The translations under genes and the position numbers were made by a program. A stretch of DNA of 63,977 nucleotides, counting the filler, from Reticulomyxa filosa (Eukaryota; Protista; Foraminifera), in assembly GCA_000512085.1 (NCBI GenBank). It is 18 parts of 18 records of this genome, joined end to end, with 100 filler letters (N's around TTAATTAATTAA, not from the genome) between each part and the next. Parts side by side here need not be neighbours in the genome. Positions count along the whole stretch, not along the records: positions 38,004 to 48,275 come from ASPP01025858.1; positions 48,376 to 51,185 come from ASPP01004204.1; 16 more parts are not named here. One strand, given 5' to 3'. Each line of letters starts with the position of its first letter. Within the stretch, counting starts at the first letter, position 1. The notes below the pieces were generated by a model. It was not told the DNA's origin. It did not search any database and saw only the letters and a list, made by a program, of their open reading frames with translations. Below, one piece after another: positions 1-63,977 of this stretch.

Positions 1-1224
1 ATTGTTTTGTCATATGATGAAGAACAAATGACATTTTGACAATCGTTATGGTAATGAAATGGTGAAAATTTTACACAATACACAGGAGATGAATGCCCGT
101 TAAATGATTGAATTTGTTTGTTGTTATCGACATCCCATACACGAACTGTGTTATCATCTGATCCAGAACAAATGAATTGCTTATCATCTGATGTTGAACA
201 ATCAATACTCCACACCCAATTGGTATGTCCAGTGAATGTCTTGATTAATTTAAAAGGACGTACCAATTCAAAATTGGAAGTGGGTGATGTGTTAATAACT
301 GATGTTGATAAATTTTCATTTTTATTATTTCCTTTTTGTTCTTCTTTATTGTCATTTATCTGTCTATTTTTTTCTTCAAACTTTTTTTGCTGCTCTACCA
401 TTTTTTTTTCTTTCACTTGCATTTCTTCTTTTATTTTTTGAATTTCGATATCTTTTTTTAATTTTTGCATCTCAGGCAGCGTTGTTTGCTGTTTAATTAT
501 TGTTTCTTGTTTTTGGATATTTTGAATAGATCGAAAGCAAAAAAGAAAAACACAACAAACCTGATCAGAGTTTAATTGTAGGTTGTCTTTTTGATCTAGC
601 TCCAATTGCTGTCTCAAAGGTGCGACTCCTCCATCTTTTTTCCCTTTTAACTGTAACTCTACTTTAAGTTTTTCATTTTCCAAATTTAATTTCCTAATCT
701 CCTCCTATTTGTATTTTTTTTAAGATGAGCATAGATTGTTTTGTAAAAATCCTCAAAAAAAAAAAAAAAGAAATAATAAATAATTACCTGATATAGTCGA
801 ATAGTCTGTTGTAATGTATCAAAAGATTTGACAACCAAATCAAAATGCAATTTCATATTCGAAGTTAAGTGATCATGAATCACAGATTTTGAACATGTGT
901 GATTGCATCCAAATGAGTCAAACCAACACTTAACCATTTGTAGACAGCACGAATTTTCCAAATGGTCATTCACCTGTTTCACTTTTCCTTTAAAATCACA
1001 ACTCACAAGTCCAGGAGTTTCTCCTTCTCCATGTCCTTGCTGGGTTGTCATTTGTAGTTCTTGCTCTTGTTCTTGTTCGAATTGCCGTGGACATATCACA
1101 TCCAATTCACTAATGTATCGCTTCGCCAATCGGCCTTGAGAATACAAACAGTTGTCATGAGGTTCGACTGGACAAGAATTTGGGTTTTGACTAAGAAATT
1201 GTTTCAAGCAATTCTCCCCAACAA
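1..1224 (-). CDS. TRAF7-like architecture protein (variant RING end / TRAF zinc finger - coiled coil - WD40), partial at both ends
   Basis: Exon 1224-788 has CPVEPHDNC..VICP..CDFKGKVKQVNDHLENSC..CWFDSFGC..HL (TRAF-type Zn finger). GT-AG intron 787-705, coiled-coil exon 704-561, another intron, then an exon running to position 1 with WD40 repeats (FTGHTNWVWSID..ICSGSDDNTVRVWD..FNGHSSPVYCVKFS). Paralog of 38996-41295. Confidence 0.85.
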
Positions 1225-1324
1225 NNNNNNNNNNNNNNNNNNNNNNNNNNNNNNNNNNNNNNNNNNNNTTAATTAATTAANNNNNNNNNNNNNNNNNNNN
1301 NNNNNNNNNNNNNNNNNNNNNNNN
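1225..1324. other. Artificial contig-joining linker (first of 17)
   Basis: 44 N + TTAATTAATTAA (stops in all six frames) + 44 N. Identical linkers at 7002-7101, 22166-22265, 23568-23667, 25307-25406, 28271-28370, 29713-29812, 35067-35166, 36642-36741, 37904-38003, 48276-48375, 51186-51285, 54648-54747, 56205-56304, 57697-57796, 60519-60618 and 61773-61872. Confidence 0.99.
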
Positions 1325-1395
1325 TTTTTTTTTTTTGGTTCACTTTAAAACATAAAAAAAAAAAAAAAGCATATACGTAAAAAAAAAAAAAAAGT

Positions 1396-1773
1396 TCATG
1401 CTTTGTGTTGTATAACTGGAAGTTTGGGAAGGAAGAACGGGTGATTCAATTGTGAGGTAAGTGGTGGTTGGATTTGACTAAATGCAGGTGTACTTACGTT
1501 CGATGGAATTGTTGTACCATTGTTTTGCAATGTGCCTCCGACAACTGGCGTGTTGTCATTGGTATTACTGTTGTCGTTGCTATTGTTGGTGTCATTTACA
1601 TTCGTACTTTGTTCAGTTTGAGACTGGTTTTGAACCAGATTGTTACTTGAGTTTGCATTCACATTAAATGGTGTCATCTTTGTGTTGATTGTTAAGTGTA
1701 GAGTATTGTTATTATTCGTAGTTCGAGTGGTGCCATCTTGTAAAAGTGGAAGAGAATCTGATGTCTGTGTCAT
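1396..1773 (-). CDS. First exon of a hypothetical N/T-rich low-complexity protein (3' truncated)
   Basis: ATG at 1773 (MTQTSDSLPLL..). Open to ~1402, then an intron-like T-run sequence up to the contig end. No recognisable domain. Confidence 0.5.
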   Translation of the reverse strand: MTQTSDSLPLLQDGTTRTTNNNNTLHLTINTKMTPFNVNANSSNNLVQNQSQTEQSTNVNDTNNSNDNSNTNDNTPVVGGTLQNNGTTIPSNVSTPAFSQIQPPLTSQLNHPFFLPKLPVIQHKA

Positions 1774-2473
1774 CTTTTTTCTTTTTTTTTTTAATTCAAA
1801 AAAAATTATTTTTTTAAAAGTCACAGCGCTAGACGGCCACCTTGATGAAACAGTTGCTGTTTTGCTATGACCAGCGGAGCCAGTTAACGAATGGCGTTAT
1901 CGCTCTTTTAAGAATTCCAATTTGCGAAGTAGTTATCAAAAGCATTAATCTATTTTTCAACATATCTTTTGACACCAGTTTATTCGAAAACACGATAGTT
2001 AGTACGTGGTTAACGAAAGCACGTTCTACACTGAATGTAAAGAAAAAGTCTCCCCGTGTGACAGCCTAAACAACCAAAATGTGTCTTTATATTATTGAAA
2101 ATATTGGTAGTAAGAGAACCTTTTGCTCAGTATCAGTTTTTTTTGTCCAAAAGGGAATTGTACAAAATAAAATTTTTTCGAAAAATATTTGATCAGTTCA
2201 AAGATCAAGCAGAGAAACCAAAGAAAAACAATTATTATATTTGATTATCCCTTTGATAGCAACTTGATTAACAAGTTTTTAGAAACTATTCAAAACAATT
2301 TTGAACAGAGGTACTCAACGTTTGCTCAAAACAAAATAAACTGATACAAATGCAATGTGGACATAGCAAACATTGTACTTTTGATATGATTTTATGACGA
2401 CATCACCATTTCATGATTTCTGTTTTTGAATGATTTTTGTGTTGAACTGTTTAAAATAATAATATCGAGAGAG

Positions 2474-4501
2474 ATGTCTCGCGCAAAGATTGGAAAATCA
2501 GCACGAGGAAATCTGTTCACCCGTACAACAAGAGCAGGCACACATTAATTATTTTGTTTAAATTTGCACGAAAAAATTTATTTTCAAAAAACTGAGAGTT
2601 TTTAGCATTTAACAAAAATTTGGATTCACAATTTTATTGAACAAGCACAATAATTTTAAAAAAACGATAACTAAAAAATAAATTTTAAGTGGTAAGAAAT
2701 GGAAATAAACCAGCGAAAGACTTTGAAAAAGAGACTTTAATGGATGAAGAGAACTATTTACAATCTGAGTACATTACTAACTTGCAGCAACAAATATATT
2801 TTCTAGAATTAGAGCTGCAAGTAATGAAAGAAAAACAGGCGTCGGGCCGATTTGCTGGGAAAGGCTTGTCCACAAATGTTCCATTGGACACGCATATGAA
2901 TTCACTACGTGACAAGTACGTTCAAATGGAGAAAAAATACAAAAAAAAACTAAGAGTTGATCACAGCTGTTTTCACTACCTTTTGTCTTATTCACTCGAA
3001 AGTTACAAAAAGTGAACAACAATTAATATTAAAAAGTTTCTTAAAAAATTTTTTGTTAAATCAATAGAAAACAGAAGAAGAAAATGAAGAGCTAAAAACA
3101 GAAAATAAAGACTTGTCACAAAAATTAGAGCGAGAAACTTCGAAAACTGCAGAATTAACCCAAACTATTACCGGATTCGATGAAGAAAAAAATCAAATGA
3201 CAACAACATTTCTTACAGTTGATTAGCAAAAAAAAAAAAAAAGATAGCAAAGTCAAAGGTTTGCATGCATATAAAAAAAAAAAAAAAGGAAAAACTAAAA
3301 CTTGAAAAAAAAATCGAAAAAATCGAAGAAAAATTGACTGAAAAGACGCAATTGGTTGAGCAAGCGAGCGAAAAGTTTCGTGACTATCGCGTGGAAAATA
3401 ATAAGAATTTAGACGAGTTAAAAGATAACATTGCGACTCTTCGCAAAAGTGTAAATGAAATTACAGCTCAAAAAGAAGAGGCAGTGGAGCTACGTAAAAA
3501 AGTAGAGGCTGAAAATTTGGAGTTCAAAGAGACAATTACATTGAAAGAAGAAGAGATATCCGCACTAAAAGCTTCAACTTTTCAATTGAAAGATGAAATT
3601 CATTCCTTGCAACATAGAGTTAAAAAATTGGAAATAGATTTGGAACAAGAGAAAGAGCTTAGCAAAAAATATGACGAAACTGGAAAGAATTTAAGGAAAA
3701 GTATTTTGGAGTTGGAGGTTTCGTTGAGAGAAGAGGCCAGAGAAAAACAAGAAAATAAAAAGTCGGCACAAAGGTGGAGTGATACTATTGTATCATTGCG
3801 CCATGAAACCCAGTCATTACAACAAAGAGTTAAACAAGTAACAGATGATCTACAAAACGCTAAAAATGAACTTCGAATGCTGGGCGAAGAATATCACCGC
3901 TGTCGTGAACTGAACCATGACCTGAATGAACAAATATCTCAACTTAATGAACAACTTGCAAACCATGTTAATAAGATTAAAATTCTGGAAGACAATAACC
4001 TTGAGCTTAAGAAAGATAATTTTATAAAAACAGAAAAATTAACTGCAATTCAAGTTAATGAGCAGTCAATGAAAGCAAAATTAGACACACTAACAAATGA
4101 TAAGCAAAGATTAGAAATAGAACTTCAACAATCCAAAGAAAAATTGGCTGTAAGCAATACTTTGGAAAACATTAACTTGGATGAATTCAAAAACTTATGT
4201 AGTACAAATTTAAGGGTTGCTGACTCAATTCGTGTCCTTATGGACACCATACATCAGCCTAAAGTCTCTTCAGCCCAAATAGTTATGCTATTCTTTGTTT
4301 ATTTGTCGACTATAACATTCTTAGGATTTCTGGGTGTTCATTTTGATTTTTATATAAAAGAAAATGCTACTTATAAAATACCACAAACGAGCACATCAAT
4401 ATGCTATTTTTTTGTTTTAACAGATGTCAAGTCAATTGGAAAAAAAAGTACTTGCAGAAAATCAAAATGTCGAAAATGTCGAAGATTGTCTCAGTGATTA
4501 G
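2474..4501 (+). CDS. Long coiled-coil protein (5 predicted exons)
   Basis: ATG at 2474. Frame-preserving introns 2538-2689, 2956-3067, 3218-3288 and ~4281-4423. Continuous heptad E/K/L-rich sequence. No specific family recognised. Confidence 0.75.
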
Positions 4502-4889
4502 TAAAAAACCAAAAATTCCTGTTTGGAAATGTAAGTTGTGGTTGAAATATTAAAACTACCACAAAAAACTTAAACAATTTTTCTACAATGCAAAAAACGG
4601 GCAATTTTTGCGAGTGATTTCTTTCTTCAATCAAATTTTTTTAGATTAGGATATGAAATCAAACGAACGTTTTGTTTTCAAATCTAAGCAGTTGTTAAAA
4701 GTAACAGTACTAAGGGCAGTGAACTTTAGGATACTTCACAAAATTTTTCATCATTCATTATTTTTTGTTATTTCCCTCAAGACGATTTCCACTTAAGGGT
4801 CTTTTCTCCACAACTCTTCCAGCAGAACTACCAAGAATATTGCAAAAAATGCACAAATGGCTAAAAAAACCGGACTTTGTTTTTCTTAA

Positions 4890-7001
4890 CTAGTTTGCCT
4901 CTAAAGTAACAAAAGCTGTGGTTCTGGCGTTTTTTTCTGAACTGGAACTATTTTCGTTATTTTTCGTTTGAATAGTTCCTAAAGCAAATAATACAGTATT
5001 CCCTCTTTCTCCATCTGTATTTTGATAAACTCTCCTCTAATATGTGCTAATCTCTTTCAAACGCATTGTTGTGCCTGCCACGTGTCGTGTCGAATACCAA
5101 CAACAAAAAAAGAGACAGAACTTGAGACCCTGAGCTTGACTCTTACTTTTATTTTCCGTCGTAGTTGGATATTCATTGCTGCTTTTAGGTCCATCTGTGA
5201 TTGTGATTGCATTCAAACAGTCATTGATTTTCGCATTGAATAAATCGCTTGAAGGTCCTTCGGTTTGTGAGTTAGTTTGTCTTTGCGCAGCCTTTGGTAC
5301 AATAGTGAATTCACAATCAAAGCAAAACACAAAACAAATGTATATTGTTTTGCAGAGTTGTTTTGTTTTGTTTTAACTGTGTTGTTGTTGTTGTCTTTTT
5401 TTTTATCATGTTGCTGCTGTATCGCATCTATCCTCGTTGCATTAAACATTGAAACACATTTGATTCTTTTCGATATTTGAAAATGTAATGTTTGAAAAGC
5501 AACACACAAATGTCTTACTTGGATTTGGAGTGGCTCCAGGTTGGCCTTGGAGATTGTCTCGGACAACGACTTCAATAGGGACATCTTGGATGACACATCC
5601 TTGTTGACGCAGAGAAGGCCACACACAGTACAAAATCAATTGGCTTTTGCTGTCACTGCCATACGACTTTTTATGTATTTTTTCATTAAATGGTATGCGT
5701 TGTCCGTCATGATCGACCATCTTAAACATTTGAGGAAAAAGCTCTAGTTCGGGTTCTTGCAAAATTGCATGCCAACTCCATTTTTTCACATATTCGATAA
5801 ATTGTCCTATCTTTTCAGACACTTCTCTATATTTTTAAGTTCATTGTATTGTATTGTATTGATTATGATTAATGTTTTGTTTGGTTTGTATAACATTGTC
5901 CTTTATCTATCTCTCTATCTCTTTATTCAATCAAAACAAAAGAAAAAAAAACTAGTAACGATGGAAATGTAATGGGTTGACCATTGCGACTATTTTGTTG
6001 TGTCCAGTCTTGCATAACCTGGTCTTGATTTTTAAATTTGCCTTGCTCTTTAAATTCTTGCTCTTTAAATTTTTCTTGGTAAAAATCAAGTAGTTCTGTG
6101 GAATATTTTCTCAAATAAAATTGGAATATGTATTGGGTTAATTCCTTTTCTTGTTGTTCCTTGGTTTTGTCGTTACTCGGTGGGGTTTTAGAGATTATAT
6201 GTTTTATTCCCAAAATGTCTTTAATTTGCAAGTATACCTCCGTTTTGTATTTTTTAATGGTATTATAAACGGCCTGCAAAAGATCAAACAGCAATTGTTG
6301 ACATCTCTCGAGTCGTTCGGGTCTTGCCAATTGTTCCTGTTCTGTTCCGAACCATTTCATTAATTCTGTTTGTGCCTTTTTTTTTTTTGTTTTTTTTTTT
6401 TTGACATAGTTGTATTTGTATTTGTATTTGTATTTGCATTCATATTTATATTTTTGAGTGTGAATGTACGTATGTATGTACAACTGAACATCTTTGTATG
6501 TTTCTTGTCGAATGACTGTAAATTCTGTAATCGATTCGGCGACGGATGGAAACTTGGAGCGGACGTTGAATGCTAACATACGATCCAATACATCGTCGTG
6601 CATTGACATGGACGACTGATCTTCGACTTTCTTTTCCAACATCTGATTTTTTCTGTTTATTCATTTGTCCATTTGTTTTTTGTTGATGAAGCAAAAATAT
6701 GCTATCACTGGAGGTTATGCAAACAAAAAATAGAGTCTCTTGGCCTTTCAATTCTCCTCCCATACTAAAACTGTTTCAATTTGATTAGTGTTTGCAACGC
6801 TTCATTTTCGTCACTTGATAATTCGAGGCTTTGTAATTTTGCTAGTTCGTCTTGCAGTTGTTTTGGAGTTGGCGTGGTCTTGCTCGTCAACAATTTGATT
6901 AGATTCATTACTGTGCTCCATTTCATTTTCTTTTTTTCTCTACCCATGATATTCAATATGAACTTTGTCACTTTGTTCCTGTGTTTTGTTTGGTCTTAGA
7001 C
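4890..7001 (-). CDS. Multi-exon protein with MIEAP/SPATA18-like C-terminal domain (5' truncated)
   Basis: Exon ~5920-5524 encodes FIEYVKKWSWHAILQEPELEL..FNEKIHKKSYGSDSKSQLILYCVWPSLRQQGCVI, matching the MIEAP signature FN..YRRSYDSD....V.YHVWPAL....CVI. Preceded by helical exons. 3' end approximate. Confidence 0.7.
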
Positions 7002-7101
7002 NNNNNNNNNNNNNNNNNNNNNNNNNNNNNNNNNNNNNNNNNNNNTTAATTAATTAANNNNNNNNNNNNNNNNNNNNNNNNNNNNNNNNNNNNNNNNNNN
7101 N

Positions 7102-10100
7102 TTTTTTTTTTTTTTTAAATCTCTCCTGTCCAAAAAAAAAAAAAGATAGATAAGAAAGAGATAAAACATACGCATCAAACGTGTTCCACCATAGTTTTTC
7201 ACATGCTCTTGCATCTTGTGGGTAATGTCTCGAATGCGTTGCTCGGAAAAGACACCCCACACTGCAGATATGATATAGATCTTCCAAACGTATAATTCAT
7301 TTTGATCATACGTGACTGTATTTGCATTTGTACTCGCACTGGCCTTTGCATGCTTTTCGTTAATTTTTTCTCGTTCTCTTTCTTTTTCCTTTTCCTTTCC
7401 TTTTCTGGAGGACCGTGCGGCTTTGCAAACGATAACGGTGACTGTGTTCGGAACAACTCCGCAATTGCCATCAATTCCACAAGACTGTTCAAAAACTCGG
7501 GTTGATCTCGACGAATAATCTTATCGACCACGTCGTCCATTTTTTCGCGCAACTCTTCCAATTTCTTCAAGTTCAACACAGGACGCCTGTCGGGCGGGAG
7601 CTTGTGAACACAGAGCAAGAACTTGATAAGTTGTTCAATTCCTCGTGTCTTGGCATTGGACTCCAAATGGACGACAAAGCTATTGGACAGATACACAGAC
7701 AAGCATCCTTCTGTTTTCTGTTTGTGTCTCCTCTGCAAATAGTCTCACAAGACAGATGTCTGTAATTAACTGTAGCAAGCTCTCTCCAAACGGCACCACG
7801 TATTTGGACTGTTCCAAAATGTGCTGATGTTCCATGAGGAGTTCGAATAACCAACAGCCCAATTCAAAGTTGAAGGCGTCGAGGGCCTGGTGATCGTCGA
7901 TATGCTTTTCAATGGGCTTGACGTAGAAGCGGTATCCCCAGTGCTTGTTGTCATAACTCGAAGTGAATTTGAACCAAAAGCGGTTGGACGGAACAATGAA
8001 TGTCGGGAAGCGATCTCGACCCGATCCGCGACAACGCACGTACTGATCCTCAAAATCTTGGTCCGCATAAAAAGTCAGCCCGGTCTTGAAATCGTTGGCC
8101 AGTTTGCATTGCGAGTCAAACGTAACCATCAAACGAGATGCACCAGGGACGTACACCACTCGACGTTCGTCAACGTCGCCAGGATAAGGCTTGTGTGGTG
8201 ACTCAAACATTAGCATTTCATTGGGGTCGTTCACAGCTTGCACAAAGTGTAAGATGCATTCCTCTACCAATCCTTGCGTGAGCGTCTTGCACGGCTGATC
8301 GATTAAGATCAAGTCCTTTCGAGTTGGCTTTATGTCTGCCTTTCGCCACTTTTTATGGAAAATGTCAGGGGAAAAGCGCATGGCAAGGACATCTGGCTCC
8401 TTTTGTTGTTTTTTCTGCTCTTCTTGCAGCAAAGCAAAGACTTTTCCAAAGTCTTTGATCAAACTGTTCTTTCGTTTGACCAAGAGCTTGGATTTCGAAG
8501 TGCCTGCGGAGAGTGCCTCGGCAGCAGCCAGATCGAGCAAACGAATCACAGTGTCCACCCCGCCAAACATGTCCAAATCAAATGCCATGCCCTCGGGCCA
8601 ATGCTGCAACAGCCACAACAAACTGCGACGGACTTTGCGAATCGACAGTGCGTGTTCAATTTCCACGTAATATGAGCCAACGCCAAATACAGGGACGTCT
8701 TTTTTGATATCGGTGGGTTGTAGACCCCCTTCTTGGATTTGTTCAATCACCTCGTCCGTTCGTATGTTCAACTCTTCCACTGGGTCTTGATACCTCTCGA
8801 ATGGGATGTGTAGAGACCGAACGGGGAAGGCTCCACGGAAGAACACGCCCAACTCGCGGTCGCGGAATTCCATATGAATACGTTCTGGAATTGATTATAC
8901 GTATACACACATATATATATATGTACATATATATACATACACATATATGTGTATATAGTGCTTTTGGACTAAACTTTTGTTGACATCAACGGAATGGACG
9001 ATGCCAGTCTTTCCTTGTAACCTCTTCCAATACTTTGGCCAAAACTCATGACAAATACGATGTGCATCATTCCACACAGATAAGTACTGACCCGCACGTA
9101 TCTTTTGAATTTGAATAGGCGGTAACTGTTGCAATAAGCGATTGCCAATGCCAATTTGTCTGCGATTTGCGTCTTCCTCTTCATTATTCGCTGCTCCTCC
9201 TGCTCCTGCTCCTGCTCCTGCTGCTCCGCCTCGACGTGGTGCATTGTCCACCTCTTCGGCATACCTAACATCTGCGTTGGCTGAAATTTCTTCCATCGTC
9301 AGTCCAACTGGCAAACGCGCATCGACCTCATCGTCCAACAGATTGTCACCTCCAGCGGCCGCGTCACGCGCACCTGCTCTTCCGGAGTTGTCATCTTCCA
9401 AGTTATCTGCGATAAAGTTCATCAAGCCCATGTGTCCATTGTTATCGTCCTCGATATCCTTGTTGTCGTCTTTGATATCTTCCGGTTGCAAAGGGTCGGC
9501 TGGGGCTGTGCTCACGGACATGTTTTGAGCGATCCTGTCCAATTCACGAGATGCATTATTGACCAGATAATCGGCGGCCATGGCCAAGTCGTCATTGCAC
9601 TGTTCTAGTGTCACTACGGCAAATTCCAAGGGGAAGATGTCTCCCATCATACGCACCAGCTCCTCCGCCATCGTGCGACGTTGAATCTCGGCCTCACTAT
9701 AGTACACCTGCTTTTCATTTTTCAATTGCTCGATCTGATATTGATCGAGTGAGGACTCGATATTGAAGCTCATTTCCTCCTGTCCCAAATTCACCGCGAC
9801 CTGCGCGCCATTGCCTTGTAACCACACCATAGGGTAGAATTGTCCATTCACTCCGTCAAACGAACTTCGTGAGCCGACTATGGTGCCATTGCGAGTGAAG
9901 AATATCGCCTTGTGATGTTGGTCCCAACACAGACCAATCACATCTCCTTCCACGAATCCTTCCGACAATTTTGCGGCCACTCGTTTTCTGGAAATGGTGC
10001 TGTATACGTAGCCGGTGGCTCCAAACGCATAGCTGCTTTCATCTCCGCAATCGCCTTGGAAATTCATACCTGCTCGCCAAAGTCCAATGGCCACTTTCCA

Positions 10101-13100
10101 ATTCTTCTCTGCGTGTTTGGGGTCAGTTGCAGAAGCGTCGTTGTTGTTGTTGTTGTTGTTGTTGTCCTTTGAGGACGTGTCACCCAATTTCAAAATCTTG
10201 ACCTCAAAGTAGTATCCTGGAATGGACAATGGGATCATGTTGTTGGTCCTACAATATCCAATAATGTGATGCTGTTCCTTCTTAAACATGATGCGGAACT
10301 CGTGACTCCTTGAAAAAATGATCCCACGTGCCGACTCCGTGTCCAAGCGGCTGGGCAAGTGGACTTGCAACATGCGGAATGGCGAGTACTTCAGCAGCTG
10401 TCGTTGCGTTAACTGCGTGGCCGACTTGGGTATTCGTTCGCTCATTTTCAAAGGCTTGTCATGCAACATTTCGGACAGGCGGTCCTCTTGGTCTTCCAAA
10501 AATTCCACACTGCGATATTGGTCCAGATCCATTGGCCTTGTTGCAATGGACAACAGGTCTGGCAATAGCTTGCCTTTGCTCAAGTTGCCGCCCTGTCTCT
10601 CCTCCAACATCAACTTGATGGCCTCGGGCTGCTGCAGCAAACAGCAAAGAGCCTTCAATCCAAAAGATCGTAATTGATGGAACAATAGCTGCTCCAAAGA
10701 TGGCTCTGAGACCATGTCTGGAATTTCTGTCACTTTTTCGTTTTTCGATTGCTCACTCGGCGAATTACCGTTCTTGACGGTGGTGGGCTCGTCTGAGAAT
10801 GACGCGCCAAAGCCCGATCCTTGCAGGATTTGATTGTTCAAGGCCAACATTTCTTGGGCATTGGGGTTGGGAGTGGAGCACGCATCGCAATTGGTTAATT
10901 CGGCCAAGTTCACCAAGGTGCAGGTCGGACATTCCCATGTCAGTGCAGGCGGTTCTACCGGTTTCTCTAAAGGCGCCTTCGTCGCTGCAGCCGCTTCTTC
11001 AACAGGTTTGTTATCTTCCTTTGGTTTCTCCAACGCCACTTTTTCTTCCAACGTTTCTTTTTCCTTCTTTCGTAGATCGCGTGTGTCAAAGTGTAACGGC
11101 TGTGTAAACACTGTGAAATATGACAACAGCTCCGCTGTGATTGGCACACACCCTATGGGGGTGATCTCGCTTTTCGGCAGAATTTTCTTCGTTTCGATTG
11201 TGACCGGTTTTTTCACGTTATCAAAAAGCACCGAACATCTTTTTTTTAAAAATTTTTTATTGTTTGATCCCAAAACAAAATCAACATAAAATAATCTGAA
11301 CAACATTATCCACAGACAATAAATAGATGAGACTTAACAATCCCGATGATCTACTGACGGATAAACAAAGACCTCGCTCGATCATATGGTCATCTTCTTC
11401 TTCACTGATCTTCAATTCCACTCGACAACCTGGCCTCAATCTTTCCGTGTGTCCACCCAACACAGCCAAACATCCCATTAGTTGCTTGACAGGCATATAG
11501 TTTTTGTCGCACGGATCCATCCAGATTCAGCTCTGTCTTTTCCTCTTGGAACACTGTCCCTTTTTCCAAATCAATCAACTTGGGCGCCTGAGCCAGGATC
11601 TCATACATCCTTCCTTTCACTAGCTCTTTCCATTGCGGCGTTTGAATCAATGCGCGAAGTAGAATGACGTAGTGCAAGCCCAAATCTCTTTTCACTTCTG
11701 CGGACAATCGTAACGTATGGTCCAGTGACGACCACTCGCCTTTCAAATTTTTTGACACGTCATCATCCTAGCACATTTGTTGTTGTTGTTGTTGTTGTTG
11801 TTGTTATCATCAACACAGCAAAATTATTGATCATAAAGATCATACAATATAAATGATGCACATCCCATCCCTTTGATTAAAAAACTGCTCCAACGTAACT
11901 TGTACAACCAATAATGTGCCAGCAGTTTCGAATAAATGATTGATAAACTCCAAAGGACCACCATCAGAAGAAGCAGTTTCTTCGACCAATTCGGTAGTGG
12001 CGATGGTGGTGTTGGTGATGTTGGTGGTGGTAATGGTGGTAGCGGCAGTGGTATTAGTTAAGACTTGCAATGCAGACACGCCTGTTGTTATCGGGACTTC
12101 CTTGGCATCGCTTGTTTCGGATTGATTCAAGTTGTATCGACGATTCTGCATCCACTCCAAGATGTTGATATCCGTCAGCTCTTTGGGAGACACGATTTGC
12201 AAGATATCGCGGAAAATGGTCAAGGCGGTGCGTTTGATGCGAGGCGAGCCGTGAACAGTCAATTGGACGAGCGTTTGTAAGAAGTCCTTTGATTTCAAAA
12301 ACGCTTGAACTGTGGGATTGGGAGAATACGTCAAGGTACGAATTCCGACCAGGCCATGATGACATATTTCCTCAATTTGTAAAAAGTTGTGATCATGTCC
12401 CGTAGTCACAAAACGTATATCGGCTTGGGTGTCCCAAATCGGAGCCTCGCTATCTCGCACTTCCGATTGCGCATATCCATGCGACGCCTCACGTGTGGAC
12501 GACAAGCGATGAATGTGATCGCGGACTTCGTCGTGCAAATGACGCAACACGTGAATTTGCAAACTGTGTAAATTCAAGTTATCGGGGGTCGGAGGGGACA
12601 CAACCCTTGTTCCTTGTTGATTGAACCCGATCAATACAATGGCTAGTAATGTATGCAGATACTGGATCAATTGCAAATTCAAGTCCTTTTGATAAGGAGA
12701 CAAACTTTTCCAATCAATAGATGCATTCGCTAGCAAAGCCTCTGCTAATGTTTTCTTATCCAATACGTCGTCCTTCTCTTTTTTTTTTTCTTTCAAAGAT
12801 GAGGTTGTTGATTGCATCGTGGCGTCCGCACTGTCGGAAAGCATTACACTGCTGGCCTCCATTGACCATGACTTTTGCAAAATGGCGATATGTTGTGCCA
12901 ACATGTCATGGACCAGGTCAATGAGTTTGCAGTTGGAAACAAATCCCTCCTCGCCTTGGGTTAAGACAATACCCCAGCTATTTAAGGCCTGCTGTTTCAT
13001 TACCAATGGGACGTCAGCACTTTTGATCAGATGTGTGAAGTAGTCATACAGCGCCTCCCAGTTCTTGCGCACCGATCGCTCGATCGTTTCGCCGCATGAC

Positions 13101-16100
13101 TCGATGTGACTCAGGAAATGATCCGTCTTGGGTCCGTCTTTATCTCCGAATTCGCGAAGTGGACAACACCATTCACGCAACACGATCACTTTGGCGGACA
13201 GACTTCGCAATGACTTGCGTCGTTTCCCTCCCAAAGCCCTGTCTTTGGCCTTCATTTCAGTGTCTTCGCGGAGATCGGTGAGTTCCAGAAGTTTGTGCAA
13301 AGTGTTGCTACGAAGCAGACCTCGCGTCTGATGGGTTTCGATGAACCGTAAGAACGTTTGCAGTGGTGTGCTGGACTGAAGGAAAGTGACTAACAGGTCG
13401 GGAAGCGACATTTGATGACTTTGATTCTCCTTCCTTTGCTTCTTATAAAACAGCATACTGTTCAATGTCTGCCATGTCGAAAAGGCGGCTTTCCACGAAT
13501 CCAACTCGGACTTGGTGCTCGAGGCGTGTCTCTCAAGTGACTGCAGCTTTGAAATCTGCACGGCAAAGGAAAAGTCGGGCAGCTCTTCGTCCGAAGTGAT
13601 GCCTTCCATGTACATTCGACAATAGGGACGTATGGACAACAAAAACTTGGCTTTTTCGATCATTTCGTGACACAGGCCTTCGTACGTGGCTTTGTCTTCC
13701 ATTTCTTTCATTTGTGCTCCGGACAATTCATCACCTTTTTCTTTGGCCTCCACGACCATTCGCTCGTAGTTTTGCTGCAGCGATTGCTTCTCGTTGATAA
13801 TCCATTGTCGAAGACGTTTGGCCAATTTGAACACAAACAGTAACTTTTGATTCCACTGATTTTGCGTTTGACTCGGTGGTGTGGTGGAATCCGAACCAGA
13901 AGCAAACTTTCTGGCAATTTCGACCAAGCCCAAGTGCTTCAAAAGTGCGGCAATGGCATACGAAATGGTTTGATCCACGACCTTTCCTCCCATGCGATCG
14001 GTCGCTTCTTTTTTCAACTGATCAAACATCTTCCGCGCAAAATCGGCAGCCTTGGAATCTGTCTTCATCACGGCCAAGTCTTCTAAGAAACTTTGATGAG
14101 ATACCACTGGAGACCACGAAGGCGAAGAGGGGATATCTCCACTTATCTTGGGCTTCAAATGACTTTGTGGTGACTTGTCTTCCACCGATTTGTCCTTCCC
14201 GCTTGCTCCTTCTTGTTCTCGACGCTCTCGCTCTTTGCTGTCGTCCTTGCCTTGTTCCGACTTCTCTTCCGATAATTGCATCTCTCGGCCTTTGCTAAAC
14301 AACGGTGACTCTAACCACTTCGAATGTGCCTTTTCCAAGTCATTAGGCTCGCGACCCACCATCAAACTGCGCAGACTCCTGCCTACCGCGTTGGCCGTAG
14401 TGTGCAACAAGTCAAACATGGCCGAGTGGTTGGGGTAATGTCCAAACTTAATTCCTGTGACCAAACAGGCGTAACCCCAGTAGTTTTGGCTTTGTTGTCC
14501 GGACAAGCCCGACGTGAATCGGAATATGATTTCGTTGTGCGGGATTATCAATGGCGCAGAGTTCCATTCGTTTGGCGGTCCATGCAACTCACTGCAAATC
14601 GGAGTGCCGTCCGTCAGACACAGCTGCAGATAATCTTGTCCACGTTCTGTGTTGCATCGCTCGTCAAATTGCAACACCAAATAATTTGCGCCGGGAATCG
14701 ATACCAACTTTTCGTCCAATGTGTTGGGCAAGTACGAGTGGGGCGACTCCACCAACACCGAGTTGTCACCAGGAAGGAGCTCGCCATTGTATAACCGTGA
14801 CAATTCATTGGCTATTGCAGGGTCCATATTGCTCAAGTCATCCAAAATGTGTAACACTTCAATGAGATCTTGCCATGTTTCTATTGGTATGCATATGTGT
14901 ATATATATACATATATATAATTTTCTTAGTTTCAAAAAATCAAACAATAAATGAATTAATAACTTTCCACAATTTCTCGAAATGTCTCCACAAAAACAAT
15001 TCCAGAAAGAGCTGTCAGTAGCGGCAAAAACAATTTGGAGATGAAACAGTTTGAAATGATGTTCAAACACTCGACTCGAAATTCGAGATACTGTGGAAAC
15101 ACATGCTGTGTCAACACCAAGATGGTTGCTTGCGTAATTTTCAAGATGTATTCCTCCAACACTTTCACATCACTGTGCGTCGACAACTTTCGAGTGTTTG
15201 CTCTCAACAGCAACTCGCGTTGAAGGATTGCCAATAGTTTTGTCAACGGAGATGGCACCGGCATGGCTTGCTTCAATGTGAAATCGGGCTTTTCTTCTTT
15301 CGCTTGGCTTTCTTTTGGCTCGGTTGTTGATTTGCTTGTGTCTTGTGTCGTTGCAATATCATTCGTTTTCGCAAGGGAGGGCTCTTCTACGTTTGTTTTT
15401 TCTTTTTCTTTTTCTTTGTTTTTATCATCCTCTTTTGCTACTGGCTGTGACTTTGCACAAGTGCATTTCGTGCTTCCCAGTCTTCCTTTCGTTTTGTTAT
15501 GTCTTGATTGTATTGATGAATATCCTTGACGCGCTTGCAAATGTCGGAAACTTCGTCGACGCAACTTTGCAAGAGAAAGAACAAGAGTTTTTGACTTTGA
15601 AATGGGTCTTCGCCTTCCAGATGTTGCTTTTGCTCCGCTTCTAAACCACGGCCCCATTGTTGTTGTCGAGGTGAACTGCTCTCTACGATCACAGCGCTTT
15701 CCTCCTTCTTTTCTTCTTCTTTTTTTCTTCTTCTCGGTGTCTTTCGTCCGCATCGTCATCGGAACTCTCTTCCGCTTCGCTCTCGCTGACCATAGCCCTC
15801 TGACGCTCCGTGCGTTCTCGAGCACGAGCAACATTTTCTTGATATTGTTGCTGCGATGCCTGCTGTTGTGATTGGAACAATGCTTGATGCAGTTCTCCTG
15901 ACAAATGGTCTCGCGCGAGGAATCTTGCAAATGTACTTTTTTTTTTTTTAATAAAAAAATTGTAAAAGAAAAGTTTGGATATACATATATACATATACAT
16001 ATACATATATATGTATATATGTATGTTTATGTATATTTATGTATATATACCCCTCCTCGGCCACGACCTCGACCACGGCCACCACGACCACGCCCGGATC

Positions 16101-19100
16101 CATCCCAACCATCATTTCCTTGCCTGCTGTTTTGTCCTGCGGCCGATCTCCACATCTGCGCGATTTCATTGACGGCGGCTGCCTGTTCACTGTTATTGAT
16201 TGTGAAGGCGCTCAGCACGTTCTGAGGATCGTCGAGATTCAAATGCTGATACGCCGCAAACGGGTCTTGCGCCTCGGCATCGTAGATATTGTTCACGTAA
16301 GCTAAGCTTTCGTCAGTTTGCGCAGCTGCGTCGCGGTCTTGTTGCAATCGCAAAAACTGCTCCCTTTGCAGCGCGTGCAATTGCTCCAGCTCCTGTGCCC
16401 TTTCCCTCGCTCTCTGCGCTGCTTCTTCCAACTGTCTCTCTCTTCGATCTAGCTACGTTTTGCACTTCACTTTCATGCTGTGCCAGCTGATCTGCTATCA
16501 CGCGTTGACTCTCCTCTATCTGCTGACTACGTAATTCTAATTGACCCAACAAGTCCGCTACCCGTGCATGGTTTATGCTTTCCGCGGCAGCACTTGAGCC
16601 TGCATTGGCATTGGCATTGGCATTGGCATTGGCATTGGCATTGGCATTAGAATTGGAGTTTGGATTAGCGCTTGCATTGGAATTGGAATTGGGGTTTGGG
16701 TTTGCATTGACATTGGCCTCAGGATTTGCATTGGCATTTGCATCAGGAATGGCATTCATGTTGGCATTGACATTTGCACTTGCACTTGCACTTGCGCTTG
16801 CATTTGCATCGGGATTGGCAGCATTTACATTAACATCATTAATTACGTGTAATCCACTCACCAAATCTTGGAAATCTTCAAATTCTGCAGAGTGTTGGCG
16901 AGCACTCATTTCCAAAACTGCTTGCATTTCCAAGTCCTCATCCGCGACCAGTGGGCTCGCGCCACGAAGATTACGACTCAACTCGAACAAATCCGAAGAC
17001 TGTGCAAAGTTGTTAGCAGCATACCTGCTGGAATACTGTCCAATTGCATCACTACCAAAATATCCCGCTGGCATTCACATACACACAAAAAAATTTAATT
17101 TTTATGAATTATCGTTTTGAACGTTATGCAATCTCTGCATCTACAACAAAAGAGGAGGAAAAAAAGGTAGACACATATAGACCTCCGTTGTTTTCGTTAT
17201 TTTCATTGTTTTCATTATTACTGCGATTGTCAAAATTACCCCAAAAAGCACGTCTTTGAAAAGCATTGTTATTATTGTTATTGTTGTTGTTATTGTTGTT
17301 ATTGTTATTGTTGTTATTGTTATTGTTGTTATTGTTATTTTATTGTTATTATTATTGTTATTATTATTATTATTATTATTGTTGTTTTCAGCGGCATTGT
17401 TACTTGCAACTCCAAGTCGAATCAATGAGTCCAACAGTCTTCTATCTCGAGCATCGTTATCAGCAGCCGGTGGGACTGGACTCGAGGATGATTCCGCAGC
17501 TGCTTCACGGCCGCTATTGGCATTGGCTCGGTTGGCCTGATACCTTCGAATAATGGCTTGCACCCCTGTCAATTCAGCTTGTTCTTGTTGAGCCTGCGCT
17601 TGTTCACGTTTCTATTACAAATTGAGTAAGAATTGTATGTTGTGTAATGTTCAGATATTCAAAGTAAGCACATGTTCGGAAATAGGATTTCCAAATACAC
17701 AAAATGGGATAACTGAGGGATTTTTTTTGTCGACGTTAGTCAAGTCGTCAATGAATTTCTGTTTTTTCGCTTCGATTCGGGATTCAAAGTCTTCCAAATC
17801 CTCCAATTCATTTGGTAGCAACGACGCCAATGCAATTAGTTTTCCCAATATTTCATCTGAGCATTTGTAGTATTTGCTGTGATCCGGCTCGGTCAATGTG
17901 ATCACGTGTTTTTTGACGGCTTTAATTATTTCATCATCGTTGCTTGTGTCATTGTCTTTTTTGCCTGATAATTTTTTCGCTGACGTCTCTGCATTTGCAT
18001 GTTTGTTGTCGTGTTTTTTAAAAAAAGGTATATCACTCCAATAGAACTTGTAAACATAAAAAGAGACGCGAAAAAGGCATAAAATTGTACAATAGACAAT
18101 GTATGCATATGTATGTGTATATGTATATTCATTTGGTTGCACGAATAGAATATGTCATTGCAAATTTGTAAAGTTGCTCTAAACTCAATTTCTTTAGTTT
18201 TCCCTTTAGCGCTTGGGCACTCTTGGCCGCAGCACTGATATCTTTGTTTGCTTGTGTGTCACTCTGTTTTGGTTTCAGAGTGTCTCTTTCTTCCTCGTTT
18301 TGTTGTTGCTTCAGTTTGAAGGCGACAAAGTAGTCATTCCTTCCAAAGAAATAGCAAATGAAATGGATTTTAGTTTCTTTCGAAAAAAAGGGAGTCACGC
18401 CTTCAATCTATTCCATGTTTTGTGCGGTGACTCAAGTCCAAATTATTACAGCGTGCAAAACAGCAAAAACGTACACTCCAAAAAATATATATGTAAAGAA
18501 ATAAATATGCATAGTTAGTGAATTACATAAATATAAACGCTCTTTAAAAAAATAAAAATAAAAAAACAATGGAAACTTCAAGTCTCTTTCGTGAGCGAAT
18601 CTTGGCTAAGAAAGCTCTTTGTAATATATCAAAGCGAGCGTCAATGAGATGATGGAAAGGGTCATTATTTCGCACCAAATACCCCATTTCTCGTTGCAAA
18701 TATTTGATTTGTTTTGTTTGGAATTCGTTGAGACGGTACATCACAGAGTGATTGGAATCCACGACAGCCTGTGAATTCACTTTGGCCTTGTCTTCCATTA
18801 GCTCGTCTTCTATACCATCGCCATGGCTGCTATGGCCTCGTTCGAGTTCACTTTCTTGCCATTTTTGTCTATTTCGTGTTATTTTTTTTTTTTTATTATT
18901 ATTTATCATTTATTGTTTGATATCTATTATTTATTGTTTGTTGTCGTTCTTTCTTTTGCACGTACGCACAAGCGTACAATACATGGTACATAAATAAAAC
19001 GCATCAAATCGATTATTGGATCACTCAACAAAAATGAGGTGGTGTTTGCTGCCACGAAAATGTTTCCGATATCTGCCAATTTCGCGCGTCGGGTTATTGC

Positions 19101-19581
19101 TTTGTCATACTCTTGTCTAATATATTCACACATCTACTTCATTGTAGATTGGCTTATTCCATTTAAAATAAGAAAGAAAAAAAATGAAGAAGAAAATTTT
19201 TTTTCCCCCCTCCCTCCTCTTGCTCCCCCCCTTTTTCTTCCCATCCAAAAAAAATAAATAAATATTTGAAGTTTTTTTTGTTCAAACAATAAACTTGTCT
19301 TTTCCTCGATCTACTGCTCCGTTGCATAATGCGACTGAATAGTGTCGTGGGAAATCCACACCGAACAATTTATCCTCCTTTTTTTTTATTGTTGTAAGTT
19401 CACTTGCTGTGTCTCACTTGGTACGTTTTAAAAAATGCTCGGCTATTTGAAAAAAAAAAAAAAAACAACTATTTATACGTAAAAAGCCACTTACATCATA
19501 AGATAGAAGCAATTCATCTTGTTGAAATGATCCTCGCAGTGCATTGTCGGTTAAGTTCTGCTCCGTCAATACGTTGCCCAT
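7102..19581 (-). CDS. Giant multi-exon HERC/HECTD4/MYCBP2-like scaffold (probable E3 ligase; 3' end cut by contig end)
   Basis: Start MGNVLT at 19581. UIM-like [16 protein letters not shown] (~16945-16895), RGG box (~16100), CUB-like ESPHSY..IPGA..L.LQFDERC.TE..QDYL (~14760-14450) and a second ESPHKPY..VPGA copy (~8210-7910), [17 protein letters not shown] motif (~11470), RanBP2/NZF finger [14 protein letters not shown] (~10940-10875), SPRY (YYFEVKI..VAIG..GDVIGL..FFTRNG..YPMV..VNLGQ, ~10260-9770), UBA-like (~9660-9560). Several single-base frameshifts. No catalytic HECT/RING domain visible. Confidence 0.75.
16603..16810. repeat. Coding hexanucleotide repeat (GCATTG)n giving Asn-Ala dipeptides
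   Basis: Tandem GCATTG/GCACTT variants inside the giant gene, translating as NANANA/ASASAS on the minus strand. Confidence 0.9.
17263..17385. repeat. Coding (TTA/TTG)n trinucleotide repeat, poly-Asn on minus strand
   Basis: About 120 bp of TTA/TTG triplets. Confidence 0.9.
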
Positions 19582-20146
19582 TTGCTATGTTAACTTCGTT
19601 TTCGCTATAAGTTTCGCTTGTTTACCAAACGAAAATAACAACAAAAAAATAGAAATCAGCCCAAAAGATATAAATTAAACGCCAACAAAAAATTTCAATA
19701 GGGAGTTAGGCGTTCAAATTATTTGCAACTAGTGGCACGAACAAATATTTCAATTTTTTTGTCGTAAGGGGGATGATTTTTTTGGTTCAATCCCGTTCGT
19801 TAGGACAGTAAAAGCTAAGACAGTCCACAATCGCAAATATTAAACACTGTAAAAATGGAAATTAATTTGTGGCTGTGAAGCACTATTACTTCCGCCCGAG
19901 TATAAATCAATTATTTTGAGATTGAGAGAATTCGATTTTGTGCTTTTCAGATCGCAAACAAATATTACTCATTCCATGAAAAATATGGTTAACTCATTTC
20001 TGCGATGGTAGTCTCTAAAATGAGAAAAAATTTATTAAATGTTTAAAAAAAGTTTATCTAAAAAAAATTTTGGGATATTTCAATTTGAAAATGTTCGTTA
20101 AAAGTTTTGTTTTAGTTTGTGTTGTGCATTCTCTTCGTCCTCTGAT

Positions 20147-20862
20147 TTAGTCAATATCGATCACCTCTAAATCCTCTGGACTATTGTTATTTGTCGTTGT
20201 CTTGTGAGTTGTATTTTCTGCAGTGCCTTCATTTTTGCCATTTTTTTGATGAAAAGAAGTGAGCAAAGGCAAGATTCGCGCAAAAATTGTTTCATTGGAC
20301 GAATAGACAGATTTATGATCATAGGGGGGAATGATACGTACATTATTTCCAATTACAATATCGTCATTTTTGATATCTGCAGGTATGTGTTGCTATGTTT
20401 GTTGCCACAAAAGAAATATTTATATTGAACTTTTTGAATGAGATAGAAAAGTTTCTATTTAACTTCTTGGAGATATTTCACCAATTTTAGTTGCGTTTCT
20501 TTGTCGTCAGATGATAAATGATAGTGCCCAGTTGGACCATCAGACGACTGATTCAATATTTTTTGTGCGTTGCTTAAAATGTTTTCCGCAAAAACATTAG
20601 ATGAGTCCGTTTTTTGTTCATTTTGGTTTTTGTTTGTACTCTCGTCAGTAATGGAGATATCACAAATTGTATCGCCATTTAACCATAGAAGCGTGTTCTC
20701 GTCAGTTGCATCATCCCTCTCGCTCGTTTGCAGAATGATTGAATACGTAACAGGATCGAATCCAAACAAAATTCCTTCCAAGATTTTTTTATCTGGCTTG
20801 ATTAAAGAAACTTTCACCTTTGAAGTCAAAGGAATTTTTGGTAGGGTTGTCCTCCATGACAT
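20147..20862 (-). CDS. LSM12: LSM12-like protein (Lsm domain + anticodon-binding-like domain)
   Basis: N-terminal KVKVSL..LEGILFGFDPVTYSIIL (Sm fold). After one intron, DIVIGNNVRIIPPY matches LSM12 NIVVMEEVVITPPY. Stop at 20147. Confidence 0.7.
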
Positions 20863-21461
20863 TTCTCCCCCCTTTTCGAGCTTTAATTCTAACAAAAAGA
20901 CGTTTCGTTTTTTTAACTGTGAATCAAAATGAAGCGAAACTATTTGGTATTTTTAGCTTATACGAATAACTGATGTATTTCAGTCAAGTATAATGTGAGC
21001 ACATAATATGCGAGTAACATTGTAATTTGTACTGTGGAGTGTTAATGAAGGGTACAATCATACTGTTTCTTGTCAAATCTATGTGTAATATCCTGTCGCT
21101 GCATCAACTTTGAAAAAGACGTAGATTACTTGATTGATGTCATTGCGATGCCAGATCGAGTGTACGTTTAGTGGAAGAGCACATAATAGCTGTTACAGTT
21201 CTTTCTTGCAACAACTGAAAATTAATCTTTTAAAATAGTCAAAACAAAACGAAATAAAAAAAAAGTTTAGTATTCATCGTCAATAAAAGAAAGTTGGATA
21301 CATCGAAGAATAATTTTCGTGCAATAGTCTAAGTATTTTGTTTCTCCATACTCAAAGTGTTGAATAAAGCCTATTTTTGTGATGGTAATCACAAGTATTG
21401 CATATCGTTTTTGAGCATTCTGGGCAATATTATGTCTTCTTCTTTCTACATTTCTTTGATT

Positions 21462-22165
21462 TTACTGTTTTTTTTCATCTTCGCTGTCCGACAATTCGAT
21501 CACGCTATTTTTTTTTTTTGTTTGTTTGAACAAATTTGAATTTTGTTCGTTATGTACCGTGAATATATACGTAAATGCAAACGCAAATATCAACAAAGCT
21601 CTTGACACATACCTGGATTTATTTCGATTTGACTGGTTTTCATGTGTTTGAGCAGACTCAGTGTTACGTCTCGACTGTGCCATTGGCTCGTCATCTAAGA
21701 TAACGCACGGATCGGTACTAGTTCCGGCTGTTTGTATCTCTGGCTGAGGCGGTCCAACATTTGAAAGATGTCAGCAAGTGAAAACTGTTGATACTCGTCA
21801 TTATCTTTTTCTTTCTTTTTTTTTTTCCCCCCCCCCCCGGCAAAAAAAAAAAAAAAAAAAAAAGATTTAATAAAAAAGCGACTAATAAAAAGACATGAAC
21901 AGAGGATTGAATGATTTACCTGTGGTCTCTGCAGCCGATGTTTCTTCCTGAGGCAAAGCGCTGCTTGTGTTATTGCACGGAGGCGACAACGATGAAAGTG
22001 ATTCTTCTACGTTAGCAGTAGTGGACTTAATTGTGGTTGAAAATAGACTCGTTGTTTTCGGTGGGACAATAGAGTTGTCTTTGACAAGTGGTGCTAATTT
22101 GTGCGTATTATCACTGTGCCCGCTTTTATTGATTAACCTTCGTCTCCTTTTTTTTTTTTTTTTTT
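21462..22165 (-). CDS. C-terminal exons of a hypothetical S/T-rich protein with SIM-like motifs
   Basis: Spliced low-complexity exons with VILDDE and terminal VIELSDSEDE (hydrophobic core plus acidic tail). 5' truncated. Confidence 0.4.
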
Positions 22166-22265
22166 NNNNNNNNNNNNNNNNNNNNNNNNNNNNNNNNNNN
22201 NNNNNNNNNTTAATTAATTAANNNNNNNNNNNNNNNNNNNNNNNNNNNNNNNNNNNNNNNNNNNN

Positions 22266-23533
22266 ATATATATATATATGTACATATATGTATATGGATA
22301 TGCATATAAAAAAAAAGCAGCATCAATATGCAAGACTCTCTTAACAGTGAAAGACGGATAGATGGTCTGCAATTGCTTGGACAACTGTCCAACAACAGAG
22401 CGGACATACTCTTTCAAATCGTCAAATTTGGAGCCAATGTCTGGAATGGCCACTTGGGCAACTTGGGATTGTGTCGGTGGATTCGTTTCATGCGAATCCA
22501 CAATGGTCTTTATTTCGCGCAGCAAGTCTACCATTTCGCCCTGATCTGTGGGGTCTTTGACCATTTTCTTGTATACACACACACACACACACAAATGCAA
22601 GTAATTATATATGCTAATACACACACAAAAGCACAACAGTCACACCTCCTGACATTCGGTGACTAAGGATAGTTGTTTGTTCTGTCTTAAAGTGGCCACC
22701 TCGTCTCGTATCATTTTTAGCATTAGCATCATTTGACCAGATTTGTCTTCACGTTCACTCTGTCGTCTGTTTTTTTATATATTTTTTTTAACACTTCAAA
22801 CAAAGAAAAAAAAAGAAATACAAACGTGGACATTCTCGGCGACAATGATCCAGTGCGATAAATGTCATCGGTACCAATATCTTCTTCCAAGTCATTGGAA
22901 GAAAGGGCTTGGACTAAGCTATGCGTGCGAGGATGTTCCATGCTATTGGTAGTGCTGGGCGCTCGACAGTGAATGGCGAAAGGAACTGCGCCTGAGTCTG
23001 CGGTATTTTTTGGGACGGGCTCGAAGAAGGACTAGGACGAGTTTGAGTCAGTGTTGCATTTGGTGTTGCGTTCAGTGTTGTTGCAACCATTGGTCTAGTT
23101 GGAGACAGTCCTTCCATGGCTTGTTTCAATTGTCCATTTTCCTTTTTTTTTTGTACAACACACAAATATACATATATATGTACATATATAAAATAAAATA
23201 AAATAAATATACATATATATATTACTTGATTGGCATTTTCCAAAGCAGCTCGTGTTTTGGACAGCTCATCGGTGACCACATTAAGATAATGGAGTTGGCT
23301 TTTGAGCATTTGATTTTCCTCAAAGCACGAGTTGAAGCGCCTCCTTACATCTTCCAACTCCTTCTGCGCATTCCTCAAGTCTTGATCTTTTTGTCGCACG
23401 TCCGTTTCGGCAGGGGTCAATTGGCGCTCTAAGCTTTGCAAGTTCTCCTGGTCTTCCTCAAACGCTTCCAGTTGACTTTTCAAATTCTCTAATTCCATGC
23501 GTGCATTGAGAAGTTGTCTTTCCAGTTCAGCTG
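22266..23533 (-). CDS. Internal fragment of a coiled-coil protein
   Basis: Several exons separated by (TA)n-rich introns. Heptad pattern ELENLKSQLEAFEEDQENLQSLERQL. Confidence 0.6.
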
Positions 23534-25559
23534 ACTATATATGCATATATATATATAAGTATATATGNNNNNNNNNNNNNNNNNNNNNNNNNNNNNNNNN
23601 NNNNNNNNNNNTTAATTAATTAANNNNNNNNNNNNNNNNNNNNNNNNNNNNNNNNNNNNNNNNNNNNTCAATCGCTCCATTCTGTCCAGCCTTCCCATTT
23701 TCCAAATTGCATCACCATGTCCAGTCGCATTACCAAGTTCCATTGAAACATTATAACGTTTGATATCAACACGACGATTAAGCATACAAGACCAGCAATT
23801 GACAATAAATAAAAAACTAATTACAATGTCTCTGTTGTTGTTGTTCGAATTTCTTTTTTTCACTGGAGTCCATTCTTTTTTTACTTGAGCACATTTTTTG
23901 TTCATTGTGGTCCATTTTTTTTTTCAATAGGGTCCATTTTCTTTTTTAATACTTTGGACGATGTTTTGTTGGACTTTTTTTTTTTTAATCATTTGGACAA
24001 TGCCTTGCCATTTTTTTTCCAATAATTTGAACGATGTCTTGTCCATTTTTTTTCATTACAATAATTTCGTGTATGTTCAAATTGATCTTTGGCATTTCGG
24101 TTCTGTCAATCTGTACATCATCACAAGCATATACAAATAAATAAAAAATAAAACAAAACTTTTATAATATAATCTTTTCTCTTTTTGAAAAAATCGATCT
24201 TGATACTTTCATCTATTATGCACATACAATATAAAAAAAACAACCTAACATACAAACTTATTTTTTTTATTTTCAAAACCAAAAAAACAATAGAACACTC
24301 TTTTGGAATGTATTTCGTAATTGTTAAGATAATATCCATATTTTCTTATGATTAGGTCCATTTGTGTTACATGCAGTGCGAAGTTCTAACAGATTGATGA
24401 AAAGAGACCACACGATGATAAAAGCGCTTACTGTGCTGATGACGGCAGTTGCAAGACATTTATTCGCATTTTGATCATTATTTCCACCTTTTGTACCTTT
24501 TTCCACAGTTGCTTTTTTTTTTTCCACCAATTGTACCTTTTTTTCACTTGCCTTTTTTTTTTCAATCTTTTTTTCTAACGAGGAAGAGGGGATCATCACT
24601 TTTATTTGCTTGTTGGGTATGTGTGTGTGTTTCAATCACCTTTTTTTTTTTTATACATTTGTTGTTTTGATCACTATCTCATACAAGTGATCTGAGCCGA
24701 TATAATAATTATCAAAGTGGATTTTATATCTCATAATCAAAGGACCCCATTTACAGGAACACCATTACTAGACTGCAATATCCACTTAATATTGATATAG
24801 AAAATAATATCCAACAAAATCCATAGTAATAATAAAAAAAAAAACAATATGAGTAAGAAGCAATCACCACAGCAGTAACGTCTCGATGCGGTCGATATAA
24901 CCACTTTCTATGAAAAAGGGGATGATCGACATATTATAGTCTCTTTTTTTTCCACATTTGCTTATTTGTTTATTTCATCCAATACTTGTTCCATTTATTC
25001 TTTTCTTCTTTCAAGCTTTGAGACAATTCTGAACTTGTCTCTTTTGTCTGTTCTGTTTCTTATTCATATCTTTCTCCTTGTACGCAAATTCATCTTTCAT
25101 TTCATCTGGGGTAACACATGATTCGGATTGTGACATCTTATCTCTTTATGATGGCTTGATGATGGCTTGATGATGCGGTAGTTTTTTTTTTACCTTCAAT
25201 AGAAATAAAAGGTTAAAATCACTCTAACTTTTTTTTTTTGGTACTTTGATTACACTTTATATTTCACCGTAATAGTATTTTTGTTACTTTGAGTTATTTT
25301 AAAAAGNNNNNNNNNNNNNNNNNNNNNNNNNNNNNNNNNNNNNNNNNNNNTTAATTAATTAANNNNNNNNNNNNNNNNNNNNNNNNNNNNNNNNNNNNNN
25401 NNNNNNTTTTTTTTTTTTTTTTTTTTTTTTTTTTTGAAAAAAAAAATAAAAAAATATATATAAATATATGTACATATATTTATATATTTTATGAAAGTAG
25501 ATACACTGTGTCCTATTGATCTTACAAAAAACGAAAAAAAATTGTGCAGAAAGGATACG

Positions 25560-25972
25560 TATTTTGCTTTTTTTTTTTGACAATTGTTACCATCGTTGAG
25601 ATCCTGCAAAGTCCTTTTTTGTGCTGTCATGTTGGTAATGACGGGTGACGGCGCATTGTCGCTTTTATGTACACTGACCGACATAATCTTACCGGCTTTG
25701 AGGATTCTTGTTTTGACAGTGGACTCGGGGAAGATTGGAATGTATTTATTGCTGTGGCGGACTCGTACAAGCACGCTCGACTCGTTGGTAATGCCCACTT
25801 TGCATTGTGCACCTTCGGCAGTCGTGCCAAAAAAGTTGTTACAACTGGTTCGATTATGACCCCGAGCAACACGCTTGCTTGTTTCGGGAGTCGGTATTGC
25901 GGACCCATTGGTCCAAGTTGACAAGGAAGGAGTTGGCATGTGCAACTTTTTCTTCTTTTTTTCCTTGTCCAT
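25560..25972 (-). CDS. First exon of a hypothetical basic protein (3' truncated)
   Basis: ORF MDKEKKKKKLHMPTP.. of about 135 aa, followed by an intron-like sequence to the contig end. No domain recognised. Confidence 0.5.
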
Positions 25973-26269
25973 GTTCAAATCAGGTACTTTGTCGCCAAAT
26001 AATTAATTACAAAATTACACTTTGTGTGTTGTCCCCCTCCCCCTTCTTCTTCTTCTTGTTCCAAAAAATCGTTTTTTTTAGAAAAATGATTGCTAGTTTT
26101 TAAAGATTTGTCAGAGAAAGTACTTCAAGACGCTTTTCATTGCACCAGTCACAACAGGCAATATCAAAAAGTAAATTTAGAAAGAAAAAAACGTGAACAT
26201 GAGATAGGCAAATTCAGGTTCAGTTAGTTCTATTTTACCCCACCCCTTGCCTTTTTATCAACAAAATTG

Positions 26270-27136
26270 TCAATCCTTGTCTTCCGTTTCTTCTCGCACA
26301 GGAACATCATTGATGCAATTATGTGCATCTGGCTCGGCTCTGATGATATTCCGTAAGGCACTCCTAGAGGTAAGCTTGAATTGTTCGCCATAGGGCCACT
26401 TGGTTTCCGAGGAAAAGTAAAATTTAACCCCGTATTCAATGCCTTTAATTGTAAAAGTGAAGTGCGGGCTTTTGATGTTGGTGTCGGGATTGGATTTGGC
26501 GTCATTGTATTCCTTGTCGAACTGTTTCTGTAAATTTGCTGCCACGGATAACCAGGACATCGAGCACTCGTCAAAGTGGAACCACTTTTGATCTGTGCGC
26601 TTTGGTAAATCTTTCTTTTTTGCTTCCGGAGATTTGCAACGTGACACCTTTTTTTTTTCTTCTGGTCTTATGTCGTCACGCTGGGATGATTTTATGTCGT
26701 CGTGTTGGGGTGGTTCTGTGACTTTTTCTTTTTTCGATTTTCCCTGTTGATCCCTTTTAAACATTTCACAAAAATATATACATATACGTACACAATACAT
26801 AAATATAATACTTATTTTGCATTGATAAATATTTTTATCCAAAAAATTTCGTTTTTATCTTTTGAAGTGCAAGGAGAAGAGAGGAAAAAAAAAACAACAA
26901 AACTCCAGTTTTTTTTTTTGGAGATTTTGCATACAAACACAAGCCCTAGCTTTCCTCGTAAAAACTTACTTTTGTTTTCTTTTTTTTTCACGAAGACGTC
27001 TGCGTCGCCTCATTTGCTCTTCTTCGTCACTATCGTACTCAACGTTGTGACGGCACGTACGACATGTTTCCTCGCTGCACGTGCAATGTGAACTAGAAAC
27101 TGGATCACTTTTTTTCACACACGATAAAGTTGCCAT
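26270..27136 (-). CDS. WWE-domain-like protein (2 exons)
   Basis: Exon 1 MATLSC..CTC..CRTC plus a basic stretch, then a GTAAGT intron. Exon 2 has KWFHFDECSMSWLSV..LQKQFDKEY..FTFTIKGIEYGVKF..EQFKLTSRSALRNIIR, a WWE-like pattern. Confidence 0.6.
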
Positions 27137-29812
27137 GCCGAAAATGTGAAAAATTGGATAAGGGTCTAAAAAAGTAAAAAACAATTGAGAAAAAGATTTT
27201 GCTCACGTTGAGGACCCACACCAAACTAGTTTCCTCCAAAAAGTTTTACAACTTTCATTTGTTTATAAGAAAAATAGTCGTAAAATTATTACGCTTTGCT
27301 ATTGTACGTGTTGATAAATAATGCTAATATTCCGAGTTTATGTAATTAAATTGGTTTACACTTTTTACAAAAGTGCGAATTTCCATTGAATGTTTTATTG
27401 ATTCTTTTTGTTTTTCGTAACAAACTGTTGGTTTTCATTAATAACTCAATGTACTACAAATTTTCGCATAATACTATAGAACAGTATATTATGTAACGTT
27501 CATAAGATATAACGAGAAATGTCAACATTATAACTTTTGAATTATTTAATATTTGTGTATTCAAACTGGAAATTTGTATTGGAATTAATTTGAAATTTAG
27601 TTTCAGTATCAGTTACACAGCTAATAAGATGAATGATAAACTACTCACTTATGGAACTACAGTAGGATAAAAAAGAAAGTTGACACCTAAAATGCTATCT
27701 TATAGAGATAATTGTGTTTCTCCATGAAAAAACAACATTTAATTAAAATTTTTTTAAAAAATATCTACGAATCGTGTAGTTTTTAAATATCATTTTGGTT
27801 TTTTATTAAGTCTTTATAATTTTTTCAAAAATTTTAATCTTTCATTTACTTTAAAAAAATTTTTTGTGGTACATGAGTATGATAATATTTGTTTTAAAAT
27901 TTAATTCAAGTTTACCAACGTGTTAAATATCATTTGGCTTTTTTAACTGCATGTATTCTCTTTGGAATCGACTTTATTAAGGTTTCACAAATATTTTTTT
28001 CTATTTTTTCACATTCTGTTTCGAATTAGTTACAAATTTTTTCATTGGTATTAAATGGTCATTTTTTATGAAGCATTATATTTACTATACACCAAAGATT
28101 TTCAATTGGATTTAAATCAGGTGAATTTACAGAAAATTCATTTTTTTCATTTTTTTTTTTTTTAACTATTTCATAATTTTTTCAGATCATTGCATGTTGG
28201 ATTTTCTTTCTGAAAATCCAAATCTCTTGACGCTCTTTATATTTCGTCAGATAAAACTTCGTTATATATANNNNNNNNNNNNNNNNNNNNNNNNNNNNNN
28301 NNNNNNNNNNNNNNTTAATTAATTAANNNNNNNNNNNNNNNNNNNNNNNNNNNNNNNNNNNNNNNNNNNNAATTAAATAATGAGGTTTTAATGTGGTAGT
28401 ACTAAAAACATAAGTATGTCACAGTGTTCTTATGCAGAAAGAATCTGATCTGCCGACCTGACCGGGGTGTTATGCGTTCTGTATCTGGTGAATACGCATC
28501 TTTTTTCCAAATTTTTCTTTTGATATTATTACTTAACAAAAATTCTCTTGTAATTTTATGAATTATCAGTAATTTTTTTTTGGGACGGAAAAAAAAATCA
28601 TATGTACATAAAGCGTAGTACTTCAGATTACTCCCTTTAACATTAACACTTCATTTGTTGTAATCAAACTTGAAGTGAGCTTCCTTGTATAAAGACGATT
28701 ACAAAAATGCATGTTTACAAATCTCTTACGCTCAGTACCGGTTTTTGCCTGCAGACAACAGCAATTCTTGTCACTCCAGAGATGATTAATCAAAATGACT
28801 CGAAAGTGCAATGACTGTATTTTTCATTGCAACCCTCGTATACAAATGACTTCACTTCACACAACCCACAAAAACAATGAATGATATTATCCTTAACAGC
28901 AATTCCATTTGAAGTAAAAATATCAAATCAGATTGTATTAAACCTATTACTCTCTTGAGAAAATTTAAAAAGATATAGAATGAACGAACTTTGCTGCAAC
29001 ATGACAAAATTATAAACTATTGCTTGATTGCACAAAATTCACTTAAAACGATTGATCAATCGTCAATGTGTGCTAGGATAGATCAAGTGACAAATTTAAA
29101 ATTTTGAGCGATATTTATTGCTCTTGGAAGTAAATTTCTTGATTGACAATGCATAGATTTCTTTATTTGACAGATCATCAAAATAATGGCTTTTGGATTA
29201 TAACTTGCTTAACAATCAGATAGTAATATTTTTTATTTTCATTGATAAAGTAAAGATTGTATTTTTTGTTTGGCTAGAAGACAAAGAGATTATCACAAAT
29301 TTTTTATTATTAATTTCTTTAACGATAATATAAATTTTTTATTCTCAAGTTTCAATAACAAAAACTCCACCTTGAATAGCACACATTTTATATCAATAAT
29401 TATTTTAGATATGATTAAATTGTGTTCCAATCGAACGAATGTGTGAAAGTTACCGTGACGATTATGTATGTGATAGTCGTAATTGGAAGTGAAAAAGAGC
29501 ATCAATTTGACTATTGTTTGAGTGTCCATCGAATGAAAAAGAGCCAAATTGATTGACTTGTTTTGAAAACAAAGATGCAATAGAAAATGCTTTGATAGAA
29601 AAAAAACTAATCTGTAACATCACTGGTGAATCCAAATTCAAAAATGAGAAACTACTGTACCAATTGATCGAAGAATTTTCTGAAGAGATTTCTTTAACAG
29701 ATTTGAATTGTTNNNNNNNNNNNNNNNNNNNNNNNNNNNNNNNNNNNNNNNNNNNNTTAATTAATTAANNNNNNNNNNNNNNNNNNNNNNNNNNNNNNNN
29801 NNNNNNNNNNNN

Positions 29813-30054
29813 AAAAAAAAAGCATTACGTCCAAAGTTTGTCGTCAGCTCTTCTGTCAATGCTTCCACTGACGCATTACTCGATGATTCCGTCAGTTGCT
29901 GCAGCTTTGAATATAATGATGCGAAAGGACTGTCAGTTTCTGCAACTTTCTTTTCTTCTGACGAAGGATTCAATGACTGACTTGGCGTTTGTTTCGCCGT
30001 TTTGTCTTCCAAGAAGGCCACAAGCGAATCCAATAATTCCACACTAGTACTCAT
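29813..30054 (-). CDS. First exon of a hypothetical protein (3' truncated)
   Basis: MSTSVELLDSLVAFLE.. ORF ending at a GTAATG donor before the contig end. Confidence 0.45.
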
Positions 30055-30439
30055 CTATGATTGGAGATTATGGAGAAGGGGGCAAAAAAAAAACTGAAGG
30101 ATTATTTTCAGTAGAAGTAAACAAATAACTAATATTTGGTATTGATTTTTAATTAATTATGCCAATTAAATACTTTCTAAAGAAATTTGAAATGCCGTGT
30201 GCTTGTTTTTTCAATAAAAATAGAAATTCTATGCTCTTTTGTATATACTTGAAACAATTGAAAGGCTCAAGCAGATACATTTATTAGTATAACTTTAGAG
30301 TGAGTCAGTTATAACTATTTTTAATTACTTTTGATAAAGTTGTTACTCTTTAGTCTATTATAAACATACTGCCAATTTATCAATAAAAAATGTAACTTTA
30401 CTTATTGTTAAGTCTGTTGTATTTGATCATTATGATGAG

Positions 30440-30939
30440 GAAAAAACTCTGGTTGATCAAATCCGAATGGAATTGCATGTTTGACTGACGTGAATGGACA
30501 CTCGAAGTGCTTAAAGCAACAATCAAAGACTTTTAAGGGACACGAATTGTTCAAATGCTCCTCAACTTCCCTTTAAACTCGCACTCCGTTTTGGACTCTG
30601 GCTCCAATTTGCGTTCCAAAGGCTTGGAGCTTGTTGGCTCAGCTCATATTGGAGCGAGCACGTTACTGTCAAATCTCCAATGCGGTTTTACGAAAATTTG
30701 TTTCTGCAATGGGCACAATTAACATGCTTTTCAATTGAACATTAACCATTGTTTTATTTCAAATATTTTTTCAGACAATGTTCTCCAACTACTCGTTGGT
30801 TCGTGTGCTTGGTTGTTCCCAAACTAATTGCACTGGTTTTTTGCAATCTGGTTACAAATGGAGCAAATATAATCTTCAATTGCTCTTGGGAAATAGATGT
30901 CAATATCCAATTTTTGTCAAAGCTGCCCTTATGAAACAT
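30440..30939 (-). pseudogene. Degenerate copy of the TRAF-zinc-finger family
   Basis: Retains SFDKNWIL, VVGEHCLKKYL, IGDLTVTC and CEFKGKL matching 40678-41295, but has several in-frame stops and frameshifts. Confidence 0.75.
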
Positions 30940-31818
30940 TAATATTGACGTTTGTTTTTTTTTCTTTTAAAGAAAAAGTTATGGGAACAGAAAACAACGG
31001 ACAACACGCTGTTGTGAACAATAAACAAGTAAAATCTTGTAATTCAAAAAGTTACCAATGGCAAAACTAATGAATATGCTCAAGAAAGATGAAAATTCGG
31101 ATAAACAAAATATATTTGAGAAGATAACATTATCCACTGCACTGGGACAGTCGCATAAAACATAATGCGACTACTTGTATTTTTCGAGTGACCAATCTCA
31201 TCGAGAAAAAAAGACTATAAAAGTGATTACCCTTTTTGAAATTACAAGAAAAAAAATTAGCGTTTGTTGTCAATGCTCAAAGCAGCCTTTCAACTATGGT
31301 AGAATGGTCTGCTGAATGTTCCGAAAATTCATATTTTTGTTACAAATTTAAATAAACCAACTTTACAAGTTTTTTGTTTTACATTCACTGTTATTTCTAC
31401 GTACATTCACCACAGAACAAAAAAGTTCAATTTGCAAAAAAACACAACAAAAATCACAAATAAAACGAAAGTAACATTTTTTTTTGAGTGTTTCTTCGTC
31501 AAATAAAAAATTAACAAGACAAGACAAAATTTAACGGTAAGCTCTATAATCATTTCAATACTTTCAGTATCAGTACTGCTCCAGCGTTTATCATTCAGGA
31601 TTTGTTGTATCTTGAACAACATTAAAGAAAAGCAAAAAAAAAAAAGGGATCAGACCCCTTGTTAGGGGCCTTCTGTTTGCTAGTTACTGGATTGTGCTTT
31701 GATTTTTGTTCAAAAAGATTTGCACTTCATTTGAAACAAAAACAGCAAGGCAAAATTGCCTCGTTTTAAAAGGATCAAACGACTAAGTGCATTTCAGCTG
31801 ACGGATACTATTTTGTAA

Positions 31819-32948
31819 ATGGTATCAGCTGTTGTATCTTCACTCAGTTCCCAAACCCTGTGGCTAGCAAGAACGTACGTTTAGTTCAGCACGTCTTTTT
31901 TTTTTAAATTGAATAAATTGAAATGTTGCAATCAAGGTCCAAAGAAATTTTTTTTTTTTTTTGCCTTAATTGTATTGATCTGTGTGCGTCTATTCTGTCC
32001 ACTGTAGCGTACGTCGCCGTGGAGGAGCGTTGAATGGCCGCTTGACGGACTCGTCGTCGGTGTTGAAGGACAAGAAAGAAGGGGAGTGGAAACTGTTCGG
32101 AGTGTGCGCAGTACTAGCACTCGTGATCACAATAATGTGTGTGGTGTGGTTCAGCAGTCGCACAGCGTCAAAAGAGATGTCAACGATATCGGAACGAAGT
32201 CAAGTGATCGACAGCAGAGAAGCGCATGTATCAAACGAAAGAGACAATTCCAATTCCAATAACAATAACAACAACAAAGAAGAAAAATGCGCGATTCCAA
32301 TCAACTTAAAAAAAATGGACCGAGATTAGGACAACTGGAAGGTTTTTTCCCAAAAAAGGAAGATCTGAAAGAGGCGTTAACGAAAAAGAATAGAGGAAAA
32401 CATAAGAACAAGTATACAGATACCATCAAAGGTATTTTTTTTTTAAAAAAAAAATTTATTAAAATGGTATCTTTGTTTTTTAAAAAAAAAAAAAAAAACA
32501 ACAAAGATTTGAAAGATGATCGTGCACTTGATGACAGCGAAATAATAAATCCTTATCATAATGGCGAAAGGAAACTCGACGACTTTGCACCAAAAGATAA
32601 AAATAATGCAAAACTTGATACCAATGCAGTTCCACTTCATCAAGAAATTGATCAAAGTTTCCCAATTTTTTCTTTTTTTTTTTTAATGCTCACCTTTTAT
32701 CCTCAACTCGCAAAGTCGCACATGCATGCACATGAGTTATAGAGGATGTGGACAATGGAAATAAGAAGCAAAGCACTTCATGTTATGATCGAGCTGCGCC
32801 GGTCATCTGCCGTGAAGCGCAAGAAAAAGGCAAGTGCGAAGAAAAGAAAAACATCTGTGCGAAAACATGCGGATATTGTCAATCCACTCCCAAGCACAAA
32901 GATGATAAAGTCCTCATCATTGAGAATCCACTTCAATTTCAATATTAA
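31819..32948 (+). CDS. Type II membrane protein with a C-terminal ShK-toxin-like (ShKT) domain
   Basis: ATG at 31819, phase-2 intron ending at 32007, TM helix LFGVCAVLALVITIMCVVWF. Last exon CYDRAAPVICREAQEKGKCEEKKNICAKTCGYC (six Cys, CxKTCGxC end). One homopolymer frameshift near 32310. Confidence 0.7.
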
Positions 32949-33598
32949 ATTGTTGTCAAATTTAATCATTTTATTTTTATTTGGTGTTCCAAATCATTCT
33001 GACAAGTCGCTCTGAGCTCTGCGTTCATGGCATCCAACAATGGCAATGAGCTGTTTGCGCAAACAGCTCATTGCCGAGGCCCATCTATCTGTTGACATGT
33101 GACAAAACAGACTATATTTTTTGGAAACCAGTGAAAATTACCTTTTTTTTAAGCAAAAAAAGTGGAAATAAAAATGCAAATTAGTTCTCTTTTTGATCAG
33201 CACATTTGCATCTCTTCTCTCGCATTAATAATAATAAAAAAAAGACGTGTGCAAATAGCAAGAGAATACACAACAAATGCATTCAATTTTTTTTTTTTTT
33301 TTGAGCCATTTGATGACTGTCTCAGAAAGCAAAAAAAAGACCAGAGATTCGAGTCTCCTTAAAACAAATGTGCCAACATAGGGCAAATGAGGAAGAAAAA
33401 GGATGTATATGGACGCTTACAAAAAATAACTCAGAGACATAAGCTCATTGTATAAACGTTGAATTTGCTAAAGTGGAAGAAAAAGATGAGATGAAATATC
33501 AAAAAAAAAAAAAAAAAAAGTTTGTAAAAAATTTGGAACGAAGCAACACAAAGGTAGCCCAAGTGTATGTGAGTATAAAAAAGGTCTGTATAAAGAAA

Positions 33599-35010
33599 TT
33601 AAGGTTTATTGGACTGATTATCTTGTTTATCAGTACTCTGCTGCTGTTGTTGTTGTTGTTGTTGTTCTTGAGGATATCCATAAATTCTCTCTCCAATTTT
33701 GCGCAGCGACTTGGCCAAGACATCTCTGGCGGTTTTGTAGTCCTCGGGAGTGGACGCCTCGTTGTTACGCACGTCCCTGAGATGGGCAATGGCTTGGACA
33801 ATTTCGTGTTTGAGTTCGTCGCCAACCTGTGGTTTGAACTCTTGCAGTTGCACTTCGGCCTGCCAAAGTTCGGTATCGGCGGCGTTTTTGACCTCAGCAG
33901 TTTCTTTGCGTTTCAAGTCCTGCGCATGCATTTGTTCGGCGTCTTGCTTCATGCGCGCGATATCGTCATCGGAGAGTCCGCCGCTGGTCTGCACGCGCAT
34001 GGACTGGTCTTTGGCGGACGCAATATCTTTGGCGGAGACGTGCAGAATGCCATTGGCATCCAAGTCGAAGGACACTTCAATTTTGGGATGTCCCCTGGGA
34101 GCAGGGGGGATGCCAATCAAATCAAAGTGTCCCAAGAACTTGTTATCGATAGCCATTTCACGTTCGCCCTGATATACTTTGATACCGACTTGAGTTTGGT
34201 TATCAAACGCAGTGCTGAACAGCTCTGTTCTCTTTGTCGGAATGGCCGTGTTTTTATCGACGAGACGAGTGAACAGACCACCTAAAGTTTCAATCCCAAG
34301 TGACAGCGGAGTAACGTCAATGAGCACAACCCCTTCCAATTTGCCTCCCAACACTCCGCCTTGAATCGCCGCGCCCATGGCCACCACTTCATCCGGATTC
34401 ACCGACTTGGACGGCACACGTCCGAAAAATTTTTCCGCCACCTCTTGCACTTTGGGCATCCTGGTCATGCCTCCAACCAAAATCACCTCCGCAAGATCGG
34501 ACTTGCTAACACCGGCGTCTTTCAAACACTGCTCGCAAGGTGCCAATGTGCGCTGAATATACTTGTCCACCAAACTCTCAAAGCGTGCGCGAGTCAACTC
34601 CATGTCCAAATGCTTTGGACCAGTGGCGTCCGCTGTGATAAAAGGCGCGCTCAAGTCTGTCTTCATTGCACTCGACAACTCGATCTTGGCCTTCTCCGCT
34701 ACCTCCTTCAGTCGCTGCACTACCAACGGGTCGTGCAACAAGTCCACATTGTTCTCCTTCTTAAACTCGTTTCCAATGTATTTCAACAGCTCGTTGTCAA
34801 AGTCCTCCCCGCCCAATGCCGTGTCCCCATTCGTCGCCATCACTTCAAACACCCCTTCGTTCAACGACAAGATACTTATGTCGAACGTGCCTCCGCCCAA
34901 GTCGAACACCGCCACCGTCCCGTCCTTGCGCGGGTCGGCCACTCCTGAGTCCTTCCCTATCCCATAAGCTAAAGCCGCTGCCGTGGGTTCATTCAATACT
35001 CGTTTCAACC
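33599..35010 (-). CDS. HSPA9: Mitochondrial Hsp70 (mortalin/SSC1, DnaK-type), last exon
   Basis: [51 protein letters not shown] (mitochondrial/alphaproteobacterial type), [14 protein letters not shown]. No EEVD or KDEL. Preceded by an intron acceptor and ends in polyQ. Confidence 0.95.
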
Positions 35011-35166
35011 TAAAAAAAAAACCAATTAACGAAAAATAAAAATAAAAATGTATATATGTATATATANNNNNNNNNNNNNNNNNNNNNNNNNNNNNNNNNN
35101 NNNNNNNNNNTTAATTAATTAANNNNNNNNNNNNNNNNNNNNNNNNNNNNNNNNNNNNNNNNNNNN

Positions 35167-36597
35167 AAAAAAAAAAAAAAAATGATAAAACAACAAACAA
35201 AGAGAAACAATCGATGGAGATTACAACGCCACATATTTATATACAAACCATTATCCATGTTGGCGTAAATCCACCATTCCTAATTCCTTTTTGGCGTACT
35301 ATCCAAACAGTACTACCGGCAATGGGATGTGGGCAATTACGCGAGATAATGGATACCTCACGTGTGTACATATACATATATATTTACATATACGTACATA
35401 TATATACATATATATATGTATGTGTATACGTTTACATTTGCAATGTGAGATAACACTTGTCGAAATGGTATTGATGATAGTATGGTCTATGCGCAATGCA
35501 ATTCAGACAACCCTTTCAATCCAATGGATTGTAATGGACGGTGGCTTCTCGACAATGCAACAGTGCTCGACCCGGATATGACCATTTACAATAGCACGTG
35601 TGCACTGGCGCCGACGTACCAGCCGACGCATACGCCGACGTCCATCCCCACGCATATGCCCACAAACATGCCCACCACCGCTATGCCTACGAGCATGCCC
35701 ACGAACATGCCCACCCATGGTCCGTCGTCTTTGCTCACCACGTCCAACCCCACAAATGCGCCAACTGCTGCCAAGGTGGTGTTGACCTCTGCTCCCAATC
35801 AAAATGAAAGTAGTACATTTGGTAAGCAAACATATATTTAAAAAAAAAAGAAAATGTTTGTTTTTTTTTTTGCAAAGTTTTGAACAAACATGATAAAAAA
35901 AAAATATATATATACATATATATATATATATAGGCAAGAATTTGTTTTGGGTATTAATTCCACTATTGGCTGTTGCATGTGTGTTGGTATTATGCTGTGG
36001 TATGTACTTGAATCACGCGATGAAAAAGAAAAGAGAGAGACAAAAAGAAGAGGAAAGAGACACAGAACTAATTGTGAGAAAACTGGAAAAGTTCGAAACG
36101 ATGCTGAACGACCACCAACAGTATGGCACCAACGAATCGCAGTGGAGCAATGAATTGAACGAGCCAGGCAGCACTGTACCTCCATTGAGCGAAGGCGGCA
36201 AAGGAGGAGGAGGAGGAGGAAGAGGGGGAACAGGTGCAGGCACAGGCACAGGAATAGAAATAGGAACAGGGACAGGAGTAATAGTGAGCAGCACAGGAGA
36301 CACAGTCAGCGTCTATTCCGATAGACCCAAGGAAAGCGACCTGTCAAAACATCCCGTTGAATATGAAAACCTAATCCGAGTTTGGGCGAAAACGACACGG
36401 AAATCGTCTATTACAATGAACCTGTTTTGCATTTGTCAGAGCACAAAGCTCAATCCAGCCATCCCTCTGTTGCCAATCACGTGCATATGGAAAGGCCATC
36501 CAAACAAGGCATCGTCCATCCGGTTGTCGAAAGTCATCTCGACGCAAGTATGTCGCATTTCTACCAAACTTATATATACTTATGTACATATACATAC

Positions 36598-36641
<44 letters not shown>
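35167..36641 (+). CDS. Single-pass surface protein with PT (PTxMPT) mucin-like repeats, partial
   Basis: Cys/Trp-containing ectodomain exons, PTHTPTSIPTHMPTNMPT stalk (~35610-35770), TM helix FWVLIPLLAVACVLVLCCGMYL, then a basic stop-transfer and Gly-rich tail. Confidence 0.7.
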
Positions 36642-36908
36642 NNNNNNNNNNNNNNNNNNNNNNNNNNNNNNNNNNNNNNNNNNNNTTAATTAATTAANNN
36701 NNNNNNNNNNNNNNNNNNNNNNNNNNNNNNNNNNNNNNNNNAAATTATCATATATTTTTTGATGAATTTTTGAATAAAAAATTGAAAAAAAAAAATAAGA
36801 AGTGTTATGAACCGAAAATGAATTAGTATAGTACAAGTTCGGGAAATAATCGACTTAGGTACTGACTGCATTGAGCGAATGTACTAGTCATATTTGCTCT
36901 GCATGTTG

Positions 36909-36999
36909 GTGGAGGCGTGTCGGTCTTCATGCGCACCGCTTATGCGGGTTGACTTCCACGTCTAGGTTATACTCATGACTGATCATCATGAGTATAACC
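36909..36999. other. GC-rich structured element ending in a perfect 14-bp hairpin
   Basis: GGTTATACTCATGA (36965-36978) pairs exactly with TCATGAGTATAACC (36986-36999) around a 7-nt loop. Upstream stems GTGGAGG/CTTCCAC and CCGC/GCGG. Function unknown. Confidence 0.6.
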
Positions 37000-37394
37000 C
37001 CATCTCGTTTTTTTCTGATAAATTATATATTTTTTTAATAATTTATTCGAAAATATATTATAATTTACGAAAAAATATATGTTTATCATTTAATTTGTTC
37101 TAATTTTAAATATAAAATTAAAACGAAATATTTTAGCGATTCAAATTTGATTTAAATTTATAATCAATAGAAAAAAAAGTAGATTTGATAATTTGCAAAT
37201 AGTGAAATTTCAGTATAACTTTAGTTATGAACTTTCAAAAGAATATGCTATAAATTAATTAGTTAAAAGAAATATAGAACATCAAACATAAATAACATAA
37301 CGAAACAACGATTCGATGTCATTATTGTTTTTACTTTTTAATTAGGCTGAAGAAAAACGAAAATACATCCAATAGGACAAAAACAAGAAAAAAA

Positions 37395-37652
37395 TTAGGA
37401 ATCAGAAGTTGTTCGTAGGACTCTGCGTTGGTCCTGGCCTTCAGGTTCAGTGTCCCTTCGAGGCTCGTTGGAAAAAGAGACATTCAATATCCTTTGATTT
37501 CCATCATCGAAATTAAGTTTGGAGTGTTTGGAGCCGTAAAAGATGTAAATGGAAAGACCGACAAAGAACCAAGCCACAACACGGGCGAAAGAATCCCATT
37601 TGAGAGAGGCAATCATATAGGAATTGGAGAAGATGCCTAGAGCGGGGACGAC
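37395..37652 (-). pseudogene. C-terminal fragment of a cationic amino-acid transporter (APC/CAT family)
   Basis: VPALGIFSNSYMIASLKWDSFARVVAWFFVGLSIYIFYGSKHSKL matches the CAT C-terminal two-TM signature (..P..S...N.YLM..L....W.RF..W..IG..IYF.YG..HS). No upstream exon or clean acceptor seen. Confidence 0.65.
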
Positions 37653-37903
37653 ATAGAGTTCAACCAAAAATTTTCATGCAACAATGTCGACTTAACAATA
37701 ATTGAGCAAATAAGAAATGAAAGTACAAATTTGAAACCAAAAATTGGAACTACATCTAACCTACAAATAGGAAAGATAGTAAAACAACTTCTTATCGATA
37801 ATCAAAAAATTGTAGCAACAAATCAATTTGATATCGGGCAAATACCCAATGCATGCATATTCTCCAATTCCTATATGATTGCCTCTCTCAAATGGGATTC
37901 TTT
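37588..37903. repeat. Inverted duplication (49 bp, 1 mismatch) running into the contig end
   Basis: 37855-37903 is the reverse complement of 37588-37636, with a 218-nt spacer. Confidence 0.9.
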
Positions 37904-38995
37904 NNNNNNNNNNNNNNNNNNNNNNNNNNNNNNNNNNNNNNNNNNNNTTAATTAATTAANNNNNNNNNNNNNNNNNNNNNNNNNNNNNNNNNNNNNNNNN
38001 NNNTTTTGTACTTGTTTTTTCTCAGATCTCTAATGCATACATCAAATGCTCACATACACTTCCAATACAAATACAAAAACTTCCAAGTACATATAGAGTT
38101 ACAATTAATTTGATCCGCATATCAACAACTGTAGAACTCTTTACACTCTTTTCTTGAGCATCAGGTATACTTACAGGAAACCCGCTTTTTGTGCATCCAA
38201 CAGCATGTCTTTGAGAAGACACCTTAAAAAAGAAGCTCAAAGGAAGTCTTTAGTGCTTCTCTAAGCGTAGAAACTGTTACCTGTACTGTATTCTCAAAGA
38301 CATCACAGTAGTGACTTTGTTATCCGTTTTAAATCTGGATTTTGTCTCACGTTACAAAATAAAAGCAATAAAAAGAAAAACTTATGCCTTCCACTTTAAA
38401 GTTGTGCTACACAACAAATGAATAAAGTGCATATACCAAAACATGGTTATGTTTTTTTCTTCCGTGTTTTTTGCAAAGATCACTAAAAAGCTTAAAACTT
38501 TTTGTTTATGGCTTTTTAACACTTTTATTAATAATTTGTAGTATAATATATTGAGTAACTGATGATCATCCATTCACTGGAGTAATTTACTGACAACCGC
38601 TTTGAAGTCAAAGATTTTAAAAATATGATCTTGTTTTGGGTTTTCTGCCTTAAACCATTTTAGCATCCATAATGTATGTTTTAGTTAATATTAATTTTGA
38701 ACATTGATTTTTTTGTTTATCCAAAACCGGACATGGATCGTGTACATAAACCACAATGTCCAAAAACTCACAAGTTTTGTTTAGTAGTTAGCGTTATACA
38801 CGAGAAGAAATTGCAGCGTAGTGATTATCCTAAATCCAAGCAGATTTTGAAAGCAAAGTAAAAACAATGGTTAATTTTGTAAAAGTGTGAACTCCGAGTT
38901 TTTTTGCAGTAAAAAATTAATTCACATCCAATTTATTTTTTCTTGTTTTGTTGTCATTGATATAATGTAAGCAAAAATGTTCTTGAATTGATATT

Positions 38996-41295
38996 CTACC
39001 CCAATAATCGAATTGCTCCTCCGTAAGTTCCACAGCATAATGTATAACTATTACTCTCGTTTGTTTTGTTTTTTGCATCAAGCTTATTTACTGCTGAAGA
39101 AAACAGAAAACAATATATTCCTCCATCATCACCACCCCCTTTGATCATATGTAATTCCCTACCCGATCGAATATCCCAAAAACGAATTGTATTGTCCCAT
39201 GATCCAGAACATATTATATTTGCATTACCAATTCCATTGTTAACAATTGGTAAATTGTCAACACAGTTTACATAATTTGTGTGTCCTCTGAACATGTGAA
39301 TTTCTCTTTTAGATCGAATATCCCACAAACGCACTGTTTTGTCTTCTGATCCAGATAATATTATATTTCCACTGCCATCACTTGCAATTTCATTTCTGGA
39401 ATATTTTACACATCTTACTACATTTTCGTGTCCTTCAAAAACAGCTATTTCTTTGGAAGTTTCGACATCCCATAAACGAATAGTGTTATCCCACGATCCA
39501 GAGCAAATGGTATATCCATTACCCCCAATTATACCAATACTGTTGCTAGTGCGATTTTTGACATTATGCAATGGAGAAAATTCGACACAGCGGACAGTGT
39601 TTGTGTGTCCTTTGAAAACATGTGCTAGCTGATCTGTTTCAACGTCCCATAGCCGAATGCAGGCGTCATTAGACCCAGAGCATAAATATCGACCACCAGT
39701 AAATGATGAAAATTGGATACAATAAACACTGTTTGTATGTTCTTTCAACACCCGAAAGGCCTCCGAAGTGTCAAAGTCCCAAAAGCGAATTGTTCTGTCA
39801 GTTGATGCAGAACAAACGACAAGACACCTGTAGTTATGATAATGATACGGGGAAAATTTCACACAATATACATGATCCGAATGTCCATCAAACAATTTCA
39901 ATTGTCCATTGCCTGCAAAATCCCAAACACGAATTGTTTTATCTTTTGATCCAGAACAAAGGAATTCGCCACCATCAAGTGATGAGTAATCAATACTCCA
40001 CACAATGCTGCTATGTCTGGTAAAAGTTTTAAGTGTTTTCGCTGAATAAAACCAATCAAAGTTGACAGTGGATGAAGATCGATTATTGCACTCGTTTTGT
40101 TCTTCGTTTTTGTTTGCATTACACAATTGAGAAGCATTCTTTTTTTCCATCAACTTAGCTTCCATATCAGCCTGGAGTTTGATTATTTCTTGTTTATGCT
40201 TTTTCTGTATCTCTTTCATTTCTATTTCTTTCTGCAAAAGCTGGCTTTCTTTCGATTGGATAATTTGCGAATACGTTTGAGTATTTTCATTCATCTGCTG
40301 ATTTCCATTTTCTTGTGTCTGCTTTTTTTTTGCTTCAGTTTTGCTATCTTTTTTCAAGTTCTTAACTTCAGAAATTCTTTTAAGCTTATTCATATTTGCC
40401 CCCCCCCCCAAAAAAAAGAGAAAGAATAAATTTAGAGTGTGTTGAACATTTTTGTTTTTGTTTATGATTTATTCATTTGTTTGTTTGTTTTTAAATCAAA
40501 ACTAGATTTTCTTTTAGAAAAGTTAAATTTTCTTCGTCTTTCTTCTTTTGTGATTGCATCTCCAGTTTTAACTTTTCGTGTTGCGAATTTAATTGAATTG
40601 CTTCTTTCTGTTTTTCCCATTGTTTGCTAATTTTTAATTTCATTTCAAAAAAAAAAAAAAAAAAAAGCAAACAAGGGCTAAGCTTGAAGTAATTGTATAG
40701 TTTGTTGCAACGATGTAAATGACTTTATGACCAAATCAAAATGGAATTGCATCTTTGAGATCAAATGCTGTTGTAATTCGCTCTTATTACATGTGTGATC
40801 ACAACCAAATGGTTGAAACCAACATTTGGAAAATTGCAGGGAACAGGAGCTATTCAAATGATCGTCCAAGTCTTTTAATTTTCCACTAAAATTACATTTA
40901 ATTCCCTTTCCATTGCTCACTTGTTGTGAGTCTTGTGTAAATTGCAGTGGGCATATCACATCCAATTCGCCGATATACCGTTGTGCTAATCTACTTTTGG
41001 CATACTGGCAATGGTTATGAGAGCGAACTGGACAAGAATTAGGATTTGAATTGAGAAAACGCTTCAAACACTCCTCTCCAACAAGAAATGCCCCTTCCAA
41101 TTCTTGATGTTCGGTACAGCTTATCTCAATGGGATTGTTCGCAATTTGTCCACAAATCAAACAAATCAACTCGCTAATTTGAGTATGGTTGTTCGACTGT
41201 AAAATCCAGTTTTTGCTGAAACACTGTGACCGCTCTGGAAAGAAGGGATCCGTAGTATCCTCTTTTTTGATCTTTTGATTCTCTTTTCTGCTCAT
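38996..41295 (-). CDS. Complete TRAF7-like architecture protein: variant RING - TRAF zinc finger - coiled coil - ~7 WD40
   Basis: Exon 1 (41295-40684): CLIC..C.EH..VGEEC..CPV..H..C and VICP..CNFSGKL..HL..C..CWFQPFGC..HL. GC-AG intron 40683-40608, short coiled-coil exon, intron, then a last exon with GH..V....FS..CSGS.D.TIR.WD repeats ending at stop 38996. Confidence 0.9.
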
Positions 41296-41971
41296 CTTGT
41301 GATTGATTTCTTTTTATCTATCGATTATAAATCTTTAAATTTTTTTTTAAATTGAATGAATGTATCTTTCCTTGGTCTAGACCAACAGTCTCGAACAACA
41401 ACGTACAATGTAAAAACAATAAATAAAAAGAATAGCATATGGAAGTGTTGTCACTTTTTCTGTTTTTTTAATGTTTTTATTTTTTATCATTTGTTGGATT
41501 ATTAATATTATTTTGGCACTAACAGTTAAAAATAAAGTTTCCCAAATTGGATAAAATTGGAGTAAGTCTACTTTATTGAAAAAATTTTATGTGAAGATTG
41601 TGTAAAGCTCTTGCATAAAATCTTCATTCCACAACTTGTCACGCTAGCTGTTAACACATGTTATATTGAATGCACAAAAAATATTTTTATAGAGGATTAC
41701 GAAAGAAGAAAATGATTGAAATGTCAGGCTTGCAAATCGTAAAAGTCAAATAACTATTTCAAACAAAAAATTGTAACGAAAGTCTATTCAAGACAATAAA
41801 ATACCACTAGAGTAATAAAGTCGTACCACAACCAAAACCTATTTGCAATATTCGTTTTTTAAAACATACGGAAAAAAAACATCACTAACAAAAATCCAAT
41901 CATCATGTTCCAACAAAAGATGTATGCATTGTTGGACACACATGAGCAAAAAAGTAATAACAAAACCACCA

Positions 41972-44678
41972 CTAACGACTGTTTGGTGTAAAGACAATGT
42001 CGTACAAAGTTGTATCTTGACTTTCCACACAATACCATTCTCCTTGTTGATTTTTTCGAATTTTGTCTCGAATTTCACGTAACATTTGATTTAGCGAATA
42101 ATTTTTCTTGTGTGCCTCTGTCATTACAGCGTGCATACATTGACTCAACAGCGAAGCGTCGCTGACAAGATGTCCTTTAGTAGTTGACCAAATAGTTAAA
42201 AAACCATCGTCGTCATGTCCATGAAATTGTTCTGATTGAATATTTTCTTGGTTTCCTCTCACCACAACTGCACGTGATTTTGGTCTATTTCGACCTCGAC
42301 AAGCATCAACAATGAATATTTTGGGACAATCTTTTAATGCTGCCATTTCATGGCAATTGAAAGAAGCACGAATTTTGCAATTGATATATCATTGCCTTCA
42401 CTGGTAACTAACACATTTCCAATATCACCATGTCCACAAAGAATTATGATCAATGCATCATATTTGTTGGAATTTTCTCGAAGCTTATAATTGGCAATCA
42501 CTGCATCTAAAAATTCTTCCACATCTGGTTTCAGCATTTTCGGCGATTCATTACAGATGAAATCATATTTCAATTCATCTTTGAACAATTTCTTAAAGTT
42601 TTCGAGATCTCTGTCCTTCACATTTTCAAGATTAGGCCAGTCTGTCTCTTTGTTATATTCACTGATTGCAATCATTATCACCAATGCATTATTAATCATT
42701 TTCTTTTGTCCACAGTTTCTCCAAATTACTTTCAAAGTTGGGATATCCTTCTCAAAGGCCTTGCGGACATCTTCATCAGATTGGATGGCCTGCTGATCCA
42801 TATCAACAATTCCCAATTTCAAATTCTTTGTTGTTATGGTTTCAAAGTCGCTGTTTTCCAAGCAATGATAAATGCGACGAACCAATTCTCCATAGGTTAA
42901 TTCATCCAGATAAATTTTTGTTTCCTTGTCATTGACTATTACATGTGCGGCTGCCTTTTTAAAAAGTTTCATTTTTTTTTTTTTTTTTTTTAAATAAAAA
43001 ATATGTATGTGTATATGTATATATGTTTATATTTATTTATTTATGAAAAGATAAATGACTTGGCTGGACCCTTGGTTGTTCTATTCAAATGACCAAAGTG
43101 TGGTATTGTACGACCTCACTTTGCAAGTCGATACAGCAAAAAAAAGGTAAAAGGGGTGCAAAGTAAAATAACATCATCAAGTGAGCGATAGTAAATATAG
43201 GATTCAATGGTAATGCAAATGTCAGGAATGTTACCATCGTGCAGTTGATTTTGCCATTTGCTGTTCGTCAGCAGCCACATTGCAAACTCCGGCTGTGCCA
43301 GCTGTTCAAAGTTTGCAATAATTTCCGCTTTGTCAGTTTCACTTTTATCTTTCCACCATTTCATCCATTTTTTCTGTTCTTCCCATTTCTTTTTTTTTTT
43401 TTTTTTGTAAGTAGAAGATATCCACAATGACTTTTTTAACAAAAAAAAAAAAAAAAAAAAAAGTAAAAAGCAATGCATCCTCACAACTGTATTTTCATTT
43501 GAGCATGTCTTGAATGTCAAAGCTTCATATCCATTCCCCTCTTTCTCCTTTGTGACATCACTGTCTTTGACGACGTTGTAATCAGCCAGGAGTGTTTGGA
43601 CTTCGTCCTTGTCCAGCACTTGATTCACAGATACTCGCACGTGCGTCAAGACCATGTTGGGTCCATCACGTCCTCCGAGAACATGCACAAAGGTGTTGTC
43701 GGCGGTCAAAACGCCCGCACATTCAGTCAAAGGGAGCGACAGTGAGCATGAAAAATATGTCCACTTGCGTTTGGCGAGGGAAAACTTGTGGACGAATTTG
43801 GTGGCGATAGTAGAGTCAGACGAACCAAGCTCACCTTCCCACGCACGAAAGAACAGAATGACATCATTGACACATACATAAGAATAATGGTGATACGGTG
43901 CAATAGTCTCACAAATAGGCAAATTGCAAAATTGAAATGTGTGTTTGTGTTCCTCAAAATCAATGGCTAATCCTGTCTTTTTACAAAATAACACCATTTC
44001 ATTATTGAAATACTTCTGCTGCTGTTGATGCTGATGCTGATACTGATACTGATACTGATGTGCTGCTGTTGATACAAAACAATGATATCGTATCCAATCC
44101 TCATGAATTGGTAATGTGCTACGACTCACATACTGAAATGTATTCAGGTCAAATACATCGATATTCTTGGGATAATACGTGATAAACAACAAATGGCTTT
44201 GGCTTCCACCGATCACTGCACGCATTCCGGCAAAATCGTCTTCCTCTTTGCCAATGCGAATTTCCTTGTCTTCGCTGTCTGTCAATGGAATCCATTCGTT
44301 CCAACACTTGTTTACTATTGCTGTTGTTGTTGCTGTTGCCATCGTATCACTTCCTCTCTTGTCCCACACACTCACGTAATTCAACGTCAACGTATACTTT
44401 TGCTCATTTTTGTCGCCACCCAAACACAACAACGTCATGTCAGCTGCTTCTTTACTGCTTACACGCTTCACCACACAGTGTCCGTGCAACTTCATATCCC
44501 TTGGGTACGCGCAGATCCGCTTGCACTGCTTTGCTACTGTATTATACGAATAACACTCGTTGTTCTCGTAACTTCCACAAATCAGAATCTCGTCGTTGTG
44601 CACCACACATTGGCTAAGTGAAAGTGCTGATGGTAATGGGGGTAACGGTTCAAACGGAATTGTTGATTGGTTCCCCAT
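41972..44678 (-). CDS. Myristoylated kelch-like propeller - helical module - PB1-like - caspase-family (C14) fusion protein
   Basis: Exons 44678-43488, 43388-43173, 43080-43060 (21-nt microexon) and 42954-41972, all phase-0 GT-AG. MGNQST start. PB1-like DMDQQAIQSDEDVRKAF. Catalytic ILCGHG (~42431) and KIFIVDACRG (~42300). One-base frameshift in a T4 run at 42373-42376. Confidence 0.8.
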
Positions 44679-45959
44679 ATTCTTATTTATTCCTAGTTTG
44701 AGGCCAAAGAAAAAAGTGATGCAAAGATTTTTTTAAAAAGGGGGGGTAGAAAATTCAAACAACAAAAAACGTTCTTTTCTAGGAGCAGTTGAAATACAAA
44801 TCCTTTAAAGAAGTTATTTACGTATGTTTTTAAAAATGAACGTATTTGCTACAAAAAAAAGATCCGATTTGATATCCATTACTCCGATGATCTTTATTTT
44901 TTGCATATATTCAATAAACAATGCAAGTCGACAAATTGCCAACAAAACGTTTGCATTTGTAGCAAGTTAACTGACAAAAAAAAGGCACCATTTTAAAAAG
45001 GTGATCACCAACCAATAACACACAAGTTGTCCATAGTATATCCTTCTTTAGCCTTTTTTTGTTATTGTGTGTGGCTTCCAAAACTTCGATCAAAAAGACA
45101 AGCAAGTGGATGCTCAAAAGACAGGCAAAAAAGTGGAAAAAAAAAAAGAAAGAAAATAATAAAGTAAAATAACAAAATAAAAGACATACTCAAAGGACAC
45201 AAATATATGTTAAAAAGAAAGAGCAAAAATTGAAGTTGACCAACAAGTGCAATTTTTGGTTGTATGAAGTACAAGGATCTCCCCCTAGCTCCCCTCCATA
45301 GGCACAACACGGAAACAAAAGTAACACGTTGTTTGCAAAGATCCTCTGTGACATCATTCACAGCCTCGCCCCAGCTAAACAAAAAGTTTAAGAAGAACAA
45401 ACAAGGTTTCATACTACACAAAATGCATACCTACACACTCTCTCTTTCATTTTTTTCCCTCAACTCTTTTTTTTTCCATTTTCCCCCTCTTTCCCAAAAC
45501 GATGTGTCCCTCAAAGATAAAAAAAGAGCAAACGTATTGCTCCTTATCTCTCAGGGGCACATTCAAATAAAAATTTTTTTTTTTTTTATGACAATTTTTT
45601 TTTAAAAAAAAGAAAAAAAAAATGTCAAATCAAATGCAAATAAAAAAAACAAATAAAAAAAAATAAAAAAAAGTGGTATGATCCTTGTTCGATTTTCTTA
45701 GGTTTTCAAGATGTGCGTTTTTGTTTTTTTTTGTACACCTGATTTTTTTTTCAAGGTTTTTAAAGGTTAGAAACCTCAAAACCAATGCACACATATAATG
45801 AAAACCAATCACATTTTTCCTGACTTAAGACGAAAACAAAAAAAAAAAAAGAAATTGCACTTGTTTTTTGTTTTTTTTTGTCAGAATTGTAAACGATACC
45901 TTATTGGTAGTAGTAATAATAATAATAAAAAAAAAAGAAAAAGCGCCTTAAAGTGGAAA

Positions 45960-48275
45960 TCAGAGATCCACATCCATAGTTTCGATTGATTCTCCAGGGG
46001 AATGGGGAAAAGGAGCAAAGGCGTCATTGTGACTCCACGTGAAGGTAGTGTCTGAGGCGACACTCCTCAGCTCGTAGTTGTTGACGGAATCCATTTTCGG
46101 AAACCCATTTCCGCTGTTGAAAAAGGCATTGGCGTCGACGAGACGACCAAAGTCACTACTTACCAAAGGCAACGAATTTCGACTGTCAGTAATCAATGGT
46201 GGCAAACTCAAATTGCCAATACTGTTGTTATTAATAATGTTATTATTGTTGTGGATGTGGCTGTTACTGTTGTTCACATGGCTACTGTTACTATTACTGT
46301 GGCCGTTGTTCACACTGTTAGGAGTGAAGTTATTCGGGCCAAAAAATCCAAACATGTTTGGGAACGCAGATGGGGCTGGAAATGTGGACACGGCTGGTAT
46401 TTGGTGCAGCGCAGGGAACGAAGGAGGCAATGTTTGAGGGATGGGTTGCGACGGCATTGCCGGGTTGGAGAAACTTCGATGGAACAGTTGCTGTGGAATG
46501 TCACTCGCAAAGCCAAACAGGTTCGTGTTCGGGCTCATCATCCCGTGGACCGGGGTTGATGACTGGTTTTGCAACATTTCAAACCGCACACGTAGTGCAT
46601 TCAGTTCATTCAGCAAGGACTGCTGTGCTTGCTTTGATGATGCAATTTCTTCTTTCTATTTATATACAAGTGATACGGATACATATACATACATGTATGC
46701 ATATATGTATAGATATAAAAAATAAAAAAAAGAAGCGAGAGAGTGACTCACTATCGATTTGATACGCTCTTCGTATTCGGCATTTCTGGACTCAGCATCA
46801 CCACCACGACGATTGGAAACATGTAACTGTTTGCGCAGTGATGACATTTCCGAGTCCTGAAAATTTGTCAATTGACGAATCTTTGTATCCATTTGGTCCA
46901 TGTTGTCTTTCAGCTCTTTGTTGTCTTGGCGGAGTTTCTGCCAACAGTCTTCCGAACTTTTTTCTGTCTTTTCCTTTTTTGCTCTCCTTGCTTTCACTGA
47001 AATTAATGGCTCGTCACTACTGCTGTTGTCAAAGTCGTCATCATCATTTGCATTTGCATTTGCACTTGCACTTATACTTGCATTTGCATTGTCATTCGTA
47101 TTGACTTTATTCTTGTCTTCACCATCACCGTCACCATTACCATCATCACCAATATTATTATCATCCATACTGTCACCAATTCCATCGATAAACCCATCGT
47201 CAGGAGGACTTTCTGTGCCATCGTCTTCCTGCTTTATGATATCTACTTCACTTAGCTCCATTTCATTCTTTTCGTTCTTGCTTTTTTTGTCCACCTTTCG
47301 CTTCGATTTCTTTTCGACTTTTACTTTCACTTTCAATTTCGTGTCCACTACCTCTTTCATCTTTGTTGCGCTTCGCTTTGTAAATGGCAGGTTCAAAAGC
47401 GGATTTGCCATTCCCATGCCATGTTTGTTCTTTTTTTTAAAAAATTGTTTGTTCCAAAGGAGAGGGATCACAGAAAGGATTTCTCTCTCGTTCAAGTCAA
47501 ATGCCGTTGTTGTTCTTGGAAAAAAACAAGCAAACCTGTGTCTTGTACATTATGTAAAGAGCAAAATATCGATCTGACCATTTCTATCATCACATGTTTT
47601 TGTTTGTGTACGTAAAAAAAAAGAATTGGTATTAAAAAAAAAAATTCAATCCCCCTTTTTTTTTTTTTTTGAAGAACACATTAAATATCAAACCTTGTAT
47701 AAATCAACAAAGTATTTCTTGGCAGCTGTACCGTTTTCTCTCTTGTTTTTGGTCTTTTTCTTGTCTCTTTCTTTGTTGTGCACCCACCAATCACCACTTG
47801 AGTGTTTCTTGTTGCTGTAAACACCTTCGTTCAAAAATGTTCACCATCTTCGATTTTCGTTTTTGAAAGGAGTGATCACATATCAATGGACGACTACCAG
47901 AGCCGCTGCCAGAGCCTATTGTTCCTGTAATCGTTGCAATGAAAAACTATCGAAGATACATACACATAATAAAAAAAAAAAAAAGGGGGCCAAAACACAC
48001 AAAAAAAGTCATGTTCACCTCTAACCTATACACATTTATGTACATAAAAGATTTTTAAAAATCTACAATAAAACAAACAAATAAACACCAGCTTTGGCGT
48101 TAAAAGTTAAAGTTACCTCGCATTGCAAATAATTGGTCAAACATTCAATTCCTTCCGAGTTGTTTTCCAATGCGTGTCCGACCTTCCATGCGTACTGTCC
48201 GAACACAATAACAACAAACAGTAATAATGGTAACAACAATTTTCCAAGTGATTGTGAACAAATCGGAAAAAAAAA
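45960..48275 (-). CDS. Hypothetical multi-exon protein with acidic, coiled-coil and P/N-rich regions (5' truncated)
   Basis: ORFs 46656-47495 and 45960-46616 are linked by a (TA)-rich intron, with further short upstream exons. No family recognised. Confidence 0.55.
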
Positions 48276-48499
48276 NNNNNNNNNNNNNNNNNNNNNNNNN
48301 NNNNNNNNNNNNNNNNNNNTTAATTAATTAANNNNNNNNNNNNNNNNNNNNNNNNNNNNNNNNNNNNNNNNNNNNCACCGTTCCCGTTTGCTTTTTCGTT
48401 CATTTTATTGGCAGTTCTGTTTTTTTATTTTAAAAAAAGGAGATATTTTACTTTTTTTAAAAAAAAAAAAAAAATTGAATTGAAAATACAAATAATCAG

Positions 48500-51185
48500 G
48501 AAACAATGAAGAAATGAAATATCCTGATGATGAAGAAATGAAATATCCTAATGATGAAAAACGAGAGATCGAAAATATTGAATTGGACCAAAATAAACCG
48601 TGGAATGAAGCGAACAAGACAGCTCACACAATAGTTGAGCAAATGGTTAAAAAAAAACAGAAGGGAATTGTGGTTGTTTCAACCAATCTTGATCAACTTG
48701 CAAGACCAAATGGTCGATGGTTTTTTCAAAATATTCCTTTTACAATGATGATTAATTCAGATAAATATATGAAAGAAAAAAAAGTAATTCCACCATATGT
48801 CGTTTATTCATTCCATTCAAAAAATATCACATTTGATAATGTTACAATCGATGGATGTGTTTATGTTATTGATTGTGTGATTAATGGGAGTGGTCATTTT
48901 CATATTACCCAACACCTTATTCATACCAGCCAATCTGTTATTCGTTATAACTTTCAACGACATGTTTTCACTGTTTCATTGCCCATTGACTCAAACAAGC
49001 TTATGAAATCGGGAATAGATTTATATGAGATATCAAATTTCGATGAAGCAATTGCATTGATTCGTTTTGCACTTTGTTTCAGATTGCAATCACAAAGTAG
49101 TTCTGATATTGACGTTGCACACTCTTTTTACTGGTTAGGAAAAGCATATAATGAGAAAGGAGAATTTGACAAATCAATTGAATATCACAAAAAAGCATTG
49201 ACAATAAGATTAGATAAATTGGAGCCAGATCACATTGACATTGGTGAGTCATACAATATGTTGGGAATTGCCCACGACAATAAACGAGAATACGACAAAG
49301 CACTTGAATTTTATCAAAAAACGCTAGTCATTTGGTCAAAAAAATTAGACAGTAGTCACAGTGATGTTGCTGATTCTTACAATAATTTGGGAAGAGTCTA
49401 TTATATGAAAGCAGAATATGACAAAGCATATGAATATCACAAAAAAGCATTGGACATTTATTCGCAAAAATCGGACGAAAATCAAATAAAGGTTGCCATT
49501 TGCTACTGTCATTTGGGAAATGTTCATTATAGAAAAGGAGAATATCCCGAATCAATTGAATGCCACGAAAAACACTTGAAAATTTCATTAGAACAATTAG
49601 GTGAAGATCATACAGATGTTGCGGCATCGTTTATTAATTTAGGAAAGTCATATTTTGAAACAGGGGAATATGAAATATCGATAGCATATCATGAACAGGC
49701 ATTACAGAAATTTGATGAAGCGCATGCATTTGTTGCAATATCATTGAATGAATTGGGATTGGTGTGGATAAAAGGAAAAATGCAAATAAATAAAGCTAAA
49801 GAATATGTCGACAAAGCTTTGGAAATTTTGATCGATGATAAGAGCAATGACTTTGATTTAGAGCTTGCAAAATCTTATGATGTGTTGGGATTGATATTGG
49901 AAAAAGATGGAAAATATGAAGAAGCAATCCAATCTTTTGAAAAATCGTTGGAAATTAGATTTAAAAATCTGAATGATAATGATCCTTATATTGCTTGGTC
50001 TTTTCATTATTTGGCAAGTGTATTCAAAAATAAGAATGATTTGGATAAATCAATTGAATATGGAGAAAAAGCTTTGAAATTGAGATTAAATAAATTAGAT
50101 TGGGATCATCCACACGTTGGTGAATCTTATATTCTTTTAGGAGATATTTATCTTGCAAGAGGAACCAAAACTAAAGCAAAGAAATGTTATGAAGATGCAC
50201 TCAAGATTTTTGATAAAAGGTTTAGTGAACAACATCAAAAGACAGTGCATGTGAGATTGATATTGGAAAAGATCAATGAAGTTTGATTATCTATTTTATT
50301 TTATTTTGCTGTTAATTTGTTTAATTTTTGTACTTTTCAAAAAAAAATAAATAAAAATAACAGCAACAAGCATATATCATTGTGGATGAAACGAAGGAAT
50401 TGATAAAACTGAAAGGCTTAGTATATGAAGAGTTAATTCAACAGATTTATTCTTGCTTAAATTTGCAATCTTTTAAAAAAATGCAACAAGAGAATTTGAC
50501 ATTTGATTTAGTTGATATGAGGGACAATATTATCGACTCAGATGAAGCAGTTCAACAATCATTTATGGTGGAAAAACCTTCATTTAAAATACGTTGGAGA
50601 CCAATAATAAGTGGAAAATGCAAGATAATAAAGAACGCATTAGTTGTGATGATTGCAATTAGTGAATATACTGATAAGAAAAAATATGGCGATCTTTCAA
50701 ATGTGAAAGACGAGGATGTCAATAATTTCAAACAATTATTTGAACAAGAATTGAATTATACATTTGTGGTCAATGAATCTCCACAAATGACAAAAAAAGA
50801 GGTGCGATCATTTTTGACCAAATTCATTGCAAAGTATAAACTTCATGCTAATACTCGCAAATATGATGGACTGATAATGATTATTTGTGGACACGGAGAG
50901 AAGGGAAATATGTTAGTGACGAGTGATGGAAAATCTCTATCAATTGACGAAATACGTGAATTATTTGGTTGTGATGTACTGGAATCTTTCAAAGATCTTC
51001 CAAAGATATTTATCATTGATGTGTGTCGTGGTGAAACCAGTCCAACGGCTCACTCAACAACAAGTACGAGAGGAAAGATACAAAAAAAGGAAACCGTACA
51101 GTCGTTGGGACATAGCGGTGACGGATTTTTGACCATTTGGTCAACTATATCAGGATATCAAGTTGCAGATTTTTCATTGTTGAGT
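48500..51185 (+). CDS. TPR-array - PB1-like - caspase-family (C14) fusion protein, truncated at both contig ends
   Basis: About ten 42-aa TPRs (DVADSYNNLGRVYY.K.EYDKA.EYHKKAL.I) up to 50280. Phase-0 intron 50281-50363 (GTTTGA..AACAG), then in-frame QQAYIIVDETK..DMRDNIIDSDEAVQQSF..ALVVMIAISEY..IICGHG (His 50892)..KIFIIDVCRG (Cys 51024). Confidence 0.8.
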
Positions 51186-51285
51186 NNNNNNNNNNNNNNN
51201 NNNNNNNNNNNNNNNNNNNNNNNNNNNNNTTAATTAATTAANNNNNNNNNNNNNNNNNNNNNNNNNNNNNNNNNNNNNNNNNNNN

Positions 51286-52701
51286 GCTCGCATACCCCAC
51301 TCCACTACTTGTCACAGTTGCAAAAGGTACACCGCTTCCATTGCTGTCTGTCAATCTTGAATTGCTAAAGCTGGGTTGATATGGCTTATCTGCGTTGACC
51401 CATCCCGATCCCGAAAATGAGCCTGAAATGCCACTAGGTCCTCTCGTCACATCGGTGAGTGGTTTCCAAACTCGATCATTCAAGCCCATATACCATAGTC
51501 CCATCTCTGGATCAGGTTTGGGCAGAGGTATTGTCACACGGACATTTGTGGCTTCCAAGGGGTTCCCAGACTCATCCGTGAATACCGAAAATATTGCACC
51601 GCCAGTTTCTAAGAGGGGACCATTTGGATCGGTACTGGTTTGGAAGTGGGGCATTGTTTTTACTTGTGCTGGAGAGTTTGCATCGATTGCTGCCGTAAAC
51701 ACATTCACCTTTCCAAAATATGGAGTCCCATCTGAGTTTGTCAGCGAGTTGGGAGCTATCGTGATATTGGCTTTGCTATCTGTTATAATTTTAATTTCTA
51801 TATTACTTGCAGATTGCGTAACCTCGGTTCGCGATAACGTAATCTCTTCGGTAATGGAGCCACCATCAGGGATACAAATGACTCTATTTTGCTTGGTCCA
51901 AGCATCATCATCAATTTTAATTGTGTACTCTCCTGGACTCAAATTGGTATATACAAATTTTCCTTCCGCATTGGATTCTGCAGGTATCATCGCCTTCGCA
52001 TTCCACAATTCGATAGACACACCTTTTATCCCATTTCCTCTCGAATCACGTACAATTCCAGACAATTGACCCGCTGCTGGTGGCTCTACTTTTCTCTCTG
52101 GCTCCTTTTTTTCACGCTGTTCCTCCAACTCTTTTCGGCGTCGTAGCTCTTCTTCTCTTTTTCTATTCAACTCTTCTTCTTCTCGAAGGAGCATTTCTCT
52201 ATATCTTTCTCTTTCCTCGTCCATTTTTCTTAACTCTTCCCTCCGTTTTTGCCACTCCGCTTCTTTCCTTGCCAGCTCTTCATCTTTTTGTCTTGCTATC
52301 TCTCGTTGTTTTTCTTCTTCCTTTCTTATTTTTTCTTGCTCTTCTTCTTTTTGACGCTCTTGTTCTTTTATTTGCTCCAGATCCTTTTGTTTTGCCTTTT
52401 TTTTTAAAAAAAATAAAAACAAAAAAAATCACTCATCTTTGGTGCAAGATACAAATAAAAATTCATTGTTTGAAAGTAAAACTGTCGTCTCTGCAGTGGC
52501 TCCGGAATTTTTTAACACGTTAATTTGGGCTTCGAGCTGTGCTTTTGTTTCCCATTGACAACCACAATACCAGCCTCGTTGCATCCAACCATTACCACAT
52601 TGAGCACAATTTCCACCTACACCCCCATAATGTACGTCGCTGCTTCCTTTTCGACCACAATACCAACCATCGGTCGGCCAGCCTCTGCACTCAGTTGGCA
52701 T
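51286..52701 (-). CDS. Cys-rich N-terminus - charged coiled coil - carboxypeptidase-regulatory-like beta-sandwich - CILP/FAM171-like domain (3' truncated)
   Basis: Exon 1 has repeated GWYCG. After the intron from 52482 comes an E/R/K helix, then LSGIVRDSRGNGIKGVSIEL..SNAEGKFVYTNLSPGEYTIKI and LETGGAIFSVFTDESGNPL..MGLWY..VW..GWVNADKP. Confidence 0.65.
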
Positions 52702-53385
52702 ATTTCTTTTTTTCCAAATCTTAAAACAAACACTAAATGAACTACAAAAGTTGCTTTTTTTTTAAGAACTCAAAGGGGTACTGTTAAAACTCAATCTGCT
52801 GTGTCCAAACAACTTTGTTTTTGCGATACAATAATTGAGAAAAGCTTTGTTTCTCAATCATTTGAAATATATTTGAGCATATGGGTCAGAATAAATTACA
52901 AGCATGAATATGTACAATTGATCGCAAAAAAAAGACACTGACCAATCCAAACTCTTACAAATATGTGTAATTTTATTTATAAAAAAGTAGCCTTTTCTGA
53001 ATTTGTATTTTAAATGAGATCAATAAGTCACGGAAACTCCAAGAGTTACAAAGTTCAAAAGTTTCCACGTTTTGGAAATTTCTTTGTGATTATTTTTTTA
53101 CTTTCGCGGAAACGCTTTAAAAAAAGAGAGCAAAAATTGTTTATACTTATTTTTCAACTTGGTGAAACAACTACTTCTTTTTCAACAACACTTATAAAAG
53201 TTTTTCTTGCACTATAAAACTAAATGTCATCGAATATAAATTGCCATGAACAAGTAAAAGTCCAGAAATTTTTTTCTTGAAATAGGAAATAATATTTATC
53301 CCACGAGAAATTTAAAAGAAAGGGGACCGGAAGAGCAGACAGGGGGGTCAATAATTAATTTTTCATACATATTGGTTAAAAAAAC

Positions 53386-54647
53386 ATGTCTAATAGAAGA
53401 GCAGACGATTCTTTAGCTTCAGGTGGAGGAAAGCAGGCAGCACTTTCAGAAGTGCTAGGTGGTGAAGTACGAGAGAAGCGTTTACCGCGACGAGCTCGTG
53501 ATGTTCAAAACAAGGCCGCTGCGCCACAGCAAATAACAGCCGAGCAAATATTACGCGAGGCACAAGAGATGCAATTTGAGAAGGAAGTGGCACCTCCTCG
53601 ACAGCAAATAACAGACACCGAAGAATTGAAATTATATAAACTGCGCAAAAGAAAAGAATTTGAGAATATTTTAAGAAGACAACGAATGAGTGTGGGAGTA
53701 TGGTTGAAATATGCACAATGGGAAGAAAGACAAAAAGAATTTGAGCGTTGTCGAAGCATTATGGAAAGATTGTTATGTATTGATCATCGTAATCATACGA
53801 TTTGGATAAAATATGCTGAAATGGAAATGCGAAATAAATTTATTAATCGCGCAAGAAATGTATGGGATAGAGCAGTACAATTATTGCCAAGAGTGGATCA
53901 ATTGTGGTATAAATACGCTTTAATGGAAGAGCAATTGCGAAATTTCGAAGGTTATTATTTTTGTGTAAGTATTATTATTATTATTATTATTTATTTGTTT
54001 TTATTATTTATTTGTTTTTATTATTTATTTTTTATAAAAAAATAATCTTTAAAAAGGGGCTAGAGGTATCTTTGAACGTTGGATGAAATTCAATCCTGGA
54101 GAAAAAGCATGGACATCTTATATACATTTGGAAATGCGAAGTGCAGGGAGTAAAGCGGATAAAATAATTCGTTGTCGAAAAATTTATGAAAGATTTGTAA
54201 AAGCTCAACCAAAATTAGATAGCTATATAAATTATGCACAATGGGAATTAAAACATGGAAATATAAATGAAAGTAGACATGTATATGAACGAGCAATGAA
54301 TGAAATAGATAATGAAGAATTGACATACGAATTTTATAAAGAATTTGCACAATTAGAAATTAGTGCAAAGGAATATGAACGTGCAAGAGTGATTTATAAA
54401 TATGGTATTGATAATATTCCTAAATATAAAGCATATGAATTATTTCAAGAATATATTAAATTTGAAAAACAATTTGGAGAAAAGAGTTCAATTGATCAAG
54501 TTATCTTTAATAAAAAAAGATTTGAATATGAAAATTTGTTACAAGAAAATCCACATAATTATGATATTTGGTTTGATTATTTAAAAATGGAAGAAGAACA
54601 TATTATTACAAATACAAATGCAAATATGAATACTACTACTACTACTA
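53386..54647 (+). CDS. CRNKL1: Crooked neck / Clf1 / Syf3 pre-mRNA splicing factor (HAT repeats), 3' truncated
   Basis: VQNKAAAPQQITAEQILREA, PPRQQITDTEEL..YKLRKRKEFE, WLKYAQWEE, RARNVWDRAVQLLPRVDQLWYKY, NPHNYDIWFDYLKMEE. One intron ~53951-54057. Confidence 0.97.
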
Positions 54648-54793
54648 NNNNNNNNNNNNNNNNNNNNNNNNNNNNNNNNNNNNNNNNNNNNTTAATTAAT
54701 TAANNNNNNNNNNNNNNNNNNNNNNNNNNNNNNNNNNNNNNNNNNNNTTTTTTTTTTTTAAAAAAAAAAAAAATAATAATAATAATAATAAAG

Positions 54794-56166
54794 TCTGGCA
54801 TTTGAATTGGAAACAGAAAATCGAGAAGGGGTCCAACGCTTGTGCACGCAGGTATTCGACTTGCTGACGGAAGTGCTAACGGAATGCATCTTTCACTCCT
54901 CCACACAAATCTACACGGAACAAAAACGGAAAAAACTGTTTGACAATGTCACTGAAATTGCAAGTCTGTTCTCCGCTTTGAACGAAGCAAAGAGTGTCTC
55001 AAATGCGTTGAGTAAATACTTTTATTTTTAATCCGAATAAAACATTATATGCATATATGTGTACATACATATATATGTATATAAAATGCCATAAATTACA
55101 AATTATAAATCACAGAGCCCAATTAGCGTTGCTATTGGATTCGTACACTCGATGTGTGCAAAAAGATGGAGCCGACAAAAACGATCTGAATCCGCTGTGG
55201 ATCGTGGACGACCTCTTTCATATGAAAAAGAAATTTGCTACGTTGAATTTGAAGCACTTGGAGTTTTGTGATCGATGTACCTTTATTTGTTAAAGTCATG
55301 TGATAATTGGTATATATATATATATGTATATATATGTTTATGTTTATGTGTGGGGAAATGAATAGAAAATTGTGCCTATTCTTTCCAGATATTTTGACGA
55401 ATATGAAGCACATATCTTGGCTCATTCGCCACTCAATCACAAACGGCAAGGCATTGGACGACATGAATGTGTTTGTCTGTCAGCAGCCACTGTCGCGCAC
55501 GAAGCGCATCGTCGAAACGTGGCTCAAATTCATGCACGACTCGGTGAAGCCCAACGTGGTGGCGGAGGTGATTTTGTTGTATTTGGAGACGTGCACTTCG
55601 GCAGACACCATTAGTGGACACGAGGCCTACAGCTATAGTGAATACGCCCAGTTCCTGGAAGAGTATATCAAGCAGTCGATCGACACTGCAGTTGAGTCAA
55701 TCTCTGAGATATGAAACAAGTCATGTGTTTTGTTTTGTAAAAAGCATTTGGATTGTCCGTTTTTGGTTTGACAGTACATGAAACTGAAAGACTTGTACGA
55801 CATCGCGTTGATTTTAGACGGCCTGGGCGCGCAGCCGTCGCATGACAACGGTGCCGTGGGCCAGACGGAGGCCCCGGAATTGAAGTCGAGGGAGTCGAGC
55901 CACAGCGAACATTCCCGCGGGAGTCGTGAGGCGCCGTCGGAAAAGCGAGGGACAGTGACCGGAGTAGGGGATGGGATCAAAGACAAAGAGCGAGGTCTCG
56001 TCGAGTATTTCCGTGAAGAAAAGAATCGAAAGCAATGGTGGGAATACATTGAAGAGGTGGAAATGTTGTTCCGAGACGACGCAGAAATCAGTAAAGCACT
56101 CTGGCAAGATGGCATATTTAACATTATTCCCGAAGTTTTTATATCAATATATAAACACACATATAT

Positions 56167-56204
<38 letters not shown>
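54794..56204 (+). CDS. Internal exons of a large helical hypothetical protein
   Basis: GC-richer blocks separated by (TA)n introns. No motif recognised. Confidence 0.5.
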
Positions 56205-56346
56205 NNNNNNNNNNNNNNNNNNNNNNNNNNNNNNNNNNNNNNNNNNNNTTAATTAATTAANNNNNNNNNNNNNNNNNNNNNNNNNNNNNNNNNNNNNNNN
56301 NNNNAAAAAAAAAAATGTATAATTACCTCAATTTCCTCTGGTGTTC

Positions 56347-56452
56347 TCTTGTCCTCATATTCCACATTCCCATCGTATTCTGTAAATATCTCTCGAATTG
56401 CTTTGCCAGCTTCAATCGCCAGTTCTTTGCAAGTGGCGATCAAGCTTACCAT
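56347..56452 (-). CDS. N-terminal exon of an inositol monophosphatase-family / 3'(2'),5'-bisphosphate nucleotidase-like protein
   Basis: SLIATCKELAIEAGKAIREIF..EYEDK resembles the first helix of BPNT1/CysQ (A..AG..IR.I). Catalytic motifs lie beyond the contig end. Confidence 0.5.
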
Positions 56453-56933
56453 ATCGAAACCTATTTTTGATATTTTCACATTTGTTCAATGATCAGCCAA
56501 TATGTGCTTTTTTTGTACACTAACTGGCTTGGGTCATTGTCTGGCTTCGATCGATTGTGATTTTTTTTGAGTTTTGTTTCCCTTCGGATTACGTTTGGCA
56601 AGCAAAACATTTGAAACTGGAGAGAATGCAATGTTGTGTATAGCATTGGCACAAAAAGTGTCTTCAATTTATTCAGTGAGAAAAAAAAAAAAAGACTTGT
56701 TAACTGTTCAATATGGATTTTTTTTTTTGAGTGAAAAGCCTAGCCAACGAGAGAAAGAGCCGAAGAAAAAAAACATTTGTTTGTAAAATGTTCAAATTTT
56801 TGTACAGCATTGAACAGTGACACAATACACAAACCAAGAAAAAGGAGACTTGTAAAAACTCGATCTTTTTGTTGTGAATGGTGTAGTGTCGCAGATTGTT
56901 TGTTTGTGAAGGGAAGAGGCAAAAAAAACGTGT

Positions 56934-57696
56934 TTACAAAGGCTTTCCTTTTAACGCTTGAAGTTTTGTGTGATCCACCTGGTCCAGCCAAAGAGTATAT
57001 TCCTGCGGAGAGATGTTTTCGTCATTATTCGTATCCAACTCAGCAAAAATGCGTTGAGCAGCCTCGTCAGAAATGTCTTTTGAGATAAAATGGTTAATGA
57101 ATTCGTTTTTGCCAACCAAATTATCTTTGTTTTCGTCGAGTGCGACAATATCAATGGCCTTGAGTTTTTCCATTAACAAAAGTTCCTCATTTTGCACTTG
57201 CGCATTGTTTTCGACAGCGACGGTCGTCATTTCTAAAGCGTTTTCCGGCTCAGCACTTTTCTGCGCTTCAATCAGAGTGATCGGAGACGTATTCTCCTCG
57301 TTGTCTTTTTTTTCTTCATCCATTTCTCCTGTTACTTTGAATGGTTTCAACATAAATACATACACACATATGAATATGTACATATAAATACGTTATGTAT
57401 ACCATGTGTATCTACATGGATTGAATTACATATTTTATATAATAATAATAATAATATGAATAAATATGAACAATATTAAAAAAAAAAAAAAAAGCTCAAA
57501 CATTCGGTATTGGTATGAACAGTAGTAGTTTGAGTTGGTGCATGATCAGCAACGACGGTATTGTTATTGTTATTGTCACTAACGTGGTTGTCTTGCACTG
57601 CAGCTTCGGCATGGTCTGGTGTTTCTCCGCCAGGAGTGGTACCATCTTGGGTGACTTTGAAAGACAAGGCCATCTTGGACTTTTTGATTTCCACCG
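56934..57696 (-). CDS. EF-hand pair protein (5' truncated)
   Basis: Loops LDENKDNLVGKNEF and LDTNNDENISPQEY flanked by helices. Confidence 0.75.
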
Positions 57697-57912
57697 NNNN
57701 NNNNNNNNNNNNNNNNNNNNNNNNNNNNNNNNNNNNNNNNTTAATTAATTAANNNNNNNNNNNNNNNNNNNNNNNNNNNNNNNNNNNNNNNNNNNNTTTT
57801 TGATTGGCAGATTCATGAGGTTGAGAAAGAAAAAAGAAGTAAGCTTAAAACGACTACGGACAGGGGTTTTTTTATAAATTTTTTTTGAAAGAAAAAGAAA
57901 AAAATATTATTG

Positions 57913-58900
57913 ATGCAAAAATTTAATCGCATTTTCAACATTTCCGGTAAGCATGCTATACAACCGAAAGGAGGAGCTTCAACAGCACAGACAACAGTAA
58001 TAGTGAAGAAAGGCACTCGTTTGTGCTTTCTCTATACCTTTCTTGCTTTTAGTGCGACGATGATTGGATACAATGTGTATCTATATCGACAACCCTACTT
58101 ATATGATGTGCAAGACAAACAAGCAGTGGATGTGTTGGATCTGCGAAAAGTGGCGTTGATAGTGAATTATGCTAATACGTGTTTTGGCCAAACAAGTAAT
58201 TATTTTGAGCCACAAAATTTGGAAGAACTGAAAGCAATCATACAATACTATCACGACAACAAATTGAAAATAAGACTTGTCGGAAGTAGGTTGTCTCCAA
58301 ATGTGATCGGTTTGTCTAATGAAGGTATCTATTTTTACAAAAAAAAAAAGAAAGACATTATTGGAAAACAAAAGAATATTCAAATTTTTTGAACCTTTGA
58401 AGAAAAAAATTTTAAAATGACTTATAATATTTTTTATTTTTTATTTTTGTCCCTTTTTCAAAACAAAAAAAGAACAGGCCAACTTGACATAGGGTGACAA
58501 TGTCGCGTGGAGCGATGACATCATTAGCTTTGGGTGCGGCGGGCAGCAACTTGTTTACAAAATATGCTTCCCTCACAATCAAAATAACGCACTTACCGTT
58601 CTCGATTTGTTGCATCACATCCAAAAGCGCAAATTCCTGCACCCGCACACCGATCCAGCAGCGATGGACAGCACGCAGTATATCAAGTCTTTTTTAAAAA
58701 TATATATAACATATAATATATAGAAAGTATACGTGGTTTTTTTTAAAAAATTTAAATAGTAATGAGTCCGGCCTATTCCTCTAATGAAAAAGACAAATTC
58801 ATATGGCTTGGGCTTGTGTTTTATTTGTTAACACAAGACCAAAATTCGAGGTGATGTTATCAAAAACTTTGCTTTGTATGAACGTGTACTTGATCAAGTG
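57913..58900 (+). pseudogene. GLDH: L-galactono-1,4-lactone dehydrogenase (GLDH) remnant with a large internal deletion
   Basis: Transit peptide and TM, then FEPQNLEELKAII..KLKIRLVGSRLSPNVIGLSNEG (plant GLDH RIRPVGSGLSPNGIGLS). Jumps directly to C-terminal motifs VAWSDDIISFGCGGQQL..CFP, PIQQRWTARS and MSPAYSSNEKDKFIWLG, with frameshifts and stops. Confidence 0.8.
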
Positions 58901-58914
58901 TGACCACCTTTGGT

Positions 58915-60280
58915 ATAGAAAAGCTTGCGCACATGGATTTCCTCGGAAAACCGGATCTATTTTTGGAAATTTGCAGTGGATAGACACAGCCAAAATCAGT
59001 TTGTCTACAAGTCCGAAGCATATTGTTATCACTTCACAAAAATTATGTAACGCCGACTCTGAGCGTCCATTAATTCAAAGTTTTTTGCACTATTTCTTTT
59101 TTTTTATATTAAAATTATTTTTTAATAAAATTTATATGTATGTACATGTACCAAGATTTAAACTTTTTTTTAGTGCTCTCTGTAACACACTGCACAATCT
59201 AATATTGTTGATGAAGCGTTTGTGCGTGTGTATTTCAAAAAAAAAGTATGGGACTGGGACAGTAACGACAAGCAAGAGTTGACCGGAGAAATAAAAACGA
59301 ACTTGGTGAACCCGCAAAAAAAAGCAAGTCACTGAGTTCAAGTCGACAATTGCTCATTCGTTTTTGGACTTTTTGGCATGTGGTGTGGACACGTCGTTGA
59401 TTATCACCATTGACTTCACGGGATCCAATGGCCACCCTTTGCGACCTTAAAGTTTGCACTATTTGTCTCCTCAGGGTTCGCAATATCAACAAGCCATTCG
59501 CACCATTGGCAATATTGTGTCTTACTATGACTCCGATCAAAACTTTACTTTGTGGGATTTGTTAAGTGTAAGAAAAAAAGATCATGTTTGGAATCTCATT
59601 GACATCAACTTTTTAAAATTATAGGGCGCAAAGATACCAGATGGAAAAAATCACATGACTTTGCATTGAACGGCAACGAATGGAACCAGGAGGTTCATTG
59701 CATTTATGGAATTGAACAAGTGTATAATTTGGCGATCAAACAAGTGAAGTTGTATGGACAGACCCTTTTCCAACTGATTTTGTCCAATGCCATCGCTATC
59801 GCCATTGCCTCTGCTGCGCATTCCAACGTCAAAAATAAAATTCAATACTTCACCTTGTTAATTTTAGCGGATGAGGCTATCAATGATTTCAAAGAAACCA
59901 ATGATCTGTTTAGTTACATTTGTTTAAAAAAAGCTTATCATATGTAAACTTTCTTTTTTTTTAACTTGAAAGAATTGTATTTGTTGCAAATAAGTACTTG
60001 CCATTGTTGATCATTATCGTCGGAGTTGGACTGGCAAATTTTACTCAAATAGAAGCATTTGATGCTGACAGCAGATCAGTGAAGAATCCACAAGGCGAAG
60101 TTGTTAAACGTGACATTGTCCAATTTGCATTGTTACGCGATTACTCGAAGCCGCTTAAGGACGACAATGGCCATGTCATCGAATTTACAGACACAAGCTT
60201 CGCCGAACTTTCCAAAGAAACGTTGAAGAAAATTCAATGACAATTTATGATCTATATCAAAGCTAATAACTCAAGCAAAT
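58915..60280 (+). pseudogene. Copine remnant (C2B + vWA)
   Basis: DFLGKPDLFLEI, LCNADSERPL, VWDWDSNDKQELTGE, SFLDFL..IDFTGSNG.P..P*SLHY, YDSDQ, LPLLIIIVGVG.ANF, RDIVQF. In-frame stops at 59448 and 60238, plus frameshifts. Introns retained. Confidence 0.85.
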
Positions 60281-61106
60281 TGCTGCTGTTAACACATTAC
60301 ACAATATATAGATGTATATATGTGTGTATAATATAGTATGTTTTATCTTTTAATAACTTATTTTATAAGTATATCTTTGAATTGACTTTTGTTTATTTTG
60401 TTTTTCTTTAAGTATTCGTCGATGTCGTTTTCGTGTCTTTTGTGTTTCTGTGTATGTTCATGCAGTGTCCATGGGCGTATTTATGTCATCGTATTTGTTA
60501 CCAAATTGATGACTTTACNNNNNNNNNNNNNNNNNNNNNNNNNNNNNNNNNNNNNNNNNNNNTTAATTAATTAANNNNNNNNNNNNNNNNNNNNNNNNNN
60601 NNNNNNNNNNNNNNNNNNTCATTTTATGAGAGAAACTGAACACTGAGCACTTTCAAACTTATCTGTGCCAATGGTTGCGCTTGATACGTTTTTGTGATGG
60701 TTCAAACTCAAGTCACTATTTCTTCTCACTGGTGTAGTTTAATTTTTTTTTTTCCTCCTTATTTCTATTCTTTCCAATAAGGAGAGGATTGGACCATGCT
60801 CGCTTCAAAACAAACAATCAACAAAAGGTCTACATTTTAGTGAAAAAACTCCAGTGTTTACTGCTGAGTTGAAAATGGCTATCTTGAGAAATTGAAACAA
60901 TTTTGTGCGATGTTTATTCAATTTTGTCTATTTAGTCTTACTTAAAAATCCTTCAATGTAAAGAAAATGCTAAGTTTTGCGCACTGGCCATCATTGACGA
61001 AGGATAAAACAGTTGTAGGTAATCCATCGTTTTTTTTGGTTTTTAAGTTCGGTCATATAACAAAAACTCTATATTTCAGAAACTTTTTTTTTTTGCTCTT
61101 ATCAGA

Positions 61107-61772
61107 ATGAATATCAATGGCGTCAAAGCAGAAGAAATGGCAATAAATAATGTTGACTCTCTTTTTGAAACATTGGTTCCTTTGCCAACTCCACTTCGTC
61201 TTACCCAGTGTGTTGTACACGGACATGAAATTCTCATTTGTGGAGGTGGGGAAATAAAAACATGTTTTTCATACCATACACTCAAAAACCAGTACAAATT
61301 GATTTGTTCCTATCCAGAAGGGATTGAAATGGGCCATTGTGTGGTGAAAAGACTGTCTCCAAGCACAAATGAGTTAACATTATTGTCATTGAGTGGACAA
61401 GACCGAGAGAAGCAAAAGTATGGATTTGTAATGAAATATAAAAGCGTTTGGGACAATGAAGGTGAAAATCAAAAAGAGAAGCAGTACAATGAATGGATGC
61501 CATTTACTGATAATAGCAACAAATTAATAACAATTGGCAAAGATGATGATTGTCATTTTGGGTTACGTGGAGTGATTGGTGGCAGTGATAATCATTTGTT
61601 GTTTATGACTTATTTTCCCAAGAATATTGACGTGTTTAATTTGAATACATTCCAATATGCAAAGCAAGAGATGTTGCCAATGCGTAACGGGAACAGGGTA
61701 CATTATCATTGTTTTGTATCAAAGGCCAAGCATGAAATGCTGTTGTTTACTTTTAATACTGGGTTATCAATA
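61107..61772 (+). CDS. Kelch-like beta-propeller family protein, paralog of 43488-44678 (3' truncated)
   Basis: FETLVPLPTPLRLTQCVVHGHEILICGG..CFSYH..GHCVVKR..YKSVWD..GVIGGSDNHLLFMTYFPKNIDVFNLNTFQY..YHCFVS aligns with the propeller of the caspase fusion gene. Confidence 0.8.
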
Positions 61773-61872
61773 NNNNNNNNNNNNNNNNNNNNNNNNNNNN
61801 NNNNNNNNNNNNNNNNTTAATTAATTAANNNNNNNNNNNNNNNNNNNNNNNNNNNNNNNNNNNNNNNNNNNN

Positions 61873-63977
61873 CAGTTGTTTATCAGTCAAATTCGTTGAA
61901 ATTACTCCAAGTGATTTTGCACATGAATTACGAACATCTTTATCTTTGTCTTTCAATCCATCGATCAAAGTATGAATTGCATTTTCCAGTTGTTTATCAG
62001 TCAAATTCGTTGAAAATACTCCAAGTGATTTTGCATATGATTCGCGAGTATATTCATCTTTTAATCCACTTATCAAAACGTTGATAACTTTTTCCAATTG
62101 TTTATCATTCAATTTTGTTGAAATTGTTTCAAGTGATGTTTTACATAATTCACGAATACATTTATTTTCATCTTCTAATCCATTCAAACATTCGAAAACA
62201 TCATCCAAATGCTTTTTGTTTAATTTTATTGAAAGAAATCCAATAAATTCTGCATACCATGTATGATTCCATGTACTGTTATCTTTGAGTCCGTTGATCA
62301 AACATGTGACAACAGAATCGATTTGTGTTTCATTCAATTTCATTGCAATTCCTTTAAGTAAATTTCTAAATATAAAATTATCATGTCCATTTATATTTTG
62401 AAATCTATCAATCAAATATTGAACAGTAATATCCAATTGTTTATCATTCCATTTCTTTGAAAGTGTTACAAGTGATTGTACACATGACCCCCGAATATTC
62501 TCATTGCTATCTTTTAATCCATTTATCAAACATTGAAAAGCATCATCGAAATGTTTTTCATTTAGGTTCACTGAAATTTTTCCAAGTAATTCTGCACATT
62601 TATCACGTAAATTTTTATCATTATTTTTATCAGTGAATATATGCATTGAAGAGTTAAAAGCTTCATTCAATTGTTGTTCATTACATTTATTTGAAATTAT
62701 TTCAAGTATTCGAATGCACTTGATACGAATATTTGGATGTTCATTTTTATCATTTAACTTATCCATACAATAATTCAATGAAATGTTTATTTGTTTTTCA
62801 TCCAATCTCTGTGCAATTCCATAAAATAGACAAATACCTTTGGATTCACTAATGAAATAATTAAAAGCATTATCGAATTGTTTCCCAGACAATTTCACTG
62901 TAATTGTCTCAAGTGCTTCTCTATACTCCCAATAATAATCCTTATTGAGCATGTCTTTTAAAGAATTGAAGGCATCATTCAATTGTTTTTCATTCCATTC
63001 CATTGAGAGTTTTCCAAGTAATTTTGCGTATTTTCTACGATTATATTTATCTTCCTTTTCATCGGATAATTGATTAATCAAACATTGAAAGATATCATTT
63101 AATTGTCTTTCATTCCATTTCATTGAGAGTTCTCCAAGTAATTCTGCGTAGTTTCTATCTGTCTTTTCATCGGATAATTGATTAATCGAATATTGAAAGA
63201 TATCATTTAATTGTTTTTCATTCCATTTCATTGAGAGTTTTCCAAGTAATTCTGCGCAGCTTATACGAAAAAATAGATCTCCCGATAATCCATTAATCAA
63301 ATATCGAAAGACATCATTCAATTGTCTTTCATTCCATTTCATTGAGAATTTTCCAAGAAATTCTGCGCGACTTTGACGATTATATATATCTCCCTTTTCA
63401 TCGAATAATTGATTAATCAAACATTCAAAAAAATAATCCAATTGTTCTTCTTTCAAGTTCAATATAAATTGAACCGCACCTGTATGATCACCATAAAAAT
63501 ATGAAGGACGCCTATGAATGAAATATTGTAATGCATTATCCAACTGTTTTCCTCCCAATTGTGATGAAATCGTTGCAAGTGCGTGTTCACATTTATCACA
63601 AAATTTAATTTTTCCATTATCAATCTTATCAAAGGCATTCATCAAACATTCAAACACTTTATTCAATTGTCTCTTATTCAAGTTGAGTGCTATTTTTAGA
63701 ATTAATTGTGCACATATTATATGATTATCATCAAATCCATCCATGAAGAATTCAAAAACATCATCTAATTGTTGTTCATTTAATTTCACTGATATCACAC
63801 AAAGTAAGCCTGCACACGTTTTATTGTGTTTTTTAAAAACTTGTTTGTAACATTGGACAACAACATCTGAAGTTTCTGTTGAAATACACAAATACTGTAA
63901 TAAATTCAATCGATCTTTTATTAATCCCTCATCATCAAGTGCATTGAATTGTGTTTGAATTATCTTAATTTGATCGA
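61873..63977 (-). CDS. HEAT/ARM-like tandem-repeat solenoid protein (both ends outside contig/window)
   Basis: About 17 units of ~36-41 aa (LG.IS.KLNEKQLD.VF.CLINGLKD....VR..CA.. type), intronless over 2.1 kb. Confidence 0.85.

Follow-up and report, generated by a model that had tools for sequence, protein, structure and literature searches.

Two genes of the foraminiferan Reticulomyxa filosa raise the question of whether one caspase-like protease cassette has been spliced behind unrelated binding domains and, if so, how such a protease would be switched on and what it would cut. The genes lie on different contigs (gene 1, 38004–48275; gene 2, 48376–51185) of the window, by which we mean the whole stretch of DNA that was analysed (63,977 nucleotides, filler included). 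The original prediction placed homologous exons for a PB1-like domain and a peptidase C14 domain at 42954 on the minus strand and at 50364 on the plus strand, and both of the peptides that it quoted were located there. Each exon is preceded by an AG, in phase 0, after an AT-rich GT-AG intron. The two cassettes are homologous (48% identity over 192 aa, E 1e-62) and both match Pfam C14; upstream of them lie a TPR array in gene 2 and, in gene 1, repeats whose kelch match is weak (E 0.001) but is confirmed by the family kelch profile. The features are as follows.

Gene 2, plus strand:
48377–48413, plus: N-terminal ubiquitin-like domain, last residues only, cut by the contig start; a predicted intron (48414–48499) comes next
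48500–50280, plus: exon with a domain of ~150 aa, then the TPR array (Pfam E 1.5e-67)
50281–50363, plus: predicted intron, phase-0 GT-AG, 83 nt, 14% GC; identical junction in public model RFI_04677
50364–50618, plus: PB1-like ubiquitin-fold (beta-grasp) domain, from the predicted structure (pLDDT 93.2) and fold searches
50625–51185, plus: peptidase C14 domain (Pfam C14 match), truncated at 51185, where the contig stops

Gene 1, minus strand:
43485–44678, minus: exon 1, kelch-like propeller (Kelch_6 E 0.0011; family kelch profile E<1e-8)
43389–43484, minus: putative intron, phase-0 GT-AG, 96 nt, 21% GC
43173–43388, minus: exon 2, family-specific four-helix domain (HD), 72 codons (family profile E 2.5e-30; pLDDT 89.6)
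43060–43080, minus: predicted phase-0 mini-exon, 21 nt, between putative introns 43081–43172 and 42955–43059
42703–42954, minus: PB1-like ubiquitin-fold domain (family profile E 1.3e-27), homologous to the gene 2 cassette
41972–42702, minus: peptidase C14 domain (Pfam C14 match), frameshifted; stop at 41972–41974
about 42373–42378, minus: one-base deletion adjoining a run of four A, placed by comparing family residues at the site

A public gene model, RFI_04677 (846 aa; contig of 2810 bp), already contains the junction between the TPR array and the cassette and joins the two exactly between KINE and QQAY. For the TPR gene, the concern that annotation could miss such fusions is thus unfounded; it is justified for the gene with kelch repeats, since the protein deposited for it ends upstream of the cassette. 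The landmarks of the gene 2 protease are His at 50892, Cys at 51024, the S1-type Leu at 50694 and Asp at 51168, and the linker Arg-Gly at 51069–51074, and its catalytic dyad is unbroken as far as the contig reaches. In gene 1 (His at 42432, Cys at 42301, linker Arg-Gly at 42254–42259), the missing base puts His and Cys out of frame with each other, so that the dyad described as intact in both genes is split here. The kelch copy would then be either a recent pseudogene or the product of an assembly error. Exon 1 of gene 1 starts with Met-Gly-x-x-x-Thr, which we take to be a myristoylation-type N-terminus; the intron at 43389–43484 is stop-free in frame, is still included in the database protein P0051, and has an alternative donor 3 nt upstream, and the intron before the cassette (105 nt) has a GC content of 11%. 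Skipping of the mini-exon at 43060–43080 would leave the frame the same. In gene 2, the domain of ~150 aa ahead of the TPRs had no match in Pfam, NCBIfam or PDB. Paralogs P0033 and P0034 carry the complete N-terminal ubiquitin-like domain (Ubl), a weak match to the cassette Ubl profile, and TPR members have two different Ubls. The tail of this second Ubl, with which the TPR contig opens, and the helical-domain exon at 43173–43388 are two features absent from the original prediction.

All 50 close homologs are R. filosa proteins by name (31/31 of near length and 19/19 longer ones), and copies are 43–86% identical to the query. In Pfam, 5 of the 19 longer homologs have TPR, 10 kelch-type repeats, 1 a Ras domain and 3 C14 only. 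Among 191 collected proteins, HD or Ubl was found in 91, and the order kelch...C14 in 18, TPR...C14 in 6 and TRAF...C14 in 2; Ubl-C14 alone accounts for 34 of the 91 models, many of which are named partial. Several N-terminal modules on one cassette had been anticipated; in public models they are kelch, TPR, Ras and TRAF, with the proviso that the Ras, TRAF and HSP70 fusions are each known from one or two automated gene models. Judged from these models, R. filosa has a family with swappable modules ahead of one cassette that is larger than first noted, and in dozens of genes, splicing is likely to put a binding domain in front of a ubiquitin-like domain that is followed by a caspase-like protease. 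In three of the six TPR members, HD begins just past the point that matches the start of the window's intron; intron phases are those of the two window genes. Five family models join HD to the protease with no Ubl between, and in P0072 (kelch-C14), the nearest relative on the outside, a Ubl was not recognised; the Ubl is therefore not needed in every member. Repeated independent gains of TPR were considered and dropped: a quick tree of 42 rows gave three changes, but incomplete models with an unseen N-terminus had been counted as another group. In a FastTree of 99 rows, which left out P0032, P0190, P0191 and domains shorter than 190 aa, the TPR rows lie in an open fork; neither tree included a MALT1 or metacaspase sequence.

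HD is predicted as four helices. It had no Pfam match, no usable Atlas match and, in Foldseek, best E values of 4.3 against PDB and 1.9 against viral structures. The best VIA match had a Z of 5.7, and no SAM or death fold appeared among the best 50 matches listed, which does not rule one out; a word search, itself weak, returned only the window's own protein. On the strength of the model, HD is a family-specific four-helix domain without a clear fold match, present or absent between the modules.

The 85-residue domain at the front of the cassette had been expected to adopt a PB1 fold. It is predicted as a beta-grasp (pLDDT 93), and PB1 domains take ranks 1–4, 6, 7 and 9 in the VIA fold search, the best being that of Par6 (Z 8.2, rmsd 2.6, 71 residues aligned). 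This is a tie, with at most 1 Z between the PB1 matches and ISG15, FERM or Ras-binding folds; Ras-binding beta-grasp domains are at ranks 13, 27 and 40. Structural neighbours in the Atlas include TDP-43 N, PB1, CIDE-N and Par3-N. The PB1 assignment does not extend to the sequence. Pfam PB1 (PF00564) matched neither window exon at E up to 1, and both signature motifs as given in the accessible part of PMC7051960 are missing: the beta1 Lys of type 2 PB1 (K/R in at most 3 of 35–39 at beta1 positions) and the OPCA core of type 1, D-x-D/E-x-D/E (D51 in 33/43, position 53 acidic in 3/43, position 55 acidic in 7/43). The acidic motif noted earlier is not an OPCA core, and because both signatures are absent we call the domain PB1-like and not PB1. 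What is conserved is a set of basic residues (K/R in 27–32 of 39–42 at four beta2 positions; K75 in 41/43) and an acidic patch on beta4/alpha2 (D60 in 41/43, E61 acidic in 35/43), with E-S-D-E conserved after the OPCA position. An acidic patch conserved opposite a basic one would fit self-association. The PB1 domains of p62, NBR1, Par6 and TFG, as well as CIDE-N, Par3-N and TDP-43 N, resemble the Reticulomyxa Ubl in fold and in having two conserved patches of opposite charge; the Ubl differs in lacking the beta1 Lys and the OPCA core. In the available text of the eukaryote PB1 survey PMC7051960, caspases and peptidases go unmentioned, and SAR and cryptophytes are listed with kinase and NBR1 families only.

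The specificity of the protease turned out otherwise than predicted. The dyad is kept among aligned domains (His 47/49, Cys 43/46). With caspase-3 as anchor, the R. filosa family has Leu/Ile at the Arg179 position (47/47) followed by Asp (44/47), Asp at the Gln283 position (46/47) and Asp at the Arg341 position (37/40), and no aligned family domain has Arg at either caspase S1 Arg position (179, 341); outside Reticulomyxa the Arg341 position is less constant, with D/E in 7 of 10 named proteins. Leu/Asp/Asp is the S1 set of para- and metacaspases, as far as the accessible portion of PMC2064784 goes, and these residues at all three places exclude a caspase (C14A) by specificity. The linker has Arg/Lys-Gly in 38/38 parsed cases against 11.4 expected by shuffling, the unparsed rows being 13/51 from R. 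filosa, 5/9 named Bolivina/Nonionella and 109/129 other; a caspase-type L4 linker site with Asp (Asp-Gly/Ser/Ala) occurs in 1 of 38 linker cores. Because of the acidic S1 residues and the linker Arg/Lys-Gly, the protease is predicted to cut after Arg/Lys rather than Asp and to process itself. Both window genes and most homologs have DxCR; DxCH, which marks metacaspases (PMC5756287), was found in 1 of 44 parsed sequences (P0020), and assignment to metacaspases by motif was rejected. An acidic S1 pocket together with DxCR is the combination of a paracaspase. Pfam scans found no Ig family, as in type 1 paracaspases, and no NACHT or NB-ARC (NLR/STAND); NCBIfam C14 models did not match, and the best PDB sequence matches of the cassette protease are animal caspases (E about 4e-7).

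In Bolivina and Nonionella, the same protease type is fused to kelch, SAM, MATH or SPRY-like domains, and SAM domains occur in 5 of the 10 named proteins. SAM domains form head-to-tail polymers.

We propose, with a probability of about 0.5, that a swappable module, a ubiquitin-fold domain and an Arg/Lys-cutting C14 protease form one switch that clustering of the Ubl would turn on. The starting point, one cassette preceded by a kelch, TPR, Ras or TRAF module, with HD optional, is seen in public gene models. The module would bind a ligand, a membrane site or a partner, and the Met-Gly with which several kelch members begin might serve as a membrane anchor. The PB1-like domain would then join copies front to back through basic beta2 and acidic beta4/alpha2, and, by extension from caspases and MALT1 and assuming a caspase-like dimer interface, proximity would lead to dimerisation of the protease. 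The acidic S1 pocket is predicted to cleave the enzyme's own linker at Arg/Lys-Gly, and substrates next. Least supported among these steps is the output, which might be local cell death or a defence response in a cell that has many nuclei and feeds on bacteria.

One possible, if rather doubtful, alternative is a targeted protease that does without a polymer: kelch, TPR, MATH or SPRY would choose substrates or sites, the Ubl would have another binding partner, such as a Ras-family GTPase in its GTP-bound state or, in TPR members, the divergent N-terminal Ubl, and the enzyme would become active once cut at the linker Arg. The fusion of P0036 to a Ras domain, the Z values of 6.5–7.0 for Ras-binding beta-grasp domains and the conserved basic residues on beta2 all point in this direction, given that RA domains bind through their beta2 edge, and so do the lack of PB1 motifs, the presence of two different Ubls in TPR members and the invariant linker Arg-Gly. 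However, the conserved acidic patch lies opposite the basic one, which fits self-association, the top fold-search ranks belong to PB1 domains, and SAM is found in a similar place in other foraminifera.

Activation by clustering is likely, and in this the protease would resemble animal cell-death proteases, though the linking parts are different; the design itself is already known, and the foraminiferan combination is a new version of it. In MALT1 (C14B), the S1 residues at these three positions are acidic too (PMC4357240, in the part available), and MALT1 is like the foraminiferan protease in DxCR, in Arg specificity (predicted here) and in recruitment-driven activation (proposed here). Unlike MALT1, the foraminiferan family has no Ig domains or recognised death domain and consists of dozens of paralogs with variable modules, and its conserved linker Arg-Gly suggests processing, whereas MALT1 needs none. 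Animal initiator caspases (CARD/DED-caspase-8, -9) likewise have an interaction prodomain directly ahead of C14 and a conserved L4 linker site; here, in contrast, the prodomain is a beta-grasp plus four-helix domain, P1 is Arg/Lys (predicted), and a single chain carries both the protease and the binding module. Bacterial metacaspases and orthocaspases (TPR, WD40, Sel1 and NACHT fusions; PMC3501461) also combine a repeat domain with an acidic-pocket C14 in lineage-specific architectures. The foraminiferan genes differ in being eukaryotic and intron-containing, with kelch, Ubl, SAM and MATH; the accessible text of PMC3501461 mentions neither kelch nor ubiquitin. Protein kinase D, in which a ubiquitin-like dimerisation domain activates the enzyme, is a precedent, going by a PDB title (VIA rank 11).

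The openly accessible main texts that were searched described neither this architecture nor a caspase-fold protease preceded by a PB1-like domain; PMC8195603 mentions neither Reticulomyxa nor PB1. Klim et al. 2018 (PMC5982838) treated Reticulomyxa proteins as caspase homologs, a view restated in PMC10565124, and PMC10959488 used them as an outgroup. These "caspases", from the same organism, very likely belong to the same family, several members of which are named caspase-3/-8 in NCBI. The available portions of the three papers contain no architecture or S1 analysis (PB1 has 0 occurrences in PMC5982838), whereas the S1 pocket is acidic here. The Reticulomyxa proteins have been cited to argue that the last eukaryotic ancestor already had true caspases (PMC5982838, PMC10565124, as far as accessible), a use that the present results undercut, and Arg/Lys specificity, if true, would support Asp specificity being animal-specific. 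If the Ubl polymerises and activates the enzyme, this would be a new route to induced proximity and would give a first handle on threat sensing and response in a giant multinucleate protist. More tentatively, foraminifera may have independently built an inflammasome-like system of dozens of single-chain receptors with variable sensors, in which PB1-like (Reticulomyxa) or SAM (Bolivina, Nonionella) polymer domains would replace death folds and activate a self-cleaving, arginine-specific protease of caspase fold, the four-helix domain being a further adaptor.

It seems unlikely that a genome prone to duplication has left the family mostly as debris, in the form of pseudogenes and shuffled exons that do little. 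The frameshift in the window's kelch copy, the models P0045, P0073, P0102 and P0116, which by eye seem out of frame inside the cassette, and the many partial Ubl-C14 models would agree with such decay; yet the dyad, the S1 residues and the linker Arg-Gly are near-invariant in copies as divergent as those described above, and related proteases with kelch or SAM are present in the Bolivina and Nonionella protein sets. That the repeat ORFs form genes of their own, adjacent to but distinct from those of the Ubl-protease exons, as in-frame stops in both repeat ORFs (50284–50286, 43116–43118) and a gene 1 in-frame ATG six codons ahead of the acceptor might suggest, is very improbable, given that the first Met of the gene 2 cassette exon is residue 40, inside the domain, that the stop within the gene 2 intron is Trp in the closest paralog P0033 and paralogs run on into HD at the same point, and that the 19 long fusion models are public and kelch and C14 form single proteins in Bolivina (P0151, P0157).

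The cassette carried by the kelch gene (41972-44678, minus strand) and the TPR gene (48377-51185, plus strand), an 85-aa ubiquitin-fold domain (Ubl) followed by a peptidase C14 domain, marks a modular family that is real and whose function is putative; its fusions are partly annotated already, one copy is broken and PB1 membership fails. In a word search, 50/50 cassette homologs were named Reticulomyxa filosa, and searching 1.84 billion representatives with a profile yielded 70 matches at E up to 1e-30, the best 150 being listed. By Pfam domains, 19 long homologs comprised 5 with TPR, 10 of kelch type, 1 with Ras and 3 with C14 only. In R. filosa the counts come from automated models of a fragmented assembly, where single cases are leads; local profiles found the Ubl, or a helical domain (HD) that can precede it, in 91/191 stored proteins, with C14 fused to kelch in 18, TPR in 6 and TRAF in 2. 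The proposal that one cassette follows differing modules was thus borne out, with kelch, TPR, Ras and TRAF members among the homologs.

The HD is predicted to form four helices (pLDDT 89.6), and no convincing match to it was found in the PDB, viral structures, Pfam or the Atlas; it occupies the place where a death fold would sit. Among the 191 proteins, local profiles showed it doubled in 4 models, joined to C14 without the Ubl in 5 and missing from 3/6 TPR members. One further R. filosa protein, P0101, reads HSP70-HD-Ubl and, as a single automated model, is a lead; an HSP70 gene fragment in the window (33602-35065, minus strand) is distinct from it. In P0042 (RFI_25219), residues 1-450 form a large N-terminal region with no Pfam family ahead of HD-Ubl-C14.

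In a midpoint-rooted FastTree phylogeny, one branch with support 97 held 42 rows labelled R. filosa, of which two are the window genes and 40 are named, together with 8 further rows. Because the R. filosa branch adjoins a metagenomic kelch-C14 protein without a recognised Ubl, kelch-C14 looks older under this root, and TPR would be a later swap. P0106, a metagenomic protein in a clade close to the family, has an N-terminal domain that weakly matches the family Ubl and lies distant from its own C14. Exon shuffling fits the phase-0 junctions, the phases being those of two genes only.

The original prediction identified the N-terminal 85 aa as a PB1-like domain. The beta-grasp fold that this implies held up, with elements in the expected order at pLDDT 93.2 (AlphaFold2, 44 sequences). 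PB1 domains took VIA-align ranks 1-4, 6, 7 and 9, the best with Z 8.2 and rmsd 2.6 over 71 aligned residues; ISG15 and a FERM domain scored within 1 Z of them, in effect a tie. Foldseek matched ubiquitin, PB1 and Par3-N at E 0.007-0.04, and the Atlas neighbours at 0.83-0.90 (GRHL1-C, TDP-43 N, PB1, CIDE-N and Par3-N) are leads. PB1 membership itself was ruled out, as the beta1 Lys and the D-x-D/E-x-D/E motif that define PB1 in the available text of PMC7051960 are both absent.

The closest solved relatives of the C14 domain are animal caspases, at E of only ~4e-7, and caspase-3 alignment set the substrate-pocket (S1) positions. Among the first 50 homologs, the Gln283 position, aligned directly, is Asp in 46/47; the Arg341 position, three residues beyond the aligned stretch, is Asp in 37/40; and the Arg179 position, set by distance to the conserved Asp using the caspase-3 spacing, is Leu/Ile in 47/47. 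A downstream Asp is kept in 44/47, and R. filosa has a one-residue insertion near the Arg179 position that is absent from other foraminifera. Of ten named Bolivina/Nonionella proteins, 10 have Leu at the Arg179 position, 10 have Asp at the Gln283 position and 7 have Asp/Glu at the Arg341 position. The available text of PMC2064784 assigns exactly the R. filosa set to the acidic pocket that para- and metacaspases have; that of PMC4357240 gives the MALT1 equivalents and states that caspases are cleaved in loop L4, at a residue that is conserved. In L4, Arg/Lys-Gly occurs in all 38 R. filosa linkers that could be parsed (shuffling predicts 11.4), 4/4 parsed named Bolivina/Nonionella linkers and 18/20 other parsed linkers, related copies not being independent; L4 is otherwise variable around it. 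Because pocket and linker agree, the protease is very probably specific for Arg/Lys and self-processing, as predicted from its residues.

The 85-aa domain retains a basic beta2 strand, K75 (41/43) and an acidic E58-S-D60-E61 patch; the fold suggests that the basic and acidic patches lie on opposite faces. The domain may function as a PB1 does, or in the manner of a Ras-binding domain. We propose, at a probability of about 0.5, that the N-terminal module would engage its target, the Ubl would then drive clustering of copies, and the clustered proteases would dimerise and be cut in the linker at Arg. The direct evidence is architecture and residues only, and the putative role in defence or death is argued from family size and from analogous systems in animals and bacteria. 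Alternatively, the Ubl might bind a partner while the modules target substrates, a less likely reading.

The kelch gene has the following features, in predicted exon order.

38004-48275: contig, one of the short contigs that N spacers join in the window
44678, minus strand: start ATG, opening the kelch-like exon
Minus strand: 96-nt intron after the kelch-like exon (predicted)
Minus strand: 216-nt exon encoding the HD
Minus strand: 21-nt mini-exon (possible only)
From 42954, minus strand: cassette exon (predicted acceptor junction)

Every predicted junction is phase 0, and the cassette is 48% identical to that of the TPR gene. Its protease, intact in the original prediction, lacks one base between His and Cys (~42373-42378). 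Since the gap adjoins a run of four A and no other lesion was seen in ~2.4 kb of coding sequence, a sequencing error is about as likely as a recent pseudogene; that the family as a whole is genomic debris is improbable. Immediately downstream, two ORFs of that strand (38996-41313, minus strand), zf-TRAF (E 3.4e-7) followed by WD40, probably form one gene, whose TRAF module is also fused to the protease in the stored proteins P0027 and P0064. Upstream lies a two-exon gene (45960-47549, minus strand) with acidic, coiled-coil and low-complexity regions and no Pfam match at 1e-8.

The TPR gene has the following features.

48376-51185: contig, set by N-spacer boundaries
Plus strand: 86-nt intron after the N-terminal Ubl tail (predicted)
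48500-50280, plus strand: single exon with ~150 aa without match, then the TPR array (Pfam E 1.5e-67)
Plus strand: 83-nt GT-AG intron, 14% GC, phase 0 into 50364 (predicted)
From 50364, plus strand, running off the contig end: cassette exon with the 85-aa domain, then peptidase C14 (E 2.3e-18)

The contig begins inside the final residues of a ubiquitin-like domain, whole in the paralogs P0033 and P0034. The ~150-aa domain between it and the TPRs (48560-49020, plus strand) has no Pfam, NCBIfam or PDB match and is conserved in P0033, P0034 and P0037. P0033 has Trp where the 83-nt intron holds a stop, and in P0034, P0023 and P0038 the protein continues into a helical domain right after the point where the intron starts; the TPR-cassette splice is therefore supported, and it is very improbable that repeat ORFs and protease exons are separate genes. 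The original prediction held that annotation could miss the fusions; the public model RFI_04677 makes the same TPR-to-cassette junction, and for the kelch gene the prediction stood, as the database protein of its contig ends after the HD.

Klim et al. (PMC5982838) reported caspase homologs in R. filosa, a result restated in PMC10565124; PMC10959488 took these proteins as an outgroup. Repeat-C14 fusions, described as common in bacteria in the available text of PMC3501461, are a feature that the R. filosa family shares; C14 motif criteria were taken from that of PMC5756287. Among the papers that literature searches listed, none described a C14 protease fused to a PB1-like domain, or the architecture or specificity of the foraminiferan C14 family.

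Thirty matches looked up came from Bolivina argentea (7), Nonionella stella (2, with one additional cluster member), R. filosa (8), a prawn (1) and others (12). In Bolivina/Nonionella, Pfam partners of the same protease type were kelch (2), SAM (3), MATH plus SAM (2) and GGACT (1), with a weak SPRY match (E 0.002) in one more; family profiles found the HD or Ubl in none of these proteins. We take these protein sets to derive from the transcriptomes of the two species, in which case foraminifera express kelch-C14 fusions from single mRNAs. Such transcriptomes exist (PMC8153729, available text). In the window, one GC-richer contig holds long ORFs (404, 812, 1109 and 356 aa; 7680-16026, minus strand), one with a SPRY domain (E 6e-10) and the others with no Pfam match at 1e-8. 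Further fusions or tandems of this protease type occur in six stored proteins (P0142, P0141, P0118, P0097, P0136 and P0154), with a peptidoglycan-binding domain, an Atg3-like C-terminal domain or GGACT as partners, or with double or triple C14 domains in tandem, the prawn protein included.

Follow-up and report, generated by a model that had tools for sequence, protein, structure and literature searches.

One copy of a large Reticulomyxa filosa family in which a variable kelch propeller is joined to a caspase-shaped protease with a predicted Arg/Lys specificity

The window analyzed here is the whole stretch of 63,977 nucleotides of Reticulomyxa filosa DNA (GCA_000512085.1), in which short contig pieces are chained with N spacers. 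On the 10,272-base piece at 38004-48275, a gene encodes a kelch-type propeller, a Trp-rich helical module, a PB1-like domain and a caspase-fold protease (Table 1). The second and third of these modules are designated as W and U, respectively. The ATG at 44678 reads MGNQST, and the three introns recognized previously were found exactly where they had been placed, all of them GT..AG and phase 0. The three exons upstream of the last intron are translated without a stop into the kelch repeats, W and the NNQGSSQ linker. Pfam detects Kelch_6 weakly (E 4e-4) and Peptidase_C14 in two halves (E 1e-3 and 9e-13). The public proteins P0049 and P0037 (RFI_29694) are 100% identical to the window over 459 and 181 aa, respectively, and the locus is one of the R. 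filosa caspase-like proteins already on record. It is one copy of a large Reticulomyxa foraminiferan family that combines a variable propeller with a caspase-shaped protease.

Table 1. Positions, in the coordinates of the window, of the propeller-protease gene and of a second family member.
Feature	Position	Strand	Description
Exon 1	43488..44678	-	MGNQST N-terminus, six-repeat kelch-type propeller, acidic/low-complexity tail; 1191 nt
Intron 1	43389..43487	-	99 nt, GT-AG, phase 0, stop-free
Exon 2	43173..43388	-	216 nt, symmetric 0-0, 72-aa Trp-rich four-helix module (W)
Intron 2	43081..43172	-	92 nt, GT-AG, phase 0
Candidate microexon	43060..43080	-	21 nt, NNQGSSQ linker, optional for frame
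Intron 3	42955..43059	-	105 nt, GT-AG, phase 0; acceptor codon same in TPR gene (50364)
Exon 4, first part	42700..42954	-	PB1-like beta-grasp domain (U), SDE acidic patch
Exon 4, second part	41972..42699	-	Caspase-fold protease
Protease residues (first codon base)	L1 Leu 42630, alpha-1 Asp 42609, catalytic His 42432, Asp (Cys-2) 42307	-
Protease residues (first codon base)	Catalytic Cys 42301, linker Arg-Gly 42259, L5 Asp 42160	-
A4 run, frame break, one base short	42373..42376	-	Between catalytic His and Cys
Second family member	48514..51185	+	TPR exon, phase-0 intron 50281-50363, PB1-like + protease exon; P0172

The gene had been described as a series of symmetric exons with one module each. 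This applies to the exon of W and to the candidate microexon, whereas exons 1 and 4 lie at the ends of the gene, and the PB1-like domain and the protease share a single exon. Three phase-0 mini-exons are possible within the gap of 218 nt; the microexon is the best of them, but skipping it keeps the frame. When scored against 18 hand-picked paralog linkers, one of which is empty, 45 of 1499 non-coding 7-mers reach the score of NNQGSSQ; the submotif NQ[DEGN], represented by NQG in the microexon, is found in 9 of these 18 linkers versus 0 of the 1499 7-mers. W is joined directly to U in the paralog models P0024, P0028 and P0178.

The length of intron 1 is a multiple of three, and the public model P0049 reads straight through it, although its poly-T/poly-A content is missing from paralogs such as P0012, P0007 and P0028. 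Alternative phase-0 sites for this intron are a donor at 43484 and an acceptor at 43374. At the donor of intron 2, the paralog models that read through often show Val followed by an F/L-rich run; a crude test for read-through at the ends of W flagged 17 of 47 ends, several of them falsely, and 9 start with Val.

The public annotation divides the locus into two, P0049 and P0037, as if kelch-W and PB1-protease were separate genes, and the paralogous P0054 and P0004, with adjacent locus tags, are annotated apart in the same way. The frame of W runs into a stop after 57 nt of intron 2, and 18 nt before the 42954 acceptor there is an in-frame ATG; both features fit such a division. Against it, P0049 takes an internal Met as its start and runs on through the poly-T/poly-A intron, and P0037 skirts the frame break described below with an invented gap that removes a conserved stretch. 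All four modules are present in one model in ten paralogs, kelch and C14 are fused within single proteins in other foraminifera, and in the TPR gene the acceptor is the same and no Met precedes U. Two separate genes are very improbable.

The last exon is 983 nt long and lacks one base, and the frame breaks in the A4 run. With paralogs as tblastn queries, the frame switches from -3 to -2 at 42376/42373. The catalytic His is encoded before the break and the catalytic Cys after it, in different frames. As assembled, the spliced frame is open for 682 aa and terminates short of the catalytic Cys; with one base added it reaches 803 aa, in place of the ~830 aa proposed in the earlier note. The frameshift, with its loss of the catalytic Cys, was overlooked in that reading of the locus, as was the very large family.

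The break is, at slightly better than even odds, an under-call in sequencing; that it marks a recent pseudogene is nearly an even bet. Both halves of the protease score near the median of the paralogs, in a comparison that favors the paralogs because they are included in the profile. The identity to the nearest paralog is 66% and 70% for the two protease halves, versus 45% for the propeller and 47% for U, which indicates that the lineage is old and that, until recently, constraint acted on both sides of the break. No other propeller among the 128 compared is as divergent as that of this copy (45%, below each of the 127 others), and two kelch GG motifs of this copy are degenerate, reading ICGS and FFRA. 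These features fit a decay of this copy. The His/Cys dyad is intact in 31 of 39 named R. filosa domains and broken in the other 8, and dead copies are thus common in the family.

These observations, together with the out-of-frame tails seen by eye in several paralog models (P0177 and P0045), could also be read as signs that the family is mostly the debris of runaway duplication and the locus a dead pseudogene without function. What speaks against this is that the old lineage has a single lesion in 2.4 kb, located in a homopolymer, that the scores of the protease halves are close to the median of the paralogs, and that relatives from Bolivina and Nonionella keep the dyad (13/13), the residues of the S1 pocket and the Arg-Gly of the linker. 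A family of debris is accordingly quite improbable. This copy may be dead, while the family is under selection.

At least 46 named R. filosa proteins carry the caspase-fold protease, 41 of them with U and 26 with W. All 47 matches of one family search were named R. filosa proteins, as were 119 of the 120 matches listed out of 211 in a search with the propeller. The full order of the modules is kelch propeller, W, U and protease. Module profiles over 298 proteins revealed this order in 10 proteins, a form with two W modules in 1 and kelch-U-protease in 2; TPR-W-U-protease was found in 2, TPR-U-protease in 1, and forms led by a TRAF zinc finger in 2. One Ras-led form and one HSP70-W-U were recognized among further R. 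filosa models. W is thus lost or tandemly duplicated in paralogs. A further 112 of the classified proteins contain kelch only, with no protease attached. The R. filosa architectures are taken from ab initio gene models, and the rare fusions with Ras, HSP70 and TRAF could be mis-joins. No related locus was found in two metagenome scans.

The second member in the window, the TPR gene, lies on the next contig piece, is cut by the contig end and has no W. Its TPR exon ends with KINE and, after an 83-nt phase-0 intron, the protein resumes with QQAYIIVDE, to be compared with AAAHVIVND in the propeller gene. The acceptors at 42954 and 50364 are both phase 0, and both are positioned two codons before A-[HY]-[VI]-I-V; this comparison at the DNA level involves two genes, both in this window. 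The shared acceptor behind different N-terminal modules gives good support to module exchange.

When 22 protease domains whose N-terminal module is known are placed on a tree, six module changes are required, versus a minimum of three. This tree was built without the distant foraminifera, the long-branched P0052 and 30 rows in which the N-terminus is unknown; P0004 was labeled as kelch on the strength of the adjacent locus tag. AU tests, chosen after an earlier tree had been inspected, reject a single clade for the kelch bearers (p 2e-13), for TRAF (0.017) and for TPR (0.041). A tree of 60 rows that included the distant foraminifera suffered from long-branch problems.

Exon shuffling, as proposed in the earlier note, is therefore supported, on better grounds than the note itself had, by the phase-0 acceptor at the identical codon behind TPR, the loss and duplication of W, and the rejection of single clades. 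About half of introns are phase 0, and three in a row are expected by chance in about 1 of 8 cases. The three phase-0 introns were rejected as evidence in themselves; phase 0 is the commonest intron class (accessible text of PMC11347168), and they are weak. The case for shuffling comes from the paralogs, not from the phase of the three introns.

Beyond Reticulomyxa, 1088 representatives match the protease at E 0.001. Among 30 of them that were examined, 13 are EukProt proteins, 10 from Bolivina argentea and 3 from Nonionella stella, which we take to be foraminiferan, transcript-derived sets. Kelch and C14 are present within single proteins in P0235 and P0283 (B. argentea) and in P0185. The protease relatives outside Reticulomyxa are also fused to MATH and SAM, to kinase and RGS, to GGACT, and to an Atg3-like domain.

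W is composed of four helices in a predicted model (pLDDT 91). No Pfam hit, no usable Atlas hit and no Foldseek match at E 0.001 was obtained for it, and its best VIA score, Z 5.3, is tied with unrelated helical proteins. Death-fold, SAM and Myb/SANT were considered as its identity. U is a beta-grasp domain; PB1 domains of MEKK3, p62, Par6, Bem1 and TFG (Z 7.6-8.0) tie with FERM-F1 and ubiquitin-like folds in the range Z 7.5-8.0. An acidic patch, SD[ED], is found in 34 of 42 members, as in PB1 domains. The hallmarks of PB1 domains are the OPCA motif and/or an invariant Lys in strand 1. In contrast to PB1 domains, the OPCA motif D-x-[DE]-G-D is present in 0 of 42 U sequences, and the strand-1 Lys is also missing. 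Pfam PB1 was absent among the 25 listed of 28 families for 40 members. On the predicted fold, PB1-like is a fair label for U, and U may have an oligomerizing role.

The protease belongs to family C14 of clan CD, as both Pfam Peptidase_C14 and the caspase-haemoglobinase fold were found. In sequence and fold it is nearest to the animal caspases (caspase-3, -8, and -9). A VIA search with the predicted model of the paralog P0024 (pLDDT 90) returned caspases with Z 27 (rmsd 2.2-3.7, ~218 residues aligned), MALT1 with Z 21 and metacaspases with Z 13-18. The His-Gly and Cys motifs of the dyad are shared with animal caspases, as are the long N-terminal pro-region of initiator caspases and a disordered L4 loop (residues 294-307 in the P0024 model) with a conserved cleavage-like motif.

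The pocket is different. According to the accessible text of PMC4357240, the specificity of caspases depends on Arg (L1), Gln (L4) and Arg (L5), MALT1 has acidic residues on alpha-1, L4 and L5, and caspases undergo their Asp cleavage in L4. The corresponding residues were counted in the HMM columns of 47 named R. filosa domain hits, covered columns only. At the position of caspase-3 Gln161, two residues before the catalytic Cys, Asp is found in all 42 covered domains, and at the position of the L1 Arg, Leu or Ile in 42 of 42. The alpha-1 Asp is present in 37 of 42. The fifth residue past the L5 Gly is Asp in 31 of 35 and never Arg, in a register inferred from caspase-3, whose Arg207 is fifth after the Gly but is aligned by HMMER as an insertion. 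Thus, no residue of the basic S1 pocket of caspases is kept in the named members, and the acidic S1 residues of the MALT1 type are present, that of L5 by the inferred register. The 13 proteins from Bolivina and Nonionella show the same pattern: Leu in 13, alpha-1 Asp in 13, Asp at Cys-2 in 12 of 13, and Asp or Glu at L5 in 8 of 12.

The L4 loop carries [RK]-G in 35 of 38 named R. filosa members (mean 11 and maximum 18 in 1000 shuffles) and in 51 of 74 further relatives (shuffle mean 16, maximum 27). The caspase-type Asp cleavage site D-[GSA] is found in L4 in 0 of the 38. The relatives share ancestry, and neither the S1 nor the L4 counts are independent. The pocket and the loop agree in predicting a protease with Arg/Lys specificity and a caspase-like self-maturation. 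The designation caspase in the earlier note is apt for the fold and probably wrong for the specificity, as S1 is acidic, and it was rejected as a specificity label.

A true Asp-specific apoptotic caspase, which the use of these proteins as an outgroup implies, would agree with the best sequence and fold matches, with the resemblance of DACRG to QACRG, and with published trees in which R. filosa proteases are placed with animal caspases (accessible text of PMC5982838). The loss of every basic-pocket residue and the [RK]-G in L4 contradict it, and neither CARD nor DED was found in the members scanned; where animal caspases have S1 Arg/Gln/Arg, an Asp motif in L4 and a CARD/DED pro-region, this family has Leu/Asp/Asp plus the alpha-1 Asp, [RK]-G, and kelch, TPR or other modules followed by W and the PB1-like domain. 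It is very improbable that the family cuts after Asp.

MALT1 (C14B-P) shares with the family the acidic residues on alpha-1, L4 (Cys-2) and L5, the caspase-like core and, putatively, activation by dimerization. As a fold match it ranks below caspases, and no death or Ig Pfam domains were detected in the members scanned. MALT1 is described as functioning without the need of L4 cleavage (accessible text of PMC4357240), whereas the foraminiferan family conserves the Arg-Gly in L4. The metacaspases (C14B-M) share the Arg/Lys specificity, predicted in the present case, and their fold match is weaker. An eight-stranded sheet, a monomeric state and dependence on Ca characterize the metacaspases. The L-x-G-x(3)-D register in Bolivina and Nonionella resembles the metacaspase motif. 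Metacaspases are kept monomeric by an extra two-strand extension (accessible text of PMC4357240), which does not appear in the strand list of the P0024 model, at the level of secondary structure.

The propeller has six blades at the sequence level, with kelch repeats marked by GG motifs. Among 122 R. filosa paralogs, 22 of the 308 low-gap propeller columns have an entropy of at least 3 bits, compared with 2 of 231 columns in the protease. Of these 22 hypervariable columns, 17 are among the 47 that were assigned to DA and BC loops across the six blades (Fisher p 1e-11, for windows set by motif after the entropy track had been viewed). The AB loops, used as a control, have 0 of 24 columns hypervariable. 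The hypervariable columns often alternate with invariant residues. Kelch domains bind through the face built by their DA and BC loops (accessible text of PMC3597819), and the location of the variability is a strong lead, although not proof, for diversified ligand recognition on the putative ligand face. The sensor protease suggested in the earlier note is supported by this pattern, on the evidence of sequence variation.

The same variability would also fit if the propeller were a substrate-selecting exosite and not an activating sensor, that is, the substrate receptor of an Arg/Lys protease that is constitutive or otherwise regulated. Kelch DA/BC faces choose substrates in BTB-kelch E3 ligases (accessible text of PMC3597819), and most kelch paralogs are free of the protease, as expected for generic adaptors. 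However, folds of the caspase and MALT1 type are described as needing N-terminal dimerization platforms (accessible text of PMC4357240), and the PB1-like domain adjoins the protease in 41 of the 46 named members. The exosite is unlikely on balance, with a real share of the probability.

The MGNQST start matches the myristoylation consensus, Met-Gly-x-x-x-Ser/Thr, and the protein had been considered membrane-tethered for this reason. A census was taken of 138 kelch-bearing proteins, of which 35 without a recognizable first motif were dropped. MG is the start of 30 of the remaining 103 paralogs; all 30 read MGN, 20 have Ser or Thr at position 6, and none has a Cys nearby. The motif is thus in favor of the proposed tethering, but 73 of the 103 paralogs start without MG, and in this copy residues 2-16 contain no Cys, Lys or Arg as a second membrane signal. 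Stable anchoring generally needs a second signal beside the myristoyl group. Myristoylation of this protein is plausible from the motif, and a weak, reversible membrane association is possible in a subset of the family. As a family-defining trait it was rejected, as only 3 of the 11 cassette-bearing kelch paralogs start with MG.

Taken together, an exchangeable N-terminal module and a constant PB1-like/caspase cassette would form a sensor-protease that is activated by clustering and cuts after Arg or Lys, with a probability of roughly 60%. The propeller of each paralog would bind a different ligand on its DA/BC face, and the binding would cluster the protein. The PB1-like domain and W would assist in this, as would a myristoyl anchor in the members that start with MG, this copy included. 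The caspase-fold domains would then dimerize as in initiator caspases and MALT1. The protease is predicted to trim itself at the Arg-Gly in L4 and, once activated, to cut its targets after Arg or Lys. As an analogy, NLR-type immune receptors with variable sensors and constant effectors are similar in being paralog-rich, with a hypervariable repeat face, exchanged sensors and here a protease as effector. They differ in that the present family has no NTPase/NACHT switch and fuses the kelch propeller directly to the protease.

Caspase homologs of R. filosa have been reported and read as evidence of caspases in the last eukaryotic ancestor (accessible text of PMC5982838 and PMC10565124), and R. 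filosa caspase-like proteins serve as an outgroup in the accessible text of PMC10959488, PMC11463336, and PMC11251625. The word kelch has 0 occurrences in the accessible text of PMC5982838, and Reticulomyxa is not mentioned in PMC11121540. In the openly accessible literature, no paper was found that joins Reticulomyxa filosa and kelch, or, since 2015, a foraminiferan or rhizarian caspase with arginine or lysine; in the accessible parts of that literature, the acidic S1, the [RK]-G linker, the kelch/TPR/W/PB1 architecture, and the variable propeller were not found either. What appears new is the caspase-nearest fold combined with a MALT1-like acidic S1 and an [RK]-G loop predicted to serve maturation, along with the variability on the putative ligand face of the propeller.

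The value lies in the family, as this locus is ordinary among the paralogs and may be dead. As a large, hypervariable and exon-shuffled set of sensor-proteases in a free-living protist, it is a candidate for a recognition system in Rhizaria. Tentatively, and with the odds somewhat against it, it could represent an innate-immune or non-self repertoire that evolved independently in foraminifera, in which hundreds of kelch propellers diversified on the ligand face and a subset has been joined, by phase-0 exon shuffling, to a self-processing Arg/Lys protease of the caspase fold, and in which this fold and the maturation at L4 predate Asp specificity. If true, the closest non-animal relatives of caspases would show that the fold and the L4 maturation are older than Asp specificity. 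The R. filosa proteins are cited in support of caspases as old as the last eukaryotic common ancestor, but the specificity predicted from their active sites is the opposite one, and the origin of Asp specificity is thereby made testable with one recombinant enzyme.

The TPR-protease gene encoded in the window uses the same phase-0 acceptor as the kelch-W-U-caspase-fold protease gene (50364 and 42954, respectively). The stretch of ~170 aa N-terminal to its TPRs opens with short tandem repeats, and no Pfam match was found for it. The Trp-rich W module is duplicated in tandem in five of the related proteins compared (P0007, P0065, P0169, P0177, and P0216), as is expected since the W exon is symmetric.

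TRAF-type and WD40 ORFs are found near the kelch-protease gene, TRAF-type zinc fingers are the leading module in two protease models (P0041 and P0184), and some kelch paralogs contain WD40 repeats (P0113, P0124, P0154, and P0166). These observations suggest that the set of shuffled modules is wider.

Features in the window besides the kelch-protease gene (41972..44678)
Position	Strand	Feature	Remark
686-1276	-	Second TRAF-type ORF	
7050-18154	-	Very large multi-exon gene, SPRY/CUB-like stretches	Label by eye
33599-35110	-	Hsp70 ORF	Label by eye
38996-41313	-	TRAF-type zinc-finger ORF, then WD40 ORF	A short way downstream of the kelch-protease gene
48514-51185	+	TPR, PB1-like and caspase-fold gene without W module	Truncated by contig end
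53380-54703	+	Crooked-neck-like HAT-repeat gene	Label by eye
61108-61772	+	Additional kelch family member	Start without MG; truncated by contig end
61873-63977	-	Repetitive stretch, apparently coding, HEAT/ARM-like	Label by eye

Two protease-like domains in tandem were recognized in 12 relatives (P0218, P0241, P0243, P0248, P0260, P0265, P0276, P0277, P0279, P0288, P0293, and P0295). One of the two domains often lacks the catalytic residues, and such proteins may represent built-in heterodimers. Another three relatives, foraminiferan at least in part (P0215, P0226, and P0236), have a hydrophobic C-terminal tail beyond the protease, possibly a membrane anchor distinct from myristoylation.

The HEAT/ARM-like stretch is fragmented into pieces below the 120-aa threshold for ORF listing.

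Follow-up and report, generated by a model that had tools for sequence, protein, structure and literature searches.

A TPR array of Reticulomyxa filosa probably spliced to a PB1-like domain and a caspase-fold protease of predicted Arg/Lys specificity

Introduction

Does a TPR reading frame of the foraminiferan Reticulomyxa filosa that appears to end at a TGA codon continue through a short intron into the caspase-fold protease encoded downstream, and what kind of protease would such a gene produce? Reticulomyxa proteins are a main published argument for caspases predating animals. The available text of the papers concerned either classes R. filosa proteins with the caspases by phylogeny (PMC5982838, PMC10565124) or uses Reticulomyxa proteins as the outgroup in caspase trees (10.1101/2023.12.11.571055, PMC11251625).

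We analysed a window of 63,977 nt, by which we mean the whole stretch of DNA studied here. It strings together short contigs, with a 100-nt linker between each and the next, and the TPR-protease gene occupies one contig (48376-51185, 2,810 bp), which is bounded upstream by the linker 48276-48375. The gene is cut at both contig ends. The top protein match of the contig was R. filosa RFI_04677 (846 aa), which is identical over the TPR part. The join of the TPR and protease parts is already public, as the GenBank model RFI_04677/ETO32440.1 uses the 83-nt intron, and hence it is not new. What is new, as read from the sequences, is the Asp at the Gln position of QACRG, the absence of the specificity arginines and the Arg/Lys-Gly linkers. 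In the literature searched, no account of this architecture or specificity was found.

The features of the gene, all on the plus strand, are the following (P0002 is the closest paralog):

48377..48413: last 12 codons of an upstream exon, final strand of an N-terminal beta-grasp (PB1-like) domain, matching P0002 residues 167-180
48414..48499: predicted intron, 86 nt, GT-AG, phase 1, 14% GC, T-rich at first and A-rich later on; with it removed, the paralog reading is restored
48506..48558: tandem duplication of 24 bp, located in an acidic linker (TRF: 2.2 copies, 96%)
48574..48990 (limits approximate): uncharacterised alpha/beta domain of ~135 aa before the TPRs
49099..50226: nine TPR units of ~42 aa (TPR_10/TPR_12 type, by Pfam), preceded by a helical hairpin and closed by a capping helix
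50281..50363: predicted intron, 83 nt, GT-AG, phase 0, with an in-frame TGA at 50284-50286, based on the public model, the paralog and composition
50364..50603: beta-grasp (PB1-like) domain
50628..51185: caspase-fold C14 protease (by Pfam, fold and motif), cut at the contig end and ~57 aa short relative to P0002
50892-50894, 51024-51026, 51069-51071 and 51168-51170: protease sites by motif counts, namely His, Cys of Asp-x-Cys, linker Arg and L5 Asp

The probable intron between the TPR and protease exons

The locus holds two open frames of 596 and 274 codons, and the TPR frame terminates at the second codon of the segment 50281-50363. The original prediction read the apparent stop as the start of a T-rich and then A-rich 83-nt segment ending in AACAG, and the sequence measurements bear this out. 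The segment begins with GTTTGA and finishes with AACAG, its 5' half is 66% T and its 3' half 55% A, and its GC content is 14% compared to 32-33% in the flanking exons. Excising it joins KINE to QQAY in frame and in phase 0. A frame check also confirmed that the downstream (protease) frame has no ATG ahead of its PB1-like first beta-strand. Many other GT-AG pairs, including pairs with other 3' acceptors, preserve the frame as well and therefore the frame by itself is weak proof of this particular intron.

Related genes were compared at the same position. P0002, which shows 83-89% identity to the locus in each of four domains, is annotated through the same intron and reads EVWLSILFYF compared to EV*LSILFYF at the locus, with Trp for the stop; the intron sequence is thus common to both and the stop is not. 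In the second caspase gene of the window the predicted intron 42955-43059 closes with an AG acceptor ahead of the beta-grasp domain (AAAHVIV compared to QQAYIIV), at the codon and in the phase (0) of the acceptor at 50363. Four partial models (P0029, P0035, P0036 and P0039) start exactly at the post-intron codon. As a control we took the intron 53951-54056 from the conserved window gene 53380-54647 (+), which we take to resemble the crooked-neck splicing factor, and its make-up is similar to that of 50281-50363. Another gene of the window, 33599-35066 (-), presumably resembles mitochondrial HSP70, and both are housekeeping genes.

Judging from these comparisons, the TPR and protease exons are very probably spliced into one mRNA, and the intron and the fusion are in all likelihood genuine. 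The central claim that this is one gene, with the TPR array spliced to a PB1-like domain and a caspase-fold protease, is thus upheld by the frames, the public model and the paralogs. The locus is likely a single spliced gene that encodes a beta-grasp domain, the uncharacterised domain, nine TPR units, another beta-grasp domain and the protease. An in-frame stop was present in 9,292 of 10,000 shuffled introns (93%), and the stop in 50281-50363 is an ordinary chance expectation. With this rate and the Trp in P0002, nothing supports the proposed protease-less TPR decoy isoform, selected for and made by intron retention.

The N-terminal part and the TPR array

It had been predicted that 5' exons are lost at the contig edge. 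The gene does start inside an exon, but the prediction had missed the intron 48414-48499 and the 12 codons upstream of it, which match P0002 at 10 of 14 residues (tblastn, E 0.017, in a search against this contig only). An N-terminal module of ~80 aa occurs in six relatives, including the complete paralog P0003, and is homologous to the module that precedes the protease (hhalign probability 70, E 3.9e-5; cross-HMM matches to 7e-6). On the model of these relatives the lost 5' exon is predicted to encode a second beta-grasp (PB1-like) domain. An upstream NACHT, NB-ARC or ROC NTPase, which the original prediction expected, does not fit the relatives: P0003 and five others open with the ~80-aa beta-grasp domain instead, and none of the three NTPase types was found in P0003 or, by Pfam, in any of the 11 relatives that share this gene's N-terminal domain. 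This comparison rests on relatives, and the gene's own 5' end lies off the contig.

The 24-bp duplication ascribed to the uncharacterised N-terminal domain is real according to TRF, but it lies in an acidic linker and P0002 has one copy only; it is a recent linker event. For the ~135-aa domain itself, all 11 matches were R. filosa TPR proteins. The model of this domain reached a pLDDT of 59. We found no Foldseek match at E<=0.001 and no usable Atlas match, the VIA fold rows for this region cover the helical hairpin 133-179 only, and a metagenome pattern scan returned 239 pattern matches with 0 relatives.

The whole TPR array is encoded in a single exon and matches Pfam TPR_12 with an E-value of 1.8e-67. 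The spacing of the units is 42, 42, 42, 42, 38, 44, 42 and 42, and their internal identity is low (mean 0.30). At the positions that we take to line the TPR groove the variability was modestly higher (0.44 compared to 0.33, p 0.03).

The beta-grasp domain preceding the protease

The model of the second exon has an overall pLDDT of 76.8, with ~90 over residues 1-80, which adopt a beta-grasp topology. For these residues the best fold rows were PB1 structures, namely Par6 (1wmh_B, Z 8.2, rmsd 2.5, 71 aligned), MEKK3 (8.0) and Bem1 (7.8), although these are tied within ~1 Z with ISG15 (7.6) and ubiquitin-like folds and lie near the Par3-NTD, the PKD dimerisation domain and CIDE-N. The Atlas neighbours of the domain are beta-grasp families. 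The families listed for the 25 members scanned do not include Pfam PB1, and DIX appeared in one at E 0.046. At what we take to be the position of the canonical PB1 lysine this locus has Gln. PB1 domains pair front to back, a basic lysine on one meeting an acidic OPCA surface on the other; in this family the acidic S-D-E cluster is conserved and the beta1 position is mostly not Lys. Based on the model, 'PB1-like' is a fair label for this domain.

The protease and its predicted specificity

The protease matches Pfam Peptidase_C14 (E 2.3e-18), and the nearest solved structures, both by sequence and by fold, are animal caspases, with a fold Z of 14.8 to caspase-2 compared to 9.9 for MALT1 and 10.1 for Yca1. 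The likeness to CHAT proteases drawn in the original prediction finds no support, as 25 of 25 aligned members match Peptidase_C14 and the best folds are those of animal caspases. For these 25 members, 25 of the 26 families at E<=1 were listed and CHAT is not one of them; the Pfam matches of the window protein do not include it either. The best 50 VIA fold rows contain neither a CHAT nor a separase chain, an absence which does not exclude either.

The His-Cys dyad is intact at the locus and in 40 of 44 family members. The motif at the catalytic Cys reads DVCRG; this protein and most of the family carry DxCR and not the DxCH of metacaspases. The Gln position of QACRG is occupied by Asp in 47 of the 48 rows that bear the motif (59 rows were examined, 11 of them without the motif, and this locus was counted twice). 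According to the available text of PMC4357240, the Asp specificity of caspases depends on Arg, Gln and Arg in L1, L4 and L5, and MALT1 has acidic residues at those sites. None of the three basic S1 residues of caspases is retained here. L1 of this protein contains no Arg, and 8 of 46 members have an Arg somewhere in this stretch; a Leu/Ile-led L1 and an Asp in alpha1 were observed in 43 of 46. Counted ungapped from the anchor, the L5 position is Asp in 38 of 41 members and Arg in 0 of 41. HMMER gaps out the caspase YSWR rather than pairing its Arg with this Asp, so the Arg is missing at L5 under either alignment and the role of the Asp is uncertain because of the gap placement. Among the acidic S1 sites the alpha1 and L4 Asp are present, whereas the L5 Asp hangs on the alignment and falls in a part of the model where the pLDDT is ~50 because the contig is cut there. 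The beta6 strand is located past the contig end.

The inter-subunit linkers, otherwise variable, point in the same direction. An Arg-Gly (37) or Lys-Gly (7) pair was present in 44 of the 45 complete linkers (57 sequences) compared to 12.4 from shuffles, whereas D[SGA], the Asp cleavage site looked for in the L4 linker, occurred in 1 of 45. As the paralogs share ancestry, these 44 linkers are not independent events. The distance from the Cys to the pair is 14-15 residues in 37 of 44 cases. The pair aligns with the D-S-G processing site of caspase-3 and recurs in Bolivina proteins. The pocket charge and the linker residue together thus indicate a basic P1 and self-processing. We consider it likely that the protease cuts after Arg or Lys, and reasonably likely that it would cleave itself at the predicted linker Arg-Gly site. 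The R. filosa 'caspases' are accordingly predicted to be Arg/Lys-specific, self-cleaving, paracaspase-like enzymes.

Relatives in Reticulomyxa and other foraminifera

Searches with the beta-grasp and protease module returned 19 long and 31 near-length matches, and all 50 are R. filosa proteins. The long matches comprise 5 TPR, 10 Kelch-type, 1 Ras and 3 C14-only proteins, so the same module stands behind TPR, Kelch, Ras and other heads. Heads of the zf-TRAF type occur as well. Most members have the C-terminal beta-grasp domain and neither a TPR nor an N-terminal copy. CARD or DED gave no match in the proteins scanned. A second family member lies on another contig of the window:

41972..44712, minus strand: Kelch-like head, Trp-rich helical exon, 21-nt mini-exon, and beta-grasp plus caspase exon

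It has a one-base frameshift near 42375, which is either a pseudogene mark or a sequencing error, and the NCBI model P0062 covers its 3' part only, starting at an ATG inside the predicted intron 42955-43059. Its Trp-rich helical module (43172-43390, minus strand, ~62 aa, of no known family) is found before the beta-grasp domain in most members, sometimes twice. Between the TPR end and the beta-grasp domain a Trp-rich helical segment is present in P0003, P0007, P0021 and P0049 and missing from P0001 and P0002, a patchy distribution as expected if phase-0 exons were gained and lost. The head domains were likely swapped through exon shuffling at phase-0 introns. Window frames at 38996-41313 (minus), 686-1276 (minus) and 61047-61770 (plus), labelled by eye as TRAF-zinc-finger-like, WD40 and another Kelch-like frame, are of the kinds that head the family.

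In the careful tree (28 hand-picked rows, excluding P0001 because it is the window's own locus; a 121-row tree was a quick version) the Kelch members of R. filosa unite with the TPR and Ras members at 98/96, and Ras falls within a group of Kelch proteins at 98/95. Monophyly of the five C-terminal TPR-caspases was neither shown nor rejected (p-AU 0.26). P0024 (RFI_27043) has the reversed order, with a beta-grasp domain and a caspase of a different clade followed by the same ~135-aa domain and TPRs. Grouping its caspase with the others was rejected (p-AU 0.036, with long-branch caution), and therefore the TPR-caspase fusion likely arose twice, independently in P0024. One 50-aa block of P0023 matches P0002 with 100% identity, and over the five preceding blocks, where P0023 is mostly P0021-like, the identity is 54-64%; this mosaic array would reflect either exchange between paralogs or mis-assembly. 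HSP70 and actin fragments are annotated as joined to family modules in P0107 (an R. filosa HSP70 model) and P0197, and these joins may be gene-model or assembly chimeras.

A profile search at E<=0.001 found 2,165 proteins, of which the best 150 were listed. Of 20 listed matches that we looked up, nine come from the EukProt sets of two foraminifera, Bolivina and Nonionella; Kelch-, SAM- and MATH-SAM-caspases that carry DxCR are among them. The EukProt sets of these foraminifera are presumably transcript-derived. Among the 52 longer proteins scanned of the best 150 of 2,165, none outside R. filosa has a TPR head. In P0184, P0195, P0198 and P0128 a related caspase-like domain is attached to a kinase, to MATH and SAM repeats, or to a gamma-glutamyl cyclotransferase domain. 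A caspase scan of metagenome contigs gave 194 matches and 1 locus, L001, whose distant C14 domain has no TPR and is predicted to be anchored in the membrane. This domain (L001:2207-3565) has the DxC motif, follows a predicted transmembrane stretch and a stalk rich in Pro/Ser/Thr, and lies downstream of a lectin-like frame, so that a receptor-type caspase-like protein is possible.

Proposed mechanism and alternative explanations

As a whole we favour, with moderate confidence, one spliced gene whose Arg/Lys protease would cut its own linker upon ligand-induced clustering through the TPR array. A ligand bound by the array would cluster the protein, the beta-grasp domains would aid clustering and the protease domains would dimerise. 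The dimerised proteases would then cut their own inter-subunit linker after Arg, and the processed enzyme would cut targets after Arg or Lys. Dimer activation is proposed because initiator caspases and MALT1 work in this way according to the available part of PMC4357240, and PKD offers a precedent for a ubiquitin-like domain that dimerises an enzyme (PMC6768651, available text). By this analogy, activation through beta-grasp-aided clustering and dimerisation is a nearly evenly balanced possibility. The expansion, the head swapping and the broken copies suggest conflict, with TPR groove variability only modest. A sensor-triggered defence role is plausible as an inference, and a role in sensing non-self or damage in this multinucleate amoeba is put forward tentatively.

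The main rival accepts the same gene and the same specificity, and differs in how the enzyme is controlled: both beta-grasp domains and the TPR solenoid would hold the protease shut in cis until a partner releases it, as in separase and TPR-CHAT, and the gene would serve not defence but ordinary signalling or control of the cytoskeleton. The beta-grasp domains on either side of the TPRs are homologous and could pair with each other, the Ras and zf-TRAF heads and the weak TPR diversification would suit such a role, and TPR-CHAT is described in the available text of PMC9729208 as conformationally autoinhibited. However, most members with the C-terminal beta-grasp domain have no TPR or N-terminal copy to pair with, and ~50 paralogs, broken dyads in 4 of 44 members, a frameshifted copy and a mosaic TPR array resemble birth-and-death evolution. 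We regard release from cis-inhibition as rather unlikely compared to activation by clustering.

The other explanations question the enzyme or the gene itself. The papers that group Reticulomyxa with animal caspases imply a true Asp-specific caspase in an apoptosis-like pathway; the best sequence and fold matches are indeed animal caspases, and the branch of animal and Reticulomyxa proteins has a bootstrap of 92-95% in the available part of PMC5982838. The absence of all three basic S1 residues, the linker counts and the lack of CARD/DED matches in the proteins scanned make this improbable. It is slightly more improbable still that the TGA is a functional stop, with a TPR-only product from a separate gene or a regulated decoy isoform alongside the protease. 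P0022, a model of 797 aa that bears no partial mark, carries a TPR-only annotation and its end resembles intron sequence, and NCBI starts P0062 inside a predicted intron; these models stand against the Trp in P0002, the stops in shuffled introns, the missing ATG ahead of the beta-grasp domain and five models that join TPR and protease. Finally, a short contig cut at both ends, with a frameshifted sister gene in the window, could hold a non-functional recent duplicate or an assembly chimera, but we consider this very improbable given the long open frames, the intact dyad and the identity to P0002 in all four domains.

Comparison with known systems

The original prediction saw convergence on the prokaryotic TPR and CHAT architecture. 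Any likeness would be convergent, as it held, but the protease is C14 and not CHAT. TPR-CHAT proteins (Craspase, DdvA) and separase likewise place a TPR solenoid before a caspase-fold protease, here through a predicted splice, whereas this gene has a C14 protease and beta-grasp spacers and belongs to an intron-bearing eukaryotic multigene family. Fungal and brown-algal NB-ARC+TPR receptors (PMC13449251, available text) share the 42-aa TPR units, the domain shuffling and signs of paralog exchange; this gene differs in having no NTPase, as far as the relatives tell, a low repeat identity and a single-exon array. The cyanobacterial orthocaspases with TPR, WD40 or NACHT domains, as far as described in the available text of PMC5756287, have in common the C14 domain, the basic specificity (predicted here) and the repeat domains, but they are p20-only and prokaryotic, whereas the R. 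filosa protein has a p10 and a C-terminal protease.

The paracaspases (MALT1 and type II) resemble this protein in the caspase-like fold, the predicted acidic S1 pocket and DxCR, which is a proposed paracaspase motif (PMC5756287, available text). In contrast to them, the complete paralog P0003 has no death or Ig domains, and sequence and fold are nearer to caspases. MALT1 requires no linker cleavage in the account available of PMC4357240, whereas the conserved basic linker site here suggests processing. With animal initiator caspases (C14A) the protein shares the fold, the His-Cys dyad, the p20-linker-p10 layout and an interaction module before the protease; unlike them it has DxCR for QACxG, no S1 arginines, an Arg/Lys-Gly linker and a beta-grasp domain replacing CARD/DED.

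This gene is a member of the published Reticulomyxa 'caspases', and the available text of those accounts gives no domain architecture, beta-grasp module or S1 analysis. The outgroup accession ETO10778.1 was not among the accessions of the 10 family proteins that we looked up. A wider proposal, which we consider unlikely, is that Foraminifera possess NTPase-free immune receptors, with dozens of swappable heads (TPR, Kelch, Ras, TRAF, SAM/MATH) exon-shuffled onto a PB1-like, Arg/Lys-specific self-cleaving protease that would be the closest non-animal caspase relative; linker self-processing would have arisen with basic specificity, and the Asp switch in animals only. The predicted Arg/Lys-specific modular family is worth following, as it may be a sensing system and we found none described for this group of protists. 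If its proteases cut after Arg or Lys, the switch to Asp would be animal-specific, and among living enzymes these would be the nearest model of what preceded the switch.
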